A program made the translations under genes and the position numbers. Shown here piece after piece: positions 1 to 64,000 of a stretch of DNA of 64,000 nucleotides (within the stretch, counting starts at the first letter, position 1; each line of letters starts with the position of its first letter). A model generated the notes under the pieces. It searched no databases. It saw nothing but the letters and a program-made list of their open reading frames with translations, and was not told where the DNA came from. The stretch covers positions 11,604 through 75,603 of the forward strand of contig DAOKZP010000007.1 of assembly GCA_035325585.1 (NCBI GenBank), written 5' to 3'. This stretch comes from Thiobacillaceae bacterium (GTDB lineage: Bacteria > Pseudomonadota > Gammaproteobacteria > Burkholderiales > Thiobacillaceae).

Positions 1-1
1 C

Positions 2-196
2 AAGGTGATCGCGTACGGCGATACGCGCGAGCAGGCCATCGCCCGCATGCGCGGGGCGCTGATGGAAATGGTGATCGAAGGCATCGAGAGCAACATTCCG
101 CTGCACCAGGACCTGATGAACGATGCCGCTTTCCTCGCCGGCGGCACCAGCATTCACTACCTGGAACACAAACTGGCAGGGGAACCGGAGGCGTGA
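2..196 (+). CDS. accC: Acetyl-CoA carboxylase biotin carboxylase subunit, 3' end (truncated by window edge)
   Basis: KVIAYGDTREQAIARMRGALMEMVIEGIESNIPLHQDLM...IHYLE is the typical AccC C-terminus; accC-prmA synteny. Confidence 0.9.
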   Translation, partial: KVIAYGDTREQAIARMRGALMEMVIEGIESNIPLHQDLMNDAAFLAGGTSIHYLEHKLAGEPEA

Positions 197-274
197 ACGT
201 CGTGGCGGGCTGTTTCCCGGGACCAGCGACCCGCCGGATCCATCGCCTGCCGGGCCGGCGCTGACCCGATTCCC

Positions 275-1168
275 ATGCCCTGGCAGTCCATCCGCATTCG
301 CGTCGATTCCGAGCATGCCGAACCGCTGTCCGATGCGCTGATGGAGCAGGGCGCCTTGTCGGTCTCGCTGGAGGATGCCGACGCTGGCACCATCGACGAG
401 ACGCCGCTTTTCGGCGAACCCGATCATCCCAGTGCCGCGCTCTGGCCGCGGAGCATCGTCACGGCGCTCCTGGAGGAGGACGCCGATGCGGCTGCGGTGC
501 TCGCGGCCGCGTCGGCGCAATGTGGAATTCCCGCCCCCGCAGACTACGCCGTCGAGATCGTCGACGAGCAGGATTGGGTCCGCCTCACACAGGCACAGTT
601 CGAGCCTATCCGAATCTCCGAACGCCTGTGGATCGTGCCGACCTGGCATACCGCGCCCGATCGCGGTGCGACCAACATCAAGCTCGATCCCGGCCTCGCG
701 TTCGGAACCGGCACGCACCCGACCACGCGCCTCTGTCTTCGCTGGCTCGATACGCATCTCGCGGGCGGCGAGGCGCTGCTCGATTACGGATGCGGCTCCG
801 GCATCCTCGCGATCGCCGCGTCCAAGCTCGGCGCGACACCGATCGACGGCACCGACATCGACCCCCAGGCAATCCGCGCCTCGCGCGACAATGCAGCACT
901 GAACGGAATCACCGCACACTTCTGCCTGCCCGACGAACTGGCGCCGGGGCAGTATGACGTGGTCGTCGCCAACATCCTCACCGGTCCGCTCAAGGCCATG
1001 GTGGGGCTCCTCACCGGCCGGGTACGCGCCGGCGGACGGCTGGTCCTGTCCGGCATTCTTGCGGAGCAGGCGGAGGATGTGATGGCGGCCTATCGCGACG
1101 GCTTCGTTTTCGACCCACCCGAGATCGACGACGGCTGGGTACGTCTCGTCGGCGTCAGACGACGGTGA
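275..1168 (+). CDS. prmA: Ribosomal protein L11 methyltransferase
   Basis: Motifs DPGLAFGTGTHPTT, LDYGCGSGILAI and VVANIL. Confidence 0.97.
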   Translation: MPWQSIRIRVDSEHAEPLSDALMEQGALSVSLEDADAGTIDETPLFGEPDHPSAALWPRSIVTALLEEDADAAAVLAAASAQCGIPAPADYAVEIVDEQDWVRLTQAQFEPIRISERLWIVPTWHTAPDRGATNIKLDPGLAFGTGTHPTTRLCLRWLDTHLAGGEALLDYGCGSGILAIAASKLGATPIDGTDIDPQAIRASRDNAALNGITAHFCLPDELAPGQYDVVVANILTGPLKAMVGLLTGRVRAGGRLVLSGILAEQAEDVMAAYRDGFVFDPPEIDDGWVRLVGVRRR

Positions 1169-2262
1169 AATACCGCACCACCTGCACGCAGTGCGCCACG
1201 ATCTTCCGGCTCGAGACGGATCAGCTCGAGGCGGCGCGGGGCTGGGTGCAGTGCGGCGTGTGCGGCGCGGCGTTCGACGCGCGCCCCGCGTTGCGCATGG
1301 AGGACGGATCCGCCGTGCCGGAAATGGACGCACCCGTGGCGACGGCCGCAGCCGATCCGGCGCCTGCTGAGACCCCACCACTCGATGCGCCCACCGATAC
1401 CTCTGCACCCTCGGAGACTGGCGAAGACGGCGGCGAACCGGCTTCGCCGGCACCGAATGACGCGCCCCCGCCGGTGGAGACTCCGGCGGGAATCACCCAG
1501 CGTGAGACTGCAAGCGATCTGACTTCCATCATCCTCATCGACCCCGACATCCCGGTACCGGATGATTTCGGTCCGATGCCGCAGATCGGGGGGGGCGCGA
1601 GGGCGGGCACGCGGTTGATATACCCTGCGGCCGATTCGGCCGAGCCCGCCACGCCCGCGTTCCCGCCGTCGGAGGCCGCACGCGACCCATCCGGAGTCGG
1701 TCCGGAACCCGAACCCGTGGTACACGCCGTGCGCTCGTCGGCGCCGCAACTGCAGCCGATCGAATGGGACGAGCCGGAGCTTCCGCGCCGCGGTCGACGC
1801 ACATGGGCATGGGCCGGTGTCAGCGTGCTGCTGCTTGTGCTCCTTTCTGCGCAGGGCGTCTACTTCTTGCGGGATACGCTGGTCAGCCACATGCCGCAGA
1901 CCCGGCCCGCGCTCGAGCGCATGTGCGAGCTTATGGGGTGTGCGCTATCGTTGCCGAAGAATCTCGCACTCCTGCAGATCGTGGGGTCCGACCTGGAAAC
2001 CGAGAATCGGGGCCGCCTGCGACTGACGCTCACCCTGGGCAATCGGGCCGCGCACGCACAGGCGTGGCCGGTGCTGGTGCTCACGCTCACCGATCAGCGC
2101 AGCCGGCCCCTGGCGCGACGCAGTTTCGCCCCCAGCGAGTATCTCGGCGATAGCGAGCGCATCGCCGCGGGGGTGCCGCCGCGCAGCGAACAGCCGCTCA
2201 GCCTGCCGCTCGTCGTGCACGATCTGAAGCCCATGGGGTTCGGCCTGCAGCTCGTCTACTGA
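1165..2262 (+). CDS. Zinc-ribbon (MJ0042-type) / DUF3426 membrane protein
   Basis: N-terminal CxxC...CxxC, Pro/Ala-rich linker, one TM helix, C-terminal domain with CxxxGC; GTGA overlap with prmA. Confidence 0.85.
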   Translation: MKYRTTCTQCATIFRLETDQLEAARGWVQCGVCGAAFDARPALRMEDGSAVPEMDAPVATAAADPAPAETPPLDAPTDTSAPSETGEDGGEPASPAPNDAPPPVETPAGITQRETASDLTSIILIDPDIPVPDDFGPMPQIGGGARAGTRLIYPAADSAEPATPAFPPSEAARDPSGVGPEPEPVVHAVRSSAPQLQPIEWDEPELPRRGRRTWAWAGVSVLLLVLLSAQGVYFLRDTLVSHMPQTRPALERMCELMGCALSLPKNLALLQIVGSDLETENRGRLRLTLTLGNRAAHAQAWPVLVLTLTDQRSRPLARRSFAPSEYLGDSERIAAGVPPRSEQPLSLPLVVHDLKPMGFGLQLVY

Positions 2263-2524
2263 GGCTGGCTGCCGTTTCGCTTCTTCGGTATAGTGCGCGT
2301 TCCCGTCACGCGGTTGCGGGCGCTTATGTTCGCCTCTCGCCGACGACGCGATCCCGCCGGATCGCGCGGGCAAACGGACCGCAGGCCTCGGAATTCTCCG
2401 GCGTGCGTAGTCCAGGATCATCGCCGAAGGGGCGGCAATCACATCGGCGGCCGCGATCTCCGAGCTGACCGGGCGCGAGGCACGACGCGGATCCGCGCTT
2501 CTGCCTTCTAAATTTGGGTGCGCA

Positions 2525-3610
2525 ATGTCCGACCTCAAGAAAACTCCGCTCAACGCCATCCATCGCGAACTTGGCGCCAAGATGGTCGATTTCGGCGGCT
2601 GGGACATGCCGGTCAGCTATGGTTCGCAAGTCGAGGAACACCATGCCGTGCGTGCCGGCTGCGGTCTCTTCGACGTCTCGCACATGCTGGCCCTGGACAT
2701 CAAGGGTGCCGATGCGCGTGCCTTTCTGCGCCGCCTGATGGCGAACAACGTCGACAAACTGCAGACTCCGGGCAAGGCCTTGTATTCGTGCATGCTCAAC
2801 GAGCAAGGCGGCGTCGTCGACGACCTCATCATCTATTTCATGGACGAGCGCTGGTTCCGTCTGGTCGCCAATGCCGGCTCGGCAGACAAGGATCTCGCCT
2901 GGATGGAGCAGGCGCGTACCGACTGGGGCATGGATCTTGCGCTCGAACCGCGCCGTGATCTCGCGATGGTCGCGATCCAGGGTCCGGCGGCGATCCGGGT
3001 GCTGAACACCGCGCTGCCCGGGGTGGAAGCGATCACTGCAGCGCTGCGGCCCTTCAACGCGACGGCGACCGGCGAGATGTTCATTTCCCGCACGGGCTAT
3101 ACCGGCGAGGACGGCTTCGAGGTGATGATGCCAGCCAAGGCCAGCGCCTTCTTCTGGAAGGCCCTGATGGAAGCCGGCGGCCGTCCGATCGGCCTCGGTG
3201 CACGCGATACGCTGCGCCTCGAGGCCGGCATGAACCTCTACGGCCAGGACATGGACGAGACCACGAACCCGCTGGAATCGGGGCTCGCCTGGACCATCGA
3301 CCTCAAGACCGATCGCGACTTCGTCGGCCGCAAGGCGCTGGAAGCAAGCGAAGTCCGCCAGCAGCTCGCCGGGCTCGTGCTCCTGGACAAGGGCGTGCTG
3401 CGCAGCGGGCAGCGGGTCCACACGAGAAACGGCGACGGGCAAACCACCTCCGGCACCTTCTCGCCTACACTGCAGCAATCGATCGCACTCGCCCGGATTC
3501 CGCTCGGCATTGCACCGGGGGAAACCGTCGACGTCGAGATCCGCGACAAGAAACTCAAAGCCAAGGTGGTGAACTACCCGTTCGTACGCAACGGCAAGAT
3601 ATTGATCTAG
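2525..3610 (+). CDS. gcvT: Glycine cleavage system aminomethyltransferase T
   Basis: Motifs [31 protein letters not shown] and [13 protein letters not shown]. Confidence 0.97.
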
Positions 3611-3720
3611 CACCGGGATCAGGCGTGGGGGCGAGGATGGCGATGCGCGGCCGCCATACCGCCCCCGAGCCGTGATCCGGCCTTGAACCCCGGAATTCAA
3701 CGCGACCAGGACATACGAAG

Positions 3721-4110
3721 ATGAGCATTCCCGCTGACCTCAAGTACACCGCGACTCACGAATGGATCCGCACCGAGCCGGACGGCACGCTGACCGTCGG
3801 CATCACCCATCACGCTCAGGACCTGCTCGGCGACATGGTGTTCGTCGAGACGCCGGCCACGGGCCGCACCCTCGCCAAGGGCGAGGAGTGCGCAGTGGTC
3901 GAATCGGTGAAGGCGGCGTCGGACGTCTACGCTCCGGTCGCGGGCGAGGTCGTCGCCGTCAACGGCGAAGCCGAGTCCAACCCCGAATCGGTGAACCGGG
4001 ACGCTTACGCCGTGTGGCTGTTCCGGCTGAAACCAGCCAACCCCGCCGACGTCGACGGCTTGCTCGACGCGGCCGCCTACGAGAAGCTGGTGGCCACGGA
4101 AGCCCGCTGA
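3721..4110 (+). CDS. gcvH: Glycine cleavage system protein H
   Basis: VESVKAASD lipoyl-lysine motif; HEW and GIT..AQ..LGD motifs. Confidence 0.97.
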
Positions 4111-4224
4111 GCGTACTGCGGTTTTACGCGCCGACGACACGGAGATGCGGCGGCGCCGCAGCCATGTCCTGCCGGGTGCCGGAATTCTCCGTGACCATGA
4201 ACAATGAATCGCGAGCGCTGACGA

Positions 4225-5601
4225 ATGCCCTTCATTCCCCATACTGACGAAGACGTTTCCAAGATGCTCGGCGCCATCGGCGCGCCTGGCATCGAGACGC
4301 TGTTCGACGAGATTCCAGCCGCGCTCAAAGGAGCCGAGCTCGGCGGCGTGCCGGACGGGCTGACCGAGATGGCGATCGCGCGTCTGATGCAGGAACGTGC
4401 TTCGCAGGACGGCTTCTGGTCGAGCTTCATCGGCGCGGGCGTCTACGAGCACCACATCCCGGCCGCGATCTGGCAGATCACCACGCGTGGTGAATTTTAT
4501 TCCGCCTACACGCCCTATCAGGCCGAAGCGAGCCAGGGCACGCTGCAACTGATTTACGAATACCAGACCATGATGACCCGGCTGACCGGGCTCGACGTGG
4601 CGAACGCCTCCCTTTACGACGGCGCATCGGCGCTGGCCGAGGCGGTGCTGATGGCCGTGCGCGCGCACAAGAGCTCGCGTCGCGTGCTGGTGCCGAAGAC
4701 GGTGCATCCGATCTATCGCAGCGTGGCCGAGACGACGGTGAGGAACCAGAACATCGAGCTGGTCGAGCTCGACTACGATCCGGAGACCGGTCGGACCGTG
4801 CTGCCGGCCGATGCGGGGACTTTCGCCGGGCTGGTGATACCGCAACCCAACTTTTTCGGTGTGCTCGAAGACGTGCATGCGATGGCCGACTGGGCGCACG
4901 CGCACGGCGCGCTCGCGATCGCGCTCGTCAACCCGACGACGCTCGCGGTGCTCGAAGCGCCTGGCGCGTGGGGCGCGAAGGGCGCCGACATCGCCGTCGG
5001 CGAGGGCCAGCCGCTGGGCGTGCCGATGGCGTCGGGCGGGCCGTATTTCGGCTTCATGTGCTGCCGCCAGGATTTCGTGCGCCAGATGCCGGGCCGCATC
5101 GTCGGACGCACGGTCGATCTCGACGGTCGACCCGGTTTTGCGCTGACGCTGCAGGCGCGCGAGCAGCACATCCGCCGCTCGAAGGCCACTTCCAACATCT
5201 GCACCAATCAGGGTCTGGTGGTTACCGCCGCGACGCAGTACATGGCGCTGCTTGGGCCCCAGGGTCTGGCGAAGGTCGCGTCGGCGAGCCACGCCGCCAC
5301 CGTCGCGCTGGCCGGCAAGCTGATGGCGATTCCTGGCGTGAGCCGCGCGTTCACGAGCCCCTTCTTCCACGAAGTCGTGCTGAAGCTGAACGACAATGCG
5401 AAGGACGTGCTGCGTGCATTGCGCGCCCAGGGCATCCTCGGAGGCCTAGACGTTTCCGGCTGGTATCCCGAACTCGGCCAGGCCATCCTCGTCTGCGTCA
5501 CCGAGACCAAGACCGTGGCGGACCTCGACCATTACGCGCAACAAATGGAGCGTATCCTGTCCAAGCGCCGCGAGGCGCCGCCGTGCGCGTACAAGCGCTG
5601 A
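4225..5601 (+). CDS. gcvPA: Glycine dehydrogenase subunit 1
   Basis: Motifs [21 protein letters not shown] and [18 protein letters not shown]. Confidence 0.97.
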
Positions 5602-5883
5602 AGGGCCTTTTACGCGGCCTGTCGTTTCGCGAGTCTTCCTCCGGTTGCGCCGAACCCCTGCGCGGATACGGATAGAGCGCCCAGTGTGCGCCGCGAGCTT
5701 CCGGGTCATCGTCGGTGCGATGGGATGGACAGCCCGAGTACCGAGGGAAGCGCAGCGCTGGACTACGCTGTTTGCAGGGACGCGGAGCAGTAAGACGCAC
5801 GCTCGGCGGCGGACCGTATGCAGGTAATGCATGTGAACGCCCGGCCCCCGATTTATTGATTCGTTATCAAAAGGAGAGCAGAC

Positions 5884-6375
5884 ATGGCAGTGACCCTTGG
5901 CGGAGACCCCATCGACGTCGCCGGCACCTTTCCCAAACCCGGCGATGCCGTTCCTGATTTCAAGCTCGTTAACAAGGACCTGGCGGACGTCTCGCTGGCC
6001 GATTTCGCCGGCAAGAAAAAACTCCTCAACATCGTGCCCAGCCTCGATACGCCCGTGTGCGCGAAGTCGACCAAGGTCTTCAACGATGCCGCCGTCGGGA
6101 ACACCGCGGTGCTGATCATCTCGGCCGACCTGCCGTTCGCGATGAGCCGCTTCTGCGGCGCAGAGAGCACGAACAACGTGGTGACGCTGTCGACCATGCG
6201 CGGTGCCGAGTTCATGAAGAACTACGGCGTCGCGATCACCAGTGGCCCGCTCGCGGGTATCACGGCACGTGCCGTGATCGTGCTGGATGAGAACAACAAG
6301 GTCCTGTACTCCGAGCTCGTGCCGGAGATCAAGCAGGAGCCCGATTACGAGGCGGCGCTCGCTGCGCTGAAGTGA
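5884..6375 (+). CDS. tpx: Thiol peroxidase (atypical 2-Cys peroxiredoxin)
   Basis: Motifs PSLDTPVC and [13 protein letters not shown]; AGGAG RBS upstream. Confidence 0.95.
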
Positions 6376-6493
6376 TTTCCGAAGCGCGCGCCCGAAAGGA
6401 CGCGACGAGCGCATGGACGTCTGCGGCCGTATGCGGCGCGGGGCGCATCGCCCCGGCCGTCGCCGCGCTTTCTGCGTACAACCTGGTTCCACG

Positions 6494-7960
6494 ATGCTGA
6501 TATTCGACCATTCCCGCCCCGGCCGCACCGCCGCGGCCCAGTTGCCTGCCGCCGGTGGCAGCCTCGACGATCTTCCGGCCGAACTGCGCCGCAAGGAGCC
6601 TCCAGGGCTGCCCGAAGTCTCGGAGCTGGACGTCGTCCGCCATTACACGCGGCTGTCGCAGAAGAATTTCTCGATCGACACCCACTTCTATCCGCTCGGT
6701 TCGTGCACGATGAAGTACAACCCGCGTGCGTGCAACTCGCTGGCGATGCTGCCGCAGTTTCTCGCGCGTCATCCGGCGAGCCCGGACGACACGGGCCAGG
6801 GCTTTCTCGCCTGCATGTTCGAACTGCAGGAAATGCTGCAGGACGTGACCGGCATGGCCGGCGTGTCGATGGCGCCGATGGCTGGCGCCCACGGCGAGTT
6901 CGCCGGGGTGGCGATGATCCGCGCTTACCACGACGCCAGGGGCGATACGGCGCGCACGGAAATCATCGTTCCCGACGCGGCGCACGGTACGAATCCGGCG
7001 ACCGCAACGATGTGCGGCTATACGGTGAAGGAGATCCCGACCGACGCCAGCGGCGCGGTCGATCTCGCGGCGCTCAAGGCGGCGGTCGGCCCCCAGACGG
7101 CCGGATTGATGCTCACCAACCCGTCGACGCTCGGTGTGTTCGAGCAGGCGATTGCCGAGATCCGCCAGATCGTGCACGATGCCGGCGGCCTGCTCTACTA
7201 CGACGGCGCGAACCTCAACGCCATCCTGGGCAAGGTGCGCCCCGGCGACATGGGTTTCGACGTGATCCACGTGAATCTGCACAAGACATTCTCGACGCCG
7301 CATGGCGGCGGCGGACCGGGCGCGGGCCCGGTGGGCGTGGCCGAACGGCTGCTGCCCTACCTGCCGATCCCGTTCGTGCTGAACGAGAATGGATTTCATC
7401 GTTTGGCGACCGAGGCCGACCGGCCGCAGTCGATCGGTCGCCTGAGCGCGAACATGGGGAACGTCGGCGTGCTCATGCGCGCCTACGTCTACGCGCGCAT
7501 GCTCGGGCGCGAAGGCATGCACCGCGTTGCCGAATACGCCACGCTCAACGCCAACTATCTGATGGCGCGCCTGCGCGATGCCGGCTTCGAGCTTGCCTAC
7601 CCCGAGCGCCGCGCGAGTCACGAGTTCATCGTCACGCTCAAGAAGCTGAAGGACGCGACCGGCGTTTCCGCGATGGATTTCGCCAAGCGCCTGCTCGATT
7701 ATGGCTACCACGCGCCGACGACCTACTTCCCGTTGCTCGTGCCCGAGTGCCTGCTGATCGAGCCGACCGAGACGGAGACGCGCGAAACGCTGGACGGATT
7801 CGTCGAGGCCATGGTCAAGATCAAGCACGAGGCCGAGACGGACCCCGAGCGCGTCAAGGGCGCGCCCTACGATCTGCCGGTACGACGGCTGGATGACGTC
7901 AAGGCGGCGCGCGAGCTGGATCTCGCCTACAGGCCGATGCCAGCCGCTTCCGGCGCGTGA
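6494..7960 (+). CDS. gcvPB: Glycine dehydrogenase subunit 2 (start reassigned to [10 protein letters not shown])
   Basis: Motifs [19 protein letters not shown] and [16 protein letters not shown] (PLP lysine). Confidence 0.96.
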
Positions 7961-8334
7961 ACGAGCCGGTCAGCCCGTACAAGGGCAAGACCGGGTTTGC
8001 CCGGATCATCAATGCGGCCGGTTATTCCTGGGCCGGCCTGGTCGCCGCGTTCAGGCACGAGGACGCATTCCGCCAGGAGGTCTTCCTCGCCTTGCTCATG
8101 GTGCCGCTCGCGCTCTATCTCGGCGAGAGCGGAGCCGAGCGCGCGCTGATGATCGCCGCCGTGCTGGGCGTGCTGATCGTCGAACTTCTGAATTCCGCGG
8201 TCGAGGCCGCGGTCGACCGCATCTCGCTCGAGCGCCACGATCTCATCAAGCGCGCCAAGGACATGGGCAGCGCCGCAGTCATGCTCTCACTCGCCAACGT
8301 CGGCATCGTGTGGGCGCTGGTGCTGCTCTCCTGA
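7957..8334 (+). CDS. dgkA: Diacylglycerol kinase
   Basis: Motifs [18 protein letters not shown] and AKDMGSAAV; three hydrophobic segments. Confidence 0.95.
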
Positions 8335-8379
8335 GCACGACGCAAGTCGACGCGCCACGGAAGCCGGCGATCCGGGGCC

Positions 8380-8397
8380 GCCGCGTATAATCGCGGC
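8380..8397 (+). promoter_or_regulatory. Putative sigma70 -10 element (TATAAT) upstream of the PfkB kinase
   Basis: TATAAT at 8386-8391, flanked by GCCGCG/CGCGGC, 30 nt before the ATG at 8421. Confidence 0.45.
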
Positions 8398-8420
8398 TGT
8401 CATATTTCCCCGTTCCCGTC

Positions 8421-9359
8421 ATGCGTACCCTCATCTGCGGTTCCCTCGCGTACGACTCGATCATGGTCTTCCAGGATTACTTCCGGCATCACATCCTGCC
8501 CGCCAAGATCCACATGCTGAACGTATCCTTTCTGGTGCCGGAGATGCGTCGCGAATTCGGGGGCTGTGCCGGCAACATCGCCTACAACCTCAAGCTGCTC
8601 GGAGGGGATCCCCTGATCGCCGCGACCGTGGGCGACGATTTCGGCGCTTACGCGGAGCGCCTCGACGCGCGGGCGATTCCGCGCGACCACATCCGCCACG
8701 TCGCCGGTACCTTTACCGCGCAGGCCTTCATCACCACCGATCTTGCCGACAACCAGATCACCGCCTTCCACCCCGGTGCGATGAACCACGCGCACGAGAA
8801 CGACGTGCGGCAGGTGCCGGACGTCAAGCTCGGCATCGTCGCGCCGGATGGCCACGAAGGCATGCTGCGTCACGTGCGGGGCTTTCATGAAGCGGGGGTC
8901 CCGAGCATCTTCGACCCCGGCCAGGGCTTGCCTCTGTTTTCCGGCGAAGAACTGCTGGAATGCGTCGAGAAATCGCGGTACGTCATCGTGAACGATTACG
9001 AGGCGGAATTGCTGCAATCTCGCACGGGCGAGAAACTGGAGGCGCTGGCACGCCGGGTCGAGGCCGTGATCGTCACCCGTGGTGCCGAAGGCTCGCATAT
9101 TCACCGCACCGGCTACAGCCGGATCGATATCCCGCCCGCCAGAGCGGAGGCCATCGTCGATCCCACGGGATGCGGCGACGCGTACCGTAGCGGGATTCTC
9201 TACGGCATCGTGCACGGGCTGGACTGGGAAACCTCCGGCCGCCTGGGCAGTCTCATGGGAGCGATCAAGATCGCGCAGCGCGGTGGACAGAACCATCACG
9301 CGACGCGGGACGAGATCGCGCACGCATTCCACGCCCAGTTTGGTTATCATTTTAATTAG
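8421..9359 (+). CDS. PfkB-family carbohydrate/nucleoside kinase (adenosine kinase-like)
   Basis: GSLAYD, GGCAGN, NDYE and the DPTGCGDAY PfkB signature. Confidence 0.9.
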   Translation: MRTLICGSLAYDSIMVFQDYFRHHILPAKIHMLNVSFLVPEMRREFGGCAGNIAYNLKLLGGDPLIAATVGDDFGAYAERLDARAIPRDHIRHVAGTFTAQAFITTDLADNQITAFHPGAMNHAHENDVRQVPDVKLGIVAPDGHEGMLRHVRGFHEAGVPSIFDPGQGLPLFSGEELLECVEKSRYVIVNDYEAELLQSRTGEKLEALARRVEAVIVTRGAEGSHIHRTGYSRIDIPPARAEAIVDPTGCGDAYRSGILYGIVHGLDWETSGRLGSLMGAIKIAQRGGQNHHATRDEIAHAFHAQFGYHFN

Positions 9360-9394
9360 ATCGGTTCGACACGCCGGAAGATTCGGAGCCCCAG

Positions 9395-9850
9395 ATGAAC
9401 AGACCTCTCGTTGCAACGCTCATCGCCGCCAGCGCCCTGCTGCTGGCCGGCTGCCCCGCGGGTTTGGGCAGCAAGGACTACAGCCGCAGCCAGGCCCGCT
9501 CGGTGCAGGAAGTGCAGATGGGCATCGTCGAATCGGTGCGTGAAGTCCTCATCGAAGGCACCAAGACGCCGGTCGGTGCGGGTGCCGGCGCGGTGGTCGG
9601 CGGCGTCGCCGGCAGCACGGTCGGCGGTGGACGCGGCAGCGTGGTCGGCACCGCCGTCGGCGCGGTGCTGGGCGGCCTCGGGGGTGCGGCGGCGGAAGAG
9701 GCCGTTACACGTCAGAAGGGTCTGGAAATCACCGTCAAGCTCGATTCCGGCCGCATGCTCGCGATCACCCAGGCCGACGACGAAACCTTCCGCGTCGGCG
9801 ATCGCGTCCGCGTGCTCACAGGTGGAGGAACGACGCGGGTCACGCATTAA
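9395..9850 (+). CDS. slyB: Outer membrane lipoprotein, SlyB/Pcp glycine-zipper family
   Basis: Lipobox LAGC, glycine zipper, C-terminal GDRVRV. Confidence 0.85.
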   Translation: MNRPLVATLIAASALLLAGCPAGLGSKDYSRSQARSVQEVQMGIVESVREVLIEGTKTPVGAGAGAVVGGVAGSTVGGGRGSVVGTAVGAVLGGLGGAAAEEAVTRQKGLEITVKLDSGRMLAITQADDETFRVGDRVRVLTGGGTTRVTH

Positions 9851-9866
9851 GTATGGCGTCGTTCCG

Positions 9867-9920
9867 TTCATCGTTTCGCAATCCCGTCGTCACCGGGCCT
9901 TAACTGCAGGTCCCTAAGCT
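9867..9920 (+). promoter_or_regulatory. Putative Pho-box array and -10 element upstream of olsB
   Basis: TTCAT/GCAAT/GTCAC/TTAAC at an 11-bp period (9867, 9878, 9889, 9900), then exactly 10 nt to TAAGCT. Confidence 0.55.
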
Positions 9921-9948
9921 GGGCGCATTCCATCCATCGGAGTGCTCC

Positions 9949-10698
9949 ATGCTCGAGCTTCACAGTGCCGTCCAGGCCGCCGCGGGAAGCCGCTACCACG
10001 TCTCGCTGGCGGTGGACGATTGCGAGATCCGCGAGGCGCAACGCCTGAGATACCGGGTCTTCGCCGACGAGATGGGCGCCCGCCTGACGACGTCGCTCGC
10101 GGGCCATGACGTCGATCTTTACGACCCGTACTGCGATCACCTCCTGGTGCGCGAACTCTCGAGCGGAGAGGTCGTCGGCACCTATCGCATCCTCGCGCCG
10201 GACGCGGCCCGCCGCGTCGGAAGCTACTATTCCGAACCGGCGTTCGATCTCACACGCCTGCACTTCCTGCGCCCGCGCATGGCGGAGCTGGGCCGTTCGT
10301 GCGTCGATCCGGCGCACCGCAATGGCAGCGTCCTCGCCCGCCTGTGGGCCGGGCTTGCGGGCTACATGATCCGCTACGGGTACGAATACGTCGTCGGCTC
10401 CGCGAGCATCGGCATGGCTGATGGCGGCCACGTCGCCGCCAGCATCTACCGGCAGCTCTCCGAGCGGCATCTGGCGCCGATCGAATGGCGCGTCACGCCG
10501 CGCTGCCGCCTGCCGCTCGAGTCGCTGGATCAGGATCGGACCGTCGCGCTGCCGCCACTCATCAAGGGCTACACGCGGCTGGGTGCGATGATATGCGGCG
10601 AGCCCGCATGGGATGCCGACTTCAACACCGCGGATCTGCTGATGCTGCTGCCGCTGGCGCAGCTCGATCGTATCTACGCCCGTCGTTTCCTCGCCTGA
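9949..10698 (+). CDS. olsB: GNAT N-acyltransferase, ornithine-lipid OlsB type
   Basis: Motifs AQRLRYRVF, D.D.YD.YCDHL, VVGTYR, ELGRSCV, LPPLIKGY.RLGA and D.DFNTAD. Confidence 0.85.
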   Translation: MLELHSAVQAAAGSRYHVSLAVDDCEIREAQRLRYRVFADEMGARLTTSLAGHDVDLYDPYCDHLLVRELSSGEVVGTYRILAPDAARRVGSYYSEPAFDLTRLHFLRPRMAELGRSCVDPAHRNGSVLARLWAGLAGYMIRYGYEYVVGSASIGMADGGHVAASIYRQLSERHLAPIEWRVTPRCRLPLESLDQDRTVALPPLIKGYTRLGAMICGEPAWDADFNTADLLMLLPLAQLDRIYARRFLA

Positions 10699-10714
10699 CA
10701 CTTACAATGGGCGG

Positions 10715-11524
10715 GTGACTGCTCAACGCATCGCCGCCATCCTGCGGGGAAGTTTCCGGCTCAGCCGGCTGACGCTGCATCTCGCCTGGGGCGTCGTGCT
10801 GGTTGCGTTCGCCTTCCCGCCGATGCGCGGAGCGACGCGCGATCGCGTCATCATGAACTGGTCGCAGCGCCTGCTCGGCGTGCTGGGCGTCGAGGTCAGG
10901 ATCGGCGCGGCTCCGGAGGTGGCCAGCGGCGCGCTTCTGGTGAGCAATCATGTGTCCTGGCTCGACATTTATCTCATCCATGCAGCGCGGCGCGTCCATT
11001 TCGTCTCGAAAGCCGAAGTCCGCGCCTGGCCGGTGGCCGGCTGGCTCGCGCACAAGACCGGAACCCTCTTTCTCGAGCGCGGGCGCCGCGCCGACACGGC
11101 CCGGATCAATGCCGAAATGCACGCGCTGATGGAATCCGGCGCCTGGGTGGCGGTCTTTCCCGAGGGAACGACCAGCGACGGCCGAGGCGTGCGGCGCTTC
11201 CTCCCATCCCTGTTGCAGCCTGCGGTCGAACTGGGCCGTCCCGTCGTCCCCGCGGCGCTGCGCTACCGTTCGCGCGACGGTCGTCTCAGCGATGCCGCCG
11301 CGTATATCGACGAGATGAGCCTGTGGACCAGCCTGTGGCGGATCGCGCGCCAGCACGGCCTCGTCGCCGAACTGCATTTTGGCGAGCCCATCCCATCCGA
11401 TCGCCATCGCCGCGAACTGGCGGCCGAATCCGAACGTGCCGTCGCCGGACTTCTCGGGCTCAGCCCGCTGGATCCTGCATCCGCGGGCACGGAATCGAGA
11501 ACACGCGCCGATCTTCCAGCCTGA
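10715..11524 (+). CDS. olsA: Lyso-ornithine lipid / 1-acyl-G3P O-acyltransferase (OlsA/PlsC family)
   Basis: NHVSWLD and FPEGTTSDG motifs; directly downstream of olsB. Confidence 0.8.
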
Positions 11525-12281
11525 CCGTCGTCAGGCGTCCCCCCCACATGCAGCCCGTGTCGAGGGCGATCAGATCCGGCCGGTTGACGAGTCCGAGCGT
11601 CGACCAATGGCCGATGACGAGGGTCGTGTCCGCGCTGCGGCGACCCGGCACCTCGAACCAGGGCAGCCAGCCGCTCGGTTGCGTACCGGGCGCCCCCTTG
11701 TGATGGAATTCCATCTCGCCCGATGGCGAGCAGTAGCGCAGACGTGTGAAGGCGTTGACGATCACGCGCAGGCGCTCGGCGCCTTCGAGGTCGTCGTCCC
11801 AGGCCGCGGGCGTGTTGCCGTACATCTGCGCGAAGAAATCGCGGAACGCGGGACCCCGCAGGGCCGCCTCGATTTCGGCCGCCCGCGCCATCGCGTCGTC
11901 CGGGGTCCAGGCGGGCAGTACGCCGGCATGGACCATGAGGAAGCCGGACTCGCGCCAGGCGAGCTTCCGCCCGCGCAGCCAGAAGAGCAGTTCGTCGCGA
12001 TCGGGCGCGGCGAGAATGGCGGCGAGGGTGTCGCTCCGATGCGGGCGGCCGTAGCCTGCGGCCAGCGAGAGGAGGTGCAGGTCATGGTTGCCGAGCACGG
12101 TGACGGCCGCCTCGCCGAGACCTTTCACAAACCGAAGTACCGCAAGCGAATCCGGGCCGCGGTTGACCAGGTCGCCCACGAACCGCAGGCGATCGGCCGC
12201 AGGGTCGAAGTTCAGTTCGTCCAGAAGACGCAACAGGGAGGCGTGGCACCCCTGAAGGTCGCCAATGGCGTAGGTAGGCAT
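11460..12281 (-). CDS. apaH: Symmetrical diadenosine tetraphosphatase (start reassigned to [11 protein letters not shown])
   Basis: Motifs [25 protein letters not shown] and LDTGC.WGG. Confidence 0.96.
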
Positions 12282-12363
12282 ATAGAATAGGGTCTCGTCC
12301 TGCGCTGATGTTTTCGCATCATAGCGCCCGCGCTTCAACTTCTCTTGCCTGGCCCCGCCGTCG

Positions 12364-12765
12364 ATGAAACCCCTGATTCGAATGTTCTTCAAGACGCTGC
12401 GCGTCGTCGTCGCCCCGTTTCTTCTGCTCGGTGACTGGCTCACGCGTCCGAAAGGCATCGTGCGCAGCCCGGAAGAGCAGGAGGCGGTGGATGCGCGTAC
12501 CCGTGCGCTCGCCCTCTACCACTTTCCCACCTGCCCGTTCTGCCTCAAGGTCCGCCGCGTGATGCGGCGCCTGTCGCTCGACATCGAACTGCGCGACGCG
12601 AAAAACGTCGACGCCCACCGTGCGGCGCTGATTGCGGGGGGCGGCAAGGCGCAAGTGCCGTGCCTGCTCATCAGCGGCGAGAACGGGGAACAGACCTGGC
12701 TTTACGAGTCGGATGCCATCAATGCGTGGCTGAACCGGGAGTTCGGCGGTTCGGCCACCGCATGA
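12364..12765 (+). CDS. Glutaredoxin / GST-N domain protein
   Basis: CPFC, QVPCL and LYES..I motifs. Confidence 0.85.
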
Positions 12766-14744
12766 GCCTGCTGGGAGCGCTGAATCCGCCCCAGCGTGAA
12801 GCGGCGAAGTATCTCGATGGTCCGCTGCTCGTCCTGGCTGGGGCAGGCTCGGGCAAGACGCGCGTCATCACGCACAAGATCGCCTATCTGATCGGCGAAT
12901 GCGGCTACAAGCCCGGTTCGATCGCCGCGATCACTTTTACCAACAAGGCGGCGCAGGAAATGCAGGAACGCGCCGCGCGGCTCACCCAGGGCGTCAACAC
13001 CAAGGGCCTCATCGTCACCACCTTTCATTCGATGGGGCTGAGGATGCTGCGCGAGGAGGCCGTGTCCGCGGGCCTGAAACCCTCCTTTTCCATTCTCGAC
13101 GCGGCCGACGCCATGGGCATCGTCTCGGAGATCCTCAAGACGACCGACAAGCAGGAGATTCGCCGGGCCGTTTCCCGCATTTCGCTGTGGAAAAACGCGC
13201 TGAAATCCCCCGCCGCGGCCCTTGCCGGCGCCGAGGACGACAACGCGCACGCCTACGCCCGCATCTACGATCGCTACGACGCCACGCTGCGGGCGTATCA
13301 GGCGGTCGATTTCGACGACCTCATCCGCCTGCCGGCCGAGCTGCTCGATGCGCACGCCGATGTGCGCGAGAAGTGGCAGAACCGGCTGCGCCACATCCTC
13401 GTCGATGAATATCAGGACACCAACGTCGCGCAATATCAGCTGCTGCGCAAGCTCACCGGCGTGCGTGCCGCGTTCACCGCGGTGGGAGACGACGACCAGG
13501 CGATCTACGGCTGGCGCGGCGCCTCCGCCGACAACCTGCGGCAACTGCGTGAGGATTACCCCCATTTGCACGTGGTCAAGCTCGAACAGAACTACCGCTC
13601 GACCGTGCGCATCCTGCAGGCCGCCAACAGCCTCATCGCCAACAATCCCAAGCTGTTCGAGAAGCGCCTGTGGAGCGAGCTCGGGGTCGGTGATGCGATC
13701 CAGGTGATGCCGGCGCGGGACGACGAACACGAGGCCGAATCGGTCGTGATGCGCCTGCTTTCCCACAAGTTCCAGCACCGCACAGAGTGGCGCGACTACG
13801 CGATCCTCTACCGTGGCAACTACCAGGCGCGCGTGTTCGAGCAGGCCCTGCGGAACGAGAAGGTGCCCTATCAGCTTTCCGGCGGGCAGTCGTTCTTCGA
13901 CCGCGGCGAGATCAAGGACGTCATCGCCTATCTGCGCCTCATCGCGAACAGCGACGACGATCCGGCCTTCATTCGCGCTGCCACGACGCCCAGGCGCGGC
14001 ATCGGCGCCGCAACGCTGGAGAAGCTCGCGCAGGTCGCCGCGACCTTGAAGGTCAGCCTGTTCGAGGCCGCGTTTTCGGCCGCTGCCGCCGCCCAGATCG
14101 GGGAAAGGCAGCTGGCACCCCTGATCGAATTCTGCGAGTTCATCAACCGCATGGAGGCGCGCGTCCCCCGCGAGCCGGCCGGCGAACTGCTCGACGAGCT
14201 GCTGAAGACGATCGGATACGAGGTCCATCTCTTCGATCAGGACGACCAGCGGGCGGCGCAGAACAAATGGAACAACGTCCTGGAGTTCGCGGCGTGGATC
14301 GCGAAGAAGGGCGAGGAGGACGACAAGGATCTGCGGCAACTCACGCAGACCATTGCCCTCATCACCATGCTCGAGGGCCGCGAGAACGAGGAACCCGACG
14401 CGGTGCGGCTGTCGACCCTCCACGCCTCGAAGGGGCTGGAATTCGGCCACGTGTTCCTGGTCGGGGTGGAGGAGAACATCCTGCCGCATCGCGACGCCGT
14501 CGACGAAGGGCGGCTGGAGGAAGAGCGGCGCCTGATGTATGTCGGCGTCACCCGCGCACGCAAGTCGCTCACGCTGTCGTACTGTGCGCGGCGCAAGCGC
14601 GCACGGGAGACCGTCGCCTGCGATCCCTCGCGTTTTATCGAGGAACTCGGCGAGGCGGTGCGTCCGCCGGAAAAGCCCGGCGATGCGGAAGCCAAGGCGC
14701 ACGGCAGCGACCGTCTCGCCGCGCTGAAGGCGATGCTGGGCTAG
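12762..14744 (+). CDS. rep: ATP-dependent DNA helicase Rep (start reassigned to [11 protein letters not shown])
   Basis: Motifs AGAGSGKT, DEYQDTN, VGDDDQAIYGWRGA, LEQNYRS, TLHASKGLEF and EERRLMYVGVTRA. Confidence 0.93.
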   Translation: MSLLGALNPPQREAAKYLDGPLLVLAGAGSGKTRVITHKIAYLIGECGYKPGSIAAITFTNKAAQEMQERAARLTQGVNTKGLIVTTFHSMGLRMLREEAVSAGLKPSFSILDAADAMGIVSEILKTTDKQEIRRAVSRISLWKNALKSPAAALAGAEDDNAHAYARIYDRYDATLRAYQAVDFDDLIRLPAELLDAHADVREKWQNRLRHILVDEYQDTNVAQYQLLRKLTGVRAAFTAVGDDDQAIYGWRGASADNLRQLREDYPHLHVVKLEQNYRSTVRILQAANSLIANNPKLFEKRLWSELGVGDAIQVMPARDDEHEAESVVMRLLSHKFQHRTEWRDYAILYRGNYQARVFEQALRNEKVPYQLSGGQSFFDRGEIKDVIAYLRLIANSDDDPAFIRAATTPRRGIGAATLEKLAQVAATLKVSLFEAAFSAAAAAQIGERQLAPLIEFCEFINRMEARVPREPAGELLDELLKTIGYEVHLFDQDDQRAAQNKWNNVLEFAAWIAKKGEEDDKDLRQLTQTIALITMLEGRENEEPDAVRLSTLHASKGLEFGHVFLVGVEENILPHRDAVDEGRLEEERRLMYVGVTRARKSLTLSYCARRKRARETVACDPSRFIEELGEAVRPPEKPGDAEAKAHGSDRLAALKAMLG

Positions 14745-14964
14745 ACGTCACGTGTCTGCGGCCGTCGTGACCGCGACGTCGCCTTCTGCGGCGCTCGCGC
14801 GCTGGTTCCACGAAATTTGAAGGACGCAGGGCGCAAAACCATCCCCACCCCCCGCGCAATTGCGCCCCCATGCTTCCGGCGCGCTGCGAAGCTTCCGACA
14901 ATGTAGCGTGCGCGGCACGCATTCTCGAAGCGGCTTTTTGTTTGCCGCTGACAGAGCCTCGTGG

Positions 14965-14987
14965 CTACGACTACGACTACGACTACG
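14965..14987 (+). repeat. Short tandem repeat (CTACGA)n, about 4 units
   Basis: ctacga ctacga ctacga ctacg read directly from the sequence. Confidence 0.8.
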
Positions 14988-15113
14988 GCGAGGATGATTT
15001 GGATGGAATTTGATGGTGCGCCGGAAGCGCGTGCGGACCCAGCCAGCACGATATCCGGTCGAGGTGGCTGGGCTGCCACGCTCGGAGCGCTTTTTTCGGC
15101 CGGGTGATCGGCG

Positions 15114-15145
15114 AAAAAAAGCGGCGACCGAAGTCGCCGCTTTTT
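15114..15145. terminator. Bidirectional rho-independent terminator
   Basis: A7-GCGGCGAC-CGAA-GTCGCCGC-T5; 25 nt downstream of the minus-strand PEP-CTERM gene. Confidence 0.9.
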
Positions 15146-15169
15146 ACCGGGAACCCGGCTTTATGCGAC

Positions 15170-16345
15170 TCAGGCCTTGCGGCGGCGCATCGCGGCGAAG
15201 CCGAGGAGCGCGCTGCCCAGAAGGGCGAGCGTTGCGGGCTCGGACACAGTCGTTACGCGCGGCATGGAGCCGATGAAGAGCTGCTCGTAGCCGTTGTTGA
15301 GGCTGCGGCCGTGGTTGCCGGCCGATCCCGTGCATGAGGTGTTCGGGTCGGTGTTGGGGTCGCAGCCCATGCGCCAGTCGAGGCTCAGCACGTCGTAGCC
15401 GCCGAAGTCGGCCAGCGCCAGGATGTCGTTCAGCGCCGGGAACACCACCGCGTACACCGCTTGGTTCGCGCCCAGGTTGTGGTTGATGGGGCCGCCGACT
15501 GCATCCGGACTGGTGCACGAAACCACCGACATGGTCGCCGTGTAGCACAGCGCGCCGCCGGAGAGCACGTAATCGGTCGCGTTGTTATCGCCCGCAAGCG
15601 GCCCGGTCGGGGTGCCGAGCGTGCCGCTACCGGCCGTGCCGTTGAGCACGCCGCCGCCGCCTTCCGAAACCAGCGCGTACTTGCCGCCGCCGTTGGTGAA
15701 GTAGAGGGTCAGCGGATCCAGCGCGCCCTGGTCGTCATACAGCGTCAGTGCGGCCCAGATCGCCAGGTTCTGGTTTTCCGCATCGCCGGAGCTGACCTGG
15801 TTGTTGTTGAAGAAGAACACGGGGGAGCCGTTGTTCGTGTAGTCGTTCAACGAGGTGAGGCGCACGTCCCAGGTGTCGGCCGCGTCGCCGCTGAACTCGT
15901 TCGTGCCGCCGGGATCGTTCGGCAGCAGGCAGTTGTTCGTGCCGCACAGACCGGTGTAGGCCGTCTTGTTGGTGCTGAAGAACTCGAGTCCGCTGGAGTT
16001 GGGCGTCGGGTACGCGTTGTCCATGCCGGGGAAGTTGGTGTTGATCGGGCCGCCCCTCGCGCCGGTGCCGATCACGGTCAGATCCTTGATCGCACCCGGC
16101 GACGAATTCACATAGTACGGGTTGCCCGGGGTGATCGAGTTGGACGTCGTTCCGTTGTTGTAGTAGTCGTACAGGATGCCCAGCACGGGCAGGGAATAGG
16201 AGTTTCCGTCCCCGTAGGTGACGTAGGGCGCCGGAATGTTCGTGCCTTCGATGTAGGTCAGATCGAGGGCGCTGGCGAGCGGGGCGCCGCCGACGCCTGC
16301 AAGTGCGAACGCTGACAGGGCGGCGAGTTGCTTGAGGTCTTTCAT
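15170..16345 (-). CDS. PEP-CTERM sorting-domain surface protein (VSEP variant)
   Basis: Signal peptide MKDLKQLAALSAFALAG...ASA; Asn/Gly/Thr-rich body; C-terminus VSEPATLALLGSALLGFAAMRRRKA. Confidence 0.92.
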   Translation of the reverse strand: MKDLKQLAALSAFALAGVGGAPLASALDLTYIEGTNIPAPYVTYGDGNSYSLPVLGILYDYYNNGTTSNSITPGNPYYVNSSPGAIKDLTVIGTGARGGPINTNFPGMDNAYPTPNSSGLEFFSTNKTAYTGLCGTNNCLLPNDPGGTNEFSGDAADTWDVRLTSLNDYTNNGSPVFFFNNNQVSSGDAENQNLAIWAALTLYDDQGALDPLTLYFTNGGGKYALVSEGGGGVLNGTAGSGTLGTPTGPLAGDNNATDYVLSGGALCYTATMSVVSCTSPDAVGGPINHNLGANQAVYAVVFPALNDILALADFGGYDVLSLDWRMGCDPNTDPNTSCTGSAGNHGRSLNNGYEQLFIGSMPRVTTVSEPATLALLGSALLGFAAMRRRKA

Positions 16346-16411
16346 CGAGATTCTCCCGGAGTGGGTTCTTAATTGCCGTTGCGTCATGGTATACGGGCTT
16401 GCCTACCTACA

Positions 16412-16427
16412 AGCAACGTCGGTGCCA
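16412..16427 (-). promoter_or_regulatory. Sigma54 (-24/-12) promoter of PEP-CTERM gene 1
   Basis: Minus strand reads TGGCAC-CGACG-TTGCT, a consensus match. Confidence 0.9.
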
Positions 16428-16491
16428 GAAATAAATTTACCTTATATAACAATCGGCTATACGATTTCGTCCCGATGGCGTCTGACGCTCT

Positions 16492-16508
16492 TGTAAAGAA
16501 AACCGACG
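16492..16508 (-). promoter_or_regulatory. Putative PrsR enhancer (PEP-CTERM box)
   Basis: Minus strand CGTCGGTTTTCTTTACA, 64 nt upstream of TGGCAC; matches the motif at 26853. Confidence 0.8.
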
Positions 16509-16605
16509 ATTTGGATGGCGCGGTGCGTGAGCGTTTGTCCGCACGGTGCCAGGCGCCGGTCAGCCTGACGCACCCCGTACCGGCGCCGTGTGACGGCTCT
16601 GCCGA

Positions 16606-18093
16606 TCAGAAGTTGTAGCGCACCTCGGTGTAGACCCGGTCGCGGTCCGCGTAGGGGCCGAACAGGCCGTCGGCAGGACCGTCAAGAATGTCGACGCCCG
16701 CAGCGAGGCGCCAGTTGCCGTCGGGTTTCCAGTTCAGCTTGAACTGAGCCAGCCAGTCGGTGCGGTTGAGGCTGTGGATGAGGAAGATCTCGGGTTCGAG
16801 CCTCGGGTGCAGGGCCTGGGTGCTGAAGAGGAACGAGACGCCGCTCTCGGTCGCATCCTGGACCATGCCGGCATCGTGGTCGGGGAACCAGCGCTGGAAG
16901 AACTGGACGTTGAAGCGCGTCTCCTCGGGAAAGCTCCACTCCAGGCCGATCACGTAGTCGAGCAGATCCTGCCGCACCAGCGCGTCGGCGTCGCGCGGAT
17001 CGGCCGTGTAGAAGAGCTTGTCGCGGGTGTACACCGCCTCCGCCTTCAGCACCATCGGCCCCAGATCCTTGCCCAGTGTCGCGCCGAATTGGCGGATGCG
17101 ATCGTGGAAGGGACGGTAGAAGATCGCCGTCGGCGTGATTTCGCGCGCGAAGGCCGGCGCGGGATCGTTGGTGTCGTAATAGAAGCCGGCGACGTCCCAT
17201 CCGTTGCGCAGCCAGGAAAGCCGCAGGCCGTAGGCGGATTCGTCGAGCCCGACCGGCTGCTTTTCCTGTGCGATGATGGTCTGGAACCCCGGCACCGGGG
17301 GCGGCATGAAGGGATAGAACTCGGCGCCGGGCTTGCCGATGTCGTCATAGGTCATGTAGGGAATCCACACCGCTTCGGCATGGAAGTCGCCGGCAAAGTA
17401 CTCGGCGCGCGCCGCCCATTGCGGGATGCGGATCATGTCGAAATCCGGCAGCACCAGCTGGCGCATGTCCTTCGCCGACACGACGTCGGCGAAGAAGAGG
17501 CCGACCATTTCACCCCAGATGATGTGCTGGCGGCCGAGGCGGAATTCCCAATCGCCCGCGCCGATGTCGAGATAGGCTTCCCGGATCATCGCCTCGAAGC
17601 GCTGGTCGTCCCGCACCGCCGCGGGATAGTGGTCGGTCAGGTCGTAGATCGGGTCGTAATATGCCCGGCCGCCGAGTTTCCAGCCGATCCCGCCTGCGGT
17701 GCGGCCTTGGCCCGCGATGTCGAGCGTATTGTTGAAGCGTGACCAGTGCGCATCGCCGGCGTAGGTGTAGGCGAGGTCGTTTCCATAGAAACCCGACAGC
17801 GTCGGGCGGCCGGGATCGCTTGCCTCCGCGGTGGAACCGACGAGCGAGGGCAGAGCGTCGGTGTCGGCGGTCGGCGTCGGAATCGCGGGTACTGCGGCGG
17901 GAGCCGGCGTGGCCGGGGCCTCGGGCGCCGCAGGCGGGGGTGCCGGCGGGCCGCCGAAGAGGTCGTCGATCGATTGCTGCGCAAGGAGGTAGCGCTCGCC
18001 CGGATCCGTCCCGGCCGATGCGGCGCCGGCGACGGCGCTCAGGACGAGCGCGGCGGACAATCCGGCAGCGCGGGAACGAAGGGTCGATGTCAT
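16606..18093 (-). CDS. Outer-membrane beta-barrel protein (DUF1302-like)
   Basis: Signal peptide, Pro/Ala linker, REAY.D....W..RLGRQ.IIWG, aromatic alternating strands, C-terminal YTEVRYNF beta-signal. Confidence 0.75.
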   Translation of the reverse strand: MTSTLRSRAAGLSAALVLSAVAGAASAGTDPGERYLLAQQSIDDLFGGPPAPPPAAPEAPATPAPAAVPAIPTPTADTDALPSLVGSTAEASDPGRPTLSGFYGNDLAYTYAGDAHWSRFNNTLDIAGQGRTAGGIGWKLGGRAYYDPIYDLTDHYPAAVRDDQRFEAMIREAYLDIGAGDWEFRLGRQHIIWGEMVGLFFADVVSAKDMRQLVLPDFDMIRIPQWAARAEYFAGDFHAEAVWIPYMTYDDIGKPGAEFYPFMPPPVPGFQTIIAQEKQPVGLDESAYGLRLSWLRNGWDVAGFYYDTNDPAPAFAREITPTAIFYRPFHDRIRQFGATLGKDLGPMVLKAEAVYTRDKLFYTADPRDADALVRQDLLDYVIGLEWSFPEETRFNVQFFQRWFPDHDAGMVQDATESGVSFLFSTQALHPRLEPEIFLIHSLNRTDWLAQFKLNWKPDGNWRLAAGVDILDGPADGLFGPYADRDRVYTEVRYNF

Positions 18094-18099
18094 GGCGTG

Positions 18100-19083
18100 C
18101 TACTCCGCGATCCGGCCGTCGGCCAGTCCGATCACGCGGTCGGCCATCTCCATGACCCGCGCGTCGTGAGTGGAAAAGATGAAGGTCGTGCCTTCTTCCT
18201 GGTTGAGCTGTTTCATCAGCGCGAGGATGTCCTCGCCGGTCTTGTGGTCGAGGTTGGCCGTGGGTTCGTCGGCGAGCACGATCTTCGGCTGCGTCGCCAG
18301 TGCGCGTGCGATCGCGACGCGCTGGCGCTGCCCGCCGCTCAGCTCGTTGGGCCGATGGTGGGCATGCCCGGCGAGCCCCACGACCTCGAGGTAGCGCTCG
18401 ACCCGCTTGCGGCGCGCACCTGCGTCGACGTCGCGTTTCTGCAGCAGCGGATATTCCACGTTTTCCCAGGTGGAGAGCACCGGCAGCAGATTGAAGGTCT
18501 GGAACACGAAGCCGAGCGTGTCGAGCCGAAGGTCGGCCAGTTCGTCCGCCGATTTGCCGCTGACGTCCTGGCCTTCGATGGAGACGCGCCCCGAACTGGG
18601 CGTGTCGATGCAGCCGATCAGGTTCAGCAGGGTCGATTTGCCGCTGCCCGACGGACCGGCAAGCGCCAGGAACTCGCCACGCGCGACGCGGAGCGATACG
18701 TCTTCGAGCGCCGTCACCACCTGGTTTCCGAGGGCGTAATGCTTGCTGACATCCTCGACGAGCACGACCGCTTCCGCCGCTTCGGCCGCGTCCGCGGCGT
18801 CGTCCACGTATTCGAGCACGAAACGATGGATGCCGATGCGGTCGCCATGCTTGAGCGCGATGCGCCGGACCTTGGCGTCGTTGACGAACACGGCGTTCGT
18901 GCTGCCCAGGTCCTCGATGTAGAAGGTGTCGCCGTCACGGGTAAGGAGTGCATGCCGGCGGCTGACCTTGGGCGATTGCAGGCGGATCTCGCATTCCGAC
19001 GCGCGGCCGATGCGAAGGCGCGGCTTGCGCAGGCCGATTTCGCGCGTCTGCTGCTGCTCTTCGTAGATCAGGAGTTTGGCCAT
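18100..19083 (-). CDS. FHA-domain / ABC ATPase fusion (LolD/MacB-type)
   Basis: FHA: IGR...SRRHA...DLGSTN. ATPase: GPSGSGKST, LGFVFQTFNL, LSGGQRQRVAIARAL, LADEPTANLD, STHD. Confidence 0.92.
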   Translation of the reverse strand: MAKLLIYEEQQQTREIGLRKPRLRIGRASECEIRLQSPKVSRRHALLTRDGDTFYIEDLGSTNAVFVNDAKVRRIALKHGDRIGIHRFVLEYVDDAADAAEAAEAVVLVEDVSKHYALGNQVVTALEDVSLRVARGEFLALAGPSGSGKSTLLNLIGCIDTPSSGRVSIEGQDVSGKSADELADLRLDTLGFVFQTFNLLPVLSTWENVEYPLLQKRDVDAGARRKRVERYLEVVGLAGHAHHRPNELSGGQRQRVAIARALATQPKIVLADEPTANLDHKTGEDILALMKQLNQEEGTTFIFSTHDARVMEMADRVIGLADGRIAE

Positions 19084-19187
19084 GACGGGAGGTGGCGGTC
19101 ATCCGCTTGTCGTTGGCCTGCGCGATGCGCAGGCAGACTGAATATTAGTCGATAATGCCGGCTGAATCGCGCTACCTGAAGATCGCC

Positions 19188-20000
19188 ATGCTTTTCGCCA
19201 AACGCTCCGTCAGATTCTCGCCACGCAACCGCGTCGGGTCGCGCCGCGCCGGCATCCGCGCCGGGATCGCTCTGCTGTGCTTCGTGGCCGGGGGGGCGAT
19301 GGCCGCTGATGCTCCGGCGACGGACGCGCAGGCGCGCGAACTGCTGTCTCGTGCGGACCGGATCCGCTTTCCCGAGGAAGGTTTCCAGGTCGACGTCACC
19401 ATCACCAGCCACGCCCCGGGCCGGGAGCCGGAAGAGCGCGCCTACCGCATCCTATCCAAGGGCAACACTCGGACCCTGGTGCAGACCACGGCGCCGGCCA
19501 CCGAGCGCGACCAGATCCTGCTCATGCGGGAGCGCGACCTGTGGGCGTTCCTGCCCAATCTCTCGCAGCCGGTCCGGCTGCCGCTTTCGCAGCGGCTGAC
19601 CGGGCAAGTGGCCAACGGCGACCTCGCGCGCGCCAACTTCGCCGGCGACTACGAGCCCAGCATCCTGCGCCGGGAGACACTCGACGGAGAACCCTGCTAC
19701 GTGCTGCAGCTCGATGCGGTCGACAAGTGGGTGACCTATCGCCGGGTGGTCTACTGGGTGGGTGCGAAAGACGATCGGCCGCACAAGGCCGAGTTCTACG
19801 CGGTGTCCGGCCGCCTGCTGAAGACGGCCCATTACCGCGATTTCGAGGTGCTGGGCGGCGCGATCCGCCCGACCCGCATCGTCGTCGACGACGCTCTGAA
19901 AAGCGAGCATCGATCGGAACTGGTCTACCGCAACATGACGGCGCGCGAACTGCCGGATCGGGTCTTCACCAAGGATTACCTCAAGAAGCTGAGCCGCTGA
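19188..20000 (+). CDS. Outer-membrane lipoprotein-sorting (LolA-like) periplasmic protein; start uncertain (19155 or 19188)
   Basis: Signal peptide ending GGAMA; LWAFLP, NGDLAR, EFYAVSGRLLKT and F...YL C-terminus typical of the family. Confidence 0.8.
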   Translation: MLFAKRSVRFSPRNRVGSRRAGIRAGIALLCFVAGGAMAADAPATDAQARELLSRADRIRFPEEGFQVDVTITSHAPGREPEERAYRILSKGNTRTLVQTTAPATERDQILLMRERDLWAFLPNLSQPVRLPLSQRLTGQVANGDLARANFAGDYEPSILRRETLDGEPCYVLQLDAVDKWVTYRRVVYWVGAKDDRPHKAEFYAVSGRLLKTAHYRDFEVLGGAIRPTRIVVDDALKSEHRSELVYRNMTARELPDRVFTKDYLKKLSR

Positions 20001-20017
20001 GTTGCGCGGCGGCGGCG

Positions 20018-21229
20018 TCAGATGTTGTGGCGCAGCGCGTCGACCACGGCGAGACGGGCCGCGCGGCGCCCCGGCAGGATGGCCGCGACCGATGCCGCGA
20101 GCGCACCGATCACGGCGGCCGCCACGAGCGCCCACGGCACCACGCGTATGGATGCGACGTAGCCGGCAGCGGAACCCGGCGGCGGGGGCATGGGGATGCC
20201 GATGGCGGAGATGGCGACTGCGAGGAGGATGCCCCCGGCCACCCCGAGCGCTGCGCCGATGCAGCCGAGCAGGACATTCTCCAGCAACACGAGCTTGAAG
20301 ATCTGGCTTCGACGCAGGCCGATCGCCAACAGCGTGCCGAATTCGCCGGTCCGCTCGAATACCGCCATATTGACGGTGCTCGTCACGCTGAGGACCAGCA
20401 TGACGAGAATGATGAGTTGAAGCGCCCCGAACTGGCGCTTGTAAAGCGCGACGGTCTTGGCGTAGAAATCGGCCAGTTCGTGCCAGGCCCTGACGTCGTA
20501 GCCCCGTTCCGCGAGGGCCTCCTTCACGCCGGCGACGACCCGATCAGTGGCAGCGGTATCGTCGAGCAGGACGACGAGGCTGTGGACGGACGGCGTGAAC
20601 AGAAGCTCCTGCGCCGCGGCGAGCGGAATCCGGACCGCACGGTCGTCGTAATCCTTCGAGAACGTGCGGAACACGCCGACCACTTCGAGTTCGAGTGTGT
20701 TCAGCGCGCCCTCCGGGGTGTTCGTCATCAGCGTGAGATGGCTGCCCGGCTGCAGGCGCAGAGCGGCGGCGACCCCTTCGCCGATCACCGCGCCGAATGC
20801 GTCTTCGTCACGCAGTGCGCGCCCGGAGACCAGGGTGGTCGCCGTCCCCAGGCGGTTTTCCTTCTCCGGTTCGACGCCTTCGCCGATGATCGGCAGGTCG
20901 GCCTGGCCGTTGTTCGCAAGCCCCGAAAATGCCAGCCGTGCCATCACGTCCCGCACCGACGGCAAAGGCCGGAGCACGCCCGCCACTTGTTCGGGGTCTT
21001 CGATCAGATAGCCGGCGGGATCGCGCCGGCCGTGCTCCGGATAGCCGGCGCGGAAGACCTGCAGATGGCCGAGGCGGGAGTGGATGGTCGATTCGCGCAA
21101 CTGGATGAACGCGTCCTCGACGAAGCCGCCGCTGAGGATGATCGCCGCCACGCCGGTGGCGACGGCCGCCAGCGTGAGCAAGGTACGCGCGCGGTTGCGG
21201 AAGATGTTGCGGAAGGCGAGTTTGAGCAT
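20018..21229 (-). CDS. ABC permease, FtsX/LolC-E family (copy 2)
   Basis: LAFRNIFRNRARTLLT, large periplasmic loop, ERTGEFGTLLAIG, three C-terminal TM helices, ...ALRHNI. Confidence 0.92.
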   Translation of the reverse strand: MLKLAFRNIFRNRARTLLTLAAVATGVAAIILSGGFVEDAFIQLRESTIHSRLGHLQVFRAGYPEHGRRDPAGYLIEDPEQVAGVLRPLPSVRDVMARLAFSGLANNGQADLPIIGEGVEPEKENRLGTATTLVSGRALRDEDAFGAVIGEGVAAALRLQPGSHLTLMTNTPEGALNTLELEVVGVFRTFSKDYDDRAVRIPLAAAQELLFTPSVHSLVVLLDDTAATDRVVAGVKEALAERGYDVRAWHELADFYAKTVALYKRQFGALQLIILVMLVLSVTSTVNMAVFERTGEFGTLLAIGLRRSQIFKLVLLENVLLGCIGAALGVAGGILLAVAISAIGIPMPPPPGSAAGYVASIRVVPWALVAAAVIGALAASVAAILPGRRAARLAVVDALRHNI

Positions 21230-21246
21230 GCCGGCGGTCCAGGTGC

Positions 21247-22482
21247 TCAGATGTTGTGCCGCAAGGCGTTGACGATCTGCTGGCGCGACCCTTTCCATGC
21301 CGGATAGAGGCCGGCCAGCATGGTCGTGACGGCGGCGATCAGGAACGCGGCGAGCAGCAGCCCGGCCGTGACGCGTATTTCCCCCGTGAAGCCTCGCTCC
21401 ATTCCCGGGGGCGGCGGCATGGGAATGCCGATCGCCGAGATCAGCGCGGCCAGCGCGACGCCCAGGACGACGCCGGCCAATCCGCCGAAGAGGCCGAGCA
21501 GCAGACCTTCCGTCGCGAACATCTGCAGGATCTTCCGGCGCCGGAAGCCGATCGCCAGCAGGGTGCCCACCTCGCCGGTGCGTTCCATCACGTTCATGAT
21601 GAGCATGTTCGAGATGCTGAGCACGATGATCAGGCCGATGATCAGGCGCAGCACGCCGATCTGCTGCGAGAACAGGGCGACCGTCTTGTTGTAGAAGTCG
21701 GCATGCGCGTACCAGGGCACGAATTCCAGCGGGCCGTCATCCTGCGGGAAGCGTGTGCGGAACAGGCTCAGGAAATGGTCGGTCTGCTCCGTCTCCTCCA
21801 GCAGCACGAGCCAGAGGTGCGCGCCCTGGACGCGCAACAGGGTCTCGGCCTGGGCGAGCGGAAGCCTGAGTGCGGAATCGTCGTAGGCCTGGTTGGTGCT
21901 GGTGAAGATGCCCACCACCGTGGCTTCGACGGCGTTGATCCCGCTTCCGGATGCCGTCGTCAGCAGCGCGACCACGTCGCCGGGGCCGACGCCCATGCTG
22001 CGCGCCAGCCCGCGTCCGACGATGACTTCCGGTGCTTCCGCACTCGCCAGGTTGCGCCCCTCCACGATGTGTAGGGCTTCGCTGAGCGCCTGCTCCTTCC
22101 CGGGAATGACGCCCTCGGCGAGAAACGACGCGGTGGTTTCGCCATGGCTGATGAGACCGGTCACCTTGAGCCGTGGCGCGACCAGCTTCACGCCCGGCGT
22201 GGATTCGAGGGCTGCTGTGACGCGGGAGTCGCGCGGCAGGAGGAAGGCCAGGGGATCCGCGACGCCCTCGCTGAAGTAGCCCGGACGCACGACCTGGACG
22301 TGGCCGGACTGGAACTTGATCGTGCCTTCCCGCATCGCCCAGAAAATCCACTGGATGAAACCTTCGGCCAGGACCATGGAAACGACACCCGCCGCAATGA
22401 TGAAAAGCGCGGCCAGGGAGCGGCGGCGATTGCGGGTAAGATTGCGCAGGGCAATCAGCAGGTCGGCGAGTTGGCGGCGCAA
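21247..22482 (-). CDS. ABC permease, FtsX/LolC-E family (copy 1)
   Basis: ALRNLTRNRRRS, ERTGEVGTLLAIG, YPAWKGSR...ALRHNI. Confidence 0.92.
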   Translation of the reverse strand: MRRQLADLLIALRNLTRNRRRSLAALFIIAAGVVSMVLAEGFIQWIFWAMREGTIKFQSGHVQVVRPGYFSEGVADPLAFLLPRDSRVTAALESTPGVKLVAPRLKVTGLISHGETTASFLAEGVIPGKEQALSEALHIVEGRNLASAEAPEVIVGRGLARSMGVGPGDVVALLTTASGSGINAVEATVVGIFTSTNQAYDDSALRLPLAQAETLLRVQGAHLWLVLLEETEQTDHFLSLFRTRFPQDDGPLEFVPWYAHADFYNKTVALFSQQIGVLRLIIGLIIVLSISNMLIMNVMERTGEVGTLLAIGFRRRKILQMFATEGLLLGLFGGLAGVVLGVALAALISAIGIPMPPPPGMERGFTGEIRVTAGLLLAAFLIAAVTTMLAGLYPAWKGSRQQIVNALRHNI

Positions 22483-22573
22483 ACGAGGACTCCCGGCCGG
22501 TAGTGTCGGCTGTTCTTGGCTGGATCGGACTCAGGAAACAGCCATCGTAATCGAACTGGAGGAAGTCGGGCGC

Positions 22574-23839
22574 TTGGGCGACGTGCGATCAGGCAGAAAA
22601 GTCGTTCTTCTCGTGGCGGAGGCGGTCACGCTCGCCCATTACGGCCGCGTCGCGACGCTGTCCCGGGTACTTCCGCCGGACGAATACGAAGTCATCGTCG
22701 CGGCCGATCCGCGGTATCGGGCGCTGGACGAAATCGCGGAAGCCGCGTTCCACCCTCTGTGGTCGATCCCGTCCGCGCAGTTCGCGCGTGCGCTGGATCG
22801 CGGCGCCCCCCTCTACGATGCGGCCACGCTCACGCGTTATGTCGAGGCCGACCTGGCGCTCCTCGACGCGGTCCGGCCGGATCTCGTGGTGGGAGATTTC
22901 CGGCTTTCGCTGGCGATCAGCGCACCGCTGCGCGCGTGTACCTACGCCTCGATCGTCAACGCCTACTGGAGCCCGTACGCCGAGCTCGACTATCCCGTGC
23001 CCGAGCTGCCGTTCACCCGGATCACCGGCCTCCGGATCGGGCAGGCGCTGTTCGACGCGGTGCGCCCCTTCGCCTTCGGAATGCACGCCCGGCCCTTCAA
23101 TCGCGTGCGGCGGCGGTACGGACTGCCCCCGCTCGGCAACGATCTCCGGCACACCTACACCTGGGCCGATCACACGCTGTATGCGGACATCCCCGATCTG
23201 GTGCGGACTCGCAACCTGCCCGCCAATCATCGCTTTCTCGGCCCGGTGTTCTGGAGCACGCAGACTGCCTTGCCGGGCTGGTGGGCGGACCTTCCACGCG
23301 AACGGCCGGTCGTGTTCCTCACCCTCGGCAGCTCGGGCCGCGCCGGCCTGCTGCCCAGGGTGCTCGATGCGCTGGCGGAGTTGCCGGTTACGGTCGTCGC
23401 GGCGACGGCTGGCGGTACCGCGCCGGCTCGCCTGCCCGCGAACGCCTTTGCCGCCGATTACCTGCCGATGGATGTGGCGACGGTAAACTGCGCGCTGGTC
23501 ATCAGCAACGGAGGCAGCCTGACTACCTATCGCGCCCTGGCCATGGGGGTTCCGGTGCTCGGCCTGTGTTCGAACATGGACCAGTTGTTGAACATGAACG
23601 CGGTAGCGGCCCTGGGCGCGGGAATCGCGCTCCGGGCCGGCCGGGCGAACGCCGCCGAGATCCGTGCCGCGGTTCGCGCCCTGCTGGATGCGCCGCGCTA
23701 CCGCGAGGCGGCGGAACGGGCCGGCCAGGCCGTCCGGCAGCACGATGCGGGACGGGAGTTCCGCGCGTTCGTCGGCGAGGTCCTCGGAGATCCCGGAGCG
23801 CGCGCGGCCGAGCGCCCGCGCGGTGAACGCACCGGATGA
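22574..23839 (+). CDS. GT1-family glycosyltransferase resembling mycobacterial PGL/p-HBAD rhamnosyltransferases; TTG start inferred
   Basis: AEAVTLAH, PDLVVGDFRLSL, NAYWSPY, TLGSSG, NGGSLTT..AL..GVP and NMDQ; GGAGG at 22558. Confidence 0.88.
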   Translation: MGDVRSGRKVVLLVAEAVTLAHYGRVATLSRVLPPDEYEVIVAADPRYRALDEIAEAAFHPLWSIPSAQFARALDRGAPLYDAATLTRYVEADLALLDAVRPDLVVGDFRLSLAISAPLRACTYASIVNAYWSPYAELDYPVPELPFTRITGLRIGQALFDAVRPFAFGMHARPFNRVRRRYGLPPLGNDLRHTYTWADHTLYADIPDLVRTRNLPANHRFLGPVFWSTQTALPGWWADLPRERPVVFLTLGSSGRAGLLPRVLDALAELPVTVVAATAGGTAPARLPANAFAADYLPMDVATVNCALVISNGGSLTTYRALAMGVPVLGLCSNMDQLLNMNAVAALGAGIALRAGRANAAEIRAAVRALLDAPRYREAAERAGQAVRQHDAGREFRAFVGEVLGDPGARAAERPRGERTG

Positions 23840-25443
23840 AGGATGCGGCCCGCATCCACTGGGACGTGATCGTGATCGGCGCGGGGATGGGCGGCGCCAC
23901 CATCGGACATGCGCTGGCACAGGCGGGGAAGCGGGTTGTGTTCTGCGAACGTGGCAGAGCGGCTTCGCGACCGGACGCCGTCACGGGCCGCTACCCGGAA
24001 ACCGGTTTCAGGCCTGCATCGGCGCCCCAGCCGGAACACGAAGCATTGCTCGCGGGCGCGGGGCGAGACTGGAACGAGATCGACGATGCGAGCCGCGCCC
24101 GCCGCCGATCCTGGATTCCCTTCGTCGGGGCGGGGACGGGCGGTTCCAGCGCGTTGTACGGCATGGCCTTGGAGCGCTTGTATCCCACGGACTTCACCCC
24201 CCGTATCATGCATCCCGATGCGCCGGGTGCCGACCTGCCGGACGCCTGGCCCATCGATTACGCGGAACTCGTCCCGTTCTATGAGGCGGCCGAGCGCCTG
24301 TATCGGGTCCGCGGCGAAGCCGACCCGCTGCGGGGCGACGATTTTCGGCCGGCTTACCTGACGCCTCCGGTGCTGACGCGTGGTGCGGAAAAGCTGCGGG
24401 ATTACCTGCGTGATCGCGGCTGCCATCCCTATCGTCTCCCCCAGGCCTGCGAGTTCGAACCGAGGTGCGAGTGCTGCCAAGGCTATCTTTGCCCACGCGA
24501 GTGCAAGAACGACAGCGGCCGGATCTGCCTCGAACCGGCGCTTGCCCGGCACGGCGCCAGCCTGCTGGAAGAATGCGAGGTATTGCACCTGGAGGCGGAT
24601 GCGACGCGGGTGACCGGAGTCGTCTGCCGGCACCGGGGCGAGACGCACGTCTTGCGCGGGCGCGTCGTGATCCTCGCGGCCGGCGCGCTCTACAGCCCCG
24701 CCATTCTCCTTGCTTCCCGCTCCACGATATGGCCGGATGGACTGGCGAACCGCTCCGGGCTCGTCGGCCGCAACCTCATGCGTCACTTCATCGACCTTTA
24801 CGTGCTCCGATCCGGCCTGGAGGATGCCGATCGGCGCTGGAAGGAGATCGCCTTCAACGATTGCTACGCCGACGGAAGCAGGTTCGGTTCCGTCCAATCC
24901 TTCGGCGCGCTGCCCCCCGCGGCGGTGCTCGTCGCGTCGCTGCGGCAGGACGTGAGACATGCATGGGGCCCGATCGCGGCGGGCGCACTCGGGCTGGCCG
25001 GGCCCGCCGTCCGCGCGTATCTCGAGCGGACGCTCTCCCGCGGGCCGATCATGGCGTCGATCCAGGAAGACCTGCCCTATCGCGACAACCGGATCGTGCC
25101 GGGCCTCGGCAACGGCGGGCTGGGATTCGTCTACCGGATCCGGCCGCAGGACCGGGTGCGCATCCGGCGCATGCGCGCTCATCTGCGCGGACTTTTCGCG
25201 CCCTTCCGGCCCATGCTGCTCGCGCAGGCGGAGAACAACCAGCGCCTGGCACACGTCTGCGGCACCTGCCGGTTCGGCGCCGATCCCGCCACCAGCGTGC
25301 TCGACCGCGACAATCGCGCCCATGGCGTCGATAATCTCTTCGTGGTCGATGCCTCGTTCTTCCCTACCAGCGGGGGCATCAACCCCGCGCTCACGGTTGC
25401 TGCCAATGCCTTGCGCGTCGCGGCGCGCATTGCCACCGCATGA
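23836..25443 (+). CDS. GMC-family FAD oxidoreductase with Cys-rich segment
   Basis: GAGMGG dinucleotide fold, GTGGSS, LAAGAL.SP.ILL.S, H.CGTCRFG, VVDASFFPTSGGINP.LT. Confidence 0.92.
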   Translation: MKDAARIHWDVIVIGAGMGGATIGHALAQAGKRVVFCERGRAASRPDAVTGRYPETGFRPASAPQPEHEALLAGAGRDWNEIDDASRARRRSWIPFVGAGTGGSSALYGMALERLYPTDFTPRIMHPDAPGADLPDAWPIDYAELVPFYEAAERLYRVRGEADPLRGDDFRPAYLTPPVLTRGAEKLRDYLRDRGCHPYRLPQACEFEPRCECCQGYLCPRECKNDSGRICLEPALARHGASLLEECEVLHLEADATRVTGVVCRHRGETHVLRGRVVILAAGALYSPAILLASRSTIWPDGLANRSGLVGRNLMRHFIDLYVLRSGLEDADRRWKEIAFNDCYADGSRFGSVQSFGALPPAAVLVASLRQDVRHAWGPIAAGALGLAGPAVRAYLERTLSRGPIMASIQEDLPYRDNRIVPGLGNGGLGFVYRIRPQDRVRIRRMRAHLRGLFAPFRPMLLAQAENNQRLAHVCGTCRFGADPATSVLDRDNRAHGVDNLFVVDASFFPTSGGINPALTVAANALRVAARIATA

Positions 25444-25518
25444 GCATCGCGCAACGATCGTTTACGGCGCCCCGACTTTATTCTTGCTTCCACCGGCTTG
25501 CCGGTCTGACCCGGAATC

Positions 25519-26391
25519 GTGACGATGAACGACGACAAGGAATCCACAAACCGTTTTTTCCGGGTTTTCTGCGCGCTTCCGGAGCGCGAAATCGAGGCGG
25601 ACGTTTCCGTCTCGTTCAGCTCGACGCTCGATCTCAGCGCGATCGAGGCGGCGCGTGCCGCGGCAGCGCATGCCGGCACGCGCAAGCCGTCCTATACCGC
25701 CTTCGTCATCCGGGCGGTGGGCCGTGCGCTGCAGGAACATCCCTACGCCAACCGGCGGGTCTTTCGCAGCCCCTGGCGGCTCGGCGGGCCCTGGCTGCAC
25801 AGTTTCGACCAGGCCGACATCGCGGTGGCGGCGGAGCGCGACGTACCGGGCCGGGAGTATGTCGCCTTCGTCGACGTGCTTCGGGAGGCGGATCGCCGCT
25901 CGCTCGATGAAATCCACACCTGGCTTGCCGCGCTGGCGCGCAGCGACGAAGAGAACAACGCGCAGTGGCGCGAATTCAGTGCGCTCATCCGACGTTTTCC
26001 GTGGCGACTGTCGGCCCTGATCCTGCGCCTGCCCGCCTGGATTCCCTCCTGGTGGACGCGCTACCGTGGCGCGGCCGTTCTCGTCTCGTCGCCCGCCAAG
26101 TACGGTGTCGGCAGCGTCACCGCGTCCTGGGCCTGGCCGATCGGCATTTCCTTCGGTTACGTGGGCCCCAGGCCGGTGGTTCGGGACGGGGAGGTCGTCG
26201 TCCGCCCCTGCTTCGAGTTTTTGATGAACTTCGATCGTCGCGTGATGGCGGGAGCCGCCGCCGCCCGGTTCTTCAAGCGGATCTGCGAACTCATCGAAGC
26301 GGGCGACGAGGCCGGAGTCCACCATGCGCGGGAAGGCGACGCTGGCCGAGCCGATGCCGTCGATACGGTGCGGGCGGGAGAGACGTTATGA
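25519..26391 (+). CDS. Stand-alone 2-oxoacid dehydrogenase E2-type acyltransferase domain with degenerate active site
   Basis: SYTAFVIRAVGRAL..HP..N, DIAVA, ..RPVVRDGEVVVR and FDRRVMAGA (canonical DHRxxDG); no lipoyl domain. Confidence 0.8.
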   Translation: MTMNDDKESTNRFFRVFCALPEREIEADVSVSFSSTLDLSAIEAARAAAAHAGTRKPSYTAFVIRAVGRALQEHPYANRRVFRSPWRLGGPWLHSFDQADIAVAAERDVPGREYVAFVDVLREADRRSLDEIHTWLAALARSDEENNAQWREFSALIRRFPWRLSALILRLPAWIPSWWTRYRGAAVLVSSPAKYGVGSVTASWAWPIGISFGYVGPRPVVRDGEVVVRPCFEFLMNFDRRVMAGAAAARFFKRICELIEAGDEAGVHHAREGDAGRADAVDTVRAGETL

Positions 26392-26840
26392 AGGAACTGG
26401 TTACGGAGGTGACGATCGCGGCCAGTGCGGAGGAGGTCTTCCGCATCCTGACCGACGTGGCGCGGTACGCGGAATGGAACCCGCTCATCGTGTCGGCACG
26501 GGGGAAGGTCGCTCCCGGGAAGAAGCTGGATATCCGCATCCGCCCGCCCGGCAAGACGGATCAGCCCTACGTCGTCGAGGTCGTGCGCGTCGTTCCCGGG
26601 CGCGAATTCGTCTGGCTGGGCCGCATGAAGATGAAGGGCATCCTCGACGGCCTTCACTTCTTCGAACTGCACCCCGACGGCGAACATCGCGTGCGCGTCG
26701 TTCACCGCGAGGAGTTCCGCGGCCTGTTGGTGCCCTTCGTCTGGCGGGCCTTCCTGGATACCCGGATGCGCGAAGGTTTCGAGGCGCTCAACCGGCGCCT
26801 CAAGGAACGTGCGGAACAGAGCGTCGCTGAGCCGGGATGA
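26388..26840 (+). CDS. SRPBCC/START (polyketide cyclase 2) family protein
   Basis: EVTIAASAEEVF.ILTD...Y.EWNP and C-terminal helix F..LN..LK.RAE; ATGA overlap with the upstream gene. Confidence 0.88.
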   Translation: MKELVTEVTIAASAEEVFRILTDVARYAEWNPLIVSARGKVAPGKKLDIRIRPPGKTDQPYVVEVVRVVPGREFVWLGRMKMKGILDGLHFFELHPDGEHRVRVVHREEFRGLLVPFVWRAFLDTRMREGFEALNRRLKERAEQSVAEPG

Positions 26841-26852
26841 GGCGGATGACCG

Positions 26853-26869
26853 TGTCGGAAATTTTTACA
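26853..26869 (+). promoter_or_regulatory. Putative PrsR enhancer (PEP-CTERM box)
   Basis: TGTCGGAAATTTTTACA (TGT-N11-ACA), 64 nt upstream of TGGCAC. Confidence 0.85.
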
Positions 26870-26933
26870 GTCTGCACTACCGACATGGCGTGCTATAACG
26901 GCAGCACATTGTTTTAAAAAGGAATTTTGTTTC

Positions 26934-26949
26934 TGGCACGGCGCCTGCT
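26934..26949 (+). promoter_or_regulatory. Sigma54 (-24/-12) promoter of PEP-CTERM gene 2
   Basis: TGGCAC-GGCGC-CTGCT (GG-N10-GC). Confidence 0.85.
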
Positions 26950-27021
26950 TCATGTTTGGCCAAGCGGCGGGCATCGCCCCGCTCCCACCAGACAACGATC
27001 TCAATCTCGAAGGGGACGAAC

Positions 27022-27975
27022 ATGAAGAAATCCGTACTTGCCGCTGCCATCCTGATGGCGGTCGGCGTTTCCGCGGCACAGGCAGGCGAAGTGATTGCGA
27101 TCAATCCGGATGCCGCGGGCGGCGACGCGACCCTGCAGGTCGGCTCCCTCGGCTGGCAGAATGGCAATGCGATTACCATCGGCGGCGCCAATGTCGTGCA
27201 AGGCGACATCATCCAGACCTACGCCCACGCCTCCCTGGCCAACTTTACCGACGCGGACGGCAATCCCATCGGCGGACTCTCGCTGAACACGGCGGGTGGC
27301 TATGAATGGACCTACGTGGCCGGCTTCCAGGAAGTTGTCACGGCGACGAGCGGCAGCGGTGCGACCTCGACTGCGACATTCCAGATCGTGGATGGCGGAC
27401 ATAACTTCTTCGAGATCTATTACGACGCGTCGCGCGACGCCAACAACCTCACCGGCATGGGCTTCAATGACGGCCTCCTGATCCTTTCCGGCACCGTGCT
27501 GCCGTTCGATGCGTTGACCGGCGAAGGCGCGAGCAGCTTCAACGCAACCGGCCTGGACTCGGCGCTGGACAAGTTTGGTACAAACAACTATCCGGGCATC
27601 GGAACCATCGTCGGCAACGGCTCGACCAACCTGACGGTCGGCGTTAGCTACTTCGATCCGAATTTCTTCATGGGGGGCGTCGATTTCCTCACGGTTTCCT
27701 TCGACACCTTCCAGAACACGCCGTACCAGCAACAGAACCCGTCCGCGTGCTTCTGGAACGGCAGCGCGTACGTAAACGGGGCCGGAGGCCAAGGCACCAG
27801 CTGCACGAATAGCGTGGGTGCGACGAACGGGATCGACGGACCGAACTTCATGTTCGAAACCCGCGCCAGCAGCGCGTTCAATGTCACCACGGTACCGGAG
27901 CCGGCTTCGCTTGCCCTGCTCGGAGCCGGTCTGCTCGGATTCGGACTGGCACGCCGTCGCAAGAGCAAGGCCTGA
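27022..27975 (+). CDS. PEP-CTERM surface protein, possibly of the flocculation-associated PepA type
   Basis: Signal peptide MKKSVLAAAILMAVGVSAAQA; Asn/Gly/Thr-rich; C-terminus VPEPASLALLGAGLLGFGLARRRKSKA. Confidence 0.93.
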   Translation: MKKSVLAAAILMAVGVSAAQAGEVIAINPDAAGGDATLQVGSLGWQNGNAITIGGANVVQGDIIQTYAHASLANFTDADGNPIGGLSLNTAGGYEWTYVAGFQEVVTATSGSGATSTATFQIVDGGHNFFEIYYDASRDANNLTGMGFNDGLLILSGTVLPFDALTGEGASSFNATGLDSALDKFGTNNYPGIGTIVGNGSTNLTVGVSYFDPNFFMGGVDFLTVSFDTFQNTPYQQQNPSACFWNGSAYVNGAGGQGTSCTNSVGATNGIDGPNFMFETRASSAFNVTTVPEPASLALLGAGLLGFGLARRRKSKA

Positions 27976-28002
27976 TCAGCGGGCTTGGTCGTGTAATCGA
28001 GG

Positions 28003-28030
28003 AACGGGGCGCAAGCCCCGTTTTTCTTTT
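28003..28030 (+). terminator. Rho-independent terminator
   Basis: AACGGGGC-GCAA-GCCCCGTT followed by a T-rich tract. Confidence 0.88.
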
Positions 28031-28321
28031 TGGCTCCTTTGTTCAGCCTTCACCAGGCGTAATTCTTCGGTACCGCGGCGTGGCCGTCGGCGTGCCTGCC
28101 GTGAACATTTCGTCGACGCGCCGCACGTTTGCGCGCCATCGCGGTTTCATTCAGCTCCGGCCGGGCTGTTTGACGCGGATCCATCCCGGCGCCACAGCGG
28201 GTGATCAGGCTGTGCCATCGGTGCCTCGCGCGTCGATTCGTCTGAGGGTTACGTCCGCGATCGTTCCGGGGGCGCGGTTGAAACCGGGGCCGTGCACGGC
28301 GCGTAGCGGGATGGCTCCATC

Positions 28322-31108
28322 CTAGCGTTCGAGCTCCCCCAGCAGCCGCCGGGCGTCGGCGGACTCGGGGAAGGGCCGCTTTGCGTCAAGCGCGGTCTTC
28401 AGTTCCGCACGCGCATCGGCGCGCTTTCCCGCCTTTGCCAGCGCCTGTGCAAGGCGATAGCGGATCGAGGGGTCCGCGGGCGCGAGATCGGCCGCCTTGC
28501 GCAGGATGCGCACGCTGTCCTCCGTGCGCCCGCCGGCGAGAAGCGCCCAACCGTAGGTGTCGGCGATGGACGCCGAGTCGGGCTGGCGCGCATAGGCCTT
28601 CTCGGCGAGCCCGAGTGCGCGCGGATCGCGCAAGGCCACGTAGACCAGGGCGAGATCGTTCTGGATCGCGATGTTTTCGGGCGTCTTGCTCAGGATGTAT
28701 TCCAGGTGCCGGGCCGCCTCGCGAGGCCTTCCGTCCGCCTTGTGGGCCGACGCGAGATAGGCCCGGCTCAGATGGTCGTCGGGATGATCCTTCAGCCACC
28801 GGTCCATTGCCTCATAAGCGCGTGCCTTTTCGCCAGCACGGTAGCGGGCCTTGAAGAGACTGAGTGCGGTAGCGCCGCTGGGTGCGATCGCGAATGCCCG
28901 CTCGTAACGCTTTGCCGCTTCGGCGGGTTTGCCCTGGCCAAGCAACAGATCGCCTTCGAGTGCGAATCCGGTGGGCGATGCGGGGTGGCGCGCCTGCAGC
29001 ATGCTCGCGTGTTCGCGGGCCGCGGCGAGGTCGCCGGCTGCGGCCTCCAGCATGGTGATCCGGGCAAGCGCCTCCGGGTGATCGGGGTCAAGCTTGAGCG
29101 CGGTCGCCAGCGTGCTGCGCGCAGTGGCCGGGTTGCCCGCGGCGGCCTGGGCTGCGGCCATGCCCACGTGAGCGTCGACGGACCGCGGGGCGAGTTGCAG
29201 CAGCTTCTGATACGTCGCCACCGCGCCCGAGGCTTCGCCTGCCGCGATCTGGATCCTGCCCTTGAGATCCAGGTAGGTCGCGTTCTTCATGCCGTACCGG
29301 TCGCCGTCGCGCGTGTACGTGAGCGCGGTGCGGACCGCGTTCTTGTCCAGATAGTGACGCATCAGCTGAACCCGGGCCGGCACGGATTGGGGTGCCGCCG
29401 TGAGCGCGGACTGCAGGGTGTTCACGTATGCGGTGTCGTTGCCTTGCCGACGCTCGATGCTGGCCAGCAGCAGAAGCGCCTCCACGCTCTGAGCCTGCCC
29501 GCTTGCGAGTTTTTGCAGGCGCGTTTGCGCATCGGCAAGTTTGTTTTCCGCGATGTCGACCTGGGCGAGATTGAGCACGGCGGCCTCATCGGATGGTTCG
29601 GCTTCGATTGCCTGGCTGAAGCTTTGGCGTGCACCTGCCAGATCCTCCCGAGCCAGTCGGATGGCGCCCTCCAGATTGAGGGGCAAGGCGCGATCCGGGT
29701 GTTTCGCACGCAGCGCCTGCGCGACCGCGAGGGCTTCTTCATGGCGATGCAGTTGCAGCAGGGTCTGCACCAGCAGTTTGTTGGCCTGGAAATCGGGGGT
29801 GTCGTTCCGTGCCGCGGCCCGCAGCGTTTCCAGGGCTCTTTCCTGCTCTCCCGAGGCCGCCTGGGTCCGGGCGAGCGCAACCTGCAACGTGGCCTGGTCC
29901 GGGTCCTTTTCCAGCGCTTCGACGAAGAGCCGCCGTGCGTCGGCAAGCTGGCCGGAAATCGCGGATGCGCTCGCGGCCAGCGCCAGCGATTGCGTGTCCG
30001 GTGAGGGCTGGTTCAAGGCGGGGCGCATGAGGTCGAGCGCCTGCCTGCCCTCGCCGGCCCGGATCATCAGCTCGGCGAGCAGCTTGCGAACGGCCGTATT
30101 TTCCGGCTGCTTCGCCAGCACGCGTGACAGGTTGGAACGCGCGGTCTCGTATTCGCCCAGCCGGTAGGACGACAGCCCGAGCAGCAGGAGCGCGGAGGTG
30201 TGGTCGGGCGCGCGCCGCAGGATGTCCTGCGCCTTGTCGCGGGTGATTTCGGGCTTCCCTTCGGAGAAGGCCGCCAGGCCTTCCAGGTACTTGATGGGGA
30301 TGCTTTCGGGGTACCGCTTGCGGGCTCGATCGATGTCCTTCCGGGCGGCCACGACGTCGCCCAGCTTGAGCGCCGTATAGGCGTGGCCGGTGATGGCCGC
30401 CATGTCGTTCGGCGCGATCTGCAAGGCCTGACCATAGGCGGCATGGGCCGCTTTGGCGTTTCCAAGCTGGTCCTCGAGTTCGGCCTCGAGCAGCCAGCTT
30501 TGGACGTCCTGGGGATCCAGGCGCCTTGCGTGCAGGATCAGGCTTCGCGCCTGTTCGGCGTCTTTCCGGGCGAAGGCGCATTTGGCCTGTCCGATGTAGG
30601 CGTGGGCGTACTGCGGATCGGCCTGTGCCGAATCGTCGAATTCGGCACAGCCGCGTTCCAGGTTGCCGAGGCCCAGCTGCGCTTCGCCCAGCAGATGCAG
30701 CAACCTGGCCTTGTCGGCGGGGACGATGTCAGGCGCTGGACGGATTTCGTCGACGAGCCGCTGATACGCGTTCTGGAGCAACAGGGAACGCGCCAGCGGG
30801 AGCATGAGAGGCCCTGGTGCGGCGCCGAATTCCTTCGCCCTGATCAACTCTTTTTCCGCCTCGGCACCCAGACCGCTCTGGATGTAGCTGTCGGCGAGCA
30901 GGCGTCTGACCTCCGGGTTGCTCGGATCCTTTTGGGCGGCGTTCTTGAGGTCGATGATGCTGGCCTTCAGGTCGCCCTTCTGCTGCGAGACGCGGGCACG
31001 CGCGACGAGTTCTTCGACCGAGGGATCGAGGAGCTTGCCGCACCCGGGCAGCGTGACGGCAAACAGGGACGCGATGAGCATCGCGGTAGCGAGTGGACGC
31101 AGTTGCAT
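28322..31108 (-). CDS. prsT: XrtA/PEP-CTERM system TPR-repeat lipoprotein PrsT (paralog 2)
   Basis: Lipobox LPGC, IIDLKNAAQ..P, AEKEL..A, TPR repeats, DTYGW near the C-terminus; downstream of prsKR. Confidence 0.88.
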   Translation of the reverse strand: MQLRPLATAMLIASLFAVTLPGCGKLLDPSVEELVARARVSQQKGDLKASIIDLKNAAQKDPSNPEVRRLLADSYIQSGLGAEAEKELIRAKEFGAAPGPLMLPLARSLLLQNAYQRLVDEIRPAPDIVPADKARLLHLLGEAQLGLGNLERGCAEFDDSAQADPQYAHAYIGQAKCAFARKDAEQARSLILHARRLDPQDVQSWLLEAELEDQLGNAKAAHAAYGQALQIAPNDMAAITGHAYTALKLGDVVAARKDIDRARKRYPESIPIKYLEGLAAFSEGKPEITRDKAQDILRRAPDHTSALLLLGLSSYRLGEYETARSNLSRVLAKQPENTAVRKLLAELMIRAGEGRQALDLMRPALNQPSPDTQSLALAASASAISGQLADARRLFVEALEKDPDQATLQVALARTQAASGEQERALETLRAAARNDTPDFQANKLLVQTLLQLHRHEEALAVAQALRAKHPDRALPLNLEGAIRLAREDLAGARQSFSQAIEAEPSDEAAVLNLAQVDIAENKLADAQTRLQKLASGQAQSVEALLLLASIERRQGNDTAYVNTLQSALTAAPQSVPARVQLMRHYLDKNAVRTALTYTRDGDRYGMKNATYLDLKGRIQIAAGEASGAVATYQKLLQLAPRSVDAHVGMAAAQAAAGNPATARSTLATALKLDPDHPEALARITMLEAAAGDLAAAREHASMLQARHPASPTGFALEGDLLLGQGKPAEAAKRYERAFAIAPSGATALSLFKARYRAGEKARAYEAMDRWLKDHPDDHLSRAYLASAHKADGRPREAARHLEYILSKTPENIAIQNDLALVYVALRDPRALGLAEKAYARQPDSASIADTYGWALLAGGRTEDSVRILRKAADLAPADPSIRYRLAQALAKAGKRADARAELKTALDAKRPFPESADARRLLGELER

Positions 31109-31112
31109 GGTC

Positions 31113-33896
31113 TTACCTATCGGCCTTCGTCAGGGTCTGCAGCAGGGCAAGCGCGGCGGGCTTCTGGCTGAAGTCCGTCCCGCTCTTGATGAGGCGCTCG
31201 AGTTCCTGCTGAGCGCGCGCCTTGTCGCCGCCCAGCGCCAGCGCGGCGGCGAAATGATAGTGGATGTCGCCGGCCTCCGGCGCCTTGGACAGGGCCTGCT
31301 GCAGCAGCCGGATGCCGCGTTCGGATTGCCCCTGCTGCGCCAGGATCCAGCCTGCGGTATCCATGACCGCGGGGTTGTCGGGCGCGAGCTTCAGGGCCTG
31401 CTCGGCGAAGCCGGAAGCGCGGGGATCCTTGAGTGCCGACAGCGCCGACGCAAGGTTGTTGAGGACGACGAGATCGCCGGGCCCCTGCTCGTTGAGCACC
31501 AGGTAATGCGTGGCGGCGTCCTTGTAGCGTGCGTGCGCCATCAGTTCGCCCGCGAGAAAGAAACGTGCGCGGTGATCCGTAGCGTGAAGCGCGAGCCAGG
31601 CGGTGAGTCGCTTGACGCCTTCGTCGAAACGCCCGGCGCCGGCGAGTGCCTGGTGCTGCCCGATCAGGGTCGCCGCCGACGGTGCGAGCGCGTGGGCGCG
31701 CTCATAAGCGGCGAGCGCGGCCGGATAGCGTTTTCTTGCGAGCTCGATGTCCCCCTCCAGTGCCGGACCGGCGACCGCCTCCGGATGCTGCTGCTGCACT
31801 CGGCGGGCGATCTCGAGTGCCGCGTCATGACGTGCGGATTGCTTCTCGAGGTTGCCCATGAGCAGTTGCGCCTCGAGGTGCTCGGGCTTGAGACGCAGCG
31901 CCTCACGCAGGCTGGCGCGTGCATCGTCCCCTCGCCCCGACGCGAGCTGCGCCCGAGCCAGTCGGACGCGGGGCTCGGCTTGGCCCGGCAGCCGCTCGCC
32001 GAGCCGGCGGTAGGTCGCTACCGCATTCTCGTAATCGCGGCTTGCGAGCTGCACATCGCCAAGAAGCCCGAGCGCGGCCGAGTCGTCTGGCCGTGCGGCG
32101 ACCGCCGCCTGCGCCGCGCTCACGGCCTTGGCACCGTCTCCCTTGGACAACCAGTAGCGCGCCTGGCGGAGGCGCGGCTGCAATGCCTGGGGGTGAGCGG
32201 CGGCGGCTTTTTCAAGCGCGGCCAGATACGCCTTGTCGTCGCGTTCTTCGAGCGCGAGGTCGGCCAATGCGAGCAGGGCCTGCAGATGTTTGGGATCGGT
32301 CTTCAGGATGGTTTCGAAGCGGGCGCGGGCCGCCGCGGGTTTCTTGTCCTGCAGATCGAGCCGGGCGAGCGCGCCGGCCGCCGGGAAAAACACGGGATCG
32401 AGCTTGAGTGCACGTTCGAAGCTTGCACGCGCATTCGCGATGTCTTTTCTGCCGAGATGCGCTGCGCCGCGATAATTCCATGGCACCGGGCTGGCGGGGA
32501 ATTTTTTCCCCAGGCGATCGGCACTCGCCAGAGCGTCGTCGTATTGCCCGTTGCGAAGCTGGTGGAGGATGACCAGCGCATCGGCGCGTCCGCCACCCTG
32601 TTCCAGTGCGGACGCGGCGAGCAGATCGTCCATCGCACGGGCGTCACCCAGCGCCATCCGCGTGGCCCCGAGTTCGGTACGGATCATGGCGTTGCCGGGG
32701 CTCGTGCTCGCGGCTTTTTCGAAGTGCGCGGCGGCCTTAGACCATTGCTTCTTCGCCAGCGCGATCTCGCCCGCGACGACGTTTACGGCGGCGTCGTCGG
32801 AATTCTCGGGATCGAGGGGCGCGAGCGTACGGGTGGCTTCGTCGGCGCGGCCGGCGCGCAGCTGCGTGGCTGCCAGCAGGCGGCGCGCGTACGGGTTGCG
32901 GGGTGTGGCGTTGATGACCTTGTTGAGGTGCGACTCGGCCGTCTGTACGTTGCCCAGGCTGAATTCGATCGAACCACCCAGCAGAAGGGCGGGGACGAAG
33001 TCGGGTGCCGCCTTCAGGACGGCGGCCAGGCCGTCACGAGCACGCTGGGTCTCTCCCTCGCGGAAGTCGACGAGCGCTTCGAGGTAGCGGGCCTGGAGAT
33101 TGTCGGGCGCGGTCTTGCGGGCTGCCGTGAGCTCCTTGCGGGCGTCCGCCAGCCGGTTCTCGGCGATTGCGATGCCGGCGAGAGCGAGCCGGGCCGGCGT
33201 ATGGTTCGGATGGTTCTCAAGGATGTTGCGGTAGACGGCAGCGGCTTCCGCCGGTTTTCCGGTGGCATGCAGCACGTCGCCTTTCAGCAGCTGGCTGTCC
33301 AGGTGTGCGGGATCGGCCTTCAGGCCATGCTCGATCTCGTCGAGCGCCCGGGTGGTGTCATTGTCGATGAGCGCCAGTCTCGCCAGCGCCAGGCGCACCT
33401 CGGGGTTGTCGGGTGCCGTACTCAGCGCGTCCTGCAGTGCCTGGCGCGCTTCGTCCTTGTGGCCGAGCCCGAGCTGGGCCATCGCGCGAAGTGCCTTCAA
33501 GGTCGCGGCGTCGGCACTGTCGCCGGCCGGTGCGGGGATCTCGTCGAGCAGACGCTGGTAGCTGCGCTGGCCGAGCAGTATCCGCGCGAGCAGCGGATCG
33601 ACCGCACTCGCGGCGTAGCCCGCGTCGCGCGCGTGGCGCAATTCCTTCTCCGCGCTCGCGAGATCGAACTGGGCAAGGTACAGCCTGCCCAGTTCATAGC
33701 GCGCCTCGGCGTTCTGTCCGTCCTGTTCTACGGCGTTCTTCAACTGGATCATGGCTCCGCGCTCGTCGCCGGCCGCAAGCATGGCGCGCGCCTCGGTGAG
33801 CAGGGATGCAGCGTCCTTCTCGCCGCAGCCGTTCAGGAGGGAAACGCCGAGGATCATGGCGAGCAGCAGTCTGGGCAGGGGAAGGGGGCGGGCCAT
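31113..33896 (-). CDS. prsT: XrtA/PEP-CTERM system TPR-repeat lipoprotein PrsT (paralog 1)
   Basis: Lipobox LNGC, IQLKNA......EARY.LG, AEKEL, TPR repeats, LNNLA, DTAGW. Confidence 0.9.
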   Translation of the reverse strand: MARPLPLPRLLLAMILGVSLLNGCGEKDAASLLTEARAMLAAGDERGAMIQLKNAVEQDGQNAEARYELGRLYLAQFDLASAEKELRHARDAGYAASAVDPLLARILLGQRSYQRLLDEIPAPAGDSADAATLKALRAMAQLGLGHKDEARQALQDALSTAPDNPEVRLALARLALIDNDTTRALDEIEHGLKADPAHLDSQLLKGDVLHATGKPAEAAAVYRNILENHPNHTPARLALAGIAIAENRLADARKELTAARKTAPDNLQARYLEALVDFREGETQRARDGLAAVLKAAPDFVPALLLGGSIEFSLGNVQTAESHLNKVINATPRNPYARRLLAATQLRAGRADEATRTLAPLDPENSDDAAVNVVAGEIALAKKQWSKAAAHFEKAASTSPGNAMIRTELGATRMALGDARAMDDLLAASALEQGGGRADALVILHQLRNGQYDDALASADRLGKKFPASPVPWNYRGAAHLGRKDIANARASFERALKLDPVFFPAAGALARLDLQDKKPAAARARFETILKTDPKHLQALLALADLALEERDDKAYLAALEKAAAAHPQALQPRLRQARYWLSKGDGAKAVSAAQAAVAARPDDSAALGLLGDVQLASRDYENAVATYRRLGERLPGQAEPRVRLARAQLASGRGDDARASLREALRLKPEHLEAQLLMGNLEKQSARHDAALEIARRVQQQHPEAVAGPALEGDIELARKRYPAALAAYERAHALAPSAATLIGQHQALAGAGRFDEGVKRLTAWLALHATDHRARFFLAGELMAHARYKDAATHYLVLNEQGPGDLVVLNNLASALSALKDPRASGFAEQALKLAPDNPAVMDTAGWILAQQGQSERGIRLLQQALSKAPEAGDIHYHFAAALALGGDKARAQQELERLIKSGTDFSQKPAALALLQTLTKADR

Positions 33897-33947
33897 GGGA
33901 ATTCCGTTAGGGAGGTTCGCTGAGTTCGTGGAAGCGTGCCGGGGGCG

Positions 33948-35300
33948 CTACTTCATGCCGATTTTCGCCATCAGGTCGTACAGCGTCGGCCGTGTGATGC
34001 CGAGCAATTCGGCCGCCTGTGCGATGTTGCCGCTGCTGCGGGCAAGGGCCTGGCTGATCGCGCGGCGTTCGGCGTCTTCCCGTGCCTGGCGCAGATTGAA
34101 CGGCTGTGGCTCGGCCTGACCGTCGTCGAGGCCGAGATCCGCCGCAGTGATCTGCGTGCCATCGGCCATGATGACGGCGCGCTTGATGAGGTTTTCCATC
34201 TCCCGTACGTTGCCGGGCCAGGCGTGGCTCTCGAGTGCGGCCAGGGCGTCCGCGGTGAAACCCTTGAGGTTGCGGCCGAGTTCGCGCGCATATCGCTCGA
34301 GAAAGGCCTGCGCCAGCAGCACCGCATCTCCAGGGCGGTCGCGCAACGGAGGAATGTCGACCGTGATCTCGGAGAGGCGGTAGTACAGGTCCTCGCGGAA
34401 GGTGCCGTCGCGGATCATGGCGGCGAGGTCGCGGTGGGTGGCGCAGACGACGCGCACGTCGACCGGGATTTCACCGCGTCCCCCGAGGCGTTCGATCACG
34501 CGCTCCTGCAGGAAGCGCAGGAGCTTGGCCTGCAGCGGCATGGGGAGATCGCCGATCTCGTCGAGGAAGAGGGTGCCCTCGTTCGCGTACTCGATCTTGC
34601 CCACCGTCTGCTTGGCGGCCCCGGTGAACGCTCCCTTCTCGTAACCGAAGAGTTCCGATTCCAGGAGCGTGTCGGGGATCGCGGCACAATTGATCGCCAC
34701 GAAACGCTTTCCGGCGCGTGGCGACAGGTCGTGCACGCCGCGCGCGAGCACTTCCTTGCCGGTTCCCGATTCGCCGAGGAGCAGCACGGTGGCGTTCGCC
34801 GGCGCGACCTTCTCGACGGTGTGGCAGACTCGCAGCATCGATTCGCTGGCGGTGATCAGGCCCTGCAGGGCCGTTCCGGATTGGCGCGCGGCGAGCTTGC
34901 GGTTTTCGACCTCGAGTGCATGCAGGTGCAGGGCGCGGGCGATCATCAGCTTCAGGACCTCGGGCTCGAACGGCTTGTGAAAGAAGTCGTATGCGCCGAG
35001 GCCGACGGCCTTCACGGCGTTCGAGCGGTCCAGGTTGCCGGTGACGACGATGACCTTGGTGAGCGGCGCCAGCGACAGGATCTGCTGCAGCGTCGCCAGA
35101 CCTTCCGTCGCGCCGTCCACGTCGGGCGGCAGGCCGAGGTCGAGCAGCACGACCGCCGGCTCCATGCGCCGGAGGTGGGCGATGGCGCTGTCGCGGTCGC
35201 CTGCCAGCAGGATCTCGTAGTCGTCAAGGCTCCATTTGAGCTGTTTCTGCAGTCCGGGGTCGTCCTCGACCACCAGAACCCTGGCTTTCATTTCGCTCAT
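33948..35300 (-). CDS. prsR: PEP-CTERM-box sigma54-dependent response regulator
   Basis: Receiver VEDDPGLQKQLKW/LDLGLPP; AAA+ GESGTGKE, GAFTGA, LFLDEIGD; Fis-type HTH. Confidence 0.93.
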   Translation of the reverse strand: MSEMKARVLVVEDDPGLQKQLKWSLDDYEILLAGDRDSAIAHLRRMEPAVVLLDLGLPPDVDGATEGLATLQQILSLAPLTKVIVVTGNLDRSNAVKAVGLGAYDFFHKPFEPEVLKLMIARALHLHALEVENRKLAARQSGTALQGLITASESMLRVCHTVEKVAPANATVLLLGESGTGKEVLARGVHDLSPRAGKRFVAINCAAIPDTLLESELFGYEKGAFTGAAKQTVGKIEYANEGTLFLDEIGDLPMPLQAKLLRFLQERVIERLGGRGEIPVDVRVVCATHRDLAAMIRDGTFREDLYYRLSEITVDIPPLRDRPGDAVLLAQAFLERYARELGRNLKGFTADALAALESHAWPGNVREMENLIKRAVIMADGTQITAADLGLDDGQAEPQPFNLRQAREDAERRAISQALARSSGNIAQAAELLGITRPTLYDLMAKIGMK

Positions 35301-37381
35301 GCGCTCGCTTCCACGTTCGTTATGTCGTTGTCGAGCGGTAGGCACACCCGGAAGCGGGTGCCGCTGCCGAGTGTGCTCTCCACGTCCATTCGTCCACCGA
35401 ATGCGCGGATCGTCTCGCGGCATTCGTAAGCACCGATTCCCATGCCCGCACCCTTGGTGGAGTCGAAGGGCTGGAACAGGCGAGTGCGGATGAATTCGTC
35501 GTCCATGCCGCAGCCCGTGTCGGCGATCTCGATGATCGCCTGCGATGCAGCGGCGTAGGCGCGCAGTGTGACCTTTCCATCTGCGGGGGTCGCTTCCAGC
35601 GCATTCTGCAGCAGGTGGCCGATGGCGCGCGTCAGCTGCTCACGGTCGGCGCGCACCTGCAATCCGTCGCTCGCGGCTTCCACCAAGGGCTTCAGCTTGA
35701 ATGCCTGCTTGCTCGCCACGGCATCGTTCAGGATATCGGCGACCTCGACCCGCTCCGCATACGGGGCTTCGCCGCCACGGTGCAACTGCGCGAGCACCTT
35801 GTTCATGCGGGTGACCGCGCTCGCCACCGTTTCGAGCATGTCTGCCTGGAACTCTGGATTGTGCTTGTGTTTCTCCGCGTTGGCGAGCAGCAGCGACAAT
35901 TGGGCCACGAGATTCTTCAGATCGTGGATGACGAAGGTGCTGGTGCGGTTGAAGGATTCGAACTGTCGCGCCACGATGAGCTGGTTCGATGCACGCATCT
36001 GCGCGAGGTGCGCCGCGGCCTGGCGGGCGGCGACCTTGAGCAGATCGCTGACTTCCCAGTTGAAGCTGATCCGCGCGAGCGAATGCTTGAGGATGACGAA
36101 GCCCAGCAGCTCCTCGTGCAGCAACAGCGGGACGACGAGCCAGGCGTCCTCCGCCTCGCGGATCCAGACGGGCAGTTCGAGCTCGCCGTAGAGCTGCGGA
36201 CGGACCTGCATCTCGTCCAGGTCGATTACCCACTGTTTTGCGCCAAGCCATTCGATGAAAGGGGATTCGGCGTCCTCGCTGCCGCCGACGTCGCTCCAGT
36301 TCCAATGCGCGGCACGCTGATAGCCGGCTGCGCCCTCGCGCATCCAGAGTGCGCCGCCCGGGCTGTCCAGCAGCTTTGCCAGCGCCTCGACGGCGCGTTC
36401 GGACAGCTGCTCGCCCGGCTGTCCTTCCGAGAGCGTGCGCGTGAACTCGAGCCATTCCTTGCGGTAGTCGTATCGATAGCTGAAGAAGTGCTTGGACAGG
36501 AAGACCCGCAGTCGCGCCCGCAGTGTGCCGGAAAACATGAGCAGCACCAGCAGCATGGCCGCCGCGAAGAGGAACACCGCAAGCACGACCTCGCCCCATT
36601 CGCCGCCAAAGAGGCGCAGGTAGTAGCCGGCCCCCGCCATCAAGAGGAGGTAGATCCCCGAGGCGAGGAGGGTCGCGGTATGGAAGACCATGCTGCGCGA
36701 GAGGCCGACGGGTGCCGCCCACTTGGGATTGCGCGCCGCCGAGATCGCAATGAGGGGTGCGACGAGCGTGGCGACGTAGCCGCGCGCGGCCCACACCCGC
36801 GCATCCAGCGCGTTGAAGAGTGCGGCGCTGGCGAAGAGGAAGAGGTCGTATGCGAAGAGCCCGCCCAAACCCAGGCAGAGGAACTTGATCGCCCAGCGGT
36901 CCTCCGGGCGGGTGCTGCGGTAGACCTGCTCGACCAGCACCAGCCCCATCACCGTGAGGAGCACCAGTCCCACGTTGCCGGCGGTGCGCAGGATCTCCGG
37001 CGTGGCGGGACCATGGACCGGCAGGATGCTGGCGGCGAGCAGCCCGCCGACGAGCAGGGCGCCGGACGCGCGGATGAGACGCAGCGGCGCTGGCAGGCTG
37101 GCGTCTTGCGGCAGGCGCAGGCGGAGGATATAGAGCAGCAGGGCAAGCCATGCCCCGTTGCGGGTGACTTCGGCGGCGACGCCGAGCCGGGACGGCAGCA
37201 GTTCCCAGGCGGCGAGACCGGAGAGGGCGCCCCAGGCGGCGCTGAGCACGGTGGCGAGAACCAGCAGGCGGCCTTGCGGGCGCCGCCGCCAGCTGACGGC
37301 GATGAGGATGCTGAGCCCCAGATAGGCCAGCGCCGCGGCGCTATAACCGACGGTGGCGAGGAGCTGCAGGATCTCGGTCAT
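35297..37381 (-). CDS. prsK: PEP-CTERM system histidine kinase
   Basis: Multi-TM N-terminus, KHFFSYRYDYR.EW, GAF domain, H-box FVIHDLKN, G-boxes DTGCGM and GMGIG. Confidence 0.93.
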   Translation of the reverse strand: MTEILQLLATVGYSAAALAYLGLSILIAVSWRRRPQGRLLVLATVLSAAWGALSGLAAWELLPSRLGVAAEVTRNGAWLALLLYILRLRLPQDASLPAPLRLIRASGALLVGGLLAASILPVHGPATPEILRTAGNVGLVLLTVMGLVLVEQVYRSTRPEDRWAIKFLCLGLGGLFAYDLFLFASAALFNALDARVWAARGYVATLVAPLIAISAARNPKWAAPVGLSRSMVFHTATLLASGIYLLLMAGAGYYLRLFGGEWGEVVLAVFLFAAAMLLVLLMFSGTLRARLRVFLSKHFFSYRYDYRKEWLEFTRTLSEGQPGEQLSERAVEALAKLLDSPGGALWMREGAAGYQRAAHWNWSDVGGSEDAESPFIEWLGAKQWVIDLDEMQVRPQLYGELELPVWIREAEDAWLVVPLLLHEELLGFVILKHSLARISFNWEVSDLLKVAARQAAAHLAQMRASNQLIVARQFESFNRTSTFVIHDLKNLVAQLSLLLANAEKHKHNPEFQADMLETVASAVTRMNKVLAQLHRGGEAPYAERVEVADILNDAVASKQAFKLKPLVEAASDGLQVRADREQLTRAIGHLLQNALEATPADGKVTLRAYAAASQAIIEIADTGCGMDDEFIRTRLFQPFDSTKGAGMGIGAYECRETIRAFGGRMDVESTLGSGTRFRVCLPLDNDITNVEASA

Positions 37382-37402
37382 GGGTGGTCTCGAAGGGGAG
37401 GA

Positions 37403-38794
37403 TCAGCGGACGCCCTTTCCCCACAAAACCACTTGCGCCGTCTGAAACAGGATCATGAGATCCAGGAACAGGCTGTGGTTCTTCACGTAATACAGGTCGT
37501 ACTGCAACTTGTGCTTCGCGTCTTCGTCGGTCGCGCCGTACGGGTAGCGGACCTGCGCCCAGCCGGTGATGCCGGGTTTGACGGTATGGCGCACTCCGTA
37601 ATAGGGGATCTTCTGCGCCAGATCCTCGACGAAATAGGGGCGCTCCGGGCGCGGGCCGACAAAGCTCATGTCGCCGAAGAACACGTTGAAAATCTGCGGC
37701 AGTTCGTCGATGCGGGTGCGCCGGATGAAGCGTCCGGTGCGCGTCACCCGACTGTCGTTCTGCCGCGCCCAGAGCGGTTTGCCGTCTTTTTCCGCGTTGA
37801 CGCACATGCTGCGGAACTTGAGGATGACGAAAGCGCGCCCTCCCTGGCCGACACGCTCCTGGCGATAGAGGACGGGCCCCGGGCTTTCCAGCTTGATGAG
37901 CAGGGCCGCCAGCATCATGACCGGCAGGCTGACGGCCAGTATCGCCGCGCTGACGACCAGATCGAAAAGGCGCTTCGCCGTGTCGCGCAGCATGCCCTGG
38001 TGAAAGCCTTCGGAGAGGATCATCCAGCTCGGGTTCATGGAATCGAGCTCCAGATGGCCGTTCTCGCGTTCGAAGAAGCTCGAGAGTTCCAGGACGCGGA
38101 CGCCCTGGAGTTTGCACTTGAGGAGTTCCTGCATGGGGACGCCGCCCCGGCGGTCGCGCACGGCGAGGACGATTTCGCTGATCTGGAGGCGGGAAACCAG
38201 TTCGGACAACGGTTCTTCGCTGTCGAGAATGCGGCCATGGTCGACGAAATGATGACTGCCCCCCATCGGCAGATAACCGACGACCTGGGCGTTGCTCGCA
38301 TGGCCGCACTTGGCCAGCAGGGTCTCGATGTGGGACGCCCGGCTGCCGGTGCCAAGGACCAGGATGCGCGACTTGAGTGCGCCGGTGCGCGCCCAGCCGA
38401 CGAAGAGTGCGCGGCTGAGCAGGATGCCGAGAAGCGCGATGCCCAGAGAGAGCAGGAAGGCGCCACGGCCGACCAGCAGCGCGGGGATGAAATAGAAGAG
38501 CAGACTCATGGCCAGCAGGCCCAGTCCGAAACTCAGGCCGATGCGCTGCAGCAGGGCGCGTACGCCGCCCTGCCATTCGAGATCGTACAGGCCGCTTGCG
38601 GTCATCAATCCGAGCATGACGGCCACGAAGGTCAGCGCCTTGGGCAAGAGCGGCTGGAGATCCGCCGGAATCACGCCCGTGTCGTGGAAGCGCGCGTTGA
38701 CGCCGAGATAGATCGCGCCGCCGAGAACTGCCGACTCGAACAGCAGCAGCAGCAGCAGGTTGCGCGGTATGTAGTGGCGGAAGAATCGAATCAC
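37403..38794 (-). CDS. TIGR03013-type PEP-CTERM/XrtA system sugar (polyprenyl-phosphate) transferase; GTG start
   Basis: IRFFRHY N-terminus, TM helices, KRLFD, KFRSM, RIDELPQ, GDMSFVGPRPERP, KPGITGWAQ. Confidence 0.92.
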   Translation of the reverse strand: MIRFFRHYIPRNLLLLLLFESAVLGGAIYLGVNARFHDTGVIPADLQPLLPKALTFVAVMLGLMTASGLYDLEWQGGVRALLQRIGLSFGLGLLAMSLLFYFIPALLVGRGAFLLSLGIALLGILLSRALFVGWARTGALKSRILVLGTGSRASHIETLLAKCGHASNAQVVGYLPMGGSHHFVDHGRILDSEEPLSELVSRLQISEIVLAVRDRRGGVPMQELLKCKLQGVRVLELSSFFERENGHLELDSMNPSWMILSEGFHQGMLRDTAKRLFDLVVSAAILAVSLPVMMLAALLIKLESPGPVLYRQERVGQGGRAFVILKFRSMCVNAEKDGKPLWARQNDSRVTRTGRFIRRTRIDELPQIFNVFFGDMSFVGPRPERPYFVEDLAQKIPYYGVRHTVKPGITGWAQVRYPYGATDEDAKHKLQYDLYYVKNHSLFLDLMILFQTAQVVLWGKGVR

Positions 38795-38833
38795 AGCTTT
38801 TTCATCCGGAATGCGGTGGGCAACGAGAGGTTC

Positions 38834-38849
38834 AGCATCTTCCGTGCCA
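38834..38849 (-). promoter_or_regulatory. Putative sigma54 promoter for the sugar [23 protein letters not shown] operon
   Basis: Minus strand TGGCAC-GGAAG-ATGCT (GG-N10-GC), 40 nt before the GTG start. Confidence 0.6.
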
Positions 38850-38870
38850 GTGTGGCCCGCGGTCGGGTAC

Positions 38871-39446
38871 TCAGGCCAGTGCCCTGACCTGGGGTAGGCG
38901 TGCACGCCGTGGGCTCCCATCCGCCTGGGTGCGTTTCATGTTGCGCAACTCGGAAGCCGGATAGACGACGATGTCGACCGATGCGCGCGGATCGCCGATG
39001 ATGAAGCGTGGATGGGTCCGCCCCGGCGCGTCCGGAGCGCGAAATTCGCCCGCGTGATAGGGTATTTCCATTCCCATCAGCAGGAACTCGAGGGCCTTCT
39101 GCTCATCGGTGAACAGCTGCAGATTGATGTCTGCGTGTGGCCCGGCAGTGCCGTTGAGCACCGGCCCCGTGAGATGAGGGTCGTAGTCGGCCAGCCTTTC
39201 CATGTAATCGATCGCGACCTGCCGCAGCAGGGCGAGTTGCGCGCGCGTGGCGTCGGCCCGATACAGCGCCTGGTAGCTGCGCAGCGCCTCCTCGACCTGC
39301 TGGTTGTCCGGCAGGTTGCCGCTGTCCGCCACGCCCAGCTGCCGCGCGGCTTTGCGTTTCGCGCTTCCGTAATCGAGACTGCCGTCCTCGGCCAGGATGC
39401 GAGCGGCCGCATGGGCGATGTGACGGCGCATGGCTTGGTGCTTCAT
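38871..39446 (-). CDS. Conserved hypothetical protein with a nucleotidyltransferase-like C-terminal half
   Basis: IA.AAARILAE.G..DY..AKRKAA..LG; LTGPVLNGTAG..ADINLQLF; ATGA overlap with the mrcA stop. Confidence 0.7.
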   Translation of the reverse strand: MKHQAMRRHIAHAAARILAEDGSLDYGSAKRKAARQLGVADSGNLPDNQQVEEALRSYQALYRADATRAQLALLRQVAIDYMERLADYDPHLTGPVLNGTAGPHADINLQLFTDEQKALEFLLMGMEIPYHAGEFRAPDAPGRTHPRFIIGDPRASVDIVVYPASELRNMKRTQADGSPRRARLPQVRALA

Positions 39447-41899
39447 TGCTGTACCCAGGGAATGAATGTCATCGGCTCCGCCTTTTTTGCCGATTCGCCC
39501 GCGGGCGGCGCGTCCTGCGGGTCGGCCGGACCCGCAGGATCGGCCGGCGCCGGGTGCACGTCCGGCGCGAAGGGATCGTCGGGGTTGGTTTCCCATTGGG
39601 GGACCGGCGCCTCGGGGGGCGGGAACTCCTGGTAGAAATATTCGACGATACCCTTCTCGTCCGTGCCGAACACGCTGCCGAGTGCGGTCTCCGTCACGCG
39701 GTTGCCGCTCGTGGGGTTGATCTCGGCGCTGATGATCCCCGGTGGCATGGCCCATTCTCCCTGCGGCACGCCGCGGAGCGCGGACGTCATGAAGCTCATC
39801 CAGATGGGCAGTGCGGACTGCGCGCCGGTTTCCCGGCGCCCCAACGAGCGGGGCTGATCGAAGCCCATCCAGGTGATCGCGACGAGATCGGGCGTGTAGC
39901 CCGAAAACCACGTGTCGCGAGAATCGTTGGTGGTTCCGGTCTTCCCGGCGAGATCGCTGCGCCCGAGCCGGCCTGCGCGTGCCGCGGTCCCGTAGCGGAC
40001 CACGTCCTGCATCATGTGGGTCATCAGCCAGGCGTTGCGCGGATCGATCACGCGCGGCGCATCCCCCCCGGCTCGCGGCGGACTGGCCTTCATCACGAGC
40101 TTTCCGGTCTGGTCATAGACCTTGTCGATGAAGTAAGGCTGGATGCTGTAGCCGCCGTTGGCAAAGACGCTGTAGGCCGCGGCCATCTGCAGCGGCGTGA
40201 CGCTGCCCGCACCCAGGGCCATGGTGAGATACGGAGGATGGCGCGCCGGATCGAAGCCGAAACGGCGGATGTAATCGCGCGCGTAGAACGGGTCGATGCT
40301 CTGCAGGATCCGGATCGACACGAGATTGAGCGACTTGGTCAGCGCCGTGCGCATCCGCACGTGCCCGCTGGTCGTGCCATCGTAGTTCTTGGGTTCCCAC
40401 GCGGTACTGCCGGTTTCCGCGGCGGTCAGCGACAGCGGCGCATCATCGATGATGGTCGCGGGCGTGTAGCCTTTTTCCAGCGCAGCCGAGTAGATGAAGG
40501 GCTTGAAGCTGGACCCCGGCTGGCGCCATGCCTGGGTTACCCGGTTGAACTTGTTGCGGTTGAAGTCGAAACCTCCGACCAGCGCCGTGATGGCGCCGCT
40601 CTTCGGGTCGAGCGCGACCAGCGCGGCTTCGACTTCCGGTAGTTGCACGAGCCGCCATTGCGGTTTCTTGCCACCCACCGCCTGGACGCGGACTACCGCA
40701 CCCGGGGTGAGCGCGCGCCCCTTCTTGGCTGCGCTCCAGTTCGCGACCCACTTCAGTGACTGGCCGGAGATCTCGGCGATCGTACCATCCTGCAGTTGGG
40801 CGCGGACGAGTCCGGCATCCGCACTGAGTACCACGGCCGGCAGCATCTCGCTGACAGGCGGCAGGTCGGCGAGCGCGTCGGCGATGGCGGTGTTGCGCTG
40901 TGCTGCGTCGCCCGGCAGAACGATCTGTTTTTCCGGCCCGCGATAGCCATGGCGCCGATCGTAGTCCGCGACGCCTTCCCAGACGGCGAGATTGGCGGCG
41001 CGCTGCTGCTCGGCGACCAGCGTGGTGACCGCCTTGTATCCCGAGCTGTAGATGGCCTCCCCGTACTTTTCGAACAGCGCCTGGCGGACCATCTCGGCCG
41101 CGTAGTCGGCCACGACGTCCGTCTGCCGCCGTGGAGGACGGATCACCAGCTTCTGGGCGACGGCGGCCTTGCGTGTCGCCTCGTCGATGAACTTGAGCGT
41201 GTGCATGCGGCCCAGCACGTATTCCTGGCGTGCCTTGGCGCGCGGGAAATTGACCACCGGGTTGTAGCGCGAAGGGGCTTTGGGCAACCCCGCCAGCATG
41301 GCGAATTCGGCCAGCGAAAGCTCCCGCATCGGCTTGCCGAAATAGGTGTTGGCTGCGGCCTCGAAACCGTAGGCGCGTTGTCCGAGGTAGATCTGGTTGA
41401 TGTACAGCTCGAGGATCTTGTCCTTCGACAGGCTGTGTTCGATCTTCATCGCCAGCATCGCTTCGGATAGCTTGCGGCTGAAGGTTTTCTCATTGGACAG
41501 GAAGAAATTGCGCGCGACCTGCATGGTGATGGTGGAGGCGCCTTCCTTGACGCCACCCGACAGCAGGTTGGAACCGGCGGCCCGCAGCACGCCGAGGGTG
41601 TCGACGCCGCCATGGGTGTAGAAGCGCTCGTCCTCCGCCGCGATGATCGCCTGCTTCATGTAGGCGGGAACCTTGTCGATGGCGACGAAGGCGCGTCGTT
41701 CCTCACCGAACTCGCCGATCAGTGCGCCATCCGCGGTGTAGACCCGGAGCGGCTGCTTGGGCTTGTAGTCGGTAAGTGCCTCGAGGGGCGGCAGGTTGGG
41801 GTAGATCAGCGCCGCTGCGAGGCCCGCCAGCGCGCTTCCCACCACCCCGAGACTGACGATCAGGGCGAGCGCGTAGTGCCACCATTTGGAAAACATCAA
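39443..41899 (-). CDS. mrcA: Penicillin-binding protein 1A
   Basis: Transglycosylase EDERFY, GASTITMQ, RKLSE; transpeptidase SSFK, SLN, KTG; divergent from pilM. Confidence 0.96.
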   Translation of the reverse strand: MMFSKWWHYALALIVSLGVVGSALAGLAAALIYPNLPPLEALTDYKPKQPLRVYTADGALIGEFGEERRAFVAIDKVPAYMKQAIIAAEDERFYTHGGVDTLGVLRAAGSNLLSGGVKEGASTITMQVARNFFLSNEKTFSRKLSEAMLAMKIEHSLSKDKILELYINQIYLGQRAYGFEAAANTYFGKPMRELSLAEFAMLAGLPKAPSRYNPVVNFPRAKARQEYVLGRMHTLKFIDEATRKAAVAQKLVIRPPRRQTDVVADYAAEMVRQALFEKYGEAIYSSGYKAVTTLVAEQQRAANLAVWEGVADYDRRHGYRGPEKQIVLPGDAAQRNTAIADALADLPPVSEMLPAVVLSADAGLVRAQLQDGTIAEISGQSLKWVANWSAAKKGRALTPGAVVRVQAVGGKKPQWRLVQLPEVEAALVALDPKSGAITALVGGFDFNRNKFNRVTQAWRQPGSSFKPFIYSAALEKGYTPATIIDDAPLSLTAAETGSTAWEPKNYDGTTSGHVRMRTALTKSLNLVSIRILQSIDPFYARDYIRRFGFDPARHPPYLTMALGAGSVTPLQMAAAYSVFANGGYSIQPYFIDKVYDQTGKLVMKASPPRAGGDAPRVIDPRNAWLMTHMMQDVVRYGTAARAGRLGRSDLAGKTGTTNDSRDTWFSGYTPDLVAITWMGFDQPRSLGRRETGAQSALPIWMSFMTSALRGVPQGEWAMPPGIISAEINPTSGNRVTETALGSVFGTDEKGIVEYFYQEFPPPEAPVPQWETNPDDPFAPDVHPAPADPAGPADPQDAPPAGESAKKAEPMTFIPWVQQ

Positions 41900-42087
41900 G
41901 TTCCTTCGAAGTGAAGTCTAAAGTTTTTGGCGATTATAGGCGCTAGTGGTGTCGGAAGCGGGGCGCAGCGGTACGAGCCCCGGGGTCGGGGCGGGAAACC
42001 AAGCTTTGGAAACCGTGGGTTGCTGCCAACACAAGAAAGCACGCAAGAACGATCGGCACTCCACAGACACTTAAAAGGGAAAGACCG

Positions 42088-43176
42088 TTGCATCTCAACA
42101 TCAATTTCGACTTTTTGTCGCCCAAGCGCCTGCCGATCATCGGGCTCGACATCAGCACGACCGCGGTCAAGCTGGTTGAGTTGTCCGACCTCGGCAAGGG
42201 GAGGCTGCGGCTCGAGCGCTACGTGATCGAGCCGATGCCCCGGGACGCGGTCGCGGACGGCAACATCGCCAACCTCGATCAGGTCGCCGATACGGTGCGC
42301 ACCGCCTGGAAGAACCTCCGGTCGGGCATCCGCAACGTCGTCCTGGCGCTGCCTTCGTCGGCGGTCATCAGCAAGAAGATTCTCGCGCCGGCGAACCTGA
42401 AGGGCATGGAACTGGAGGGCCAGGTCGAGACCGAGGCGAGCCAGGTGATCCCGTTCTCCCTGGATGAGGTCAACCTCGACTTCCAGGTACTCGGCCCCTC
42501 GCCCAGCGGTGCGGATGACATGCAGATACTGCTTGCCGCGGCGCGCAAGGAAAAGGTCGAGGAGCGGGTGGCCGTGGCCGAAGCCGCCGGTCTCAAGGCA
42601 CTGATCATGGACGTCGAAAGTTACGCCACGCAGACGGCCTATGAGCAGATCGCCCCGCTGCTTGCGAACGAAGGCGTCGGCCTGACGGTGGCGATCGTCG
42701 ACATCGGCGCGCATAAGATGGACGTCAACGTCCTCAACGACAACGAGTCGGTGTACTTGCGCGAGCATGCCTTTGGCGGCGACCAGCTGAACAACGAGAT
42801 CGCGCGCCGCTACGGAATGAGCAGCGAGGAGGCCGACAACGCGAAGCGCAAGGGAACGCTGCCGGACACCTACGAAGCCGAGGTGCTGCAACCCTTCGCC
42901 GAGACGCTCGCGATGGAAATCACACGCGCCCTGCAGCTCTTCACGACGTCCACGCAGTATCGCAAGGTCGACCAGATCCTGCTGGCCGGCGGCTGCGCCA
43001 CGATACCGGGCATCGACCGCACGGTAGCGCAGCGGACCGGAACGGCGACGATGATCGCGAATCCGTTCACCAGCATGGTCATCGGCTCCAAGATCCGTCC
43101 CCAGGCCCTGGCTGCGGATGCACCTTCCCTTTTCGTCGCCTGTGGCCTCGCCATGCGGAGGTTCGACGCCCAATGA
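42088..43176 (+). CDS. pilM: Type IV pilus assembly protein PilM (start uncertain)
   Basis: GLDISTTAVKLVEL, IPFSLDEVNLDF, VDIGA, LAGG, ACGLAMR. Confidence 0.95.
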   Translation: MHLNINFDFLSPKRLPIIGLDISTTAVKLVELSDLGKGRLRLERYVIEPMPRDAVADGNIANLDQVADTVRTAWKNLRSGIRNVVLALPSSAVISKKILAPANLKGMELEGQVETEASQVIPFSLDEVNLDFQVLGPSPSGADDMQILLAAARKEKVEERVAVAEAAGLKALIMDVESYATQTAYEQIAPLLANEGVGLTVAIVDIGAHKMDVNVLNDNESVYLREHAFGGDQLNNEIARRYGMSSEEADNAKRKGTLPDTYEAEVLQPFAETLAMEITRALQLFTTSTQYRKVDQILLAGGCATIPGIDRTVAQRTGTATMIANPFTSMVIGSKIRPQALAADAPSLFVACGLAMRRFDAQ

Positions 43177-43751
43177 TTCGCATCAACCTACTCCCCCATC
43201 GTGAACTTGCACGTGCGGCCCGCCGACGCCAGTTCAACGTCCTGCTCGCGATCGCGGTCGTGACCGGCGGGCTGATCGTGGCGCTCGGCCACATTTTCAT
43301 TGAGGCGCGGCAATCCGCCCAGGATGAGCGTAACGCGTTTCTCGAGCAGGAGATCGCCAAGCTCGACAGCCAGATCGGCGAGATCAAGAAAATCCGCGAA
43401 CAGACGCAGGCCCTGCTCGAGCGCAAGCAGGTCGTGGAGACGCTGCAGGCGAACCGCACCGAGGTGGTCCATCTGGTCGACCAGATGATCCGCTTGCTGC
43501 CGGACGGTCTGTACCTGAAGTCGTTCAAGCAAGTGGGCGACGTGGTCACCATCAACGGCTATACGCAGTCGAGTGCCCGCGTGTCGACCCTGATGCGCAA
43601 TTTCAACGATTCCGAGTGGTTCGATTCGGCCAACCTGGTCGAGATCAAGGCGGCCACCGTGAACAATCTCCGCGCCAACGAATTCGTGCTCACCGTCAAG
43701 CAGACGCGCCAGCAGGCGGAGACGGCCGATGACAAGGAGCACAAGGCATGA
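43173..43751 (+). CDS. pilN: Type IV pilus assembly protein PilN
   Basis: MIRINLLPHR motif followed by a TM helix and coiled coil. Confidence 0.95.
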   Translation: MIRINLLPHRELARAARRRQFNVLLAIAVVTGGLIVALGHIFIEARQSAQDERNAFLEQEIAKLDSQIGEIKKIREQTQALLERKQVVETLQANRTEVVHLVDQMIRLLPDGLYLKSFKQVGDVVTINGYTQSSARVSTLMRNFNDSEWFDSANLVEIKAATVNNLRANEFVLTVKQTRQQAETADDKEHKA

Positions 43752-44374
43752 ATCTGGGCGAGCTCAACAACCTGGACCTGAAAACGCTGGCGGACTGGCC
43801 GCTGCCGACCAAGCTGGTCGCGCTCGCACTCCTGTGTGCCGCGATCGTCCTCGCAGGGTGGTGGTTCGACTGGCGCGGCGGCATGGAAAGTCTGGATGCC
43901 GCGAAACAGCGGGAGACCGAGCTGCGCGGCGTGTTCACCACGAAGAAGGGTCAGGCGATCAACCTCGAAGCGTACAAGAAGCAGCTCGCGGACATCGAGC
44001 AGGCCTTCGGCGCCCTGCTCAAGCAACTGCCCAACAAGCAGGAAATGGATGCGCTGATCACCGACGTCAACCAGGCCGGTCTGGGGCGCGGGCTGCAGTT
44101 CGACCTGTTCCGGCCCGAGGGGGAAACCGTGTCCGAGTTCTATGCGGAGACGCCGATCCAGGTGAAGGTCACGGGCGGGTATCACGATGTCGCGGCGTTC
44201 GTCAGCGACGTCTCCAAGCTTTCGCGCATCGTGACCATGCAGAACATCGGCATGGAGCCGAGCAAGGATGGCGCGCTCAACATGGACGCGGTCGTCAAGA
44301 CCTATCGCTACCTCGATGAGGAGGAGGTCGTCGCCCGCAAGCAGCAAGCCCAAGCCAAGGAGCCGAAGAAATGA
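43748..44374 (+). CDS. pilO: Type IV pilus assembly protein PilO
   Basis: WPLP.K, LLKQLPNKQEM, FYAE.PI, KTYRYLD. Confidence 0.95.
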   Translation: MNLGELNNLDLKTLADWPLPTKLVALALLCAAIVLAGWWFDWRGGMESLDAAKQRETELRGVFTTKKGQAINLEAYKKQLADIEQAFGALLKQLPNKQEMDALITDVNQAGLGRGLQFDLFRPEGETVSEFYAETPIQVKVTGGYHDVAAFVSDVSKLSRIVTMQNIGMEPSKDGALNMDAVVKTYRYLDEEEVVARKQQAQAKEPKK

Positions 44375-44871
44375 GGAAGCAACTGGCCGGTATCATGATC
44401 GCGCTGGCACTGGCAGGCTGCGCCGGCGACGGCACGGATGACCTCCGGGTCTTCGTCGCCGAAAGCGGGCGCGACATGCAGGGGAAGATCGATCCCTTGC
44501 CGGAGGTCAAGGTGTATGAGCCTTTCACCTATGACGCATTCGATTTGCCCGATCCCTTCAAGCCCAGAAAGCTCGCCACGGGGGGTGGCGGGGGCGTGCA
44601 ACCGGATCTCACGCGCCCCAGGGAGCCGCTCGAGACGTTTTCCCTGGAAACCTTGAAGATGGTGGGGATGGTGTCCAAGAAGGGAACGATCCATGCGGTC
44701 ATCAAGACGCCGGACAACACCGTTTATCACATCAGGAAGGGCAACTACGCCGGCCAGAATTACGGCCTCGTGACGGGGATCAGCGACAGCGAGGTCACGC
44801 TGCGCGAGATCATCCAGGATAGCGCCGGCGATTGGTCGGAGCGCATCAGCACCCTGATTCTGCAGGAATGA
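44371..44871 (+). CDS. pilP: Type IV pilus lipoprotein PilP
   Basis: Lipobox LAGC, DPF, REPLE.F.L, GNY.GQNYG. Confidence 0.95.
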   Translation: MRKQLAGIMIALALAGCAGDGTDDLRVFVAESGRDMQGKIDPLPEVKVYEPFTYDAFDLPDPFKPRKLATGGGGGVQPDLTRPREPLETFSLETLKMVGMVSKKGTIHAVIKTPDNTVYHIRKGNYAGQNYGLVTGISDSEVTLREIIQDSAGDWSERISTLILQE

Positions 44872-44890
44872 CTTGTATAAAGAGGCTGAC

Positions 44891-47065
44891 ATGAAATTGC
44901 CGAGAACTGTCCAGAAAATCGCCCGCCACCTGTCGGGGTTTCTTCTCTTCGCCGGCCTGGTGGTCCCGGGTATGGCGTGGGCCGCGAACGCGGTCCAGAA
45001 CGTCGAGGCCACCACCCTGCCGGGCGGCAAGGTGGTCGTCCGCGTCACGCTCCGTGATGCGCTTGCCAGCGTGCCCGCCGGCTTCACGACCGGCAGTCCG
45101 CCGCGCATCGCACTCGATCTGCCCGATACCCGAAACGGCATGAGCCGCAACGCGATCGAGGCCAACCTCGGGCCGCTGGTCAACGTGAACGTCGTCGAGG
45201 CCGGCACGCGTACGCGCCTGGTGCTGAATCTGAACAAACCGGTTGGTTACGACGCGCGGGTCGACGGCAAGTCGCTGTCCATTTCGCTCGGCGAGGGTGT
45301 CGCCACGGCGGCGCCGCTGAACACCAGCCCCCGTTTTGCACAGGCGACATCGGGGACGGCCCGCCACAGCGTGCGCGACGTCGATTTTCGCCGTGGTGCT
45401 GCCGGTGAGGCGCGCATCGTGACGACGCTTTCCGAGGCCCAGACCGGTATCAACATCCGCCAGCAGGCCAACGGGGTGGTCGTCGACTTCATCGGCACGG
45501 ATGTTCCGCAGGCCCTGCGGCGCCGCCTGGACGTGGCTGATTTCGGAACGCCGGTCCAGACCGTCGAGACCTATGCGCTCGGTGACAATACCCGGATGGT
45601 GATCCAGCCGCGCGGCGAGTGGGAATATTCGGCGTATCAGACCGACAACAGCTTCATCGTCGAAGTGAAGGGCGCGACCGACGGCCAGAAAAGAACCGGC
45701 GACGGCAAGGTGAAGTACGTCGGTGAAAAACTCTCGCTCAACTTCCAGAACGTCGAAGTGCGTTCCGTCCTGCAGGTCATCGCCGATTTCACGGGCCTGA
45801 ACATCGTCGCCAGCGACACCGTCGGCGGCAATCTCACCCTGCGCCTGAAGGATGTGCCCTGGGACCAGGCCCTCGATCTGATCATGCAGGCCAAGGGGCT
45901 CGACAAGCGACGCAACGGCAGCGTCATCTGGGTCGCACCTCGGGATGAACTGATGGCGAAGGAGAAGCTCGAGAACGAGGCCAAGTCCGCATTGGTCGAT
46001 CTCGAGCCGCTCAGCACCGAGTACATCGCCCTGAACTACCTGCGTGCGGACGAGGCACAGACCATGCTGTACGGGTTCGCGGGCGGCGCGTTCCTCGCAT
46101 CGGCGCGCAACAATGCCGTCAACTGCTCCGCACAGGCGCAGGGTTTGGGCGGTGCGGCTGCGACACAGGCATCGCAGCGAGGGCAGCAGAATCAGGGCGG
46201 CGAGAGCGACCAGAAGATGCTCACCAAGCGGGGGCGTGCGACCTACGAACTGAAGACCAACACCCTGATCATCACGGACACCCCGAGCAAGATCCAGGAA
46301 ATCCGCGAGCTGCTTGCGCGGCTGGACGTTCCCGCGCGCCAGGTCATGATCGAGGCGCGTGTGGTGGTCGCAACCGATGGGTGGAGCCGCGATCTCGGTG
46401 CGCGTTTGTGGTTCAACCAAGCGAGCACGCGCGAAGTCTTCACCGATTCCCACCGTGCCGGTGCGGAAGGCTACGGGCAGGCGCTGCCGGGCGTCATCGG
46501 CGCGGCTGACGTGGTGCTCTCGCTGCTCAATCTCGAGAACGGCAACCTGCTGGGCCTCGAACTGCGTGCGCTCGAGGCGGAGAACAAGGGCAAGGTGATC
46601 TCCAACCCCCGGGTCATGACGTCGAACCAGAAGCCGGCGGTGATCCTCAACGGTACCCAGATCCCGTACATCACGCCGGGTACGGCGAACAACCCGGCGA
46701 CGGTGACGTTCAAGGACGCCTTCCTGTGTCTGCTGGTCGACCCGCAGATCCTCAACAACGACGCGATCGTCCTGACGGTCGAGGTGCAGAAGGACGCCGT
46801 GCGCGACATCGCGAACATTGGCGACAACCCGGCAATCGACACCAAGCGCATCAAGACGCAGGTCCGTGTGAACAACGGCGAGACGCTCGTGCTGGGCGGC
46901 ATCTTCGACGGAAGCGAAGCGTCGACGGTCAGCAAGGTGCCGCTGCTGGGTGACGTACCGGTGCTGGGCAACCTGTTCAAGACGACCGGCAAGGAAACGG
47001 CGAAGACCGAGCTGATCATCTTCATCACCCCGCGCATCATCGATGAGCGGCTGGCGATGCGCTGA
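44891..47065 (+). CDS. pilQ: Type IV pilus secretin PilQ
   Basis: AMIN domains, LSLNFQ, VPWDQALD, QVMIEARVV, KVPLLGDVP.LG.LF, ELIIFITPRII. Confidence 0.95.
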   Translation: MKLPRTVQKIARHLSGFLLFAGLVVPGMAWAANAVQNVEATTLPGGKVVVRVTLRDALASVPAGFTTGSPPRIALDLPDTRNGMSRNAIEANLGPLVNVNVVEAGTRTRLVLNLNKPVGYDARVDGKSLSISLGEGVATAAPLNTSPRFAQATSGTARHSVRDVDFRRGAAGEARIVTTLSEAQTGINIRQQANGVVVDFIGTDVPQALRRRLDVADFGTPVQTVETYALGDNTRMVIQPRGEWEYSAYQTDNSFIVEVKGATDGQKRTGDGKVKYVGEKLSLNFQNVEVRSVLQVIADFTGLNIVASDTVGGNLTLRLKDVPWDQALDLIMQAKGLDKRRNGSVIWVAPRDELMAKEKLENEAKSALVDLEPLSTEYIALNYLRADEAQTMLYGFAGGAFLASARNNAVNCSAQAQGLGGAAATQASQRGQQNQGGESDQKMLTKRGRATYELKTNTLIITDTPSKIQEIRELLARLDVPARQVMIEARVVVATDGWSRDLGARLWFNQASTREVFTDSHRAGAEGYGQALPGVIGAADVVLSLLNLENGNLLGLELRALEAENKGKVISNPRVMTSNQKPAVILNGTQIPYITPGTANNPATVTFKDAFLCLLVDPQILNNDAIVLTVEVQKDAVRDIANIGDNPAIDTKRIKTQVRVNNGETLVLGGIFDGSEASTVSKVPLLGDVPVLGNLFKTTGKETAKTELIIFITPRIIDERLAMR

Positions 47066-47082
47066 GTCGAGTTGTCATTCGG

Positions 47083-47112
47083 AAGCGCGGGCTCGTCCCG
47101 CGCTTTTTTTTC
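47083..47112 (+). terminator. Rho-independent terminator after pilQ
   Basis: AAGCGCGGG-CTCGT-CCCGCGC followed by a long T run. Confidence 0.88.
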
Positions 47113-47156
47113 CCGCGTGAACGGCTCCGTGCAGGCCGCACAATTAGAATGGCGCG

Positions 47157-47726
47157 ATGGGCAAGCGAGACAATCTTTTCCTCGTCGGTCTCATGGGAGC
47201 AGGCAAGACGACCGTGGGGCGCCTGCTGGCCCGGCACTACGGCTGCACCTTCCATGATTCAGACCACGAAATCGAGGCACGCACGGGCGTTCGCATTCCC
47301 GTGATTTTCGAGATCGAGGGCGAGGCCGGCTTCCGCCGCCGCGAGGAGGCGGTCATCGCGGATCTCACCACCTTGTCCGGTATCGTGCTTGCCACCGGTG
47401 GCGGCGCGGTGCTGTCTGCAGCGAATCGCGAAAATCTTCGGAAGAACGGCACGGTCGTCTATCTGTGCGGCACACCCGAGCGCCTGTTCGAGCGCACCCG
47501 GCACGATCGCAACCGGCCGCTGTTGCAGACTGAAGATCCTCTCGGCCGTCTGCGCGAGCTTTATCGGCAGCGCGACCCGCTCTATCGGGAAATTGCGGAC
47601 GTCATCGTGGATACCGGGCGCCAAGGGGTCGGGAGCATGACGCGTGTGCTGTGCGGCAAGATCGACCTGTTACGCGCCGGTCTGGAGGATCGCGACGGAT
47701 CCGGTGGAAACACTTCCGCGTCTTGA
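47157..47726 (+). CDS. aroK: Shikimate kinase
   Basis: [34 protein letters not shown]. Confidence 0.96.
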
Positions 47727-47871
47727 ACCGCGTGGCCAGACGGGTGGACAAACGGCCAGCGTGCGCGTTGGGGGCATTACGCGGTACCGGGAAAACCGTG
47801 CGCGCCCTATCCCGTTCCCGGGAGATCCGTTCGGAACATCGGTCGTCCCGCGCCCGCGGTCGGATGGACTG

Positions 47872-49164
47872 TCAGGATGATTCTTCCGCCGACCGGGTTC
47901 CGGCCTGCGGGTCCGATGTCTGCAGGGTGGATGCAGCCGGAAGTGTGCGGCTGCGGATATCCGAAAACAGCCACGGCAACAGCCAGCCTGTGACCACGAA
48001 GGCGACGTCGGTGAGATCCGCGAAACGCCCGGGAATCGATTGCTGCCTCCATTCGAGCGCAAACGCGAACACGGCGAGCAGCATACCGCCCACGAGCATG
48101 ATCCATGGGCGCCGGCGCCAGGGCGACGCCCATCGCGCCATGAGTCCCAGGGCCATGAACGGCCATAGCGTTTCCAGGATGTCGAGCATGCCGCCGACGG
48201 TGCCGACCTGGCCACGGAACGGCACCCAGTTGATGGCCGAGAGGGCCGATCCCGTGCCCGGTTCGAGCTGAGAGAGTCCATACGCAGCCGGCAGGGCGAT
48301 CGCCGTGTACGCCATGCCGCCCGCCGGACTGCGCGATCGCAGTATCCCCAGGAGCATGATCGCCGCTGCCCAGCCGGCCAGGGCTTCCAGGGTCAGCTGC
48401 CGGCCGACGGCTGGTACCTTGTAGACGAGCACCGCGAGCGAAAATGCCGCGAAGAGCCACAGTGCGGCACGCCGCTCGATCCGGTGGACGAGGAGGCCGA
48501 GGGCGAGAATCTGCAACGCTGATTCGGCTGCCCGGAGCGTGTCGAAGGTCGAAGGATCACGCAGCGTGTGCGCGATCGGCTTGAGGCCGGACCTGAGATT
48601 GCCCACGTCGAGCGAAGGCACGAAGGGGGCGATTTGGGTAAAGGCCCACAGTGCCAGGATGGTCAGGGCGAGATTGGCGAGCGCCCCGTCGATAAACCAT
48701 GCCTCTCGCAGCTGCCGGAGGGAACGACCGGCGGCGGAACGCGGGTCGAGTGCAGTCGCTACGAACGCCCCCATGGCTGCCCCGGCAGTGTTGGCGATCC
48801 AGTCCAGCGGTGACGGCACACGGCTGGGCAGGGCGGACTGCAAGGTTTCGAGGGCAAAGCTGAGGGCGCTGCCCAGGCTGACCGCGAGCACGACGGCGAT
48901 GAGCAAGTTCGTCCGCAATCGCAGCCATAATGCCGTGAGCAAACCGAGGGGTGCGTAGGCCAAGACATTCACCAGCAGGTCGGTTCGGGAAGGGCTTCGC
49001 GGCCAGGGTGCCGTGATAGGATTCGCCCACTCCAAGGGCGGAAACGTCCACTCCCAGAGGGGAAAGAGCGTCCCGTAGACGATCAGCGCGCCGTATAAGA
49101 CGGCGAGCCAGAGCGTTGCCGAGCCTGAGCGCCGGGACGAAGGGATCGCGTGTTCAGAGGGCAT
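47872..49164 (-). CDS. VanZ-like polytopic membrane protein
   Basis: D...NVLAY.PLG, E..Q...P.R..S..D...N..G; about 11-12 hydrophobic segments. Confidence 0.75.
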   Translation of the reverse strand: MPSEHAIPSSRRSGSATLWLAVLYGALIVYGTLFPLWEWTFPPLEWANPITAPWPRSPSRTDLLVNVLAYAPLGLLTALWLRLRTNLLIAVVLAVSLGSALSFALETLQSALPSRVPSPLDWIANTAGAAMGAFVATALDPRSAAGRSLRQLREAWFIDGALANLALTILALWAFTQIAPFVPSLDVGNLRSGLKPIAHTLRDPSTFDTLRAAESALQILALGLLVHRIERRAALWLFAAFSLAVLVYKVPAVGRQLTLEALAGWAAAIMLLGILRSRSPAGGMAYTAIALPAAYGLSQLEPGTGSALSAINWVPFRGQVGTVGGMLDILETLWPFMALGLMARWASPWRRRPWIMLVGGMLLAVFAFALEWRQQSIPGRFADLTDVAFVVTGWLLPWLFSDIRSRTLPAASTLQTSDPQAGTRSAEESS

Positions 49165-49187
49165 TTTTCAGTTCCAGAAAACGAAGC

Positions 49188-50147
49188 ATGAGCGCACAAG
49201 TGATAGATGTCTTCAACGGAGATGCCGATGGCATCTGCGCCTTGCATCAGCTCCGGCTCGCGGATCCGGCGGAATCCGAACTGGTCACCGGCCCCAAGCG
49301 CGACATCGCCCTGCTCGATCGGGTGGCTGCAGGGGCGGGCGATCGCGTCACCGTGCTCGACGTCGCGCTGTCGAAGAATCGCAAGGCACTGGATCGGCTG
49401 CTGGCCGCCGGCGCATTCGTGCGCTATTTCGATCATCACCAGCCTGGCGAGATTCCCGTGCATCCCAATCTCGCCGCCCATATCGATATCGATGCGAACG
49501 TCTGTACCAGTCTGCTGGTCGACGATTTCCTCGGCGGCAGCCGGCGGGTGTGGGCGGTGACGGCCGCATTCGGAGACAACCTCGCGGACGCGGCCCGCCA
49601 AGCCGCGACGCCGCTGGGTCTGACCGCCGACCAACTGGCGCAGCTGCAATCGCTGGGTGAGTGCCTCAACTATAACGGCTATGGGGAGACAATCGACGAT
49701 CTGTTCTTCCACCCGGCCGAGCTCTATCGGGTCTTGCGGCCCTTCGAGGACCCCTTCGCCTTCATTGCAGAATCCGCGGCCTACCGGACGCTCAAGGCCG
49801 GCTACGAGGATGACATGGCCCGGGCATTCGGGGTTCCCGCTGCCGAGACACGCCCGGGCGGCCGCATTTTTCTCCTGCCTGCCGGGAAGTGGGCGCGGCG
49901 AGTTTCCGGTGTCTTCGGCAATGCGCTCGCAGTCGCTTCTCCGTCACAGGCGCATGCCGTACTCACGGCCGGCGCAGGCGGCTACGTGGTGAGCGTGCGC
50001 GCGCCGCTGACGACGAAGGCCGGTGCGGACGAGCTTTGCAGCCGGTTCGAGGGGGGGGGAGGGCGCACAGCGGCGGCCGGGATCAACCACCTGCCGGATT
50101 CCGAACTTGATCGCTTCGTTGCCGCCTTCTTCGAGTCCTTTCCCTGA
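49188..50147 (+). CDS. DHH/DHHA1-family phosphoesterase
   Basis: NGDADG, VLD, YFDHH and C-terminal GGGR..AAG. Confidence 0.85.
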   Translation: MSAQVIDVFNGDADGICALHQLRLADPAESELVTGPKRDIALLDRVAAGAGDRVTVLDVALSKNRKALDRLLAAGAFVRYFDHHQPGEIPVHPNLAAHIDIDANVCTSLLVDDFLGGSRRVWAVTAAFGDNLADAARQAATPLGLTADQLAQLQSLGECLNYNGYGETIDDLFFHPAELYRVLRPFEDPFAFIAESAAYRTLKAGYEDDMARAFGVPAAETRPGGRIFLLPAGKWARRVSGVFGNALAVASPSQAHAVLTAGAGGYVVSVRAPLTTKAGADELCSRFEGGGGRTAAAGINHLPDSELDRFVAAFFESFP

Positions 50148-50181
50148 AGCGGGATTCCCCCGCGGCATTTCCTGGAGCTCA

Positions 50182-51813
50182 ATGGTGAACCAACTGATCG
50201 CACCTTACGGCGGCACGCTCGTCAACCTCATCGATCCCGCGCGTACCGAGGCGCTGAAGCAGGAAGCATTGAGCCTGCCTTCGCTTGATCTGGACTGGCG
50301 GCAGCAGTGCGAACTCGAAATGCTGATGACCGGTGCGTACTCGCCGCTGACCGGTTTCATGACCCGCGCGGAGTGCGAGCGTGTCGAGACCCGGCGCGAG
50401 CTCGAGGACGGTACCTTCTGGCCGCTGCCCGTCACCCTCTCGTGCGATGCCAAGGCGGCGGACAGCCTCGAGCCGGGCGATCGGGTGGCGCTGCGTGATG
50501 GCGAAGGCTACATGCTTGCCGTACTGACGGTCGAGGATGCATGGCAGTCTGAAGGTCGTACGTATCTCGGCGGTGCCGTCGACGGCGTCGCGTTGCCGCC
50601 GCATCCTGATTTTGCCAACTTGCGTGCCACGCCGGCAGAACTGCGCGCGCAACTCACGCGCCGCGGCTGGCGGCGGGTGATCGCCTGGCAGGCGCGGCAG
50701 CCGATGCATCGCGCCCAGTTCGAGTTCTGCCTGAAGAGCTCGATCGAGAATGAGGCCAACCTGCTGCTGCATCCCCAGGTCGGTGGGGACATCATCGACG
50801 CGCCGGGATATTTCGGTCTCGTGCGGAGCTTTCTCGCGGTCCGCGACCGCTTCCCGTCGGCGACCACCCAGTTGTCGCTGCTGCCGTCCGCGCCGCGCCC
50901 GGCGACGGCCGATGCGCTGTTGCTGCGCGCGATCGTTGCGCGGAACTACGGTTGCAGTCTGCTGCTCGCGGGGGGCGAGCACCAGCCCGAGGGCGATTGC
51001 CGCCGCGGCGAGGACCTCGGCCTTCTCCACGCGGACCTTCCGGTCGCGGCCTTTGCCGAGCGGATCGGCGTCAAGCTCGTCCCCTATCCGCGCATGGTCT
51101 ACGTCGAGGACTGCGCGGAGCACGTGCCCGAGGGGCAGGTACCGCCGGGCGCTCGCGTGCTCACGCTGTCGGGTGCGGAATTCCAGCGCAGGATGCGGGC
51201 GGGACTGAAAGTCCCCGACTGGTACAGTTTTCCCGAGGTGCTCGCGGAATGGCAGCGGCAGAATCCGCCGCGCGAACGCCAAGGCTTCACCGTCTTTTTC
51301 ACCGGATTGTCGGGTGCCGGCAAGTCGACGCTCGCGCGCGCGCTTGCCGCACGCTTGATGGAAACGGGTGGCCGCTCGGTGACCCTGCTCGACGGCGACA
51401 TCGTGCGACGCCATCTGTCGTCGGAACTCGGATTTTCGAAGGCGCACCGGGACATCAACGTGCGGCGTATCGGCTTCGTTGCCTCCGAGATCACGAAGAA
51501 CTGCGGCATCGCCATCTGCGCGCCGATCGCACCCTATCGCCAGACGCGGCGTGGCGTGCGGGAGATGATCGAAGCGGTCGGCGGGTTCGTCGAGATTCAC
51601 GTCGCCACGCCGATCGAGGTCTGCGAATCGCGCGACCGCAAGGGCTTGTATGCCAAGGCGCGCGCCGGGCTGATCCCGGAGTTCACCGGTGTATCGGACC
51701 CTTACGAGATTCCGGAGCAGCCGGAGCTGTCAATCGATACCAGCGGCGTCGGCATCGACGAGGCCGTGCAGCAGATCCTGCTCAAGCTGGAACGCGAAGG
51801 CTACCTGCGCTGA
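50182..51813 (+). CDS. cysC: Two-domain ATP sulfurylase-like / adenylylsulfate kinase (sulfurylase domain degenerate)
   Basis: Sat-like N-terminus (YGG.L, YSPL.GFM, WPLPVTL); APS kinase FTGLSGAGKST, LDGD.VR, RDRKGLY, FTGVSDPYE. Confidence 0.92.
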   Translation: MVNQLIAPYGGTLVNLIDPARTEALKQEALSLPSLDLDWRQQCELEMLMTGAYSPLTGFMTRAECERVETRRELEDGTFWPLPVTLSCDAKAADSLEPGDRVALRDGEGYMLAVLTVEDAWQSEGRTYLGGAVDGVALPPHPDFANLRATPAELRAQLTRRGWRRVIAWQARQPMHRAQFEFCLKSSIENEANLLLHPQVGGDIIDAPGYFGLVRSFLAVRDRFPSATTQLSLLPSAPRPATADALLLRAIVARNYGCSLLLAGGEHQPEGDCRRGEDLGLLHADLPVAAFAERIGVKLVPYPRMVYVEDCAEHVPEGQVPPGARVLTLSGAEFQRRMRAGLKVPDWYSFPEVLAEWQRQNPPRERQGFTVFFTGLSGAGKSTLARALAARLMETGGRSVTLLDGDIVRRHLSSELGFSKAHRDINVRRIGFVASEITKNCGIAICAPIAPYRQTRRGVREMIEAVGGFVEIHVATPIEVCESRDRKGLYAKARAGLIPEFTGVSDPYEIPEQPELSIDTSGVGIDEAVQQILLKLEREGYLR

Positions 51814-51838
51814 TCGGCGACGGACCAAAGACGCGAGG

Positions 51839-53293
51839 CTATCGCGTTGCGGGCCATGGGGCGTGCACGGGCCGGATGAGCAGCGTTCCGGCGAGCATGC
51901 CCGCCGCGCTTGCGATCAGTCCGACGAACTGGGGGGGGAGCGAGGCATCGGGCGCGACGAGCTCCATCGCGACCCAGGCGATGAATCCCAGCGCGATCGA
52001 CAACCCGGCGCCGAGATTGTTCGCCCGCTTCCAGTAAAGCCCGGCGACCAGCGGCACGAAGGCACAGGCCAGCGTCACCTTGTAGGCGTTGGCCACCATT
52101 TCGTGGATGCTGGTCTCGCTTTCGAGCGACCAGAGCGAATAGACCATGACCAGCAGCGCGAAGGCGACGACGACCGCGCGGGTGACCCACAGCAGCGTCG
52201 TCTCCGTCATGTGGTGATGCGGCATGAATTCCTTGATGACGTTCTCCGACAGGGTGACGGCGGGCGCGAGCAGGGTGCCGGACGCCGTCGACATGATCAC
52301 CGACAGCAGCGCGCCGTAGAACACGATCTGGGCGTAGAAGGGCAGATGGGACTTGACGAAGGTCGGCAGCACGAGCTGGGCGTCCTCGGCCAGCAGCGTC
52401 GCACTCATCGCCGGATCGACGAGGGTCGCCGAATAGGTGAGATAGATCGGTATGGCGGCGAACAGGAAATAGAGCGAGCCGCCGATGACGGTCCCCCATA
52501 CCGCGATCGTCTCGGTGCGGGCCGAGTTGGCGCGCTGGAACACGTCCTGCTGCGGGATCGAGCCCAGTCCCATGGTGAGAAAACCCGTGACGAAAGTGAT
52601 GACCGCCGCCCATTCGAGAGGCGGCCAGAACTCGAACTTGCCGGCCGCCGCGGCATGCTCGACGACGGGCGCGATCCCCCCGACTTCCGGCATCTCGGCG
52701 ACGAGTTTGGTGATCCACAGCAGACCGATCGCAATCACGGTCATCTGCACCAGCGTCGTCAGCGCGACCGACCACATGCCGCCAAACAGGGTGTAGAGCA
52801 GTACCACCGTCGCGCCGATGAGGATGCCTTCCTGCTGAGTGATGGCGTTGTTCGACAGCACGTTGAACACGAGCCCGAGCGCGACCACCTGGGCGGACAC
52901 CCAGCCCAGATAGGAGAGCGCGATGGCCGCCGAGATGACCACCTCGACCGGGCGGTTGTAGCGCCGGCGGAAGAAGTCGCCGAGCGTCAGGAGCTTCATG
53001 CGGTAGAGCGGACGCGCGAAGAAGAGGCCGAACAGGATCAGCGCGAGCGAGGCGCCAAAGGGATCGGCGATCGTGCCGCCGAGATTCTCGTCGAGGAAGG
53101 TCGCGGGAATGCCGAGCACGGTTTCGGCGCCGAACCAGGTCGCGAATACCATCGCCACCACGACGATCATCGGCAGCGCGCGCCCGGCCGTGATGTAGTC
53201 GGCCGCGGTGTGGACCTTGGTCGCCGCGTAGAGCCCGATGCCGATCGACAGCACCAGATAGAGGATGACGAAACCGAGCAGGGTGTGATCCAA
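51839..53293 (-). CDS. Sodium:solute symporter family transporter; TTG start inferred
   Basis: DY..AGR.LP, FATWFGAETVLG, YTLFGGMWSV, GSIPQQDVFQR; about 13 TM helices. Confidence 0.9.
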   Translation of the reverse strand: MDHTLLGFVILYLVLSIGIGLYAATKVHTAADYITAGRALPMIVVVAMVFATWFGAETVLGIPATFLDENLGGTIADPFGASLALILFGLFFARPLYRMKLLTLGDFFRRRYNRPVEVVISAAIALSYLGWVSAQVVALGLVFNVLSNNAITQQEGILIGATVVLLYTLFGGMWSVALTTLVQMTVIAIGLLWITKLVAEMPEVGGIAPVVEHAAAAGKFEFWPPLEWAAVITFVTGFLTMGLGSIPQQDVFQRANSARTETIAVWGTVIGGSLYFLFAAIPIYLTYSATLVDPAMSATLLAEDAQLVLPTFVKSHLPFYAQIVFYGALLSVIMSTASGTLLAPAVTLSENVIKEFMPHHHMTETTLLWVTRAVVVAFALLVMVYSLWSLESETSIHEMVANAYKVTLACAFVPLVAGLYWKRANNLGAGLSIALGFIAWVAMELVAPDASLPPQFVGLIASAAGMLAGTLLIRPVHAPWPATR

Positions 53294-53303
53294 GATGCGA
53301 ATC

Positions 53304-54881
53304 CTAGTCGAAGAACAAGAACGACACGCCGGCGACGAGCATCGCCAGCAGCGCCGCAATGATACCGAGCCAGCGGTTGCGCGCATGTTGCTGTCGCAGC
53401 AGTTCGGCGAGCCCGGTCGCCAACTGGGCGAGGCGGTTTTCGTTCAGCGCGTGATGGGCCAGACGCGGCAGCTGCGGCAGCAGGGCCGCCCATTTCGGCG
53501 CTTCGGCCTGCAGATTCCTGACCAGGGCACGCCAGCCCACCTGCTCGTCCATCCAGCGCTCGAGGAAGGGCTTGGCGGTCTTCCACAGGTCGAGATCCGG
53601 GTCGAGCTGGCGGCCGAGACCCTCGATGTTGAGCAGGGTTTTCTGCAGCAGCACCAGCTGCGGCTGGATTTCGACGTTGAACCGGCGTGACGCCTGGAAC
53701 AGCTGCAGCAGGACCCGGCCGAACGAAATCTCCTTCAGCGGCCGGTCGAACACCGGTTCGCATACCGCGCGCACGGCCGCTTCGAGTTCGTCGACCCGCG
53801 TGTCGGGCGGTACCCAGCCGGATTCCAGGTGCGCCAGGGCCACGCCCTTGTAGTCGCGCCGGAAGAACGCGAGAAAGTTGCGCGCAAGATACTGTTTGTC
53901 GACTTCGGTGAGCGTGCCCATGATGCCGAAATCGAGTGCGATGTACTGGTCGTTCGCCGCACGCGATCTGCCGGGCGCACCAAGACCTGGCGTAGTGGCC
54001 GCGCCCGCGGGGCGGACCAGGATATTGCCGGGATGCATGTCCGCGTGAAAGAAGCCGTCGCGGAACACCTGGGTGAAGAAGATCTCCACACCCATGGCGG
54101 CGAGCCGGGGAACGTCGACGCCGGATTCGCGCAGGCGATCCACCTGGCTGACGGGGATGCCGTCCATGCGATCCATCACCATGACGTTCCGGTCGCAGTA
54201 ATCCCAATAGACCTCGGGAACCAGGAGCAGCGGCGAATCCCGGAAATTGCGGCGCAGCTGCGAACAGTTTGCGGCCTCGCGCATGAGATCGAGCTCGTCC
54301 TCGAGATGCTTCTCGAATTCCGCGACCACTTCCCGCGGCCGCAGCCGGCGGCCGTCGGCAAACAGCCTCTCGATCAGGGTGGCGCCCGCGTAGAGGAGCG
54401 AGACGTCGTGCGCGATGACGGGCGCGATACCGGGACGCAGTACCTTCACCGCCACGGCGGTGCCGTCGTGGAGACGGGCGAAGTGCACCTGGGCAACCGA
54501 CGCGGACGCGATTGGCGTGGGGTCGAACTCGGCGAAGACCTCGGCGATCGGCCGCCGGTACGACGCCTCGAGTGCCGCGATCGCCTCCCCGGAGGGGAAG
54601 GGCGGGACACGGTCTTGCAGTTGGGCGAGTTCGTCGGCGATGTCGAGCGGAACGAGATCGCGGCGAGTCGACAGCATCTGCCCGAACTTGACGAAGATCG
54701 GCCCGAGCGCCTCCAGCGCGCGGCGCAGGCGCACGGCGCGCGGTTCGCTGAGCGGACGCCAGAAGAGCAGCGCCCGCACCACCCAGCGCAGCGGTTTGAC
54801 GCGTTCGTGGCCGAGAAAGAATTCCTCCAGCCCGAAACGCAGGCCGATGGCGAGAATGCGGGCGAGGCGCAGCAGCTTCAT
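53304..54881 (-). CDS. ubiB: Ubiquinone biosynthesis regulatory kinase UbiB
   Basis: [44 protein letters not shown]. Confidence 0.96.
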
Positions 54882-55456
54882 GCCGCGAGCGCTTCCAGTC
54901 GCCTGAGGCGGGCCTCCATCCGCGCCGCGTCGTCGGCCAGGTCGTCGACGGCGCGGTTGAAGCGCGCCACGTCGACCGCGCGCGCCATGAGCTCGGTTTC
55001 CTCGACCAGATATTCGCTCGCCGTGTGGCCGAAGGTCGAGACGGCCTGGCCGATGCCGGCGAGTGCGTCGCGGCCGAACGCGTGCAGGCGGTGGGCCGCG
55101 GCGTCGCCAACCCAGGGCGCGAGGTCGGCCTCAAGGTCCCAGTCGAGCTGGCGGAATACCCGGTCGAGCGTGGAGAGCAGCGCGGGGTCGCCGCTGTAGT
55201 CCGCGTCGCGCAGAGCCTCGCGGCCCGCAAACGGGAGCCGGACGATGAGCGCGGGGGTGGGACGGATCACCGCGTCGGGCGTCTCGATCGGCGCTTCCGA
55301 AAAGCACCCGTCCTCGGCGATGCGGAAGTCGAACCGCGCGAGCACGAGGTCGAAGCGCACGGCGGCACCCGCGTGGCGGGCGAGCGCCTCCGCCGCACCC
55401 GGTGCCTGCCGCAACAGATGGTTGAGGCCCCGCTCGATGAGACCCGCGGTGATCAC
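54878..55456 (-). CDS. ubiJ: Ubiquinone biosynthesis accessory factor UbiJ; GTG start
   Basis: Lies between ubiE and ubiB; [21 protein letters not shown]-terminal coiled coil. Confidence 0.85.
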
Positions 55457-56187
55457 ACCTTGAAGCCCTTGTGCAGGGCGACCACGCCGGCGGTGAGGTT
55501 GTGGTAACTGACCTTGGCGAAGCCGGCCGCTTCCATCATGGCCTTCAATTCCTCCTGGCCGGGATGCATGCGGATCGACTCTGCGAGGTACTGGTAGCTG
55601 CCGGGGTCGTTTGCGACGAGCTTGCCCATGAGCGGCAGCAGCTTGAACGAATACAGATCGTACGCCGGCGCAAGCGGCTTCCATACTCGGGAAAACTCCA
55701 GCACCAGCAGCCGCCCGCCGGGCCGCAGCACGCGATGCATCTCGGTGAGCGCCTGATCCTTGTGCGTCATGTTGCGAAGCCCGAACGCGACCGAGACGCA
55801 ATCGAAATGGTCATCGGGGAAGGGCAGGCGCTCACCGTCGCATTGCACGGCCGGTGGCGTCTGGCCCTCGTTGAGCATGCGGTCGCGGCCCTCGCGCAGC
55901 ATCGAGAAATTGATGTCGGTGAGGAAGACGGTGCCGGCGTCGCCGACTTCCTTCAGGAACAGGCGCGTGAGGTCGGCGGTACCACCGGCGACGTCGAGCA
56001 CCTTCATGCCCGGCCGCAGCCCGGCCTGCGCCACGGCGAAACGTTTCCAGAGCCGGTGCAGCCCGCCCGACATCAGGTCGTTCATCAGGTCGTACTTGGT
56101 CGCGACCGAATGGAAGACATCGGCGACCTTGGCGGCTTTCTCGGATTCGGCGACCTGTTTGTAACCGAAGTGGGTGGTCTTATCCAT
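55453..56187 (-). CDS. ubiE: Demethylmenaquinone/DDMQ C-methyltransferase
   Basis: [40 protein letters not shown]. Confidence 0.97.
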
Positions 56188-56258
56188 GGCGGCGGACGAC
56201 GAGGAAATGCCGGAATTCTACCAGCGCGCACCTCGGCGAGGGTTCGGGATGCGCGCGC

Positions 56259-56298
56259 GTGTCATAAATTGGTCATACTGCCGTCATAGGATGGCCAT
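56259..56298 (+). promoter_or_regulatory. Pho box array and -10 element of the phoBR promoter
   Basis: GTCAT at 56261, 56272 and 56283 plus GCCAT at 56294 (11-bp period); TAGGAT lies 10 nt after the second half-site. Confidence 0.88.
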
Positions 56299-56322
56299 CA
56301 TCCAAACAAGGTTTGAATCGCA

Positions 56323-57015
56323 ATGGCTGCCAATATTCTGCTGGTCGAAGACGAGCCCGGGATCCAGGAACTGCTGAAGTTCAACCTCACGCAGGCGGGA
56401 CATCAGGTGACTGCCGCCGGTGACGCCGAGCACGCGCTGAAATTTCTGAGGAGCACGTTGCCCGATGTGATCCTGCTCGACTGGATGCTGCCCGGGATGT
56501 CGGGCATCGACCTGTGCCGGCGCCTGCGCAACGATGAGCGCTACCAGCCGATTCCCATCATCATGCTCACGGCGCGGGGTGAGGAGCGCGACAAGGTACT
56601 CGGACTCGATACCGGCGCCGACGACTACATCACCAAGCCGTTCTCGCCACGCGAGCTGGTGTCCCGCATCAAGGCCGTGCTGCGGCGCCGGGCGCCACAG
56701 ATGACGGACGAGCCGGTGGAAGTCGACGGGCTGCGCCTGGATCCTGCCAGCCACCGCGTGCAGGGACACGGCCAGGCGCTCGAACTCGGGCCGACCGAGT
56801 TCCGGCTGCTGCACTTCTTCATGACCCATCCCGAGCGCGTCTATTCACGCGCGCAGCTGCTCGACCAGGTCTGGGGGGACGACGTCTTCGTCGAGGAGCG
56901 CACGGTGGATGTCCATATCCGCCGCCTGCGGCTTGCGTTGGAGCCGTCCGGCCATGCCGGGATGATCCAGACCGTGCGCGGCGCCGGATATCGCTTTTCC
57001 GCCACGACGGGTTGA
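56323..57015 (+). CDS. phoB: Phosphate regulon response regulator
   Basis: [51 protein letters not shown]. Confidence 0.97.
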
Positions 57016-57045
57016 TAATCGGGCCAGTTTGGTAAGCTGGCTCTC

Positions 57046-58398
57046 ATGATGGGTTTCTGGTGGCGTCCGCTCGGCGTGCTCGCCGGCACATTGTTCGTGG
57101 CGCTGATATTGTGGGCGGCATCCGGCTGGGTCGCGGCCCTGGGGTTCCTGGCCGGCATCCAGGCCGTCGTCATGCTGCGCCGCCTGTGGCAGGAATTCCG
57201 CCTGTCGCGCTGGCTCGAGAATCCGGACGAAGTGGAGCCGCCGGACGCCACGGGAACCTGGGGCGACATCTTCTACCGCCTGCAGAAGCTGCAGCGCCGC
57301 CAGCGCCACAGCCGTAGCGAACTCACCAATGCGCTCGAGCGTTTCGAGCACGCCGCCCAGGCGGTGCCGGACGCGATGGTCATCCTCAACTCCACGGAAC
57401 AGATCGAGTGGTGCAATCCGGCCTCGCGCAAGTACATGGGGCTCGATTGCGAGCGTGACCGGGGGCAGTTCATCCGCTACCTCATGCGGCAGGCATATTT
57501 CCTGGATTTTCTCGACGCCGGGGATTATTCCCGGCGACTCGTCTGCAAGTCGCCGGTCAACCGCGAGATCACGCTCTCGGTGCAACTGGTGCCGTTCGCC
57601 GAGTCGCGCAAGCTGCTGCTCGCGCGCGACATCACGGACCTCGAGCGCGTCGACGCGATGCGGCGCGACTTCATCGCCAATGTGTCGCACGAGCTGCGCA
57701 CTCCGCTGACGGTGGTCGGCGGCTTCGTCGAGACCCTGGTCGAGGCGTCCGACTTGCCTGCTGCGGAAGCCCGCCGCTATTTCCATCTGATGCTCGACCA
57801 TACCCGGCGCATGCAGCATCTTCTGGATGACCTTCTGACGCTGTCGCGCCTTGAAAGCAACGACCACGACCTCGAGGACGAGATCGTCGACGTGCCCGAG
57901 ATGGCGCGCGCGCTCAAGGCCGAAGCGGAATCGCTGAGCCGGGGGCGCCACCGGGTCAGCCTGAAGCTCGACAGCGACGCTTCGCTCAAGGGCAACCTGC
58001 AGGAAATCCGCAGCGCGCTCGGCAACCTGGTATCGAACGCGGTGCGTTACACGCCGGATGGCGGCGAGATCGCACTGAGCTGGCGCGAAAGCGGCAGCGG
58101 CGAGGGCATATTCACCGTCCGTGACACGGGCGAGGGGATTGCGCTCGAACACATCCCGCGCCTGACAGAGCGCTTCTATCGCATCGATCGCAGCCGTTCG
58201 CGCGAAACGGGCGGTACGGGACTCGGACTTGCGATCGTCAAGCACGTGCTGACCCGCCACGATGCGCGACTCGACATCCAGTCCACGCCCGGTCGCGGCA
58301 GCGCGTTCTCGGCGATTTTTCCCGCTTCGCGCATGCAGCCGCCGCCGCGTGCGGCGGCGGTCATTCCGGTTCCGGAGCCAGAGCAAGCCGCCGATTGA
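57046..58398 (+). CDS. phoR: Phosphate regulon sensor kinase
   Basis: G.WG.IF, PAS domain (IEWCN), FIANVSHELRTPLT, NAVRYT, RLTERFYR, GGTGLGLAIVKH. Confidence 0.96.
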   Translation: MMGFWWRPLGVLAGTLFVALILWAASGWVAALGFLAGIQAVVMLRRLWQEFRLSRWLENPDEVEPPDATGTWGDIFYRLQKLQRRQRHSRSELTNALERFEHAAQAVPDAMVILNSTEQIEWCNPASRKYMGLDCERDRGQFIRYLMRQAYFLDFLDAGDYSRRLVCKSPVNREITLSVQLVPFAESRKLLLARDITDLERVDAMRRDFIANVSHELRTPLTVVGGFVETLVEASDLPAAEARRYFHLMLDHTRRMQHLLDDLLTLSRLESNDHDLEDEIVDVPEMARALKAEAESLSRGRHRVSLKLDSDASLKGNLQEIRSALGNLVSNAVRYTPDGGEIALSWRESGSGEGIFTVRDTGEGIALEHIPRLTERFYRIDRSRSRETGGTGLGLAIVKHVLTRHDARLDIQSTPGRGSAFSAIFPASRMQPPPRAAAVIPVPEPEQAAD

Positions 58399-58795
58399 GC
58401 GCGTCGGCAAGCCGCGCCGTGAGATCCTCGCCGGGCGCCACCGGCGCATCGTTTCGCCGGCGCTCGCCCCACACGCTGTTGGGGAAGTGCGGATCGCCCG
58501 TGAAGCGAGCGATCACGTGCCAATGCAGGTGCGGCACCACGTTGCCGAGCGAGGCGAGGTTGATCTTGTCGGGTGCCATCACTTCGCGCAGCGCCGATTC
58601 AGAAGCCAGTACCACGCGCAGCAGCGCGGTCTGCTCCGCAGCGGGCAGATCGGTCATTTCCTTCACGTGTGCGTTAAGAATCACGCGCAGAAATCCCGGA
58701 TAACCCGGTTCATCGACGAGGGCGACGCGGCAGAGCGCATCGCGCCAGAGCGTGATGCCGGCGTCGTTCCCGCACAGCGGGCAGGTGGGTGTCAT
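58361..58795 (-). CDS. HIT-family hydrolase
   Basis: CPLC, H..EM.DL, KINLASLGNVVPHLHWHVI; ATGA overlap with the upstream gene. Confidence 0.9.
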   Translation of the reverse strand: MTPTCPLCGNDAGITLWRDALCRVALVDEPGYPGFLRVILNAHVKEMTDLPAAEQTALLRVVLASESALREVMAPDKINLASLGNVVPHLHWHVIARFTGDPHFPNSVWGERRRNDAPVAPGEDLTARLADALNRRLALAPEPE

Positions 58796-60765
58796 GGAGA
58801 ACCTTTCGGCAGGGGTGGGGATGGCTTCCATCGGAAAGGCGCCTTGACGATGGCGGCGAGACCATGGAGCAGAAGCTGGCCGGAATCGCGGCGCGAGCTG
58901 CGCGTCGCCCGTAGTGCGAGGTAGAAGGCGAGCGAGAAACTGACGGTCAGGTTGATGAACCCGATCAGCACGACGCCGGCGATCGACACGGCCACGACGG
59001 TCGCGGGCAGTTGCCAGTCGAATGCGTGCCAGGCGTATCCGAAGTTGGCGGCGGAAAAAGCAATGTGACGGATGTCGATCGGCAGTCCGGCCAGGCGGCC
59101 GAAGGCGGCGACCAGCCCGAGATAGAACCCGAAGAACAGGTTGCCGGCGATGCCGCCCCAGCGGTGGCCGAGCGCCTCGACGATCGCGTGCCAGAGCCGT
59201 TCGCCGAGCAGGCGCCGCGGCACGGCGAGACGGCGGAGGCGCGCGGGAATGGCGTGGTAGACGCACTGGTTGTCGTAGTAGCCGCTCACGATTCCTGCAA
59301 GGAACAATCCGACGCCCGCGATCGCCGCGTAAAGCAGCGCGGCGCTGGTGAAGGGCGCGATCTCGGCCAGCATCGTCGCGGCCTTTTCGGGGCTGATCGC
59401 GGCACGGCCGGTCGTTGCCAGGGCCAGGGCGATCGAGACGGCGGTCACGAAAGCGAGCAGCATGTTGCCGGCGATGGCGGCCGCTTGGGAACGCCAGACC
59501 TTGTCCGCGAATGCATCGAGCAGTTTCTGCTGGGCCGACTGGCTGCGCATTTCGGCAAGCGCGCGTGCGAACAGGCTTGCGGTCATCGCGGGCTGCTTGG
59601 TCGCGATGGTGAGATTCAGCAGATAGATGAGCACGAAGCCCAGTGCGTAATTGAGACTGGTGAGCAAGGCTTCCTGCAGCGGGGCCAGATGCATGGTCGC
59701 CAACTTGGCCTTGAGCAGGGCCATGCCGGCGACGAGGACGCCACCGCCGGCCGCGGCCCGGAACATTTTCCCGAGTGCGGCCCGATCCTCGGCCAGATAA
59801 TGTTCGCCCTCCTGGCCGGCGAACTGGCTGATCTGGTTGGCAAGACGGCTGGTGCTGTCCCGAATGAGGCTGCCCACGCTGTAGCGTTCGCTGCTCGCCT
59901 CGATCAGCTCGAAGAAAAGGCGCACCAGATGCGCGTGAGGGTCTTCGGTCGCGGGGTCTGCCAGTGCGATCAGGTCGCGCATGCGGGCGATCTGCTGCGC
60001 GAGCCGGGTCGATTGTTGCGTGAGCTCGATGCTGGTGCCCAGTTCCGTGCTGCGCCGCCGCACGCGATCAAGGGCCTCCGTGCACTGTTCGATCAGGACG
60101 TCGATCTGCCGCGTGTCGTCCGCGTCGCCGCGCAGCCATGCCGCGACTTCCTGGTGGAGCGCGAGAAAAGGCGAGTCGTGTTCTTCGAGTGCCGGGTCGA
60201 TGCGCAGGAGCTCGGCGTCGAGGCCGCCGGCGGCGATGCGATGCGACAGGGAGCCGATCGCGTTGACGAGCACGCCGGGCTCGTCGCGCCGGAACAGCCG
60301 CCGCAACTCCAGAAGATCGCAGATCCGGATCCAGTCCGCGGCATCCGTGGTGCGCAGCCATTCGCGATCGCGCGGCGTGACGGTGGTGTCCAGCCAGTCG
60401 CGCAGCCGATCCGGGTCGGGTTGGGGCGGCAGCAGCTTGAAAGCGACGCGTCGCCGGAGTTCGGCACCGAATGCGCGATACGGAAGAAGGCCCGCCTCGG
60501 TCAGGAGCGGCATCGCCTTCTTGCCGCTGACGAGCGCGACCAGGTGATCGCGCAGGCCCGCGACATAGAGCGGCTGTTGCTCCAGCAATTTGGTCAGCGT
60601 CCGCAGTCTGTCGTGCGCGACCGCGAGCGGCTGGTTCGCGTGGGGCCGCAGGTGAAACCAGAGACGCGCGACCAGGGCGCTGTCGGCCGCGGGCGCTTCG
60701 GCCATGCGCTCCAGGGTCTGCTCGATGAAGCGGGACGCTTTGTCGTTCGGTGCGGATGCGGCCAT
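58792..60765 (-). CDS. Gcr / 'site-specific recombinase' family membrane protein (function doubtful)
   Basis: GEHY, AAAGGG, SLNYA.GF......TIATKQPAMTA, RSQ.AAI.GN, LP.DIRHIAFS, N..VSF.LA; several C-terminal TM helices. Confidence 0.8.
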   Translation of the reverse strand: MAASAPNDKASRFIEQTLERMAEAPAADSALVARLWFHLRPHANQPLAVAHDRLRTLTKLLEQQPLYVAGLRDHLVALVSGKKAMPLLTEAGLLPYRAFGAELRRRVAFKLLPPQPDPDRLRDWLDTTVTPRDREWLRTTDAADWIRICDLLELRRLFRRDEPGVLVNAIGSLSHRIAAGGLDAELLRIDPALEEHDSPFLALHQEVAAWLRGDADDTRQIDVLIEQCTEALDRVRRRSTELGTSIELTQQSTRLAQQIARMRDLIALADPATEDPHAHLVRLFFELIEASSERYSVGSLIRDSTSRLANQISQFAGQEGEHYLAEDRAALGKMFRAAAGGGVLVAGMALLKAKLATMHLAPLQEALLTSLNYALGFVLIYLLNLTIATKQPAMTASLFARALAEMRSQSAQQKLLDAFADKVWRSQAAAIAGNMLLAFVTAVSIALALATTGRAAISPEKAATMLAEIAPFTSAALLYAAIAGVGLFLAGIVSGYYDNQCVYHAIPARLRRLAVPRRLLGERLWHAIVEALGHRWGGIAGNLFFGFYLGLVAAFGRLAGLPIDIRHIAFSAANFGYAWHAFDWQLPATVVAVSIAGVVLIGFINLTVSFSLAFYLALRATRSSRRDSGQLLLHGLAAIVKAPFRWKPSPPLPKGSP

Positions 60766-60773
60766 CGCGCCGC

Positions 60774-63700
60774 TTACAGCAGTACCCGCTCGATGCCGCC
60801 GTTGCCTACGCGGGCGAGATAATTTGTCATCCAGTTCTCGCCGAGCAGCGTTTTCGCCAGTTCGATGACGATGTAGTCGGGTTCGGTGCCCGTGTCCTCG
60901 CTGTAGCGAGACAGGCCCTGGAGGCACGCGGGGCAGCTCGTCAGGAGCTTCACGGGCTGGGTGCGCGCACCCAGCGCGGCGACGTCCGCGCGGATTTCCT
61001 CCTCCTTGCGGAAGCGGATCTGCGTCGAGATGTCGGGGCGGCTGACGGCGAGCGTGCCGGATTCCCCGCAGCAGCGGTCGGACAGCCGTACGCCGCCGCC
61101 CAGCAGCGCGTTCGCGACCTTCAGTGGCGCGTGGGTCTTCATCGGCGTATGGCAGGGATCGTGGTACAGGTACTTCTCCCCGGCCGCGTTGTCGAGTTTC
61201 ACGCCCTTTTCCATGAGGTATTCATGGATGTCGAGCAGGCGGCAGCCCGGGAAGATCTTCTCGAATTCATACTTCAGCAGCTGGTCCATGCAGGTGCCGC
61301 ACGACACGATCACCGTCTTGATGTCCAGGTAATTGAGCGTGTTGGCGATGCGGTGGAACAGAACCCGGTTGGCGGCGGTGATCGCCTCGCCCTTGTCGGC
61401 CTGGCCACCCGCGATCTGCGGATAGCCGCAGCACAGGTAGCCGGGCGGCAGCACGGTCTGGGCGCCAAGTTCGAACAGCATCGCCTGGGTGGCGAGGCCG
61501 ACCTGGGAGAACAGGCGTTCCGAACCGCAGCCCGGGAAATAGAACACCGCGTCGGATTCTTCCGAGAGCTTCGCCGGATCGCGCAGGATCGGCACGATCG
61601 AGGGATCCTCCAGCCCCAGCAGCGCGCGCGAGGTCTTTTTCGGCAGGCCGCCGGGCATCGGTTTGTTCACCAGATGGATGACCTGGGCAACGGGCTTCGG
61701 ACGCCCGAGTGTTGCCGGCGGGCGTTTCGTCTGCTCCTGGATCAGTCCCAGGCGCTTGAACAACCGGTGCCCAACGCGCTGGCCCGCGTAACCCCACTCG
61801 ATGAGCGGCTTGCGGATCGCCTTGATGGCGGTGGGATCCGTCGCGTTGAGGAAAGCCATCGACGCCCAGGTTCCGGGGTTGAATTTCTTCTTGCCTTGGC
61901 GGCTCAGCAGATTTCGCATGGCGATCGAGACGTCGCCGAAATCGATGTCGACCGGGCACGGGTTCTTGCACTTGTGGCAGATCGTGCAGTGGTCGGCGAC
62001 GTCGCTGAACTCGTCGAAATGCCGGAGCGATACGCCACGCCGCGTTTGTTCCTCATACAGGAATGCTTCGATCAGGAGCGAGGTCGCGAGGATCTTGTTG
62101 CGTGGGCTGTAGAGCAGGTTGGCCCTCGGAATGTGCGTGTTGCACACCGGCTTGCATTTGCCGCAGCGCAGGCATTCCCGGATCGAATCCGCGATGGCGC
62201 CCGTCTCGGAAGCCTCGAGGATGATCGATTCCGCTTCCAGCAGGCTGAAGGAGGGCGTGTAGGCGTTGCGCAGGTCCGCACCCGGCATGAGCTTGCCCTT
62301 GTTGAACCGGCCGTTCGGATCGACCTGGGTCTTGTAGTCGACGAAGGTCGAAATCGTCGCATCGTCGAGGAAGGCGAGTTTGGTGATCCCGATGCCGTGC
62401 TCACCCGAGATGACGCCGCCAAGATCGATCGCAAGCTTCATGATGCGTGCGACAGCCTCGTTGGCGGTCTGCAGCATGGCGTAGTCGTCCGAGTTGACGG
62501 GAATGTTGGTGTGTACGTTGCCGTCGCCCGCGTGCATGTGCAGCGCGATGAACACGCGGCTTTTCAGGACCTCGCCGTGGATGCGGTCGCACGCCACGAG
62601 GATCGGCATGTATTCGCGGCCGATGAATAACTGGTGCAGTTCGCGTCGCACCTCGCGTTTCCACGAAACGCGGATGTGCTTGTCGCGCAGCGTGGTGAAC
62701 ACCGTGCCGTCGTCGAGCGGCCGATCGAGGTTGTCCGCATAGTCCTGCCAGCGCGCCCGTACCGTTTCGATCAGTGCCAGCGCGCGTTGACGCCGTTCCT
62801 CGAGCTGTGCCGGATCCGCGATGGTGTCCTCGTCTTCGAACAGCGGCAGCTCGCCGGCGAAGAATACGGCGAGGGCATCGAGCAGTTTCAGCTTGTTGGC
62901 GATCGACAGCTCGATGTTGATGTGCTCGACGCCATCGGTATAGTCCGCAAGCCGCGGCAGCGGGATCACGACGTCCTCGTTGATCTTGAACGCGTTGGTG
63001 TGCGCCGCGATCGCCGCCGTGCGGGCCCGGTCGAGCCAGAAAATCCGGCGCGTCTCGGCGGGCACCGCGATGAAACCTTCGCCGCCGCGCGCATTGGCGA
63101 GGCGGACGATGTTCGACGCGGCCTCGCCCACGGCCGTTTCGTCGTCGGATACCACGTCGATCAGCAGCACCATGTTGGGGCGGGTGCTGCGCGGCGACTT
63201 GGTGGCGTAGCCGACCGCCTTGAGATAGCGAGCGTCGAGATGCTCGAGGCCGGCGAGCAGCACATCCGGGCGCGCGTCGCAGTAATCCTTGACTTCGACG
63301 ATCGCGGGCGTGGCGTCGCGCACCGTGCCGAAGAACTCCAGGCAGACGGTTCGGGTGTGCGCCGGCAGGCGATGCAGGATGAAGCGCGCCGACGTGATGA
63401 GACCGTCGCAGCCTTCTTTCTGGATGCCGGGCAGGCCGGCGAGGAATTTGTCGGTGACGTCCTTGCCCAGACCGATCTTGCGGAAGCGGCTGCCCGGAAT
63501 CGTGAGGATCTCCGCCGACCCTTTCGGTGTTTTGCCATCCGCCGCGAAGCGGCGTATTTCGAAGGTCGCGGCCGCAGCGTCGTGGATCTTGCCCCGGTTG
63601 TGGTCGAGCCGGGTGACTTCGATCCAGTTGGCGTCCGGCGTCACCATCCGCCACGAGACCAGATTGTCGAGCGCCGTGCCCCACAGCACCGCCCGCTTGC

Positions 63701-64000
63701 CGCCGGCGTTCATGGAGACGTTGCCGCCGATGGTCGACGCGTCGGCCGAGGTCGGGTCGACCGCGAACACGAAGCCTGCCGCGTCGGCAGCTTCCATGAC
63801 CCGCCGGGTAACGACGCCGGCCTCGCAGTGGATGGTCGGAACCTCGAAGTCGATCCCCTGCAAGGGCATCATTTCGACCGTGCTCATTGCCTCGAGCTTT
63901 TCGGTGTTGATCACCGCGGCCCGGTCGGTGAGCGGAATGGCGCCACCGGTGTAGCCGGTGCCGCCACCACGGGGGATGATCGTCAGGTCGAGCTCGATCA
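60774..64000 (-). CDS. Large FAD-linked oxidoreductase with 4Fe-4S dicluster and CCG domains (DUF3683/DUF3400 type); 5' end outside window
   Basis: Frame stays open to the window edge ([11 protein letters not shown]); [43 protein letters not shown], two CCG motifs. Confidence 0.9.

Follow-up and report, generated by a model that had tools for sequence, protein, structure and literature searches.

A probable N-acyl amino acid glycolipid tailoring and export locus between PEP-CTERM genes of a Thiobacillaceae bacterium

Introduction

Several described systems share parts with the locus considered here. AmeABCD of Castellaniella defragrans is described as a monoterpene exporter, in a source that also describes MMPL/DUF1302/LolA-superfamily sets as exporting hydrophobic small molecules (PMC6394551). 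DevBCA is reported to export glycolipids, with DevBCA-HgdD as the heterocyst glycolipid exporter (PMC6161253). Among biosynthetic clusters, OxzB genes are noted as clustering with glycosyltransferases (bioRxiv 10.1101/2020.06.11.147165), and the Stieleria cluster is reported to hold a PEP-CTERM gene and unassigned transporters (PMC12479983, PMC7293339). N-acyl amino acid synthases were linked to PEP-CTERM/exosortase by Craig, Cherry and Brady in 2011, as cited in PMC11072679 and PMC7293339; a methanotroph ExoAT mutant is reported to have been examined for polysaccharide band formation.

We compared with these systems a nine-gene locus in a window of 64,000 nucleotides from the Thiobacillaceae assembly (GCA_035325585.1) of a sludge bacterium. 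Judged from sequence, the locus probably exports its own N-acyl-aromatic-amino-acid glycolipid, with the outer membrane or the matrix of the floc as the likely destination. The nine genes likely cover the tailoring and export steps of this fatty-acyl lipid pathway, which would belong to the PEP-CTERM/exopolysaccharide system.

Results

Locus layout and promoters

Profile and motif searches show that all nine inner genes, both PEP-CTERM genes and their enhancer/sigma-54 promoters are real (Table 1). The arrangement given in the first-pass annotation, nine genes flanked by two outward-pointing PEP-CTERM genes and adjoining prsT-prsT-prsR-prsK, is confirmed by profile matches and coordinates. The assembly is 1.7 Mb and 67% complete; misassembly does not explain the gene order, as one contig of run X10 covers 13823-29000 and one of run X14 covers 11189-16562. 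The proposed partial gene overlap also holds, with GT1, GMC, E2-like and SRPBCC genes all on the forward strand and ATGA overlaps at GT1/GMC and E2-like/SRPBCC. The LolA-like gene lies on the strand opposite to the other four transport genes, a point absent from the first-pass annotation and an arrangement common in relatives.

Table 1. Features of the locus, with positions in the window.
Feature	Coordinates	Strand	Basis
PEP-CTERM protein, VSEP variant, Ser/Thr/Asn/Gly-rich	15170..16387	-	PF07589, 24.6 bits, over cut-off; composition
Enhancer box 16492-16508 and sigma-54 -24/-12 element 16412-16427	16412..16508	-	motif search
DUF1302 outer-membrane beta-barrel, signal peptide and Pro/Ala-rich linker	16606..18093	-	PF06980
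ABC ATPase, LolD/DevA/MacB type, N-terminal FHA domain	18100..19083	-	PF00498 and PF00005
Periplasmic LolA-like carrier	19155..20000	+	PF17131; 56% identity to Nitrosomonas europaea NE2245 (PDB 3BUU)
Type VII ABC permease B, MacB_PCD and FtsX	20018..21298	-	profile matches
Type VII ABC permease A, MacB_PCD and FtsX	21247..22482	-	profile matches
GT1 glycosyltransferase, EryCIII/UDPGT-type, small-molecule	22583..23839	+	profile match
GMC flavin oxidoreductase	23836..25443	+	profile match
E2/CAT-fold protein, stand-alone	25519..26391	+	profile match; catalytic domain only
SRPBCC/START lipid-binding protein	26388..26840	+	profile match
Enhancer box 26853-26869 and sigma-54 element 26934-26949	26853..26949	+	motif search
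PepA-family (flocculation-associated) PEP-CTERM protein	26956..27975	+	NF033554, 87 bits, cut-off 80; TIGR02595
prsT, prsT, prsR, prsK, TIGR03013 sugar transferase (context)	28322..38920	-	all above NCBIfam cut-offs

The left PEP-CTERM protein, with a likely start near 16345, carries the C-terminal motif VSEP, not VPEP, and has a 65% identical counterpart at the same place in a related locus (L011); the PepA-family gene likely starts at 27022. Upstream of both genes, the sigma-54 element lies 81 nt downstream of the enhancer-box start. Such pairs occur only twice in the 1.7 Mb assembly, versus none in each of five shuffles, and motif search found none ahead of the nine genes in between; the suggested co-regulation of the two PEP-CTERM genes is therefore supported at the motif level. 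Besides these substrates and promoters, the XrtA/PEP-CTERM system comprises PrsK/R/T and an exosortase A (XrtA) on contig C4 (362.9 bits, cut-off 208).

Transport genes

A MacB periplasmic core, an FtsX domain and an ATPase whose Walker A/B, signature and H-loop motifs are all intact place the transporter among type VII (MacB/FtsX) ABC systems. Its nearest solved permeases are LolC/E/F, which extract lipoproteins. Both permeases fall below the LolC/E equivalog cut-off (94.7 and 116.5 versus 362.45 bits), as does the ATPase below that of LolD (223.3 versus 307.75 bits), and a canonical lolCE gene lies elsewhere in the genome (contig C12, 525.9 bits). In one pairwise alignment, a hairpin of permease A is about six residues shorter than its LolC counterpart, at a site that we take to be the LolC hook, which recruits LolA. 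An FHA domain is present in 19 of 94 rows compared, and its N-terminal fusion is limited to one subclade.

The carrier matches PF17131 only, with zero matches to the LolA family PF03548 in the 67%-complete assembly, and compares with true LolA at TM 0.35-0.40; LppX also has a LolA fold. The barrel, for which a PDB sequence search gave no match, has 18 predicted strands, and its AlphaFold model (pLDDT 81.9) matches the porin/OccAB2/AlgE fold at TM 0.36-0.48. A profile search found no membrane-fusion protein or TolC among the nine genes, and no MMPL pump was matched in the assembly.

Synthase trio and tailoring genes

The same contig carries, in one run (C7:531-3284), genes for a FeeM-family N-acyl amino acid synthase, a ThiF protein and a nitroreductase (PF21926, 191 bits; PRK08223, over cut-off; partial matches under cut-off to the PRK14851/14852 and Rv1355c families). 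The ExoAT family TIGR03694 has no match in this genome (G000), the synthase being FeeM-family instead. In relatives the trio directly adjoins the transport cassette, and one inversion would account for their separation here. By gene composition and families the trio resembles OxzAB/TyzACB, from which its presumed chemistry is taken. Of the two alternatives in the first-pass annotation, a module that makes and exports a glycolipid is the best supported, and the lipid-making genes are now located on the same contig.

GT1 belongs to the small-molecule aglycone class, and its substrate is likely a phenol. One homologue (33% identity) carries the automatic label PGL/p-HBAD glycosyltransferase, and another sits behind a tyrosine isonitrile synthase; PGL glycosyltransferases act on a phenol. 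GMC orthologues (50-55%) adjoin GT1, E2-like or nitroreductase genes at L075, L150, L167, L180, L182, L237 and L239, and E2-like homologues adjoin GT1 in 24 of 32 loci and accompany trio, GT1, GMC or PEP genes in 28 of 32. Because GT1, GMC and E2-like genes accompany the synthase trio elsewhere, they are likely tailoring enzymes. The SRPBCC gene travels with the GMC and E2-like genes. In other loci the tailoring slot holds other phenol- or chain-modifying genes (O-methyltransferase, sulfotransferase, fatty-acid desaturase). The E2-like protein lacks the catalytic His and the lipoyl domain of an E2/CAT acyltransferase: its family has DRRxxAG instead of the catalytic DHRxxDG, with His to Arg and Asp to Ala invariant in 30/30 aligned homologues.

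GMC and SRPBCC proteins could also be catabolic, which would suit a module that builds no surface but takes back or imports an N-acyl amino acid, used as a signal or a nutrient, or disposes of an oxazolone that is reactive and toxic. DUF1302/DUF1329 genes are reported to matter for Pseudomonas putida growth on fatty esters (bioRxiv 2020.07.04.188060), and AmeABCD is itself presented as a detoxifying exporter (PMC6394551). We consider such a role improbable, as type VII ABC permeases are established exporters or extractors (PMC13078400) and the loci show no recurrent genes for beta-oxidation or amidases.

Distribution across genomes and loci

We surveyed 261 genomes of the order, 81 with PrsK and 180 without. 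The ABC-driven module occurs in 35 of the 261 and an unrelated MMPL-driven LolA-like/barrel module in 9; they co-occur in none, and their LolA-like proteins form separate clades. In the genus there are 3 ABC-type and 19 other-type genomes among 24. The synthase is present in all 44 carriers of either module, PrsK in 43 of them. The transporter is strongly linked to the PEP-CTERM system: PrsK is present in 34 of 35 genomes carrying the ABC clade, which appears in 1 of 180 PrsK-negative genomes. Cassettes of this type thus do not occur mostly outside PEP-CTERM/exosortase genomes. The Fisher values for these associations overstate them, because kin are not independent and synthase and PrsK largely co-occur (the synthase is in 72 of 81 PrsK genomes and absent from 9). 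Neither module is found in 38 of 81 PrsK genomes, or in 29 of 72 with PrsK and synthase. Of 20 such synthase loci without either module, 18 show no dedicated exporter within ~10 kb, and six of these have GT1; at L232 and L235 a DevB/DevA/DevC-like exporter replaces the module, between GT1 and a hexapeptide gene.

The nine genes did not hold up as one fixed unit: among 46 long homologous loci, GT1 is found in 17, GMC in 1, and E2-like and SRPBCC in none. This rarity beside the cassette, and the widely varying gene content between hemB and prsT in relatives, would fit a variable island in which unrelated genes came together by chance. We give that reading the slightest of chances. It is largely refuted by the restriction of the module to PrsK/synthase genomes, which holds for unlinked cases too, by the independent occurrence of the E2-like family in the same gene set, by the loci of distant LolA-like relatives (markers in 0/8), and by GC and GC3 that match the host's.

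Within the long loci, a trio gene is nearby in 27/46 and PEP-CTERM-system genes in 39/46, so linkage alone cannot separate lipid from protein cargo. A PEP-CTERM gene lies inside 24/46 of these stretches and recurs beside the trio. This recurrence, the confinement of both modules to PrsK genomes (43 of 44), the nearness of the permeases to LolC/E/F and a PEP-CTERM exit route called unclear in one account (PMC12188702) would all suit a reading in which the locus lipid, a glycosylated N-acyl-tyrosine or oxazolone, is the anchor that exosortase A puts on neighbouring PepA-type proteins. In roughly half of the PEP-CTERM betaproteobacteria, one of two Lol-like machines of independent recruitment (ABC or MMPL) would then pass the proteins to the DUF1302 barrel, which displays them on the surface; other lineages would use other routes. 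We regard this as unlikely. A strong PF17131 match (E<=1e-15) is absent from 23 of 81 PrsK genomes, including near-closed genomes rich in PEP-CTERM genes: G128, G211 and G178 (1, 1 and 3 contigs) have exosortase A and 14, 38 and 35 PEP-CTERM matches, with no LolA-like or barrel match. Nine PrsK genomes lack the synthase, the swap with MMPL and DevBCA-like pumps better suits a small lipid, the hairpin at the presumed hook position aligns as shorter than in LolC, and proteins of 32-40 kDa would find little room to leave through the modelled 18-strand porin-like barrel.

The second alternative of the first-pass annotation, a PEP-CTERM or PrsT route to the outer membrane, does not hold in general, given those 23 genomes and the canonical lolCE. 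Export of PEP-CTERM proteins at large through the module is disfavoured: the module is probably not their general exit, because two unrelated carriers alternate and both are missing from many bacteria with PEP-CTERM proteins. It is very improbable that the module shuttles lipoproteins and serves PrsT (or Wza) alone. Such a role would fit the Cys after a hydrophobic stretch in both PrsT N-termini and the frequent adjacency of prsT (prsT/K/R in 15/46 long loci), but lolCE is already present on C12, many genomes with PrsT/PrsK do not have the module, and an MMPL substitute is hard to square with lipoprotein extraction.

Discussion

We favour export of a locus-encoded glycolipid. By analogy with OxzAB/TyzACB, synthase, ThiF and nitroreductase would yield an N-acyl-(dehydro)tyrosine or the corresponding oxazolone. 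GT1 would glycosylate its phenol, GMC oxidise the product, and SRPBCC hold the lipid in the cytoplasm; the E2-like protein, in a slot held by a hexapeptide-repeat acyltransferase in most relatives, may acylate or bind the product. The lipid would be drawn out of the inner membrane by the two permeases and ATPase, ferried through the periplasm by the LolA-like protein, and inserted or released by the barrel. Elsewhere an unrelated MMPL/LolA-like/barrel set or a DevBCA-like pump may perform the same job. In favour of this reading speak the trio beside the cassette in relatives, the lack of any genome with both ABC and MMPL types, the DevB/DevA/DevC-like replacement, the hydrophobic cargo of AmeABCD-like sets, the gene company of the E2-like homologues, the other modifying genes in the slot and the aglycone class of GT1. 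Against it count the PrsK/synthase genomes that carry neither module, the synthase loci with no exporter nearby, and the nearness of the permeases to lipoprotein-extracting LolC/E/F. A glycoside is not the cargo in every case, since the MMPL-type loci lack GT1 (0/7).

This pathway offers a candidate reason for the position of N-acyl amino acid synthases next to PEP-CTERM genes, where they would supply substrate to tailoring enzymes and to a trans-envelope carrier of their own. It also offers a candidate cargo for PF17131, a solved but uncharacterised family (NE2245/3BUU), and for DUF1302 barrels. Two unrelated carrier modules appear to have been recruited to one job, never together. The locus points to an undescribed surface glycolipid in floc-forming sludge bacteria and nitrifiers, and the E2-fold family without the catalytic His may harbour new chemistry. 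The anchor reading, if true, would explain both the anchoring of exosortase substrates and their way out of the cell.

Like LolCDE-LolA-LolB of E. coli, the module combines heterodimeric type VII permeases, a LolD-like ATPase and a LolA-fold carrier; unlike it, the module scores below the LolC/E/D cut-offs, has a PF17131 carrier, a DUF1302 barrel as receptor and an apparently shorter hook, and is accessory and patchy beside a canonical lolCE. The mycobacterial PDIM/phenolic glycolipid locus (MmpL7, LppX, DrrABC; PMC13098245) likewise joins lipid biosynthesis to MMPL and ABC transport, as described there; the analogy is one of working, not of homology as a system, given its polyketide backbone, different envelope and lack of a DUF1302 barrel. 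DevBCA-HgdD shares the type VII ABC and is echoed by the replacements at L232 and L235, but needs a membrane-fusion protein and TolC (PMC6161253), and the window has neither.

Closer in parts is AmeABCD, which in its description pairs a DUF1302 barrel and a LolA-superfamily protein with an inner-membrane pump, without TolC, for hydrophobic cargo (PMC6394551). Its AmeD is an HAE3 RND pump where our locus has an ABC transporter, the HAE3/MMPL pump being found in the alternative module; AmeB is a DUF1329 protein, an AmeC-like gene is absent from the nine, and its context is catabolic rather than biosynthetic. The Borrelia BBJ23-29 set also combines a type VII ABC, a LolA-like protein and an outer-membrane barrel, and is proposed for a non-polar ligand (PMC13078400); this putative export system is described as plasmid-borne, with an Omp85 barrel, a homodimeric permease and no biosynthetic genes. 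N-acyltransferase, ThiF and nitroreductase functions are shared with OxzAB (bioRxiv 10.1101/2020.06.11.147165), TyzACB and the stieleriacine, thalassotalic and kyonggic acid clusters (PMC12479983, PMC7293339), whose available texts yielded, by term counts, no glycosylated product or LolA-like/barrel exporter; in our locus, by contrast, ThiF and nitroreductase are encoded by two genes. A synthase beside PEP-CTERM genes recalls those of Craig, Cherry and Brady (2011, via PMC11072679 and PMC7293339), although it is FeeM-family and falls short of the ExoAT family TIGR03694. Because its parts resemble AmeABCD, Borrelia BBJ23-29 and OxzAB, the locus, first proposed as a new system, is better termed a variant of described ones.

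Gene organization and regulation of the locus

The locus is real and conserved. Every gene named in the first-pass annotation was confirmed by the ORF list together with family scans, and contigs from sequencing runs of other studies bridge the region. The draft assembly to which it belongs (1.7 Mb, 67% complete) also carries canonical lolCE and, on a separate contig (C4), exosortase A and polysaccharide genes. GC and GC3 give no indication of a foreign origin for the transport cassette, which comprises a DUF1302 barrel, an FHA-ABC ATPase, a PF17131 LolA-like protein, and two MacB_PCD/FtsX permeases (ABC type).

Upstream of both PEP-CTERM genes lie an enhancer box and, at identical spacing, a sigma-54 element. 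These are the only two such pairs in the assembly (shuffled sequence, 0 in each of 5), and a promoter of the same type has been mapped for pepA of Aquincola (PMC9850573, partial text). A sigma-70 scan returned promoters at chance level only. By pattern, the 67%-complete assembly encodes only two PEP-CTERM proteins, both flanking the cassette. In the gap that separates rep from the left PEP-CTERM gene, a short tandem repeat is one unit longer in all four sequencing runs compared. Further left lies a GNAT gene with weak FeeM similarity, possibly an ornithine-lipid-type N-acyltransferase.

Features of the locus, left to right, with related features on the same contig (C7) and in homologous loci (L232, L235); all positions are window positions unless marked
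Feature	Position	Strand	Remark
Trio (synthase, ThiF, nitroreductase)	C7:531-3284		outside the window
hemB-synthase-ThiF-nitroreductase run	C7:531-4364		L025
GNAT Acetyltransf_5 gene	9949-10698		adjoins metallophosphoesterase
rep gene	14744		near one inversion end
CTACGA repeat	about 14960-14990
PEP-CTERM		-
DUF1302 barrel		-
FHA-ABC ATPase		-	FHA domain, 18800-19083
PF17131 LolA-like		+
MacB_PCD/FtsX permeases (two)		-
GT1		+
GMC		+
E2-like	25519-26391		conserved E2-fold family without the catalytic His; strand +
SRPBCC		+
PepA-family PEP-CTERM		+
prsT, prsT, prsR, prsK, TIGR03013 sugar transferase		-	all five over cut-offs
DevB/DevA/DevC-like exporter	L232:5872-8700; L235:3900-6728		within synthase-nitroreductase-GT1-hexapeptide run

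A displaced biosynthetic trio

Genes for an FeeM-family N-acyl amino acid synthase, a ThiF protein, and a nitroreductase lie 23 kb left of the cassette, preceded by hemB. In relatives this trio directly adjoins the barrel gene. BLAST comparison of three loci with that arrangement showed that a housekeeping block and the trio are reversed relative to the cassette: a single inversion (∼26 kb) accounts for their separation. Across several families the synthase locus is consistently anchored at hemB, often accompanied by a YcgR-like gene (e.g., L012, L025, L249, L263). Elsewhere (L014, L093, L121, L238) the synthase locus holds a different set, namely an N-acetyl-sugar amidotransferase-like protein, an AMP-binding enzyme, and a fatty-acyl reductase-like protein. 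A synthase-ThiF-nitroreductase trio produces the N-acyl-tyrosine oxazolones of the OxzAB system (bioRxiv 2020.06.11.147165, partial text), and N-acyl dehydrotyrosines have been proposed to arise in this way (PMC12479983, partial text). On balance we favor, with moderate confidence, the reading that genes of the locus tailor a lipid and export it.

Four-gene operon

GT1 is closest in the PDB to natural-product glycosyltransferases. Of its two plasmid homologues, one (33%) is labelled a PGL/p-HBAD glycosyltransferase and the other (39%) lies behind a tyrosine isonitrile synthase; both would fit a possible phenolic acceptor for GT1.

Of the candidates scored, 264 are related to the E2-like protein at E ≤ 0.001. 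In 30 aligned relatives, Arg and Ala invariably occupy the positions that hold the catalytic His and Asp in E2. A GTDB contig scan with the single sequence gave no match, and a metagenome scan with an alignment gave 79 loci. Thirty-two of these are 5 kb or longer, and 28 of the 32 contain some gene of the system: GT1 in 24, ThiF and nitroreductase in 14 each, a synthase in 10, GMC in 5, SRPBCC in 2, and a hexapeptide gene in 1. The GMC-E2-like-SRPBCC block recurs behind a nitroreductase (L150) and behind another ABC/LolA-like set (L180). From these occurrences we assign the genes to one and the same family of pathways. The E2-like protein probably stands in for the hexapeptide acyltransferase, a gene absent from the 67%-complete assembly. 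One locus shorter than 5 kb (L157) holds both acyltransferase types. In L167, three tandem E2-like copies follow two GT1 genes.

Distribution of the transport modules

A GTDB contig scan with a seven-sequence LolA-like alignment confirmed at least 480 relatives, of which the best 80 were returned; 46 of these loci span at least 15 kb and were scored by BLAST against our own reference proteins with bit thresholds. Many are close kin (e.g., 11 Zoogloea loci). The ATPase is present in all 46, the barrel in 45, and both permeases in 31; PEP-CTERM-system genes are present at 39 loci, trio genes at 27, and one or the other at 42. GT1 occurs in 17, and 16 of those 17 also carry a hexapeptide-repeat acyltransferase, which was never seen without GT1; GMC occurs once, and E2-like and SRPBCC genes in none. 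None of eight loci around distant LolA-like relatives has any of these marker genes. Mutual exclusion of an O-methyltransferase and GT1 was considered and dropped, as both score in L032, L033, and L243. In Zoogloea-like genomes (L062-L076, L101, L102, L107) the barrel-ATPase-LolA-like genes adjoin the wza/xrtA polysaccharide cluster, with permeases beyond the 10-kb flanks. The FHA domain is fused to the ATPase in one subclade only, the nearest (19 of 94 ATPase rows, some duplicated).

Of 24 genomes from the same genus, full PrsK is encoded by 21, a strong synthase match is present in 23, and the window's LolA-like clade in only 3. That the transporter is therefore dispensable proved partly wrong: a family search gave a strong PF17131 match in 22, the remaining 19 being a second type, an unrelated module of MMPL, LolA-like protein, and barrel. 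The MMPL gene is adjacent in 16 and the other 3 are at contig ends; in 7 of the 19 the module sits inside the prsK/prsT locus. Loci with MMPL, a DUF1302-like barrel, and a LolA-like protein are L117, L119, L120, L122, L125, L137, L141, and L248-L254; this module is restricted to genomes that have PrsK and the synthase.

Order-wide, we profiled 261 genomes (260 at least 90% complete, plus our own); kinship makes them non-independent, and we rely on counts, not p-values. TIGR03694 does not match our synthase, so synthases were counted by its union with PF21926. PrsK is encoded by 81 genomes, the synthase by 80, the ABC type by 35, the MMPL type by 9, and any PF17131 protein by 99. The two types never share a genome, against 3.8 shared genomes expected within the PrsK set, and three genera (g1, g19, g101) each hold both. 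The proposed association with the PEP-CTERM system held up: 43 of the 44 carriers of either type encode PrsK, and all 44 the synthase. Neither type occurs in the nine PrsK genomes lacking the synthase; 38 of the 81 PrsK genomes have neither type and 23 no PF17131 match, and some other PF17131 protein is found in 41 of 180 PrsK-negative genomes. In a quick phylogeny of 48 LolA-like sequences the two types fall into groups of their own, supported at 93 and 99, and each group is closer to proteins associated with the pump class it uses, indicating that whole modules were recruited separately, without a pump swap; with long branches meeting, the tree supports two groups and not an order of events.

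From 29 genomes with PrsK and the synthase and neither module, 20 synthase loci were fetched. In two (L232, L235), GT1 and the hexapeptide gene flank a DevB/DevA/DevC-like exporter; heterocyst glycolipids are the cargo of DevBCA (PMC6161253, partial text). The other 18, six with GT1, have no dedicated exporter nearby, which counts against a strict need for a module.

Proposed export of PEP-CTERM proteins

The first-pass annotation called the route of PEP-CTERM proteins to the surface unresolved, as does PMC12188702 (partial text), and offered the module as a way out. As a general exit route this did not survive. Five PrsK genomes in one to three contigs have neither type, and all have exosortase A over the cut-off and 11 to 38 PEP-CTERM matches; the barrel has no match in four and a weak one in the fifth, and PF17131 is absent in three (G128, G211, G178). 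PEP-CTERM systems thus exist without this route. We give a low probability to the proposal, favored by the regular adjacency of PEP-CTERM genes and the trio, that in some lineages the locus lipid is the C-terminal anchor of PepA-type proteins and the module their carrier.

Comparison with known systems

In a literature search covering only a minority of subscription papers, we found no description that links the exporter to PEP-CTERM genes or to those for N-acyl amino acids, and no publication joining a Lol-like export architecture to an OxzAB-like biosynthetic half. The present analysis adds that the two modules exclude each other genome-wide, that near-closed genomes supply counterexamples, that a DevBCA-like exporter is a third option, and that an inversion parted the trio from the cassette; it also assigns the GMC/E2-like/SRPBCC block to the pathway.

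As modeled, the barrel consists of 18 long strands and gives matches of the porin/OccAB2/AlgE kind, in agreement with a published DUF1302 model; the same paper predicts a complex of DUF1302 with DUF1329 (PMC13499233, partial text). The LolA-like protein shares 56% identity with NE2245, an uncharacterized protein of solved structure (3BUU); in Porphyromonas its distant relative LolA3 shows only weak binding to LolB (PMC13103446, partial text). By membership tests the module falls outside Lol. Its architecture works like those of AmeABCD and Borrelia BBJ23-29, and the biosynthetic half works like OxzAB.
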